Made by a program: the position numbers and the translations under genes. DNA of 43,043 bases from Nemertoderma westbladi. Taxonomy: Eukaryota; Animalia; Xenacoelomorpha. Positions 1-43,043 of this stretch are shown one piece after another (position 1 is the first letter of the stretch; every line of letters starts with the position of its first letter). The stretch lies in the NCBI GenBank assembly GCA_032718475.1, contig JAUCBJ010000115.1, forward strand, positions 1 through 43,043. The letters run 5' to 3'. Below the pieces are notes generated by a model. The model was not told the DNA's origin and searched no databases. It saw only the letters and a program-made list of their open reading frames with translations.

Positions 1-24
1 ACAAAACAATGCCCCCTGTCCTAA

Positions 25-180
25 AGGCCTGTTTACACGTGGCAACTTTTAGAGCAACTTTATCGGCAACTAGCAATGTGTTTGGAGCAATTTAATTTAA
101 TCGCTGTTTAATGTTTACACGTGCCAACTTTACCAGCAACTTCACCAGCAACTTGGCCGGAAACTTTTATAGCAACTTGG
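25..180. mobile_element. PIF/Harbinger-type MITE end
   Basis: TAA-AGGCCTGTTTACACG terminus followed by repeated GCAACTT subterminal motifs; partner end not found. Confidence 0.35.
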
Positions 181-408
181 TTATTTTGACTGTAAAATAG
201 TGGATACTGTTTCAGTATGCATACACCCCTCACCAAATTATATATACTAGCTAGTTTTTGATAATTTATTTTTTTTGAAATTTAGCCATTTTATTTTGAA
301 AAAATTAATGTTCTAGAACAAATATTTTTTTAGACAAAGGCCTGGTTAGTATTTAAAAAGAACGGGATGGATATAATACGTATATAAAATGAATAAAATA
401 ACTTTTTA

Positions 409-752
409 GGCCGCGTTCACACTACCGAGTCAAAGTCAAAGTTAACCCTATTAAACCCGGGTGGAGGGGGCCAATATGACCCCCCCCCCCGTGGTTTTTT
501 TTATTATAATTCTGAAACAAACGCAGTTGGGAATCTGAAATTTTATGACTTTTCCTAAAAATCTATTGTATTCCTAGTAGTCACAAATATATTATAAAAC
601 ATATCACATGAAATTAATTTTTTCTAGAATGCACTTATGTATTATATTAGGCCTATATAATGTATTATTATTTATTATTGCTAGCTAGCTATATTTATTT
701 TCTTTTGAATTTGACCTTGACTTTGACTCGGTAGTATAGTGTAAACGCGGTC
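409..752. mobile_element. PIF/Harbinger-type MITE, possibly with a nested TTAA-CCC (piggyBac-like) fragment
   Basis: TIRs GGCCGCGTTCACACTACCGAGTCAAAGTCAA and TTGACTTTGACTCGGTAG..TAGTGTAAACGCGGTC; TTA on both sides (406-408, 753-755). Confidence 0.6.
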
Positions 753-1099
753 TTAAAATTTTTGAAATTTTTCAATTAAATTATCATGATATCTAGTAAA
801 ATTTATGGTAGCTAATAAATAATAAAAGCAATGATTAAAGTAATTTCAACAAGAAATTTTTTTTTTAATTTTAAATTTTTATTGTTGTTGTTTATTATTT
901 GTTGTTTTATTGTTGTTTTTCAAAATTTCTAGCTACAATCTTACTGTCAAAATGTTAAATGTTCTAGAATAAAAACCTCATGATAAAAGCTATTTTTCAA
1001 AAAAAAAATTGGACTTCGGATGTCTCACACAAAAAAACCGCTTTATCTAATACTGTTTAATTTAATTTGAATATATTTATAAAAACCTTTAAAAAGGAT

Positions 1100-1510
1100 T
1101 GTCCCATGCAATACAATATTCCATTGGAGCCACTAAAATTCAAAATGACCTCTGTTGGACACTGTTCATAAAGGGCCACCCAAAAATGAAATGGCTCTTA
1201 CAAGACATTGTCCATTAGAGCCACTTAAATATGAAATATATTTCATATATATTAGGCAATTTTCCCTTAAAGCCATTCAAATCTGAAATGGCCCATATTG
1301 GATAGTGTCGCTTGGAGCCACTCAACTATAATGTGGCCCGATATTAGCCAATTTGTATCAACCGCCTTTGAAAAGGCAATGGCCCATGCAAGACCATGTT
1401 CCATTTGAGCCAAAAGTTCGAAATGGCCTTAATTAGTCACTGTTCATAAAGGGCCACTAAAAAATATAATGGTTCTTACAAGACAATGTCCCCTTGGAGC
1501 CACCCAAATG
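1100..1510 (+). repeat. Degenerate ~42-bp tandem repeat (GAGCCAC/AAATGGCCC units)
   Basis: Recurrent ttggagccac and aaatggccc units; related GGGCCAT units in opposite orientation at ~3130-3290 suggest subterminal arrays of a DNA element. Confidence 0.5.
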
Positions 1511-1567
1511 ACAAATATTATTTAGATTATCTAATAATAAAAAAAATAAAATGTTTTTTTACAATAT

Positions 1568-2285
1568 ATTTTGTTACATTATGTCAACTTAACAGCGTTC
1601 TGGTGAATTACTCATAACGCTGCAAAGTACTACTTTGCAGCGTTGTGGCCTATAGGACGGAACGTTGCAAAACAACTTCAATTACCGTATTCCAGAATGT
1701 ATTATTTCCATTTATGTTAATGATTGCAGCTTTATTATCCAATTTGCAGTGACGGGACTAGCTACTGGATGTAAATAATTGTTTAACATGTACTGTAATC
1801 CATTATGGCGAAACGTCCAATAGAAGACACTAAATTAACCAAAGAAAGTGACGACAGTGTTCAGTAAAACTGAACGGACACAGATGGTGAATAAGTTTGC
1901 TTCAGTCGACTATAGTCAAGATGGATTAATGATTTATCACATCCAAGCAGGAGATAACTTCCAATAAACTTTAATTAGATTTAAATGTATAATTAATACT
2001 GTGTACCAGTGTACCTGTTAATAAATTTCACTTATATTCGATATAGTACATGATTAAAATGTATAAATGAGCAACCATAAAATCCTTTCTTCACAAACCG
2101 AACACTGATAAGTTGACATAATGTAACAAAATTACATACATCATTGCTTGCAAAGGTCACTTTTCAAGGTTAAAGACCCTTGTTTATTGATGTAAATCTC
2201 CCTCGCTGCGCTCGCTCGGTACATAAATAAACTCGGGTCATAGCGCTGCAAAGTGCTACTTTGCACACAATGATGTAAATAGTTA
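1568..2285. mobile_element. Non-autonomous element with 33-bp inverted repeats, plus a Crypton-like end
   Basis: 1568-1600 and 2100-2132 are inverted (2 mismatches); CTCGCTGCGCTCG and GCAAAG..CTTTGC motifs resemble Crypton-derived repeats. Confidence 0.4.
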
Positions 2286-3339
2286 TTAGATTTAATTAAT
2301 ACGGGATAAAAATCACATTATATTTAATAGGCCTATAGATAATTGTTACATTAGGGTTAGAGGCAAAACGTCTACATTTATGTCTCCAATATATGAATTA
2401 CTGGTGGGGGATGGAATTCGTAGGGGTCGTAAGATGTATTTAGGCTAGTCTATAAACTAATCCCCCACCAATGACAAAATGTTAATAATGAAGTGTATAG
2501 TACGCGAAATAGTGATAAGTTATCCTTCCTAGAGGTACCGAACGGTCATACATTATTTCTTAAAAAAGCACAAATTTTAATCGCTTGTCAGTGAGAATTT
2601 ATTAAAACCTGTTGTTATTTACAGTATTGTTATTTACAATTTAACATATTTTGTTTGCACAAGTTTCGATCTTCAAACGGCTGAGACGTCCAAATAGTGG
2701 CGCAAATTGACCATTAGTGAAAAGGTATTGTTTATTGTTTTGGGTAGAAAACACCGCCACTAATGTTTGAAATTTAAATAAATTAATTTTTTAAATCATC
2801 TAAAAAACACATATTTTGTGTTTCCGGTCACTTTGCGCCATTAACTCGAGAAATCACATCCGCGTTTTTGACTGTCGGTCATAAGTGATAATAATTATCT
2901 ATAACGAAAGACTTAAAATCGTCTAAAAACTACTTATTGTACAACTCATAATCAGAAATTACACAAAAAGTGAATTGTGTGCGTTATTGTAGATATATAT
3001 ATTTTTTAAAATATCTGCAAAGGCATTTTTGGCTGTAGAATTAAATTGATAATAAATACTATTGTTTACCGCTAGGGGTGCAAGTTAAATTCATAAGAAC
3101 TAAAGGCAATTTCCTTGTAATTGTTTATTTTGGGCCATTATGCCTAGATTGGGCCATTTTGTTCTAGGTGGGCCATATTTGCCCTAAGAGGACGTGTACC
3201 TTTTGGGCCATCGTAGTAGGATTAGGGCCATTGCTCCAAGCCCAAGGCCATTTAAGGGCCATTGGACCTTTAAAAGGTGGCCCTAATAGTGGGAAAGCTT
3301 ATATATATATATATATGTATAATAGGCCTAGACAAAATC

Positions 3340-3765
3340 ACGATGCCACATCACAACACAACCAAGACAAAGGGGAGGTTTCGTCTCACATACTGGACAA
3401 TAGTAACGAGTTAGGACAGTTATAGCTCCCTTGTTTGCATAACAAACACGACACCTTCGGCGAGGTTTAGGGTCTTTCTCGGTTGGTGGTAACAGGTCAA
3501 CAAAGTGATATGTATTACTCGTACTTGGCTGTGGGGAATGTGGAGCAGGGGGATGACTCACAGGATGAATCACGTGATGAACAGTATACACGTTTCAATG
3601 ATCTGGCAGAATGTATATGGGTTAGATGAAGCACAGTCATCTTTAAAAAATCGACATAAGTAGCTTTTTTGTTGTCCTCACATTTATACATTAGGTAACC
3701 ATTTACAACCAACCGAGCAATGAAGTTAATTCCAATCTTCTTGAACCATAAATGATTCTTTCTTA
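3340..3765 (-). pseudogene. piggyBac transposase C-terminal fragment (frameshifted)
   Basis: RKNHLWFKKIGINFIARLVVNGYLMY followed by the cysteine-rich domain RRRCRVCY..TRYYCPVCETKPPLCLGC. Confidence 0.8.
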
Positions 3766-4450
3766 TGGCCGGTCGTCCACAACTACACTTTCCATGAGTT
3801 GGTTGCCAGAGAAGTAGATCTGGTATGACCTCGTATTTACTTCGCCAGCAGTGCCCACTGAATCTTAATCTGCATTCACGGAGGGTGGTTGATACAGGTG
3901 GTATTGTACCATAAAGCTCGGCATTTGTCATGTGTTGTCTCCAGCTGATGTTTAGGGCTGCCCTTAGTAGTCTTGTGTAGCAACCATCAATTCGTTGTTC
4001 AAGTGATTTAGTCTGTGTCCAGGTCTCACCCCCGTATAAAAAAGATATCAATCCAATGCCTGCAATAATTACTTCTGGTATTCCATAAGCTCTTAGGATT
4101 TCAAGCATTTTACCTCTATGGATGGAGTCGAATGCCTTCTTGAAGTCCACAAAACTAATGACTGCGGGGAGATTCTTTGACTTAATTCCTTCAATCAGTC
4201 ACCATAGTGCAAGTATCTGAGCTATTGTTGATCTACTTGGTCGAAATCCGTTTTGGCTCTTATGCAGTAGTTTCTCTATGTGAGGCCTAATCGTATATAG
4301 AATCATCTTATTTCATATATTCATTTCATATAATCATATATTTTCCTTGTAGGGCTGACCTCGATGTTTGGTGGCTGCCTAAGCAAGTTGCTGAAGTGAT
4401 GTTTCCACTTCCCAACATGTTCTTCAGGACTATCGGCTTTGAGTCACCCC
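3766..4450 (-). pseudogene. RTE-clade non-LTR retrotransposon fragment with internal deletion
   Basis: QNGFRPSRST, FVDFKKAFDSIHR, LYGGETWT, RLRFSGHCWR, LLLWQP; upstream KWKHHFSNLL linker; RT core deleted. Confidence 0.85.
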
Positions 4451-5249
4451 TTTGCACAAATTTCGTAAATATTAGGATCAATACTTTTAGGGCTATGCAG
4501 AGAAGTAATAATTTTTCTTTGCTACGATGTATTGATGTTTCACAAAACATCCTTATTCATGCAATTGCTAACGTTTCTCCTCTCACGGTGTTGCGCAAGA
4601 GTTGGTTAGTGGTGCTTGGGGTAACCTAAATTTCTGATTTTGTATTTATTCTGTTGTCTAGGTAAATTTATATAATGTGGTCTGTATACTTCTACTACGT
4701 ATGTAATTAAATTTATCTTGTACCTATAATGGACCTATAGTGTCAGATTAAACAAAAATAATAATAATAATAATAATTGTGACAAATTGATAGATTGTAC
4801 AATATAATAAAGCTTGCTCCAAAACAAGTTCCTATATTTGAGATAACTTGTACTTTAGTTTCACCTACTGTTGTGGGTTAATGTGTTATTTGTATATGTG
4901 TATGTAATAGACAGTCATGTGTTGAAAACATGTTGGACATATAAACACTATTTTATAGTTATTCATGCCTAACTTTACATATTAGTTATGGTACATGCAC
5001 ACCAACTAAACTAATGTATACTAATTCTATCTGACGTTTTATATCATGATAACGAAACTAATAAAATAAAGTTATCTACTAAACCCTGTGGTCATTTTAA
5101 CAGACTGATTATGGGGTCACTCAACTCAGTTGGAGCTCCCAGAGTCGTCACAGAGCTCCCATGTCTGAAAAATGGAATGACCATATATTTAAATTAAGTT
5201 ATTATGGTGGATAAAAATTAACTATTTTCTACTCTGTGAGTAGTAATAG

Positions 5250-5975
5250 TTGTGTTTAGTTTTGGTAAAGCAGAGGTGGTTTTTTATGTGTTGGCGTTTT
5301 GGCACTATGCGCAATTGTTGAGGAGATCATGCAGCCAGATAGTGCTCTTACTACTGTATATTCAAATGATGGATCAGCAATGAGTGGTGTGGGCAAATAT
5401 ATTGTGCAGTCCCTCACACTTAATGGAATACAGAGGGTTTAGCCAACTTGTAGTATTGTGACTGAAACCATGGATAGCTTAAAATAATTAGAAATTATGA
5501 CACTAAGGATACTTTCAGCAGCAGTAGGGTATAGATATTCTGAACAAAACATATTAAAGCGAATCTCCTTTATAATGACATCCTTTATAATAATAGCACA
5601 ATACATAATCTAGATAAAATCGAAAAGGTCTGCGAAGAATTAAATATCTTTCACATTCCGAAAACCATTCTTTGTAACATGCATCCTCTAATGATGTTTC
5701 AACCTAAGTTCAAAACATTGTTTCAACAAATACATGACTGACTGCATTGGTAAGAAGAAAATCGCAGATAGTTTTCTGGCTGATGTAAGAGTTTAAAAAT
5801 TAATCTTTTATTGTTAAAGCAGTTAAATGTTTATCTTCATTTATAAATAGAGACTATTTTCCTAAACCTTGGAATTGACAAGGTCATTTTGAGGCATTTA
5901 TTCATCCAAAAAAGAACATGTCACTTTCATTACAAGATCATAGGTTCAACCGCATGAGTGACTGTTGTTTAGTTC
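5250..5975 (+). pseudogene. Decayed DDE-type transposase-like remnant (CxxH family, hAT-like)
   Basis: Manual translation through stops: ISFIMT, LCNMHPL, KPWN, DHRFNR. Confidence 0.45.
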
Positions 5976-6094
5976 AATCAATCAATTTCAATGTTGTTGA
6001 TCATAGTCAATACATAATTGGTGGGGTGGCAATTAAATAGTATCCATTGGCTAGACACAACCACTAAAACACAACCACTAAAAGGCAACCATAG

Positions 6095-6450
6095 TAAGTT
6101 ATTAAAACTTTCATTCATGTTTTGAGTTTTTCCATGGAGACATCATGACAGCAATTGAGGAGATGAAAGGTCTCTAAATATCGGTTTGACAAGATTGGTG
6201 ATAACTTCATGAAGCTGTTGCTTGTGGTGATATAGTTGCCCAGTATCCAATCCTCTATTGTATTTGCAACATGAATTGATGCCTTTGGTAAAAAGTGAAT
6301 GTTGAGGATTCATATCTGAGGATAGCATGTGGAAATAGGTTGCCCAAATGGCTTCTTGCATTGCTCGGACTGATTCAGAGCAAATCTGTTAGTCTGTCTG
6401 AACCACCAATATACTTCCCATCTAACAGTAGTTGACCTTTATAATTGGTT
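6095..6450 (-). pseudogene. Kolobok/Mutator-like transposase fragment
   Basis: AIWATYFHMLSSD.NPQHSL, KPIFRDLSSPQLLS*CLHGKTQNMNESFN. Confidence 0.75.
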
Positions 6451-6501
6451 CCTGTATTGGAGGTTGGAGGGCGAATGGCGTTTGGTTATATTTAATATTA
6501 C

Positions 6502-6600
6502 TAGGGGTGTGCCGGATATCCGGCTAGGCCGGAATTCCGGCCGGATTTTGATAAAAATATCCGGTTCCGACCGGATTTAAATTTTTTGTCCGGATTTTCA
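6502..6600. mobile_element. hAT-type non-autonomous element end
   Basis: TAGGGGTGTG terminus followed by clustered CCGGAT/ATCCGG subterminal motifs. Confidence 0.45.
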
Positions 6601-7336
6601 TTTCAACGAATTGTACAATTTTTACAACAAAATTTACAATTAATGTAAATTTTCAAAAAAACATCAAAATAAATTTTCTTTTAAATTCAAACAAATTTAA
6701 ATGTAAGCAAATACAATGGAATACAACAAGACACATTTTTTGTAAGCGGATCCTTAGCTGGAAACAAAGGTGAACAGAGAAAACAAGAAGGGAAAAAAAG
6801 GAAGGGAGAAAACAAGAAGGGAAAAAGAAAAAGTAAAAAAAAATTATTGGACAAAAAACAAGGGCAATAAGGGCAAAGAAAAAAAGATTTATGGTCCACC
6901 TAGAGGGAAAAAAGGAAGAACAAGTGATAATAACAAGATAATAATAATAATAATAATAACAATAATAATAATAAGAACAATAAATAAAGAAATAAACCAG
7001 TCTAATAAATCTCGGAGAGGACAATAACCACCCCCACCCCCAGTACCCCCACCCTCTATTATAATAATGCAATATATTTAAGGTTAATTTTTACTTAGTA
7101 ATTCCTAAGGTGCTGTAGCAAAGCTAAAATGGACTAGTCTCAAAAACTCGTACCATAGGGAGAGACGAGAAGGTAAGATTGCCAAAAGTGGGTCTGCCGC
7201 CAACCATACCAAGAAACAATGGTATTTATTTTATTTATTTATTTATTTATTTTATATTCGCACACTGGTAAATATTACATGTTGCTAATGCTAATTACTA
7301 TTAAATACATAATTACATAGGAGTATACACTGTAGA

Positions 7337-7663
7337 TTGAAATTGAAATTTATTAAACATTTAGAAGAGAATGATGAAAATAAAGAAGTGATATTGAGAC
7401 AAATATTAGGAAACAAAAATCAAATACGGAAATTTATTAAACAAATGGAAGAAAATGAGGAAAATAGAGAAGAGATATTAAGACAGGTTCTGGGAAATAA
7501 AAGTAAATTACTGAAAATTAATGAACAATTGAATAAAATTAAGAAACAGTTGGTTAATGAGGAAGATGAAAGTAAAGAAAATCAACCAGCTTTTACTTAT
7601 TTTCGAAGACCTATGATGAAAAACTCTCGTACAGTATATGCCCGCGCAGGAGGACACTATTGA
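7337..7663 (+). CDS. Hypothetical coiled-coil protein with a duplicated 28-aa unit
   Basis: KFIKHLEENDENKEVILRQILGNK / KFIKQMEENEENREEILRQVLGNK; TTG start directly after TAG (possible splice acceptor). Confidence 0.3.
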   Translation: MKLKFIKHLEENDENKEVILRQILGNKNQIRKFIKQMEENEENREEILRQVLGNKSKLLKINEQLNKIKKQLVNEEDESKENQPAFTYFRRPMMKNSRTVYARAGGHY

Positions 7664-8169
7664 CATTTGTTTGTTTGAGTTCCTTTCATAATAGTATTAG
7701 GACTATTTATCCATAACAATTATATTATTATTAGAACTATTTATCCATAACAATTATATTGGTATTAGGAGTATTTATCCTTAATTATTATATTAGTATT
7801 ATAAATGTATTTGCCAACAATATTTATTGCTATTAGGTCTATTTATTCAAGAAATTATATGTTTTTTATAATATATTTTGGAAAATTAGTCGACTAAGTC
7901 ATAATTTTTAAAACTTTAAATAAGGGTAGAGTTATTTTATAAAGTTAAGAAGAGTGAATCAATGGAGGCAACATGAAGTCTAATCTCTTGCCCTTTACTC
8001 ATAAGACCGCACATTAACTCCCAAGGTTGCATACTGTCACTATAGCTGGGAGAGTCAAAGCTAGTGTACACTAGATTCAGTCTAGAGCTAGGAAAAAGAA
8101 TAATGCTCTTCTAGGGTTCGAACCTATTGCTGACCGAGGCCTATTGCTGACCGAACGAAAACTGTCCTG

Positions 8170-8240
8170 GTTCATGCAAGGATCGAACCCATGACATGCG
8201 GGAGATGTGAATTCAATGCAACCACTACACTAAGGTGAAA
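8170..8240 (-). ncRNA. tRNA-derived (SINE head-like) sequence
   Basis: Minus-strand A-box TAGTGTAGTGG and B-box GGTTCGATCC at tRNA spacing; cloverleaf degenerate. Confidence 0.5.
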
Positions 8241-8273
8241 CAGTAACCTTCGAATTTGTTCGTTGACGTTCGG

Positions 8274-8344
8274 TGTGGCTGTGGTTGTGGTTCTGGCTGT
8301 GGCTGTGGCTGTGGTTGTGGCTGTGGCTGTGGTTGTGGCTGTGG
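8274..8344. repeat. (TGTGGY)n microsatellite
   Basis: About 11 hexamer units. Confidence 0.9.
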
Positions 8345-8883
8345 GTTAGTTTCGATGGGAAATGGGGTGATTTGAGAAGCAGGGAGTGCGCCGGAGAAAA
8401 GTGCGTGTAATGGGCTGCTGCGTCAGAATGGGTATGTTAATTAATGTTACACTACAGTATCTGAACAAATATTTTAGGCATGGTATGGCAAGCATGAGGG
8501 GTTATGCATTACTTCAAACAATAAAACTACAGTATCCACTGTAGTATAGAGATGGTTGGGGATTAATTTGACAAATGGTATTTGGGTACTGGCTTTGTCG
8601 TTGAGCTAATACTTGGAGTGTGTGGTTGGGTGCGCAGGCTGCTTCGCAACACAATGTGAAAGAATGCAATCTATTGCAAGACCAGATGTTTATTATAATT
8701 TTCTTAGGCGAATTGACAATGGTCTGACATGATAACGAAGCTGGAGGTTTAAATAATTTAAAATGTGTGCAACCCCATGTTGGCATGCAGTATAACTCAA
8801 CATAGGATTCAGTGGGATGCTTAATCCTTCACGCATGCCATACCAAAAACTATGGTCCTGTTTGAAATGTTAAGGTGGACCTT

Positions 8884-8894
8884 TCTATATAAAT
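8884..8894 (+). promoter_or_regulatory. Candidate TATA box for the GTSF1-like ORF
   Basis: TCTATATAAAT about 105 bp upstream of ATG 8996. Confidence 0.3.
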
Positions 8895-8995
8895 AAAACC
8901 ATGTAAAGTTAGATCATTATCTCTAAAAAACATTAAGTGAAGTTTTTCAAAGTTTTTTTAAAAGTAAATCTTACTAAATTGTTCTTTTTGTTACT

Positions 8996-9283
8996 ATGGA
9001 GTACTTTATTTGCCCCTATGATGCCACGCACCAGATTCATTCGGAGAAATACGTCAAACATCTAAGAAAATGCCGCAAGAACTTTCCTGGCCAAAAAATG
9101 GTACAGTGTCCCTTTGAAGTTGCGCATAGCTTTAGAGAAGCCGAAAGGGAACATCATCTACAATTTTGTGAATACAGAAATAGGAGCTCCATTTTTGAGA
9201 TATTAAAAGAAGAGAAAAAAGTGGAAAAGAAAGGAGAAGAAATTGAATGTCCGGCGGCGTGCGGAGAAGAGGTGTGGGATTGA
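8996..9283 (+). CDS. GTSF1: GTSF1/Asterix-like protein, two CHHC (U11-48K-type) zinc fingers, intronless, 95 aa
   Basis: CPYDATH..HLRKCRKN and CPFEVAH..HHLQFC match the two GTSF1 fingers; C-terminal CPAACGEEVWD resembles the PIWI-binding CPPCDEDWD motif. Confidence 0.8.
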   Translation: MEYFICPYDATHQIHSEKYVKHLRKCRKNFPGQKMVQCPFEVAHSFREAEREHHLQFCEYRNRSSIFEILKEEKKVEKKGEEIECPAACGEEVWD

Positions 9284-9600
9284 TGTGATGATGCGATTCT
9301 CCGCACCCTAGTATAAATTGTTATGTAAACGGCTGCAGATTATTGAGGGATTGAACCAGGGCCAAACTGGTCCATTTTATTTTCTTGAAAGGGTAATTTA
9401 TGTTTTGGGCCCCGCTCGTGTCTTTATATTTCATTCTATCATTCTATTGTACAGCAAAAATAATACAAATGTACTGTATATTGTATTATTGTTCCTATTG
9501 TATTGTATATTTCATTTGCTGTAGTACAATCTATTCATCTCGCGTCCCTATCTGATTGATTTGTGTCAAATTAAATTGCCTTTGGCAACATTATTTGATA

Positions 9601-9668
9601 CAAATCGATTGATTAAACAATTAATTAATTGTTTAATCGACCAATTAATTAATTGTTTAATTAATTAA
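9601..9668. repeat. AT-rich palindromic cluster
   Basis: GATTAAACAATTAATTAATTGTTTAATC perfect palindrome plus a partial second copy. Confidence 0.7.
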
Positions 9669-9676
9669 TGACCTAC

Positions 9677-10240
9677 TTAACATCCAAGGTGCGAAGTAGG
9701 TCTAACTGTCGCCGAAAAGGGGTAACTCTTACTACTACTGCCAATGGTTCCATTTGGGAGAGTGATCCTAAAACTGGCTGTTCTGGATTCTTCGTGCGAC
9801 TTTCTCTCTATATCGGATGGTTTCACTACCACATTATGTACTGCCAGCAGTGCTATAATGCCTTCTTTATTTGTCTTTGGGTTTAGATGAAACACAAATA
9901 TGTCTTGGTCAGCTGCTTGCAGCGGTCCCACTTCCTTTCCACCGCCTTCGATGAAGGCGGGTTTGCGTCTCCGTCTCGGAGGAACAGTTTGAAATTGTTC
10001 CTCATCTCCATCATCAGCTATGCTGGGTGATAATCGTGGCCTTTTCATACTACCTGAAATTGAGCCTTGCTTCGAATGTGGTGGAGTAGCCCAGTTCGGG
10101 CCAGATTGGCCCTTTGTAAAATCACACCGCTGCCTGTTTAAGGGTGGCGGTCCTAAATTACCATTGCTTCTCAAGGTGTAATTGGATATGCCTGATGTAG
10201 CTGCAGTTTTGTATGACTGTGTTTGCGGTAATGTCGTTGG
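9677..10240 (-). pseudogene. 3' half of a non-LTR ORF1-like gene (RRM-like), interrupted by the LTR element
   Basis: DIFVFHLNPKT..SFRITLP RRM-like end; in frame with 27241-26675 once the insertion and one TSD are removed. Confidence 0.7.
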
Positions 10241-10374
10241 TTGACTATAGAATTATATCCTCACAAAAACCGTGGATTTTCGAAATTTTATTTTGTTGGA
10301 ATAAACTTGTTAAAAGAATTACATTAAGTTCTCATTTGTATTTACCATGTCTATTTGTACAATGTTATTCAAGT

Positions 10375-10458
10375 GGTTCAGTAGCTCAGTCGGTTAAGCG
10401 TTGGAAATTTGTCTAGTAGGTATAGAGTTCAAATCCTAGCAGGTGCAAATTGTTTTTT
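10375..10458 (+). ncRNA. tRNA-like Pol III cassette inside the 5' LTR
   Basis: A-box TAGCTCAGTCGG, B-box GAGTTCAAATCC, T6 run at 10453-10458; acceptor stem poorly paired. Confidence 0.6.
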
Positions 10459-10649
10459 GTGCTGAATTTCAACTAATTTAAATTGACCGCTACAGTTTAA
10501 TTGCATGCACTTAGGTAGATTAACCAATGTAATTGCAGTTATTTGATAGTAACCAATGTCGTGTAAGATATGTGTTTGCTGGACCAATAGTTATCTTTGA
10601 AATCCAATATAATTCATGGAATGTTCTCGATTGTTTGCAGCACAAATTT

Positions 10650-10660
10650 GCTATAAAAGG
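10650..10660 (+). promoter_or_regulatory. TATA box in LTR
   Basis: GCTATAAAAGG, present in both LTRs. Confidence 0.45.
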
Positions 10661-12109
10661 TGCGATTTCATTCATTAATTACTAGATACCACTAGATACC
10701 CCTATCTAACTACCTTAACAACACTCTAGATTAGCAGTATTCAGTATTATTGTATTGTATAGATTTATTTCAGATTACATTTTGTATTAGTATTATCTAT
10801 CTGTCCTTTTACTATGTTTCACCACGGTGAACGCCCCTAAAGAACAGGATGGCCGGCTAGACATCGGGCCGCAGCAGTGAACGGGAACATCGGGGAATGT
10901 GAACAGGAGACCGCCCACAATATCTATTCGAGTTATTCGCCCATCGCCTGAAGGTTAGACAGTGTTCGATGCTTCGCTACCTAAGTGTAAGACCTAAGAT
11001 CGACGGTAGGAGTAGCGACACACTGTACGCCAAAAATTTAAATTAAGAACTGTATTGTCCCAATTCTTGGAAAACCAGCAGAACCCCTTCATATTCCTAC
11101 GGGAAGGAGAAAAGGAAAGTTAGACAGAGATACCCGTACGCAGATAGGACACAGGCACACCATTACCCGGCATGTATATTGGTAGGGTGCAGCAAAACTG
11201 TACGCCTAACTCATTGTCAGGTATAGGTGCGTTGGTGGCTTGTCGGCAGTATACGGTGTTTATTGCTTGCGTTGGAACTTGTAGGCCAGGAGAGGGTTGC
11301 TGTGTTTTCTCTGAATTGAGATTATACCATTCAGGCGGTAGGGCAGTTTATTGCTAGGCGAAAATAAATTAAGGCTAATTAGGGATACTAACACCTACCG
11401 TGTCCCCGCCAACGTCCTGATAGGAAGTTACCCAGCCTACCTAGGTGACTAAAATTCCAGATAAGAGCCAGGATAGATATTTGTAACTATACGCCTACAG
11501 TAGTAAACTAACACATTTCTTCTTAGTATTAGGGACCTGGTAGATAAAATTGCCGAATTCTGGGCGTAGCATTAACCCTATACCTGAATTTGAGTCCTGG
11601 AAATACACAAAAGGGGAAGGAGCCTTGTCATTTGTAAGTATTGGACCTACAAGTTACCAAAATATTAGAATATTTGTAAAATAAACGCCGGACCCAGTAA
11701 ATGAGAGTATATGAAGGATAAAACCAATTTTGACCTATGAAATAAAACACACGCGCGTTTAGGAATTATTTACACCTCAAAATATATAAAATAATTTGTT
11801 CGCACTGCTGATTTTCCCGCTAGTTATATTTGTAGCTAGCGCTTTTTCATCATATAAATCACACCGCGCCTTTAGTCCGTCAGTGAGTCAGCCCGATTTT
11901 AGGATTCGCTGCGTGGGATTTTGTTTTATCGAAGTTTGTCCGTTCGTAGACTGTTTTCTGCCTCACCGGTTATAAGAGACCGATACTGCAATAGGTTCGC
12001 TTACTTGGAGTTTACTGTTTTGGTGAGAAGGTCGGATTTATGCTTTGATTCACAGACTCTATAGTATGATATTGCAGGATTCGTGTATTTGTTACTGTCT
12101 CTTCATTTA

Positions 12110-12121
12110 GTAGGAATATGA
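12110..12121 (+). promoter_or_regulatory. Primer-binding-site position; non-tRNA, complementary to LTR 11089-11100
   Basis: GTAGGAATATGA is the exact reverse complement of TCATATTCCTAC; no TGG-start tRNA PBS nearby. Confidence 0.6.
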
Positions 12122-12710
12122 TTTACTGAACTACAGTTCAGTAGAACAAAATTATTTGAAAATTTTGTATTTTGAGGTAAAAATTCGTATTTGATTAGCT
12201 AAGTGCTAATATTTTGAATAAAATTTTGATTTGAAACGCGTGTAAAATTATTTGGAATTGAATACCGGTGTTTAAAAGGGTTTAAATACCATATTGTACC
12301 GGTACAAAATTTTCGTAAAAGTAAAACCAAACTCTTTTGTTTTTCAGGATTCAGAGCTCATTTCTAGGCTGTAACGGGAGCAAGACCGTGTTTAGCAAGT
12401 TTGGGAGATAGATAGCCCAACAACTTTGGTTGGGAAAATCGCACTTCATCCGCAACGCTGGAAACGGAAAGGTTCACGTCCGGTTTGTATCTGGGAATCT
12501 GTTTTTCTGGAGAATTATTAGAGTGGGTGAGTTTGAAAAGTTGCATTAATCAGTTAGGCATTACCGTATTAGTTAAAATTATTGTGGGTTCCACTGTCTC
12601 AAGTATTTATGCATTCCGTACGATTTCTTTGTTTATTGCTGAATTAGTCCGTAATTATTTGTGTTTGATTCGTATTTTGATAACGTATATCATTATCCGA
12701 TTTATTTATT

Positions 12711-12834
12711 ATAAAATTGGCCGTTAGGCTAATTTTATTATATACTTATACCGTGACATTTATTTGCTGTAAAATTGGCCGTTTAGGCTAATTTTATCCA
12801 TTTGCTATAAAATCGGCCGGTAGGCTAATTTTAT
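12711..12834 (+). repeat. Three hairpin-forming repeats in the 5' leader
   Basis: TAAAATYGGCC-N4-5-GGCTAATTTTA at ~12711, 12769, 12807. Confidence 0.75.
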
Positions 12835-12920
12835 ATGACTGTAATTAGTACCGTTTAAATATAAATACGGTAAATTTGATACTTTGACACTCACATTTTA
12901 CTTGACTTACAACTACCGAA

Positions 12921-15900
12921 ATGAGTGACAAACAAGACTATACGAAGAATACACCTACCGACTATGACTCATGTGACGCGGATAAGTCAGTAGCGGAAGA
13001 ACCACAGGGGAAGACTCGCGAGCCTACCGAACCTACACCGTGTGCGTCACCAGTACATCCAACGGGAGTACCGGATGCCGTAGTACGAGGCGACGGCAGG
13101 ACCGAGGACTTTCTAACTGTTCCGCAACCTAGATACAGGGAAACGGACATGGTAAGTCCAGTAGGAAGCCAGGAGAGCGTAGTTAGAAGTGTCGGAGGAT
13201 ACATGGCGCATATTACCAGGAGTATTGGAGAAGGCCAACGCATATTAGACGAGTTGACCACTCCGATGTCTCGGTTTGAGTTCTACACCCTCCAGGTTAG
13301 AGTACAAAGTAGAGTACATAAGTCCGTAGATAACCTTATCAGTCTACAAGATCTAGCTAGACAGAGACAGGACGTGGATACTCAACTTAGAATCCTCGAG
13401 AAACTAATGATCGCTAGAGAGAAACTGATTCAGTTTAAGTCGACGATTAGGCAGATACAACAGGAACAAGCGGACCAGTTGTTAGGTGAGTCAGTTTCGG
13501 ACGAATTATTGCAACCCGAGGAAGAACAGGAACTGTATAGGCTGGATGGACAATTGAAACACCTGACGGATCACTTACGCATGTGCGGAGAGGACGTCGG
13601 AGATTGGGAAACCGTGCCGGAGGCTACGAGGGAAACTTCACTCGCACAAATCGAGCTGGCACCAGGAATACTGGATCAATCGTTAGTAAGTATTCGCAGC
13701 GAGATTAACGAGGTAAGCATGGTAACGTCAGAAATTTCTCGACAGCAACAACAGTTCGACAGACAACAACAAGACATGGAGGAACAAACTCAACTGCTAA
13801 TGATACAAGCAGCAGTAGAGGAAGAGAAACTACGTGTTGCGAATGTTGCGAGAATCTCTCATCTGCAAGAACAAGCTGAGTTGGAAGCAGCCGAAATGGA
13901 AAGGTTAGAGTTGGACATTGCACAACAAGCGGCAGCGGCCGAGTTAGCGCAACGAACAGCAGCGGCCGAGTTAGAGCGACAAGCGGCAGCGGCAGCAGCA
14001 GCGTCCGAGTTAGAGCGACAAAGGTTAGCTTCAGAAGCGAGAACCGAAATGAAAAAACGGCAAATAAAGGCTCAATCAGCTATACGACAAGCGGAGTTCG
14101 AGGCGCAACAACAACAGACGGAACAACGCGAGAAAGAAGCTAAACTTAATTTCGAACTCGAAAGGAAGGCGAGAGAATTAGCCAACGCCAAGGAGGATTT
14201 AGATCTCAAAGCCCGCGATCGATCGATGAAATCTCGAGACGGACACGATCTAGACCGGATAGAGGTAAGGCACCGCCAAATTCAGGAACGGATGAAGGAA
14301 GGAAGCGTAGGAGCACCTGAGACAGAACGGGAATTAGTTAAAGACTTATGTCAACGATTTCCTCAAGTAACTCCAATGTTTGTACCAATTACGAATAAAG
14401 GACCTGTTTCGATTGCGGGTAGTAGTAATATTTCTCCTATCCATGGTGCGACGGAGCACAGGTTTGTTATTCCGGACAAGTTTTTATCGCCAAGAGCAAC
14501 GTCATCGCCTATTCCGAAAGTCAAGGTAAGTAACCCACCGATTACCGATCGTAGTAGTTTATTGACCGGACCTGCACTACTGACGACTAAACAGGTGAGT
14601 CCACCTTCGACACCCAAACCTGTCACGCACTACACTTACCCAATGACGTTTAAACCTACAAGGCCTTTAGATTCAAACGCTGTCACTCGACCACCGGTTC
14701 AGTTTACATCGCAATCTACGACTTCGAGGAAGACTTGTGAGCCTACTGAACAACGGAGACCAGTGGATATGCGACCGTTTAATCAGTTTACATCGCAATC
14801 TACGACTTCGAGGAAGACTTGTGAGCCTACCGAACAACGGAGACCAGTGGATACGCGACCGTTTAATCAGTTTACATCGCAATCTACGACTTCGAGGAAG
14901 ACTTGTGAGCCTACCGAACAACGGAGACCAGTGGATACGCGACCGTTTAATCAGTTTACATCGCAATCTACGACTTCGAGGAAGACTTGTGAGCCTACCG
15001 AACAATGGAGACCAGTGGATATGTGACCGTTTAATCAGTTTACATCGCAATCTACGACTTCGAGGAAGACTTGTGAGCCTACCGAACAACGGAGACCAGT
15101 GGATACGCGACTGTTTAATCAGTTTACATCGCAATCTACGACTTCGAGGAAGACTTGTGAGCCTACCGAACAACGGAGAACAGTGGACGATGTTCCGAAA
15201 CGGAATGTTAGAATTCGAACGACGCAACGGACACGAGCACGTCGGCCACCGTATCCAGGTGACAGTAGTACTTCGAGTGAATCGGATTACCCGGAACGCG
15301 AGGTATTTAGAACAGGAGCGGCCGACGAATATAAACGTGAGCGTTCAGATAACTCCTTTATCGAGAATCCTCTACAAAATACACCAACACAGAAGGCGTT
15401 ACAACCAACGGACGCAATTAGTACGCAACAACTCGCCGAAATAATGCGCCCAGTTGTTAACAAGTTGGCCCAGATAGAGGAACGTTTAGAGGAAACTCAA
15501 ACTGATAGTTCGCGAGGTACCGAGTTCGAACACTCTAGACACCCGAAGCAGCAAAGAAAACAACCCTCGAGAAACACCTCGTATCAAAGAAAAGCGCCAA
15601 GACGAGAGAACATCAACTCGATTGCCAACCAAGGACGCGAAACTTTGAACGTGGCCGAGGAGATAGCGAAATTCGCAGCCAGACAAGGACTACCGGTGCA
15701 ACAACCACCTAAGTTTTCCGGTAACTCTAAACATTGGCACAATTTCGTGGACTACATCGAAACACAAATAGCAGCGTGCGCCTTTTCATCAAGGGAAAAG
15801 TTCAACTACCTGCTACAAACGCTGACGGGAGAACCGAAACGTCTAGCGGAGACCTTTGTCGGTGTACCAGACGCCTTCGAACTAGCGTATAATCGCTTAA

Positions 15901-17366
15901 CTTCGATTTATGGAGGCACCGTAAGCATGGCTAAGTCAGTGATAGAAGAACTCTGTAAGGGGGGGGGGGGGGCTATAACAAAACCCGTTGACTTACTGAA
16001 ATTAGCTGACGAGATTAAGAACGCCATTACTACACTACGCTCGATTGGACAACTTGACTACGCGAACACTCCGACAGTCCTATTGAAAATAATAGGAAGA
16101 TTACACCATCGACTTCGTCGGGAGTGGCGAAAGATAGAATATCAGCGAGAAGAGAGAGGCGGATTCTTGAAGTTGGAAGACGTCTACTTACTGATATCCA
16201 GAGAGGCAGTAGTCGAGACGCGTTCGAACTACAAGGACCAACATATCGTGGCGGAAGGAATAACCTTACCATCCTCAAACAGACAAAAACCACCAATGAC
16301 ATCTACAAAGACGGTTACCTACGCAACATCGACCGACACCCGACAATTTTCGGACGGTAATAGAGTATCCGCGCCCATTGGAACCAAACAGACCCGACAG
16401 CAACTGAGCACAGACTTTAGCGGTTGCCAATACTGCGAGCAGCTAGGCAAGCGACACACCACTCATAAGTTAAGAGGTTGTCGGTTATTTCACGAGTTAA
16501 ACTCGGAAGAACGACGGCTGCAGATACGGCCATTGGACTCTTGTTGGCGGTGTACGCAACACAGACATGTTCGCAAGGACTGCCCAAATACGGACACCTG
16601 TCCTTCCTGTGGACGCAACCACGACGGCTTGCTCCATACAGACAGCCATACGCCGACCAAACGCTTCACTAGGGAACACCCGGAAGCAGCAGCGAAATGT
16701 AATACGGCCTACAAGAATCGTGAATCGAGAACAACTCCAACTTTTGTGACGCATATTCGGGATTGTTTTCCGGAGCAGTCCGGGTCTTCTGACGAAGAAA
16801 CCGAGGACGACGACGCATACTCAGTCGGAGACGAACAACCATCGATCGCGCTTCTGACGACTGACCAACTAAAAGGTTTCAGCGTAATTCCTATTAAGAT
16901 TACTGGCACCAAAGGGAGCAAAAGGATCTACGCTATCCTGGATTCAGCCTCATCTCACAGCTATGTGGATGAGAAGGTAGCTGATGTCGTGACGGATCTC
17001 CGACAAGGTAAGAACGTCAGTTACACAGTAAGTAGTATGCATGGACAACGTGCAATACCAGTGACACGAGTTAAGTTAAACTTAGACACTCTTCTTCCGA
17101 AATCGCAACACAGCGAAAAGGAGAGGTCTTTGTTACCCTTTAAGGATTTGACTTTTGCGGCCACCAAGGACTTTAGTAACCTACTGGGTCCAGTGCCGGA
17201 ACAATCCTTAGAGGACCGTAAGTATTTCAGACACCTTGGTGTACCTGAATGTCCTGTCAATTATCGGTCAGTAGCAATGCTGATCGGGACAGACCAAATT
17301 CAACCTACATCAAGTGTGGGAAACCAGACCATCGGTAGTCGTAGCGGGAAACGCATACGCCTGTAG
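12921..17366 (+). pseudogene. gag: gag plus aspartic protease (premature TGA at 15024-15026, frameshift near 17300)
   Basis: Long coiled-coil N-terminus; PPKFSGNSKHWHNF (DUF1759-like); three Cys/His knuckles (CQYC, CWRC, CPSC); protease AILDSASSHSYV; the two ORFs share a frame. Confidence 0.9.
14700..15188 (+). repeat. 84-bp (28-aa) tandem repeat, about 5.8 copies, inside gag
   Basis: Unit QFTSQSTTSRKTCEPTEQRRPVD(M/T)RPFN; near-identical copies. Confidence 0.95.
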
Positions 17367-20300
17367 AACGCCGATAGGTTGGTTTGCTCGAGCGCCTGTG
17401 CGCACACTAGATATAAGTGACGAAGAGGATGATGTACAAAGTACATGTAGTTTATTAACTACAACTTCGATTCATTCCTTTTCACCTGACATAGACTATA
17501 CTACACTACGTTCGAAAAAACACGACAACGTAACAAGTACGACGTGTGTAGCAAATACGATAAGTCATAGAAAGCAGCCTATCCACAACATTAGTATAGA
17601 GCGTGAGAAGGAGACGAGTCAGGCAGAGGTTCCATTGACAACAGATGATAACGCCGGAAGGCTTGCGAGTCTACCTCAACCAATAACGTTAACGATGCCC
17701 GTCGATGTCGATGTCGACACATTAAAGAATTGTCAAGTGGAACAAGCTGCACTGGACAAAGAATTAACAGAGAAGACTATCAGGTAGTTAGAACAAGATA
17801 CAGCAGAACCCGGTAGTTACGAACCATGTATGTCAGAACAAGAGAAACAATCTTTGAAGATCATGGAAGATACTATCCGCCAGACGAAAGACGGACATTA
17901 TGAGGTAGGGATGTTATGGCGTAACCAGAGTCCTAAACTCATAAATAACTATCCGCTAGCTTTAAGACGTCTAAATTCAATACGACAACGTTTATTGAAG
18001 GACGAGAAAGCCCATCTGCAGTATAATACCCAGATGGAGACGTATTTAACAAAGGGATACGCTATCAGAATGACTAACCCAGAGATTGTGACAGACCAGA
18101 CATACTATTTGCCACATCACTACGTGAGACACCCTGACAAACCTGATAAAGTACGCGTAGTTAATGACTGCGCGGCCCTGTTTGAAGGAATGTCTCTCAA
18201 CAGTGAGTTGATGGACGGACCAAACATGAATAATTATCTCATGGGGGTGATTATGCGCTTCCGTCAACGCCAGGTAGCCTTTACTTGTGACGTCGAAGCT
18301 ATGTTTCACCAAGTGCGAGCGTTAGAGCGAGACAGAGACAGTTTGAGGTTCCTCTGGTACCCGGAAGGAGACTTAAGTCTACCACCGGTGACTTACCAAA
18401 TGCAAGTTTGCGTTTTCGGTGCCAGAGACAGCCCAAATTGTACTATGTACGCCCTAAAGCAGACCGCTAGGGACCAGAAACATATGTATGACCCAGAGGT
18501 AATCCAAATCGTAGAATGAGACTTTTATGTGGACGATGGATTACAAAGTTGTGACACAGTAGAACGTGCTATTACAGTAGCACATCAATTACGGGACTGC
18601 TTAGCGGGCGGAGGTTTTAACCTCACCAAATTCGCCTCAAGCAGTGCCGAATTGGTAGATTCATTCGGAACGACTGAGCGTGGAGGTGGTGACATTGACC
18701 TGGAGTTCGAACCACTACCGACGACAAAGGTGTTGGGGCTCTTTTGGGACCCAAACACGGACAACTTTCGAGTGAAGGTGAGACTGGACACTCAAGGAAA
18801 CACTCTGACAAAGAGATCCTGCTTGTCTAAATTGAGTCGATTGTTCGATCCATTAGGTTTCATCAGCCCAATAATACTGCAAGCCAGAATTTATATGTGC
18901 AGTATTTGGAAAGATGGACTGACATGGGACAAACCGATCTCATCAGAACAAGTGGACTTATGGAAAACCTGGGAGGCACAATTATCTTCGCTAGAGGATT
19001 ATTCCATACCCCGAGTGTACTTTCCATTACAAACGACATTTCCTGATAACTTAGAATTACATTGTTTTTCCGACGCCAGCGACAACGGCTTTGGTGTGAC
19101 AGCGTATTTGCGCAGACAAGTAGATTCAGACGAGTTTGATGTTTCGCTCATTACTTCTAAGGCTAAGACCATACTACAAGCTACTACAAGCCGCAACTCT
19201 GTCAACTACCATTGTAAACCTTATACAGACAGAATTACAGTCAAGTTTACAGATATTTTATTGGACTGACGCGACGTTAGTTTTGTTTTATATAAACAAC
19301 GACACACTTGAATTCAAGACATTTGTGGCTAACCGTCGTGCGGAAATCTTGGACCGTTCAATAAAGGAAGATTGGCGACATTGTCCCGGACCACAAAATC
19401 CAGCTGATATTGCGTCGCGAGGAATGATGCCTGAGGAATTCTGTAAACCGGAGAACAAAGAATTTTGGCAACACGGACCACAATTCTTGCAAAGATCAGT
19501 ACAACATTGGCCACCACTTTACGACAACAAGTCTAACACTATCCCTAAAGACGCCGAAATTAAAAAACCAAAGAAAGGGAAAGCAAAGAAAAGGACGGCG
19601 GCTAAACTCAAGAAAAAACCAAAGGCGAAATGGAAAGATATAACTTCAAAAGTCAAGAACGGAAGACTTGCGAGCCTTTCTACGCCAGACGGTCAACCAG
19701 ACGCGTTACTAGACGGTCAACCAGACATTTTGCCAGACATAACACAAAATGTTCTACCAGACACTAGTAACATATTGACAAATAGTAAAGCCGCAGTTTC
19801 TCTATTGGAGCGGCCTTCTATTGACAAACAACCAGACGCATTACTAGACAGTCAACCGGACGTTTTGCCAGACATGTCACAAAGTGTTCTACCAGACATG
19901 TCACAAAATGTTCTAGCAGACATTAGTAATGTATTGACTAACAGTAAAGCCGCAGTTTCCCTATTGGAGCGGCCTTGTATTGACAAACTACCAAACTTAA
20001 CACTCTTGAGTAACCATAAGCACAGTGAAACCTCATGTATTACAGATGTGGGTAGTACCTACGCAAATGTAAATACAGGTGTTACTTTACGCTCAAGAGA
20101 CATACCAAACTTGCAACCTACGGTGATACCTGGGATAAATATCGGCAGAAAAATAAGTTTACCGAAACCCAGTGATCCCATAGAGTTAAAACCACCATTA
20201 GGGATCGACACACAAAGTACCGACAATCAAGGTAAGAAGACAAAGAAGGACAAATTACTTGTAGACCCGGACGGATCAACAGTCAACAAGGGAATACCTA

Positions 20301-21892
20301 CCGGCGGACCCGTGGGCCCTTCTAGTAAATCAAAACCTTCCAAATTCTCCATTGACTTACCTGATGACGTCACAAATACTTACGTCGACCGTATTGTAAA
20401 CCTAACAGATTCTTGGACAAACGCTTGCCGAAAATTAGCGTGGATTGTACGTTTTGTACAATACATTAAAGGCAAACGCGACTTTACACGTCGACTTACA
20501 TTGACTGAGATTGACAGGTGTGAAATTAAATTAATTCGCCATTACCAACTGCGATATTTCGCACGCGAATTCACATCTATAAATCAAGGTCAACCAATCA
20601 AGTCGTCACCAATATTGAGTTGGAGTCCGATAATTTATAATGGCTTAATTTGTCATAAATCTCGGCTTCAAAACATTGACTTTAACACAAACTTTAGGTA
20701 CCCAATAATAATACCGCAGCATCACGAATTACAACGTGCAATGATACTGGACGCACATTTACATCTAAAACACGCTGGAAGACACCACTGTCTTTCATAC
20801 TTACGTACTAGATTTGTATTAATTAGACCCAGTAAAGCATTAAGTTCAGTGACGCGTACGTGTATTATTTGTAAAAAGGTACACTCTAGAATAGGTACCC
20901 AAGAAATGAGTGAACTTCCACAAGCACGACTTCAAGCATTCAGACCACCTTTTACAGAGACTGGAATTGACTGCTTTGGTCCCATACTTACGAAACGTGG
21001 ACGTATACTAGTAAAACGCTGGGGACTGATTTTCACTTGTATGTCCAGTAGGGCAGTTCATATTGAACGTGTGATGGATCTTTCCACCAACGCGTTTATA
21101 CTAGCATTGCGGCGATTTATCGCTAGACGCGGACTAGTGAAATGCTTGTACTCAGACCAAGGTACAAACTTTGTTGGTGCTCGAAATGAAATTGCTAGAG
21201 CCTTTAAGAAATTAGATCATGATCAAATCTCAAACGAACTACGTCCTTACAAGATTGTTTGGAAGTTTAATCCTCCAGATAGTCCATGGAGAGGCGGAGT
21301 CTGGGAGAGATTGATTAGATCTATAAAAACGGCAATGGCAAAGGTAATTCCAGTAAACCACATCTTGACAGACGACCAACTGACCACATTGTTTGTTGAA
21401 ATCGAGGCAATACTAAATACTAGACCAATAGTATTAGTACCCGATGACAAACAATCCCAGTTTGCTTTAACACCGGCACACCTGCTTATGCAGGCACCGA
21501 CTACTTTGACGCCTATTTCTTTTCCAATGGAAGGCGATAGCTACGGTAGAAAAGCGTGGAAAATCACGCAACTACTGGCTAACAAATTCTGGGAAATATG
21601 GCAAAACCATTATTTGCCCTCTATTTCTGCCAGAACAAATTGGTACAACAATACTCGCGCTTTAAAGCCGGGAGATCACGTGCTGTTAGCGGAAGTGAAT
21701 CTAAAAAGACGCTTCTGGATAACAGGTGTAATTTTAGCCACACATCCATCTATGGATGGAGTGACAAGAACCGTGACGGTACGGACAATTGACGGTCGTA
21801 CAGTTGACAGAGTGACTCAACGTCTCGTACTTCTAGAAGAGACTCGAAACGAGTCTGGAGACTACAAATCTCCAACTAATGTTAGTAAATAA
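17314..21892 (+). pseudogene. pol: pol: reverse transcriptase, RNase H, integrase (stops at 17785 and 18517, frameshift near 19170)
   Basis: YLPHH, KVRVVND, DVEAMFHQV, FYVDD, LHCFSDAS, WTD, NPADIASRG, HAG..CIIC, GIDCFGP, SDQGTNF, GGVWERLI, DUF5641-like tail. Confidence 0.95.
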
Positions 21893-22490
21893 TTAGGAGT
21901 TTACAAATAGATTTCCACGTACCTGTACACTGTAGTAAAGACAGCGGTAGAATTCCATTGTCTTTATATGTGAACATTGAGGGTAGTACCCTTATGTGTC
22001 ACATAGGAGCGGGATTTGTAGGTATAAGAAATGGAATTCTACTTGGAACTCACAATATTGAGACATTTTCGAAATTTTAGACAATCCATTTGGATTTGAA
22101 AAATTTTTAAAATTTTCTCCAGTGAATAGATTTCAGGGTACAGTCGGGTGGAACTTAAAATTAGAGAAACAAGAAGGGAAGACTTGCGAGCCTTTCTTAA
22201 AATTTAATTAAATTTTACACGGTCTTGTTTCAATAAGTTGCGTCAATAAATAGACTTCCCTATATTTATTACTAATTCTTGACTGCTTATTTTCTGATAA
22301 TAGTTTGGGATCAAAAAGTGAGTATTTTAGACTCACAGCCAGTTTAGCCCAAAATCGTTTTTATTTCGGCAAAAAATTTAAATAAGAAACAGTGTGTCAC
22401 TAAAGAAACCTTAGATCTTAGGCTATGGGTAGGAGGTTAGAGCGCTGTCGAGCCCAAAGGGCAGACGAAAACTCTCACGTCTCCTCACAA

Positions 22491-22521
22491 CTAACTATAA
22501 ACTCTGTTGTATTCCCTCTAG
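22491..22521 (+). promoter_or_regulatory. Candidate splice acceptor upstream of ORF3
   Basis: CTAAC branch-like motif, pyrimidine tract, TAG ending at 22521, 33 nt before ATG 22554. Confidence 0.45.
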
Positions 22522-22553
22522 TAGCAATGATTATGTAACCATTACTTCCAATA

Positions 22554-23450
22554 ATGGAGAAGGGGATACATGGAGAGCCGAGATGGGGATATGATATCCA
22601 AGAGGAAGCAGCAGCTCCATTCGAGAGATTTGGAGCTAAAGACTACACTATATTTGGTATAAAGGAATTATCAGAAAGTACAGCGAAACTCGCGAGAACG
22701 AAATATAACTCGAACGTATTAAAGAGGAGGCAAAATGCGTTAAATGAAAGAATCGAAAGTTTACGCAAAACCTTCAACGAACTTTACCCGTACGACGCTT
22801 TGTGTGATACGGGAGATATTAGCGAAGACCCCGATACCGAAATAAGTCGTTTGTATCATACCATGCAATACCTGAAGGCGCATGAACCTATGCCTGCGGT
22901 ACGCGATGAATTCGATGGAATGCATCTTTACAGACGAACACGAGGGGACGATAGAGAAACGAAGGAAGCATTTTCAGTTTATAAACTTTATTATCAATGT
23001 GGTGCTTGTATGCGCGAACAACGAAATGCGATTCCGATGCGTTTGAATAAGGAAAATCCCGAACCGATATTGGCGAGGTGTTCGAACCACCAACAACTAC
23101 GCTACCAGGAAGGAGGGTATCTTTTATCAAATCCATATCATTCATTTGCTATGACTGGACCAAAGGCGGGAGAAATTGTCGTTTGCCCACCTAAGGTTGT
23201 TGAACCCGATGCATTTGAACTTACGCTGGACGAGGCGAATCAGTCAACCCGCGAAAAGAAAGAAGCTCTTAGCCTATACAGAGCCTATAAGGCTTTCGAG
23301 AAAGGTGAGATGGAAGAATGGGGCAGAAGACTCGCGAGCCTACCTTACCATTGGACGTCACACGATCAAACTTCAGCTAAGGAGATGACACCGGAAATTT
23401 TCGAAAGTATAAACTTTGCCCAAAATGTTCAATTGTATCACATATGGTGA
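22554..23450 (+). CDS. Accessory ORF3a of the retrotransposon; unknown protein with bHLH-like and CxxC..CxxH patterns
   Basis: 298-aa ATG-initiated ORF between pol and the 3' LTR; no signal peptide or TM helix visible. Confidence 0.7.
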   Translation: MEKGIHGEPRWGYDIQEEAAAPFERFGAKDYTIFGIKELSESTAKLARTKYNSNVLKRRQNALNERIESLRKTFNELYPYDALCDTGDISEDPDTEISRLYHTMQYLKAHEPMPAVRDEFDGMHLYRRTRGDDRETKEAFSVYKLYYQCGACMREQRNAIPMRLNKENPEPILARCSNHQQLRYQEGGYLLSNPYHSFAMTGPKAGEIVVCPPKVVEPDAFELTLDEANQSTREKKEALSLYRAYKAFEKGEMEEWGRRLASLPYHWTSHDQTSAKEMTPEIFESINFAQNVQLYHIW

Positions 23451-24066
23451 ATTTGACCGTTTTCGAACAGAAAAGCGAAATAAAGGAGCTTGGTTAACCG
23501 TCGCATGGGTGTACCGAGCCGCGTTCTATCATAGGCGTATACGAGTGAGCGTATTCGAGGAAGAGGAGATCCTAGAGGCGACCGACATACCAGCCACTCC
23601 GGTTGCACCGTCTGCACGTCACCCTCGGGAGGACGGACAGGGTAGGATCATAAGGGTCCAGAAGGTGAGCCAACAATTAAAGAAGTCTATTAATATAGAA
23701 GAACGCAAGGGAGTTGAGCCGACCATTCGAATTACTCGGGATACAGTATCGCTTCCTAGAGAACCAACAGGAGGATCGGGACATACACCAGCTGATCAAA
23801 AGGGGGCGCAAGCTACTCTTGGGTCTGCGTCGTCTGCTTCCCGCGCGTTCCCAGACGTTTTACCAACTGTAGTGACAACTGATCGGTCACGAGGAATCGG
23901 TCGAGGTTTCGGGATATCTAATAGACGAATTTGTGAGGAAATGGTCGCACCGTCTCCCAACGTCCAAGCGAAACCAGTGACTCGCCCCACGAGTCCCATA
24001 TCGCGAGCAAAGTCACCTGTACGCAGTTTTCGAGGACGCGGCAGGGCTCAATCAACAAATCGGTAA
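23416..24066 (+). CDS. Accessory ORF3b; probably a frameshifted continuation of ORF3a, basic/disordered with RG motifs
   Basis: Overlaps the ORF3a end, TTG start, RGIGRG and RGRGR tail. Confidence 0.55.
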   Translation: MPKMFNCITYGEFDRFRTEKRNKGAWLTVAWVYRAAFYHRRIRVSVFEEEEILEATDIPATPVAPSARHPREDGQGRIIRVQKVSQQLKKSINIEERKGVEPTIRITRDTVSLPREPTGGSGHTPADQKGAQATLGSASSASRAFPDVLPTVVTTDRSRGIGRGFGISNRRICEEMVAPSPNVQAKPVTRPTSPISRAKSPVRSFRGRGRAQSTNR

Positions 24067-24134
24067 AAGGGAGGGCAAGAGTGGACGGAAGACTCGTGAG
24101 CCTTTCTTGTGAATTTGTGATTTATTTGAATTAT

Positions 24135-24235
24135 ATGTTTTATATTTAGTAAGATTTATATTTAGAAGGAATTTATATTTAGTAAGAATTTATATTTAGT
24201 ATGAATTTATATTTTGCAAGATTTATATTTTATAT
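24135..24235 (+). repeat. ~16-17-bp AT-rich tandem repeat in the 3' non-coding region
   Basis: ATTTATATTTAGTAAGA-like units. Confidence 0.7.
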
Positions 24236-24760
24236 TTGTGTTTATTCCGAACTTATGCAATTTATATTGTTCCGAATATTATGCAATTTATATCTTATAA
24301 GCAGTATTTGTATTTACAGTGAAATAGAAAGTAAGAGTAGACGGAAGACTCGTGGGCCTTTCTTATAGTTTCATTTGTAAAGCGTTATATTTTGTATTTA
24401 GAAAGTTTTATAGTTAGAAAGTTTTGTACTTAGAAAGACTCATATTTGTAATTATTCCGAACTTATGCAATTTATATTTAGGCACGAAAGTATTTGTAAT
24501 TATTTGAATTTATGCAATATTTGAGATGCAATAGATTTATATTGGTGAATTTAATTTAGATTTATATTGTACCTACTTAATAAAGCCTTAAATATGTAAA
24601 GTTTGAATTTGTAATTATTTTGTATCGAATTATTATGTAGAAAGGAAGTATTATTGTTTGAAATTTAATTTGTAAATGTGTAGGTACGCCCTAAGTATTC
24701 TATAATTTGATTGATTATTGGTGAAAACCGTATATTTTATGTACGATAATATCCTGTTTT

Positions 24761-24770
24761 CATGGAGCGG
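24761..24770 (+). promoter_or_regulatory. Short polypurine-tract candidate
   Basis: ATGGAGCGG directly before the 3' LTR. Confidence 0.4.
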
Positions 24771-26674
24771 TATAGAATTATATCCTCACAAAAGCCGTGG
24801 ATTTTCGAAATTTTGTTTTGTTGGAATAAACTTGTTAAAAGAATTACATTAAGTTCTCATTTGTATTTACCATGTCTATTTGTACAATGTTATTCAAGTG
24901 GTTCAGTAGCTCAGTTGGTTAAGCGTTGGAAATTTGTCTAGTAGGTATAGAGTTCAAATCCTAGCAGGTGCAAATTGTGTTTTGTGCTGAATTTCAACTA
25001 ATTTAAATTGACCGCTACAGTTTAATTGCATGCACTTAGGTAGATTAACCAATGTAATTGCAGTTATTTGATAGTAACCAATGTCGTGTAAGATATGTGT
25101 TTGCTGGACCAATAGTTATCTTTAAAATCCAATATAATTCATGGAATGTTCTCGATTGTTTGCAGCACAAATTTGCTATAAAAGGTGCGATTTCGTTCAT
25201 TAATTACTAGATACCACTAGATACCCCTATCTAACTACCTTAACAACACTCTAGATTAGCAGTATTCAGTATTATTGTATTGTATAGATTTATTTCAGAT
25301 TACATTTTGTATTAGTATTATCTGCAATAAAATCAGAATTATCGCTATCTGTCCTTTTACTCTGTTTCACCACGGTGAACGCCCCTAAAGAACAGGATGG
25401 CCGGCTAGACATCGGGCCGCAGCAGTGAACGGGAACATCGGGGAATGTGAACAGGAGACCGCCCACAATATCTATTCGAGTTATTCACCCATCGCCTGAA
25501 GGTTAGACAGTGTTCGATGCTTCGCTACCTAAGTGTAAGACCTAAGATCGACGGTAGGAGTAGCGACACACTGTAGGCCAAAAATTTAAATTAAGAACTG
25601 TATTGTCCCAATTCTTGGAAAACCAGCAGAACCCCTTCATATTCCTACGGGAAAGAAAAAAGGAAAGTTAGACAGAGATACACGTACGCAGATAGGACAC
25701 AGGCACACCATTACCCGGCATGTACATTGGTAGGGTGCAGCAAAATTGTACGCCTAACTCATTGTCAGGTATAGGTGCGTTGGTGGCTTGTCGGCAGTAC
25801 ACGGTGTTTATTGCTTGCGTTGGAACTTGTAGGCCAGGAGAGGGTTGCTGTGTTTTCTCTGAATTGAGATTATACCGTTCAGGCGGTAGGGCAGTTTATT
25901 GCTAGGCGAAAAAAAATTAAGGCTAATTAGGGATACTAACACCTACCGTGTCCCCGCCAACGTCCTGATAGGAAGTTACCCAGCCTACCTAGGTGACTAA
26001 AATTCCAGATAAGAGCCAGGATAGCTATTTGTAACTGTACGCCTACAGTAGTAAACTAACACATTTCTTCTTAGTATTAGGGACCTGGTAGATAAAATTG
26101 CCGAATTCTGGGCGTAGCATTAACCCTATACCTGAATTTGAGTCCTGGAAATACACAAAAGGGGAAGGAGCCTTGTCATTTGTAAGTATTGGACCTACAA
26201 GTTACCAAAATATTAGAATATTTGTAAAATAAACGCCGGACCCAGTAAATGAGAGTATATGAAGGATAAAACCAATTTTGACCTATGAAATAAAACACAC
26301 GCGCGTTTAGGAATTATTTACACCTCAAAATATATAAAATAATTTGTTCGCACTGCTGATTTTCCCGCTAGTTATATTTGTAGCTAGCGCTTTTTCATCA
26401 TATAAATCACACCGCGGCAAAGTATACGAGCGCCTTTAGTCCGTCGAGTGAGTCAGCCCGATTTTAGGATTCGCTGCGCGGGATTTTGTTTTATCGAAGT
26501 TTGTCCATTCGTAGACTGTTTTCTGCCTCACCGGTTATAAGAGACCGATACTGCAATAGGTTCGCTTACTTGGAGTTTACTGTTTTGGTGAGAAGGTCGG
26601 ATTTATGCTTTGATTCACAGACTCTATAGTATGATATTGCAGGATTCGTGTATTTGTTACTGTCTCTTCATTTA
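24771..26674 (+). repeat. 3' LTR (1904 bp)
   Basis: Direct repeat of the 5' LTR with extra 23-bp (25323-25345), 16-bp (26417-26432) and 1-bp segments. Confidence 0.95.
24900..24983 (+). ncRNA. tRNA-like Pol III cassette inside the 3' LTR
   Basis: A-box TAGCTCAGTTGG, B-box GAGTTCAAATCC, T4 run. Confidence 0.6.
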
Positions 26675-27241
26675 TTGACTGTTTAATCCATTACCTGGCT
26701 GGATATTGTTCTGTGCTCCAGAAATCAGACCAGGCCAAGCAGATTTTGCATGTGCAGCATTACTGGATAAATTTGAGAGTTTGTCAATAATATTCGATTC
26801 TAACGTTTTTAACTGCATGCTAAACGACTCTTTAGCCTCCCCTATTTTTTTCTCCATATTTTTTTTCATAAAATCAATTCGTGTTTTTATATCCTCTTCT
26901 TCAATGTCCATTGGCGTGCCCGTTGCTAACTTTGGTAACGAAAGGGCCTCTAGGGCTCCAACAGCAATAACTGGCAGTTTTCCCTGTGAGTCTAACTCGG
27001 CTAATTTGTCCATTATATCCTTAAGAATAGCCTGAGCTGCCGATCTATCGTTAGTGTCTTTTCTCTTAATAAAATCGATGTTTCCCACCTCCTCGAACAG
27101 CAGACGTTTCGCCTCCAATATCTCTTCTGCTGTATAGTGCTTAATGTATAGGCCTATACTAGAGGATCCTCCAGTTATCTCAATTGGCGAGAATGCCGAG
27201 GTAATGTTTGTTGACAACAACTGGCTCGAAACATTCTTCAT
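26675..27241 (-). pseudogene. 5' half of a non-LTR (CR1/L2-group-like) ORF1 gene interrupted by the LTR element
   Basis: YTAEEILEAKRLLF..KRK..DIMDKL..LPVIAV..LPK N-terminal pattern, then coiled coil. Confidence 0.7.
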
Positions 27242-28020
27242 CAGATTAATTTGTTAAATGGTAAATAAACTAAGTACAAAATACTTAATAATATGCAATT
27301 AAATAACATAAAAGTATTTACTGTATATTCAAAATAATATTGTGTATATAATTTATCAAGATTAGAGATGCGAGTCAGGAAATGTAAGGAAATTTTCTAG
27401 ACATTTTTCCCACAATTTCGTATTTTATTAATTGTTGTTATATAAAATTAACTTTTAATTTTGTAATTCCCGCCCAAACTCTCCAACCTCCAATATCACA
27501 TTGCCCCCCCCCCCCCCCACCCCTTTCTTGTTACTTCTGATACGCTAAAATTTTAACATCCACTGATCTCTTTACCCGTTCAACATGCTCAAATACATTC
27601 CACATTCCCTGTGGCACCCATCTGTCTATGGGTGAGGTGAACGATCTATCTCGGTGCTGTGCTGGTATTTATTGCATTTTTTGTACTCAGATACTCAGTA
27701 CTACTAATAAAACTTGCAACACAGATTTTGTTGTCTCCAAATTGCAAACAATGGTTCAAGATTATTCTGCCAATGGATCCTTCTTTTTATTGTGGGCCCA
27801 AATGTTCCCCAAAGCGACACATAGTCGAGGCATAGACCTGTCGACGTCAATTACGCCCGATAAAAGGCTGTCACTGTCAATATGATGATGGCGGTGTTGT
27901 TAAATAGAACCAATTATACATCCACTATTCGGATGGGGGGGGGGGGCATTTTGAGGGCGGAAACGTCCTTGACTCGCATGGCATACACCTCTCAGCTATG
28001 GGCCAAGGCAAGTTATATGC

Positions 28021-28169
28021 AACACTACAGCACGCCCTTGTCACTTGTTAAACCCTCACTATAAAATATAATCACACCATTATATAATATATACAACACT
28101 ACAGCACGCCCTTTTCACTGTTGTTGTTAAACCCTCACTATAAAATATAATCGCACTATTATATAATAT
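28021..28169 (+). repeat. Tandem duplication of about 75 bp
   Basis: AACACTACAGCACGCCC...TATATAATAT occurs twice. Confidence 0.85.
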
Positions 28170-30179
28170 CTGAGTGGCTCTTATAAATAAGAGCCACGAA
28201 ATCAAATAATGAAAACAGCAGACGACTGACAGCAGACACCCGAGCGTGGGGGTGGGTGTTGGGGTGGGTGGTGTCTGGGATGGAGGTGCGGGTGAGGGTA
28301 GTGTAAGTTTCAGAAGAAAAACACAACAATTACGATTACAATGACGTAAAAGTATAGTAAAATGAAACTTGGAAGCTTTTCTGTTTTAAAGAATGTAATA
28401 TTTTTGGACCTGAATCTGGTTGTACTTGCCCTTTTTATATAATAAGGATTGACTTGCCCTTTTTTATAATCTGGATTGATTTGCCATTATTTTTACCAAA
28501 TTCTTAAGAACAGTATATATATCTGGACCATCACTAGACATTACATTAACTTAATTAGTAATTACATGCAATGCCCTGATATGCCTCAAATACATAGGTT
28601 TAATACCTGAGTGTAGGCTATTTAAACTTACTTACATAAACTTACTTACCATATTTAGTGTGCTACAGTAGTATAGTAGACCTACCAGTACCGGCATGAT
28701 GAATACAAAACCTGAAATCATAAAGACTAATTTCTACAAATGGTACCCTGAACCTGGTTGTAGGCTAGTTAAACGTACTTACAGATTCACCTTACCATTA
28801 AACAAATTTGTTAAATGTGCTTTTGGTCCAAAAGTTAACATTTTATGAATAATATTAAATCAGCAATAAAATTGAACAAATCGCTACCATGTTAGGAATT
28901 ACCCTAGGTAGGCTACAAACCTATTTCAAATGATAACTGTCTGCAACACTACTTGAAGCTGTAATACTGTAGTAAACAGTATACTAAGAGTGGACTTTGA
29001 AATAGTTATGTTCTGTTCAGACAGACATATTTGCAGCACTACTGGTACGCCTACTGGTACATCCAAATAGGTAGGCCTACATTCAAAACATTATTACTCT
29101 ACAAAAACCAATAAATGAATAGTAAATGGAATCCCTTACATCCTAAACAAACAATTTGTATAGTAGCCAATGGCAGATCATCTTGTAGTTAATTGGTTTT
29201 TTTTAATGATTGATTCCACTGTAGTTTAGTTTGAATGTAGGAAGTGTGGAAGGAGAGCCTACTAATATGTTTTAGTAGGTATATCTTGGGTCGAACCAGG
29301 CAGATTGGTGTAGATGGGAGAGTAGCAAGAGTTCACATTGGCTTATTAACAATATACATCATCCAGTTAAACCCTGGCCTCAGCTTTAGAATCTTATTGA
29401 GTATTGAGAAATAACAGTAATTATGTATGGAGGTTTATTTATGCCTGGGATGGAACTGGGAGCAGGGCTGCTGAAAGGGCCTGGGGTAATGTATTTGTGG
29501 AAAATCCGGGCCCCCATTATATTTTGATGTGAAATAGGTGTAACTAGACTAGCAAGTACACGATGCTCCATGGGGGAGGGAGGGGGGGGGGGGGGGGGGG
29601 GTTAGTTTCGGTTCAAACATTTATGGTCTCCTGAAATATATTTTTGAGATGTTAGATATCTGGGTAAAATTTGGACATGAGCGTTATTCCTATTCTCTTA
29701 GTGACACTCTCGTATTCCTCACGAAAGCAGGGGGGTGATATTTATGTATTACTAACAAGTTGAATAGTTAATGGAAAAAATGGTCCCTCATTCATGTCAG
29801 AAACGAAAACAAGTCGGAACAACAAGTATCCGCCATTGTATAAGCTGCTTAACAGCAATATATTATTATTAAATCATATCAAGAAAGTTGGCATTGCCTG
29901 ATGACCAACCCAAAAGATAAAAAAACAGAAAAAAACTGTCCCTGAACCCTTGTATTATTTGTATATATCAAGCAGCACAGACGATGAAGAAGAAATATTG
30001 GATCAAGATGGCTCGGCAGATGGTTGTAGTGAAGATAACAGGCAAGAAGAAGTTGAGTGTGGAGAAGAGGCTTTATTGTCTTGTGTGCGCCTGAGGAAGG
30101 GTGGTACTTTTTGGCCTGCACGAATTGAGGTGCCCCCTGTGGGTGCAGCTGCTCCAAAGCCAAGAAATTATAAAGATTA

Positions 30180-30949
30180 TTTTAAATGGGTATTTTTCTA
30201 GGCTTGAACAATTACGCATGGATTAAACATACATCCAGTGACTACATTTTCAAAAAAAAAATTTCATAAAATCTAATAACATCTGGAAAAATGGAGAACA
30301 TCTACAAAGATGGGGTCTGGAAGACCAAGTAGGTTTTCAAAAGAAGAAGAAGATGCTTGGTCTCAGTAGTGAAATCCTTTACAGAGTTTGGATTTCCACT
30401 AGGGGAATGTGAATTTTTGGACTTAACGGAATCTTATATAAATAAGATAGGAAAATAAGTTCTCTTTCCGAAAACAGTTGGGCGACCCGGTGAGGAGTTC
30501 GTCTTTTCATGAAGCACTGGAAATGTGAGTTATCAATACGTACCCCTGCATTGCTCACGTTGTCGAGGACAATGGGCTGCAATCGCACAGTAGTCGAAGC
30601 ATGGTTTGCCCTTCTGAAAAAATATATTGACAATCATGGATTGGCAGATAGGCCAGCACAAATATTAAGTTTTGATGAAAGTGGAATGGGAACCAACCCA
30701 AATCGAAAAAATATCATTGCAAAGAAAGGAGCCAAAAATCAAACTAACATTATCCCTGGGTCAGGCAAGGAGCAATACACAATCCTCTCTACTGTGAGTG
30801 CCTCACCGAAAAATTACCCACCGCACATTGTTTATCAAGGAAATAATTTATATGGGGAATGGATGGAAGGTGGGCCACCAGGCGCCTTAATGGTGTTAAA
30901 TAGATGGATGAAACTACCAGTGTCTATAATGAGTATTTCAAACATTTAA
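30180..30949 (+). pseudogene. pogo/Tigger-type (CENP-B HTH + DDE_1) transposase fragment
   Basis: GRPSRFSKEEE, LSIRTP, QILSFDESG, KEQYTIL, PPHIVYQG. Confidence 0.8.
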
Positions 30950-31299
30950 TTTTTTACTTTTATCCATAGGATATAAGTATAAGATAAGATATAGGTATAA
31001 GATATAAGTACTCACCTCCCTTGCAAGCCTCCCTGTGATCGTCCTGTATGTCTTGTCACAACAATAGTATATAGAAATTGTCGAAATTGGAGGATCAAAA
31101 TTTTTTTGGCTAGGCCTTGCTACGCCCCAAGCTGCCATTCAAATTAAAGATCAACATATATACAACAAAATTATTGCTAAACTGGGTTTCCCCAATTTGC
31201 CCAAAAGGACAAAAAATGACATCCAAATATTGATATCAATACCAAAATTGAAGGATTTCACTCTTGGTACTTACCAAAAATAGCACTTATAAACGAAAT

Positions 31300-32010
31300 G
31301 GAGAATTGACACCAGTTTTAATCGAATCAGCACCCTCGAAAACCTGTAAATACCGACAATTATCAATTTCTGTCTAACAGTATAGATTTTAACATATTGT
31401 GCCATGCAGCCATGTGCCACAAATATGTGTCACATGCTAAACTGGCACAACTGTGTGATAGCGGAATTTTAAACTATTTTCAATCGTATCAGCACCCTTG
31501 AAAACCCATAAGTACTGAAAATTGTCAATTTTTGTCTAGCAGGATAAATTTTGATATTTTATGCCATGTGCCGCAAACATTTGCCACATGCTAAAGTGGC
31601 ACAATTATGGAACCACGGGATTTGAAACTATTTGTAATCGTATCGGCACCCTTGAAATCCTATAAATAATGAAAATTCTAAATTTCTATCTAGCAGTAGA
31701 TATATTTGTATCTTGTGCCAAGTTCCGCAAACATGTGCCACATGTTAAAGTGGCACGTCTGAGTGACAGCGGAATTTGAAACTATTTGCAATCGAATCAG
31801 CACCCTCTAAAACCTCTAAATACTGAAAATTGTCAATTTCTGACTATCTGTAGTAAGTTTGATATTTTGTGCTATATGCTGAAAACATGTGCCACATGCT
31901 AAAGTGGCACGTCTGAGTGACAGCGAAATTTGAAACTATTTGAAATAGAATCAGCACCCTCAAAAACCTCTAAATACTGTAAATTATCAATTTTTGACTA
32001 TCACTAATAT
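31300..32010 (+). repeat. ~154-bp tandem repeat, about 5 copies
   Basis: AATCG(A/T)ATCAGCACCCT-like anchor at ~31321, 31482, 31636, 31790, 31944; further copy at ~32385-32500. Confidence 0.85.
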
Positions 32011-33149
32011 GTAATAAGTATTAATAATTAATATTAATTAGTAATAATAATTCGCAATGAGTGTGACCGCAGTCCACTTAGCGACCGCTCCCCCACCCCC
32101 CAGTGGCGTCTGAAGAGTGATGCCTCGGTTGTGAAGAACAGACCAAGTCTATTATAATAACCAAAGCGAGAAAGCATATTTGTTACTGTAATAGTTATCC
32201 GGTTATTGGGTAATAAGTATATTGGTGTTGGTGAATATTCAATATTTCAGAATTGAAATCCTAGTTGTCATTGTATTATTTATACTGCATTATAATTATA
32301 TTCTACGAGGCCAAAACATATTTGGTTATTATCTAGGATACTCAATATATGGGATAATTAGCTAAAATAAGTAATAAGTAATAATATTTTGTGCCATATG
32401 CCTCAAACATGTGCCACGTGCCTAATTTGTCTAATCTGTGCCACCACGGAATTTGAAACTATTTGCAATCGCATCAGCACTCTGGGAAACTCATGAGAAC
32501 CAAAAGCTGCGGCATTCTGGCATTGTTTATCATATTTCCCAAATATGATAATATTGGCAGATGCCAAGAAATGATGGCACAACGCCAAACATTGATACCC
32601 TTCCCAAACGATTCAGAACACTTGAAAACCCGTATTGAAGAAAAATTGTTCTTAAAACATGAACACTTTCCGAATTAATGCATTTTGGCCACAAATCATG
32701 GTTTCTGACCCACTGTGCAACACCAACAACACTGACAAATCGCAACAGATGATGCAAAATTGCATAATATAAGACATGCATAATTGTCTATTTATTGAAA
32801 ATGATTTCAGTTATTTTTGCCTTTTTGAAGGCCCGTATTTCTTCAGAGTCCCTTTGCAGGCGACGCTTCCACTGCTGCCATTGCGGCTCCAAATTGTCGT
32901 CGAGGGAAGTGGTGGACGTAGAGCTAATATTAATAGAAGTGTCTTCGGCGCACTCTGGATTCGCAATCCGTTGGAGTATCAATGCTACTGCTCTAGCTAT
33001 ATGTGTATATACTAATATGTGCTATATTACAATATTAAACTCCCCCAGAAACATATTAGCATTGCTAATATTTTTCTGGGGGAGTTTAATATTGTTTGTA
33101 GGTTCTAGAATAGTTTCAATGTCAATGGGGATAGAGTCTTATCATAATG

Positions 33150-33960
33150 ATCAAATTTAACCAAGAGATTTTCGGGCATATACTCGAGTTGTCATTTACC
33201 CATATAGCAGCGTTCTCGATGCTCTTCCAACGAGTTGTCAGTGTAAAAGGCTCTGAGACAGCATTCGCAGTGCTTCTTGTTACCCATCGAAGTAGCTTTT
33301 GCATTTATTAATCTATCTAAGTTAGTAATAGCTACGTAGTGGGCGGGGTTTTTGGTTGTGGCTTCGATAAATAGTAAATTTATTACAGTTTTACCGGAAC
33401 AATGCACGCTATCTGGTTGACTTAGAATGGACAGTTCTTCTGTATTACTCCAACATAAAAGGTTTATACAGTATAAAGGGTTTGCTTTCAGAAACTGGGG
33501 AATACCACTTACTCTATCCACTGGAGAACTTAAAGTGGAAAAATCAAGCATGTTTAAGAAAGGATTATATGTTGATATTTTACTAATATTATTTTTTTTA
33601 TATCAATTTTTTTATAATTCGCGGCGGCCAATACCTCGTATTTAAAGCAATCTCCCAGTGGGTAGTCTACACTTACTGTACAGTTTTTATTTAATAATAA
33701 TTTAGAGTTATTCAAGCCTTGACCCTTTAAATAGGGATTGCGTTGCGAGCACGTTTTTCGCTCAATAGCTATTATGCGCCAACCCAAGCCGAGGCAGAGA
33801 AACACACTTAATAGTTGATCAATGCAGTTTACAGTGCCAGAAAACCAGTTAAAGAAGTCGTTATTATTTAGAATTTGGTTATTGCTACCGCTAGATTTAA
33901 AACAAAAGGACTCTATTTGGAATCCTTCGCTGGCCAACCATCATCTTTTTCTCCAAGGAC
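33150..33960 (-). pseudogene. Polinton/Maverick-like pPolB N-terminal fragment (frameshifted)
   Basis: DCFKYEVLAA, LDFSTLSSPV, INLLFI, HYVAITNLDRL, CECCLRAF..LEEHRERC. Confidence 0.7.
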
Positions 33961-34795
33961 AAGGTCAGGCAGCAGTCGCATCTGTACTGCGCGAAATGAG
34001 TTTTAATATGCCGCGATAAATGAACGCCCCAGGTCTCTTTATCACAGATTGGGCAGTTGACTTTATTTGTGGACATTGGTATCTTGAATCTAGAAAAATA
34101 AATTGTTTATTTGTAAAAAAAGAAAAATACTGTATGCTTGCTAAAAATATTGAAATACAGTAGGTGTGAATTAGTTACTAGGCAACAATACTGCGTTTTG
34201 TATAATTTGGCCTATTGATGACCAAAATTGTGTCAGTCAGTCAGTCAGTTGCCTCCGAGTCCAACAAAGTCCACAAAAGGCAGGTAGTCAGACAGTCACT
34301 TGCTCCATAGCCATGAAACAAAAGCGAGTAGTCAGCAGTGCAGTAGTGCTAGTGATATATTCTGTCAGTAGTATCGATAACCATGAAATATTAGCGGTGG
34401 GCCTATGCGAGATCTCAGTCAGTCAGTAGGATATATAGTGAATAACCGTAGTAATCAATGTTGTTCGGTAAATCGTTACTACGGCACTACTAAATCAAAC
34501 TCGATTGATCAGATAGTCAGGTAGAAAAGCAGAAAGACAGATATACTGGTTGGAGGGTCCGATAGCGGTTTAGGCTACTGGCAGACCGGTACCACAGCAG
34601 TCTGACAGTATTTAATAATGGGGGTACCCTTTGCACCTATCTGTGACACTTACACAACACTGATGACTCATTTTGTGTCAGGGCGCTAATCAGTCTGATT
34701 AATTAGGATAATCAATTAAACCCTAACTAGGAGTCATAAGACACCTATTAGGGTTTAATTGTACTAATTAATTGATAACACCTATCAATTATTGC

Positions 34796-35212
34796 CCACC
34801 TCACCCGCACTAGTATTGTGGTTGATATAACACCTTCCCCACCCCACCCACGATTGTTACTATGGTTGATCTACCACCCTAAGCCGCGCATAGTACTGTG
34901 GTTGATTTACACCTTCCCCACCCCACCCGCTCTTAGTACTGTGGTTAATTTAACACACGTCCTACCCTACCCGCGATTTGTAGTGTGGTTAATTTGACAC
35001 CTTCCACACACCCACCCACGTTTGTTACCTATTGTTACCATTGTTACTATGGTTGATCTACCACCCTAAGCCGCGCATAGTACTGTGGTTGATTTACACC
35101 TTCCCCACCCCACCCGCTCTTAGTACTGTGGTTAATTTAACACACGTCCTACCCTACCCGCGCTTTGTAGTGTGGTTAATTTGACACCTTCCACTCACCC
35201 ACCCACGCTTAG
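34796..35212 (+). repeat. ~41-bp minisatellite with a ~190-bp higher-order duplication
   Basis: TAGTACTGTGGTT(G/A)ATTT..ACACCTTCC units. Confidence 0.85.
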
Positions 35213-35264
35213 TCATGTGTAGGGGAACTCCATAACGTGAAAACCAAACGTCGAGAAAAGCAGT

Positions 35265-36640
35265 TACAATACAATACTACATATGGTTAATCCTATGGAC
35301 ATATACTTGGCTATATTGTGAGTTTGTCTTTAGAATAATTACAAGTGACCATTATAAGCGCAACCAATTTTTATTTCTCAACAGTTAATTTAAATACAAT
35401 AACATAACTAATTTATCATTATCATACCACATACCATTATCAACATCCACATACCCAACCCTCCATGAATATTAGCCCACCTTCCACGAACCTTCACCCA
35501 CCTTATTTAACCCTTTTCTCACCTCCCATGAATTCTCACCCACCCTCCCAGAACCTTCGCCCACCTTCACCCACCCTCTATCACCATTTGCCCTCCTCCC
35601 GCCGCCGCGGGAGGAGGGGTTGATACCCCTCCTCTATGGAGGGGTATCACCCATTCTCTATGACCATTCGCCAACCTCCCACGAGCTTTCACCAACCCCT
35701 CTGACCATTCGCCAACCTCCCACGAGCTTTCACCAACCCCTCTGTCCCTTTTCTCATCTTCCATTAATCCTTACCCAACCTCGCAGACCCTTGTCTGACC
35801 TTCTATAAATCCTCACCCACACTCTATGACCCTTCTCTCATCTTCCTTCCAAGAATCTTCACCACCCTCTCTGACGCTTCGCCCACCCTCTACGAAACTT
35901 GACCCAACCATCTCTGAACATTGCCGAGCCCGTTGAGGAATGAAGGAGACACTGCAGCCAGTGATAGGTAACATTAAAAAAAATTAGTTCATATCGTAGA
36001 TTTTAACGTACCAGTTATATTTCTCAAACCAATCAAGTGATCATTAAGTGTCTTGTGGTAACTAGATATATTACACAATACTGCAAATGGTCATTCCTAT
36101 GGACATATACTTGGCAATATTGTGAGTTTGTGTTTAGGATTATTACAAGTGACCATTTCAAGCAAACTCACTATTTCTCAAAATTAAATTAAATTACAAC
36201 AATGTAAATAAATTATTAACCCCTCCCACATTCCCAAACCACCCACACCATTTTCTCACCTTCCACGAATCTTCATCCCACCCTCCCTGACCTTTAGACC
36301 ACCTTCACGAATCTTCACCCACCCTCACTGTCGCTTCACCAACCCTCTCTATGCAGACTCTGCACTGCAGACAGTGATAGGTATCATTTAAAATAAATTA
36401 CTTATTAGCTGTTAAAGAAGCAGCTATATTTCCAAACAAACAAGTGATCATTAAGTGTCTTGTATGTATATATGATCTAACACAATACTACATATGGTAT
36501 TTCCTACTGACATATACTTGGCTATATTGTGAGTTTGTATTTAGGATTATTACAAGTGGCCATTATTAGCAAACAGTTACTATTTCTCAAAAGTCAATTT
36601 AAATAACACAACATAACTAATTTGTCATTCACCACCCACC
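35265..36640 (+). repeat. Three diverged long repeat units interleaved with C-rich degenerate minisatellite
   Basis: CAATACT(A/G)CA..GACATATACTTGGC.ATATTGTGAGTTTGT at ~35273, 36077, 36483. Confidence 0.75.
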
Positions 36641-38183
36641 TTGAACATCTCGAACAATCTCGACATCTTTTAAATAAACTGACTGGAACTCCGGTGTCTA
36701 CCCTTTAACCTCTGCATTATAATGTTATATGATAACTATATCAAAACATTTCACTCTAATATACCGGTACCGATAATTCTAAACAATAATTGCAAATTAT
36801 AATTCAACGATTCACTTAATTCAATCATTCCAATATTTTTTATTTGATAGTTTTGATTATACTATAAAACTATATTGTATGTTAAACTGAAAAGGGTTCT
36901 ACAAGTTTACTTTTTTTATCCCTTACAGTGTCTGTCTTTCCATCTTTTAAAGGATTTTACCTTGGATTCAATGTCTATTACAGGGTGTTTTGTCCCAAAC
37001 TGTCCCGTCTGTATGGGTAATTACAGGTGGGACATTTATTACAGGTGGGACAGCGCTTTTAAGCCTAAAATTGGCTAAGCACTTACTCTAACATCTCTCC
37101 CAGTTGTTTAAATGAATTCATGAAGTCCTCAGCTTTCAGAAAATATATAGTTTTCCATACTTATTGAAGAAAAATAATTATGTAAAAAAAACTTTATCCT
37201 GGCCACTATTTTGTGGTTTCACCCATATTTGAATGTGCTCATATTATAATATCTTCGTAGTTACTTTACACTCTCTGTTTGTTGTTAACACATAATTGTT
37301 AAATATTTTGTAATTTGATAAGTTTTATATTCCTTTGATTTCAAATACAGGAGGGAGAGGGGGGGGGGGGGGATTCCTGTCTCGGCGAATTAGCATTGTA
37401 AGGGTCAATGATTAATTTTATTGCTCGTTAATTATCAAGTAGGGGAGAAGGTTATGAGATAAACAAAATGTTTTCATATTCCATTCTTATTCTTCTACTA
37501 TTTTCACTACAGAGTGCAATGCCTTCGCAAATAATCTTGCAAAAGAACATTCGCAATCAGTCAGAGAAGATGTCATTAAGACGTTTAAAACTCGCCAACG
37601 ATTTAAAGCAGGAACCAATAATTAGTCTACTATGGCCGCCACACCCTGGACTACTGTATCTCAACGCCAACTGGGCTGCCACAGACTCCGCTAGCATCCT
37701 CTCCCTCCCTTAGTTATCACTATGGCCAGTACTGGCTTCTATAACTTGTTCTGTGCGTCCATACAGTAGGTATTTGCAAACCAGTACCTACAGTATATAT
37801 TTATTTATAATACATACAATACACTTCTATATATCTATGAATATTCTGTTCTTTTGCAAGATTATTTGCGAAGGCATTGCACACTGTAGTGAAAATAGTA
37901 GAAGAATATGAATGGCGTTGACAGCCAATTTCTAATGATGGACTATTTCCAAGTATATATATATATATATGTTTATTGACAGATATTTTGAGTGAAATAA
38001 CCAGGTACAAATACAAATACAAATAATCCTGGGAAGGGTAATTACATACAATGTAAACAAAACAATAAATGTCCATTAAGAATAATAATACAGGGACTTA
38101 ACGAAAATAAAATTTAAATACTATGTAAGATATAACAGGTGTTAGTAGTGTACAGAGATATAGATAATAAAGTATTTCCGAAT

Positions 38184-39368
38184 TTAACTAAACATCTCTT
38201 GAATCTTGTAACAATAAGCACATAAGCTAGCCAATTTCACTTTAGGGCAACTAAATAGATCATGTTGCAATATAGCAAGTGCTGCTGGTCGAAATGGGAG
38301 AGACCGCCCACGCAGTAGTGTCTCCACTTGTGCCAAAGTTAAAAAAGAATCTTTGACAATCTCGCGGAGATTCGTTGCTGGGTATGTTAATCCCCCTTGA
38401 TTGAGTAGGTCGAAGAATGGCGGGTCGGTTGCTCTTGGTGATGTATCCTCAGCAATGGTATCGTTGCATGTTTTGCATTTATTGCTTTTTAGTAGTTGGT
38501 GAGCAATGTAACCAGCAACGCATACGGTGGCTTCCTTTGTGGCTTCATCTGTTTCGTATACGAATTCAATATGATCCACGCTTTCACAGAGTTACGTGTA
38601 ATTGTTAGTTTTACTTTCCTCGATAACTCTTTCCAACGATTTGCTCTCCTTTAGTATTGATTTCACTCGTAATTCTAATTTCAGAGCGCAAAACCTCCAT
38701 TAAAGTTACCAAAAATCGGAAATCAAAAAGCACATACTCAAAGCTACTATCGAGTAACTCAGTACACAAGTTGGCAATACCCCGGTTTGTCTGAATCAAG
38801 GCGCTTCTAGTTTCTTTAGTTAACAACTTATGAGCTGGTTTTTCAAGCCAATCAGAAAAGTTGTTCAGAAAGTCAACTTTTCCATCGCCTTTCACCATCG
38901 CATTGCCAATAGCTAGAGGATGGAACTTTCTTTTGCGTTGACTACTAACCACCAATTGTTGATAAGACGCAAGAATTTCGCAGTACACTCTTCCGTTGGG
39001 AAATAATAGAGGCACGCTGAAATTGTATATCAATCGAAAATTGCTAATGCGAGGGGAACGTTTTGTTTTTTGTTTCCGAAATGTGTTGCGCCGTATGACA
39101 GTGTAGGAGCTAAACGTAAACAAGTTTCACGTTTTGAGTCAATTTCTTCAATTTTGTAAAGCAGTGACCATTTCACCTGACCAGTGGGAACTGTGAATGT
39201 CCTTCCATTGAGTTTATAATGAAAAGGTTCGCCGATATTGAAATGACCTTGACTTGCCAAATTGTTTCTAATATTTTTCATGATATGGACGGGGTCATAA
39301 AGGGAAAATATTTCCATCAGTTTCTGATTTGATGGTATTCGGTTTATCACCAGGTGAATCCGTTGCAA
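38184..39368 (-). pseudogene. P-element/THAP9-like transposase fragment
   Basis: YDPVHIMKNIRNNL, KQNVPLALAIF, VAGYIAHQL, NQGGLTYP; several frameshifts. Confidence 0.85.
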
Positions 39369-39679
39369 GTTTATTAAAGGCCGATAGATTAGATTTATTT
39401 ATTTAGAACAACATTGGATTTATTGAAGTAATGTAATTCCAGTTAGTGTAGATAGCAAAATTAATAATAATAAGTAAACGGAGCAATACAGCGATATCGT
39501 AAATATATTTCGAATTAATATTATAATTCATTGTCAATAACAAACACAACTAACTAATAGAAGATAGATATATTGAATGTGAGATATGTATGTAATCCTA
39601 ATCGCATAATAATAATAATGGAATAATAACACAGTCCTGCAAACTGGCCTAACTATAGTCACAGTAAGGTACCTAAAAT

Positions 39680-40800
39680 CAACTACTACTAGGATCGGCA
39701 TGCTGCATTGCAGCTGCATTTTTAAGAATGCTGTGCCGGCTTGTCAACAAAATTACGCCGCCACAACTCCCTATCACCCATGACATTTGCTAGATCATCC
39801 GCATCTTTAAGGCCAGTGTCCTTTAAGATGCGTCTCAAGAAAGTCATGGGCTGTCCACCATGCTTATTCACTCCATGGGGCTGCCAAAGTACAAGATTAT
39901 GCACTGGCTGGTCCTCACGGCGAAAGCAATGTCCTGCAAAGCGGAGGCGATTTTGTTCTAGTGTCAAGCTTGGGGGAACCAATGAGACACCTCCAATGTT
40001 ATATAGTGTCTGGTTGGAGATGTGTGCATTGTACTTGACACAATGTACCCGGCGTAGCATTCTTGTGAATGTGCCATCCAGAGATTTGGTGTCCTCAGCA
40101 GTTAGAGCCCAGCATGGACTCCCGTAGAGGAGTACTGGAACTACTGCTGCTCTAAATAATCGGACCTTAAGTTTCCGATTAATTCTAGGTGACTTCCAAA
40201 TCCTGGAAAGCCTATTCAAGGCTGCCCATGCCTTTCCCTTACGTATTCGAAGGTCCTCACCTGACTTCCGGATCCATGATCCCAGGTAACAGAAGTCGTC
40301 CACATGCTCAAGCATACCATCCTTTGAGCTTATGCTCATCCGATCAGAGACTTGCTGAGGACTTTCAAAGTTAACTGTCAGAATTTTGGTCTTTCTGGAG
40401 TTAATAAAAAGACCAACACTAGAAGCAGCATGTTCTAATGAGCTGAGGAGCCGCTGGGCTCCCTCTAATGATTCTGAGAGTACTCCTAAGTCATCAGCAA
40501 AGTCTAGATCAGTTAGGTACTTGGCAGGATTTCCTCGACTTCTGGAGCCAGTAGGTGGAGTTATCATCACCCCATCATCATTATGATGATCTAAGGACAT
40601 GCGTAGAACATAGTCAACCACAATAATGAACAAGAATGGTGCAAGTGTGTCTCCTTGGAGGACGCCCCATAACACTTCAAATGGTTCTGTGTCACCGTCA
40701 ACAGTAGACACAAATGTTGTCGAACCATCGTATACTGATCTGATTGCTGCAATAATTTCATCAGGAATCCCATATAATGAAAGTATGCTGAACATACGTG
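39680..40800 (-). mobile_element. 5'-truncated RTE-clade non-LTR retrotransposon (RT C-terminal 357 aa open, 39722-40795)
   Basis: GVLQGDTLAPFLF, LDFADD, FCYLGS, RLRFAGHCFR; short (TAG)n-like tail. Confidence 0.92.
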
Positions 40801-42269
40801 ATACGTAAAATCAAAACTGTATAATAATACCTAACCCAGTACTAACCTAAGTTGTAATACTGCAAAATACTGAAAATAACCAATGCACTGACTGACAAGA
40901 CAAATAACCACCATACAGTAACTTAACGGATATTATAGCACAAAAGCAGTATAATATAAAAAACACTACATGAGACCACAACTACAGTACTAAACATACA
41001 GTATAATACAAACAATTGGCACAATCACAGAAAGAAAAAATACACATTCTCCCACACATACACACAATGTACTACAAATATTAGTTCATATATTTTTGTA
41101 ATGCCCCTACACTTAAATGGTCAACGTCCACCGATGTCCTTTTACAAAGTACTACAGTACTACAGTACTACAAAGTTACAATGTCCTTTTAGCTGTGCAA
41201 CTGTACTCTGGTATAGCATGAACAACGATTGGTATTGATAATTTCAAGGAAACAATCATGAAGCAAAGAATTCCAGTAAAAAGTTCACCATTATCCTGTT
41301 AGTACGTGTATGGTTACCGGTACTATGAGTTACAATTGTTATTGGCATTTTACTCTGATTATATTCATTTAATAATAATATTACAACTTAATATTACCGA
41401 TTGCAATTGCCGAAAAACGAGGATCAGGAAATGGAATACAGTGGAGGAAATCTGGAAAATTTTCGAAATGTTGTGGTGTGGATAATTTCCAAGCTCAAAT
41501 ATCATCGGATAATGTCCTTTATAAAGTCGATTGCAGTGATAAAAAGGCCAACAAAGATGTCATAACATATATTTTAACACAACATATCATATCAGGATCC
41601 TACATATGCAAATCATGTTATGATTGATAGTGGAAAGCTGAGGTTTGACAATGGCGAACCACCGGTTACAAACCCACCTGAAGACGATTTCCCTTTTGAT
41701 CATAAGATGATGCATGGACTCAAACCATTTATCATTCTCCAGACAGTGGAACAAAAAGCCCCACTTTATTGGTCCCCTCTTTTTTCAGCAACTCTTGTTG
41801 ATATGTTTCATCTCATAGTATTTATTTATTATTATTATTATTTATTATTCATTTATATACAATGCGCAGGAGCACCAAATGGAAGCATCACTGAGATAAA
41901 GCCAAATCTACCCCGACACCATATATATCAGCTGGAGTGACATCCTCACTTACTGGAGGTTTGAATGGTGAATGGTATGCTATGTGCATGAGAAACCCTC
42001 TTAAGTCGGTGTGTCGATATAGACATTCAGTCCTACAGATACCCTTTTAAGACCTTTGCCGCTAACGTGAAAGGCATGTATGAGAGAAAGACATACTCCA
42101 AGCATTTTAGAAACTGTATATAATAGTTATCATTCAAACTACCAGAACCAACTACTAGTAGCAAGACCAGCAATATAAACCAGAAACAATAACCTGGTAA
42201 AACCCCGTAATTTCTAATTATTTATATACTGGTTTGTATTGTGGCCAGGAAAAAAACATTATTGAGGGA

Positions 42270-42670
42270 ATACAAACATTAATGAGAGACTCAAATGTTA
42301 ATCAGGGATACTAACATTAATGAGGGACATACAATAAGGGGCACAAACCATTAATTAGGGACACAAACATTAATCATGGATACAAACATTAATCAAGGAC
42401 ACACATTAAGGGGCACAAACCATTAACACAAACATTTTAATGAGTGACACTAACATTAAACAGGGATACAAACATTAATCAGGGTCACAAACATTAATGA
42501 GAGACACATATTAATCAGGGAGACAAACATTAATGAGGGATATAACAATGATTAATGAGGGACACAAACATTAATAAGGGACTAAAACAGTAATCATAGA
42601 CACTAAAATAAATCGGGAACACAAACATTAATGATGGATTCACATTAATCAGGGGCACAAACATTAATAG
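42270..42670 (+). repeat. ~21-bp minisatellite
   Basis: ACAAACATTAAT(C/G)AGGGA(C/T) units. Confidence 0.85.
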
Positions 42671-42839
42671 GGGTGAATGCTTGACAATGGATATTAATAT
42701 GAGTAATGGTAATGCTTGCCATCAGATGATCAGATATTAAGTGATTAACTGATAAAATACTACCATGGGAACGTGAGCTTTGATCAAAGTAGCGCCGTGA
42801 TAATAATAAGCCGTTAAATAATAATAATAATAAATTAAA

Positions 42840-43043
42840 TCGCTAAAGCTTAACAGAAATGTGCTAATATCGGTATTTATAGGTTTTCTAAGGTGCTGAT
42901 GCGATTAAAAATAGTTTCAAAATATGTAGTGGCACAGAAGTGCCACTTTATAGTATGTGGCACATGTATTTGGCATGGCAAAAAATATCCAAATTGCTAA
43001 AACATAACAGAAATGTGCCATTATCAGTATTTATATATTCTGT
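42840..43043 (-). repeat. Inverted copy of the ~154-bp repeat family
   Basis: GGTGCTGATGCGATT..AATAGTTTCAAA..GTGCCACTTTA is the reverse complement of the 31.3-32.0 kb unit. Confidence 0.75.

What the first reader, a model, noticed from the sequence alone, without database searches (positions are those of the whole stretch)
11089..12121. Candidate self-priming BEL/Pao element: the PBS is complementary to its own LTR, not to a tRNA
Seen: the 12 nt directly after the 5' LTR (12110-12121, GTAGGAATATGA) are the exact reverse complement of LTR 11089-11100 (TCATATTCCTAC; also 25637-25648). The pairing ends exactly at the LTR boundary, so a 3' end at 11100 would prime minus-strand synthesis at the right base. 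No TGG-type tRNA PBS is present. A chance 12-mer match in 1.9 kb is roughly 1e-4 for uniform composition, somewhat more in AT-rich DNA. TCATATT also fits the YYANWYY initiator. Known: S. pombe Tf1 (Gypsy group) primes with the first 11 nt of its own mRNA after RNase H cleavage, whereas BEL/Pao elements are described as tRNA-primed. Inference: independent, tRNA-free self-priming in a BEL/Pao lineage. I know of no such report but cannot search.
Basis: partly seen in the sequence, partly recalled or inferred. Interest (0 to 1): 0.88.

Follow-up and report, generated by a model that had tools for sequence, protein, structure and literature searches.

The report
Self-priming BEL/Pao retrotransposon
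This broken jumping gene of the BEL/Pao group has no tRNA landing site; in its place are 11 letters that pair with a stretch of its own terminal repeat, and most related families show such pairing with different letters, often only once a predicted intron is removed, so these elements likely start copying themselves with their own RNA rather than a host tRNA.

Summary
Observation confirmed. A 16.4-kb BEL/Pao element (LTRs 10246-12109 and 24771-26674, TTGAC target duplication, broken pol) has no TGG primer site. Bases 12110-12121 are the exact complement of LTR 11089-11100 (chance about 1-2.5e-4). Across the family the match is 11 nt, because 12121 is usually T. No compensated change was seen among sister copies. 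In distant relatives, 22 of 24 scorable BEL families pair this site with their own LTR, using 16 different primer sequences: 17 across a GT-AG splice junction, 5 contiguous. The other 2 are tRNA-type. Non-cognate pairs reach 10 nt in 3 of 558. Self-priming is therefore likely and probably widespread in BEL/Pao, not peculiar to this element. No RNA data or host genome were available, so cleavage and priming are inferred. ICTV lists BEL/Pao as tRNA-primed and my searches found no contrary paper. This scan noted the same thing in seven earlier findings on other genomes.

The parts
10241..10245 (.). Left target-site duplication TTGAC
   Evidence: same 5-mer at 26675-26679
10246..12109 (+). 5' LTR, 1864 nt, ends TA...TA instead of TG...CA
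   Evidence: junctions also seen in other copies
10652..10658 (+). TATA box (TATAAAA) preceded by four CCAAT boxes; would predict a start near 10682
   Evidence: function inferred
11090..11100 (+). Predicted self-primer core CATATTCCTAC (12 nt with 11089 in this copy); predicted cut after 11100
11089..11122 (+). Alternative promoter: Inr-like TCATATT plus DPE-like AGTTA at +28 to +32 from A11091
   Evidence: motif consensus recalled; weak
11101..11133 (+). Purine-rich run predicted to pair irregularly with the LTR end 12083-12108; not conserved in relatives
11680..11746 (+). Two AATAAA signals downstream of the predicted cut (26228 and 26289 in the 3' LTR); candidates for the end of R
12110..12120 (+). 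Primer-binding site, directly abutting the LTR, complementary to 11090-11100; no TGG
12921..17366 (+). gag and protease-like region (DUF1759, Cys/His knuckles), interrupted by a stop within an 84-nt tandem repeat
17284..21892 (+). pol (RT, RNase H/Peptidase_A17, integrase, DUF5641), in four pieces with stops and frameshifts
22554..24066 (+). Extra ORF region after pol, in two frames; no homologue found for the first part
24764..24770 (+). Short polypurine tract GGAGCGG abutting the 3' LTR
   Evidence: relatives have GGGGCCGG plus a spacer
24771..26674 (+). 3' LTR; carries the primer core at 25638-25648 and an extra AATAAA at 25326 in 23 nt missing from the 5' LTR
26675..26679 (.). Right target-site duplication TTGAC

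Best explanation
This is a defective copy of a BEL/Pao retrotransposon family whose primer site pairs with 11 bases of its own LTR and which likely primes reverse transcription with its own RNA, predicted to be cut after position 11100. Shown: the LTR ends, the lack of a TGG site, the 11-base complementarity, and its recurrence with different letters in relatives. Inferred: the 5' part of the genomic RNA folds so that 11090-11100 pairs with 12110-12120; the element's RNase H cuts after the final AC, as in Tf1; the new 3'-OH primes minus-strand DNA from 12109 back to 11101; this DNA jumps to the 3' LTR through an R region ending at a later AATAAA. Most relatives would have to splice an LTR intron to create the primer; this family carries it contiguously, possibly after intron loss. 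Whether the primer is only 11 nt long or the end of a longer capped leader is open; I lean to longer (about 60:40).
For: Exact register at the LTR boundary fixed by the target duplication. Predicted pairing probability about 1.0 for RNAs starting at 10950, 11020, 11060, 11074 or 11090. Of 80 loci in 42 clusters, 24 could be scored: 22 match their own LTR over 10-15 nt, starting 0-6 nt after the LTR end, and 2 carry TGG sites and score 5. Among the 12 with LTR ends fixed by flanking DNA, 10 match (9 without the widened donor rule). Non-cognate PBS-LTR pairs reach 10 nt in 45 of 600, of which 42 lie among seven families sharing one primer, leaving 3 of 558. Sister families change both sides together: L054 and L079 at 2 pairs, and L023 and L068. 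The paired stretch ends in AC in 20 of 23 elements including the window's; the other three end in AT, AT and ACT. A[AT]TAAA lies after the predicted cut in 14 of 22 families (14 in 3593 nt) against 5 of 22 before the core (7 in 6823 nt). L042 and L063 lack the intron precisely at the junction used by close relatives L008 and L004. In one X4 contig 11 of the 12 LTR bases are kept where the flank no longer aligns.
Against: No compensated change within this family. The one LTR variant seen (T11092C, run X4) has no matching change in the single X4 contig over the PBS, though these may be different copies. RNAs starting at 10682 or 10830 are predicted not to form the helix (probability 0.0), yet the best TATA box points to about 10682. 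An AATAAA at 25326 would end the RNA about 320 nt before the cut and leave no R overlap if it were used. The second helix with the LTR end is not conserved (p 0.22), and the upstream helix seen in relatives is not seen in this copy (-2.7 kcal/mol). The window RT is a long branch (1.91) with at most 47% identity, so the relatives are distant and its place is unsure (quick tree only). For 12 of 24 families I set the LTR end by motif after seeing candidates, and I widened the donor rule after seeing three cases. Host tRNAs could not be compared.
Confidence: 0.75

Rival explanations
1. The primer is the element's own sequence but comes in trans or from the RNA's 3' part: a short or spliced LTR transcript, or the 3' LTR copy at 25638-25648, supplies the 3' end, not the 5' leader folding back in cis.
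For: The TATA-started RNA is predicted not to form the cis helix. The 3' LTR carries the same 11-mer. A spliced primer in relatives could come from a separate transcript.
Against: No poly(A) signal lies 10-35 nt before 11100; poly(A) signals lie after the cut in relatives. The cis helix forms readily from nearer starts.
Confidence: 0.12
2. The pairing is real but regulatory or structural (packaging, dimerisation, a switch masking the primer site); priming uses an unknown host RNA or protein.
For: Long-range leader pairings are common in LTR elements (recalled). Nothing here shows cleavage.
Against: PBS letters differ among 16 primer types and follow each family's LTR, which a conserved host primer would not allow. 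The two tRNA-type families lack the pairing. The pairing starts 0-6 nt after the LTR end, where priming must start.
Confidence: 0.08
3. For this family alone the PBS binds a tRNA fragment (the core begins with CAT, a Met anticodon) or the match is chance.
For: Host tRNAs were not available. Half-tRNA priming exists in Copia lineages (PMC6317226, passages). No within-family covariation was seen.
Against: Chance is about 1e-3 for 11 nt, at the register and length and with the AC end seen in relatives. A primer ending 10 nt after the first anticodon base does not fit the half-tRNA ends I recall.
Confidence: 0.05

Closest known systems
Tf1/Tf2 (S. pombe), Tj1 (S. japonicus) and the Tf1/sushi and Tcn1 groups of Ty3/gypsy
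   Same: 11-nt PBS complementary to the element's own LTR, no tRNA site. For Tf1 the first 11 bases pair with the PBS and RNase H cuts between bases 11 and 12 (PMC7175516, passage; PMC4600332, passages).
   Different: Different superfamily (BEL/Pao). The primer is not shown to be the RNA's first 11 bases; relatives pair further upstream. In 17 of 22 self-matching relatives the primer exists only across a splice junction, which I found described for no element. About 1 kb separates primer and PBS here.
TAR lineage of Ty1/copia (Houba, Osr-1)
   Same: Self-priming predicted from sequence outside the Tf1 group (PMC6317226, passages), so convergent self-priming has precedent.
   Different: Plant Copia elements; no splice junction is mentioned in the passages seen.
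Belpaoviridae / BEL/Pao LTR retrotransposons (ICTV profile 2021)
   Same: gag-PR-RT-RH-IN order, DUF1759, Peptidase_A17, DUF5641, LTRs, PPT, 5-bp target duplication.
   Different: ICTV gives an 18-nt PBS for tRNA-Arg or tRNA-Gly, LTRs of 0.2-1.2 kb and genomes of 4.2-10 kb (PMC8742986, whole text). This element has no tRNA PBS, 1.9-kb LTRs with TA...TA ends, 16.4 kb and an extra ORF.

Membership tests
BEL/Pao (Belpaoviridae) | BEL-type Gag/Pol domains in the order PR-RT-RH-IN | tested here: met
   DUF1759 E 3e-11, Peptidase_A17 E 6e-33, DUF5641 E 6e-20; the listed RT hits, 40-50% identical, mostly carry the same domains
BEL/Pao (Belpaoviridae) | Two LTRs, PPT and target-site duplication | tested here: met
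BEL/Pao (Belpaoviridae) | 18-nt PBS complementary to a tRNA 3' end (ICTV description) | tested here: not met
   No TGG in 12095-12140; also absent in 22 of 24 relatives (L079 has a TGG near its LTR end but matches its own LTR). Membership rests on the proteins, so the ICTV description appears not to be general.
BEL/Pao (Belpaoviridae) | Placement in a named clade (Pao, Bel, Tas, Suzu, Sinbad, Sailor and others) | tested here: inconclusive
   Long branch, no named reference elements in the tree
Tf1-type self-primed elements | PBS complementary to about 11 nt of own LTR, next to the LTR end | tested here: met
Tf1-type self-primed elements | The complementary bases are the first bases of the transcript | tested here: inconclusive
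   Inr/DPE-like motifs at the core against a TATA box 440 nt upstream; upstream pairing in relatives; no RNA reads to map starts
Tf1-type self-primed elements | RNase H cleaves the RNA duplex and the product primes cDNA | not testable with these tools
   Needs biochemistry; only a conserved AC at the predicted cut was seen
Tf1/sushi group (Ty3/gypsy chromoviruses) | Ty3/gypsy Pol | tested here: not met
   Pol is BEL/Pao: it works like Tf1 but is not a member
Half-tRNA-primed elements | PBS matches an internal tRNA segment | not testable with these tools
   No host genome; ARAGORN found no tRNA gene in the window

The most novel reading that the evidence does not exclude
A large part of BEL/Pao replicates without tRNA, using a primer that the host spliceosome assembles: an LTR intron splits the primer, so only spliced 5' leaders can fold onto the PBS and be cut, while the unspliced 3' LTR copy is protected. 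The primer is the 3' end of a longer capped leader. This window's family is an intron-less derivative that has also lost end-processing spacers (TA...TA ends abutting PBS and PPT).
Probability: 0.45. Interest if true: 0.88.

Novelty: new variant of a known kind. Interest (0 to 1): 0.72.

Why it matters
The ICTV profile says BEL/Pao elements are primed by host tRNA, while admitting their replication is poorly understood. If right, self-priming occurs in all three LTR superfamilies and may be the common mode in these BEL/Pao relatives, which would escape control through tRNA supply or tRNA fragments. The splice-junction form would tie the start of reverse transcription to host splicing. It also gives a concrete target for 5' end mapping and strong-stop primer sequencing, and shows that PBS finders based on tRNA lists would miss such elements.

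Tried and rejected
No host genome is held, so there was no tRNA comparison or copy census. No RNA holder listed; X5 is only guessed to be RNA and does not cover the primer or PBS bins. Viral contigs held no relative. ARAGORN found 0 genes; Rfam gave only 3 sub-threshold hits in 10000-13000. A conserved second helix between post-cut sequence and the LTR end was rejected (cognate -6.6 against -6.2 kcal/mol, p 0.22). Homology of the window primer to the CAAA|TTCGAAC type (8 of 11 identical) is not claimed: with a shared AC end and about 16 types compared, my rough estimate is that chance gives it about one time in four. No shared Inr or TATA position emerged across 23 elements. The tree could not place the window RT or order the spliced, contiguous and tRNA states (careful search unfinished, only 11 of 39 rows labelled). 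18 of 42 clusters were left unscored because LTR and leader were not both in hand or were not resolved; L051 was rechecked and gave no match to its sister's motifs. A12121 as a trace of copying a longer primer was considered; a non-templated A or a point change explains it equally. The extra ORF had no homologue at near length; the atlas did not answer. Four primary Tf1 papers were not held.

Full report
Observation. The two LTRs align over 10246-12109 and 24771-26674 with 1843 of 1904 columns identical, 40 gap columns and hence 21 substitutions. TTGAC flanks both ends. The 12 bases after the 5' LTR are the exact reverse complement of 11089-11100, and the 12-mer occurs elsewhere only in the 3' LTR. 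Chance is 0.9-1.9e-4 by Markov models; empirically 10 of 39,245 non-LTR positions reach 12 nt, the PBS among them. There is no TGG near the boundary. Pfam places the element in BEL/Pao. gag and pol carry stops and frameshifts, so this copy is defective.

Sister copies. No genome was held. I laid public DNA contigs on the region (X1 and X2 are one sample and may be the window's source). Position 12121 is T in 19547 of 19804 depth units in X1, 19839 of 20110 in X2, and all depth in X3 and X4. The family pairing is therefore 11 nt, the length of the Tf1 primer. No variant row fell in 12110-12120 at the 1% threshold. That alone is weak, since one search lists about one variant per 10 nt and differences near contig ends are not shown. 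One X4 contig keeps 11 of the 12 LTR bases in a flank too diverged to align, but changes T11092 to C; the one X4 contig over the PBS shows no matching change. This counts against the model, unless the two contigs are different copies. One search showed only 40 of 267 variant rows, so the LTR side is incompletely seen.

Folding. An RNA starting at 10950, 11020, 11060, 11074 or 11090 is predicted to form the 11-bp helix with probability about 1.0, plus an irregular helix between 11102-11133 and the LTR end. RNAs starting at 10682 or 10830 are predicted not to form it. Folding of 1-1.5 kb RNAs is unreliable, so this is a hint only.

Relatives. An RT alignment retrieved 498 metagenome stretches, of which the best 80 were kept, 41-48% identical. 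They form 42 clusters; many may come from the same few hosts. 24 clusters could be scored, 12 with LTR ends fixed by flanking DNA and 12 with ends set by motif after I had seen candidates. Earlier scan notes prompted me to allow GT-AG junctions. Result: 17 families match their own LTR over 10-15 nt across a junction, mostly with GTAAGT or GTGAGT donors and pyrimidine-rich acceptors. Five match contiguously (L011, L042, L061, L064, L071). Two (L046, L037) have TGG sites and score 5. L017 passes the rule (11 nt) but not the stricter acceptor filter. L045, L054 and L079 need a donor rule that I widened after seeing them. There are 16 distinct primer sequences. Non-cognate pairs reach 10 nt in 45 of 600, 42 of them among seven families sharing a primer, leaving 3 of 558. 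The paired stretch ends in AC in 20 of 23 elements. Poly(A) hexamers are enriched after the predicted cut, as required if R lies there. L042 and L063 lack the intron exactly at the junction seen in L008 and L004. This shows the contiguous form can arise from the split form, though I cannot tell whether those records are RNA or DNA.

Where does the RNA start? In the window, an Inr-like motif at the core has a DPE-like motif at +28, but a textbook TATA box with CCAAT boxes sits at 10652. Across 23 elements the 22 nt upstream of the core pair better with their own post-PBS 14 nt than with others' (-7.3 against -5.4 kcal/mol, p 2e-4). Nine of ten displaced controls were not significant; the adjacent window gave 0.013. 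With close kin pruned to 14 rows, p was 0.013-0.063. This suggests the RNA extends upstream of the core in relatives. The window copy does not show it; the form with the family's usual base at 12121 was not folded, so this stays open. Against a longer leader, family F has a TATA box 31 nt before its core. An AATAAA at 25326, upstream of the cut, is unexplained.

Mechanism. Shown: boundaries, complementarity, absence of a canonical tRNA site, and family-specific matching in relatives. Inferred from Tf1 (PMC7175516 passage; PMC5341516 passages): fold-back, RNase H cut after 11100, priming, and strand transfer through a downstream R. Not tested: expression, start site, cleavage, splicing.

Literature. 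ICTV describes an 18-nt tRNA-Arg or tRNA-Gly PBS for Belpaoviridae (PMC8742986, whole text). Self-priming is described for Tf1/sushi and predicted for Tcn1 and the Copia TAR lineage (PMC6317226, passages; PMC4600332, passages). Term look-ups in the BEL/Pao survey PMC3118150 and the Sinbad paper PMC554778 found no mention of a PBS or tRNA. Passages of PMC6934838, PMC13524379, PMC8220671 and PMC5443660 did not report BEL self-priming. Eight searches listed no such report; most hits were seen only as listings. Subscription journals, Repbase Reports and supplements were not seen and could hold one. The scan itself recorded the idea in seven earlier notes on other genomes; a sequence look-up found none on this DNA. 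Those notes are not independent evidence, and my loci may overlap their hosts.

Verdict. A real feature and a new variant of a known mechanism. Self-derived priming is likely (about 0.85 in any form, 0.75 for the cis model). The window element is one of the simpler, contiguous cases of a pattern whose more surprising form is the splice-junction primer in its relatives.

Noticed in passing
window 10246-10250, 12105-12109, 24764-24775: The LTR ends TA...TA and abuts both PBS and PPT with no spacer; it ends CATTTA, which looks like the CA end plus spacer of relatives (CA then 2-6 nt). This family may integrate unprocessed cDNA ends. L011 and L039 end TG...TA.
   Followed up: partly
window 10375-10460 (and the 3' LTR): tRNA-like unit with A-box-like and B-box-like motifs and a T run inside U3; not called by ARAGORN or Rfam and does not fold as a cloverleaf.
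   Followed up: partly
window 12066-12125, runs X1-X4: Loose ends show other subfamilies whose LTR end holds tandem PBS-like repeats about 30 nt apart, some followed by an inverted copy; possibly duplications from mis-transfer.
   Followed up: no
window 22554-24066: Extra ORF after pol in two frames, with Cys/His residues in the first part; no Pfam or homologue hit.
   Followed up: partly
window 11634, 11883, 12349, 12527: Strong splice-like sites: donors GTAAGT/GTGAGT and an acceptor at 12349 flank the PBS, so spliced mRNAs would lack it.
   Followed up: no
L042 and L063 positions 131-738 against L004, L007, L008: LTR lacking the intron exactly at the predicted junction, with flanking DNA upstream; either a spliced RNA or a genomic intron loss.
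   Followed up: partly
window 14615-15271; 19694-19996: 84-nt tandem repeats in gag and a repetitive insert between RNase H and integrase.
   Followed up: no
window 3515-4198 and 39722-40810 (minus strand): Unrelated RT fragments; the second also matches DUF6451 below cut-off.
   Followed up: no
window 31277-32488, 35456-36347, 42274-42950: 154-nt tandem array with an inverted copy at 42843-42950, and two degenerate minisatellites.
   Followed up: no
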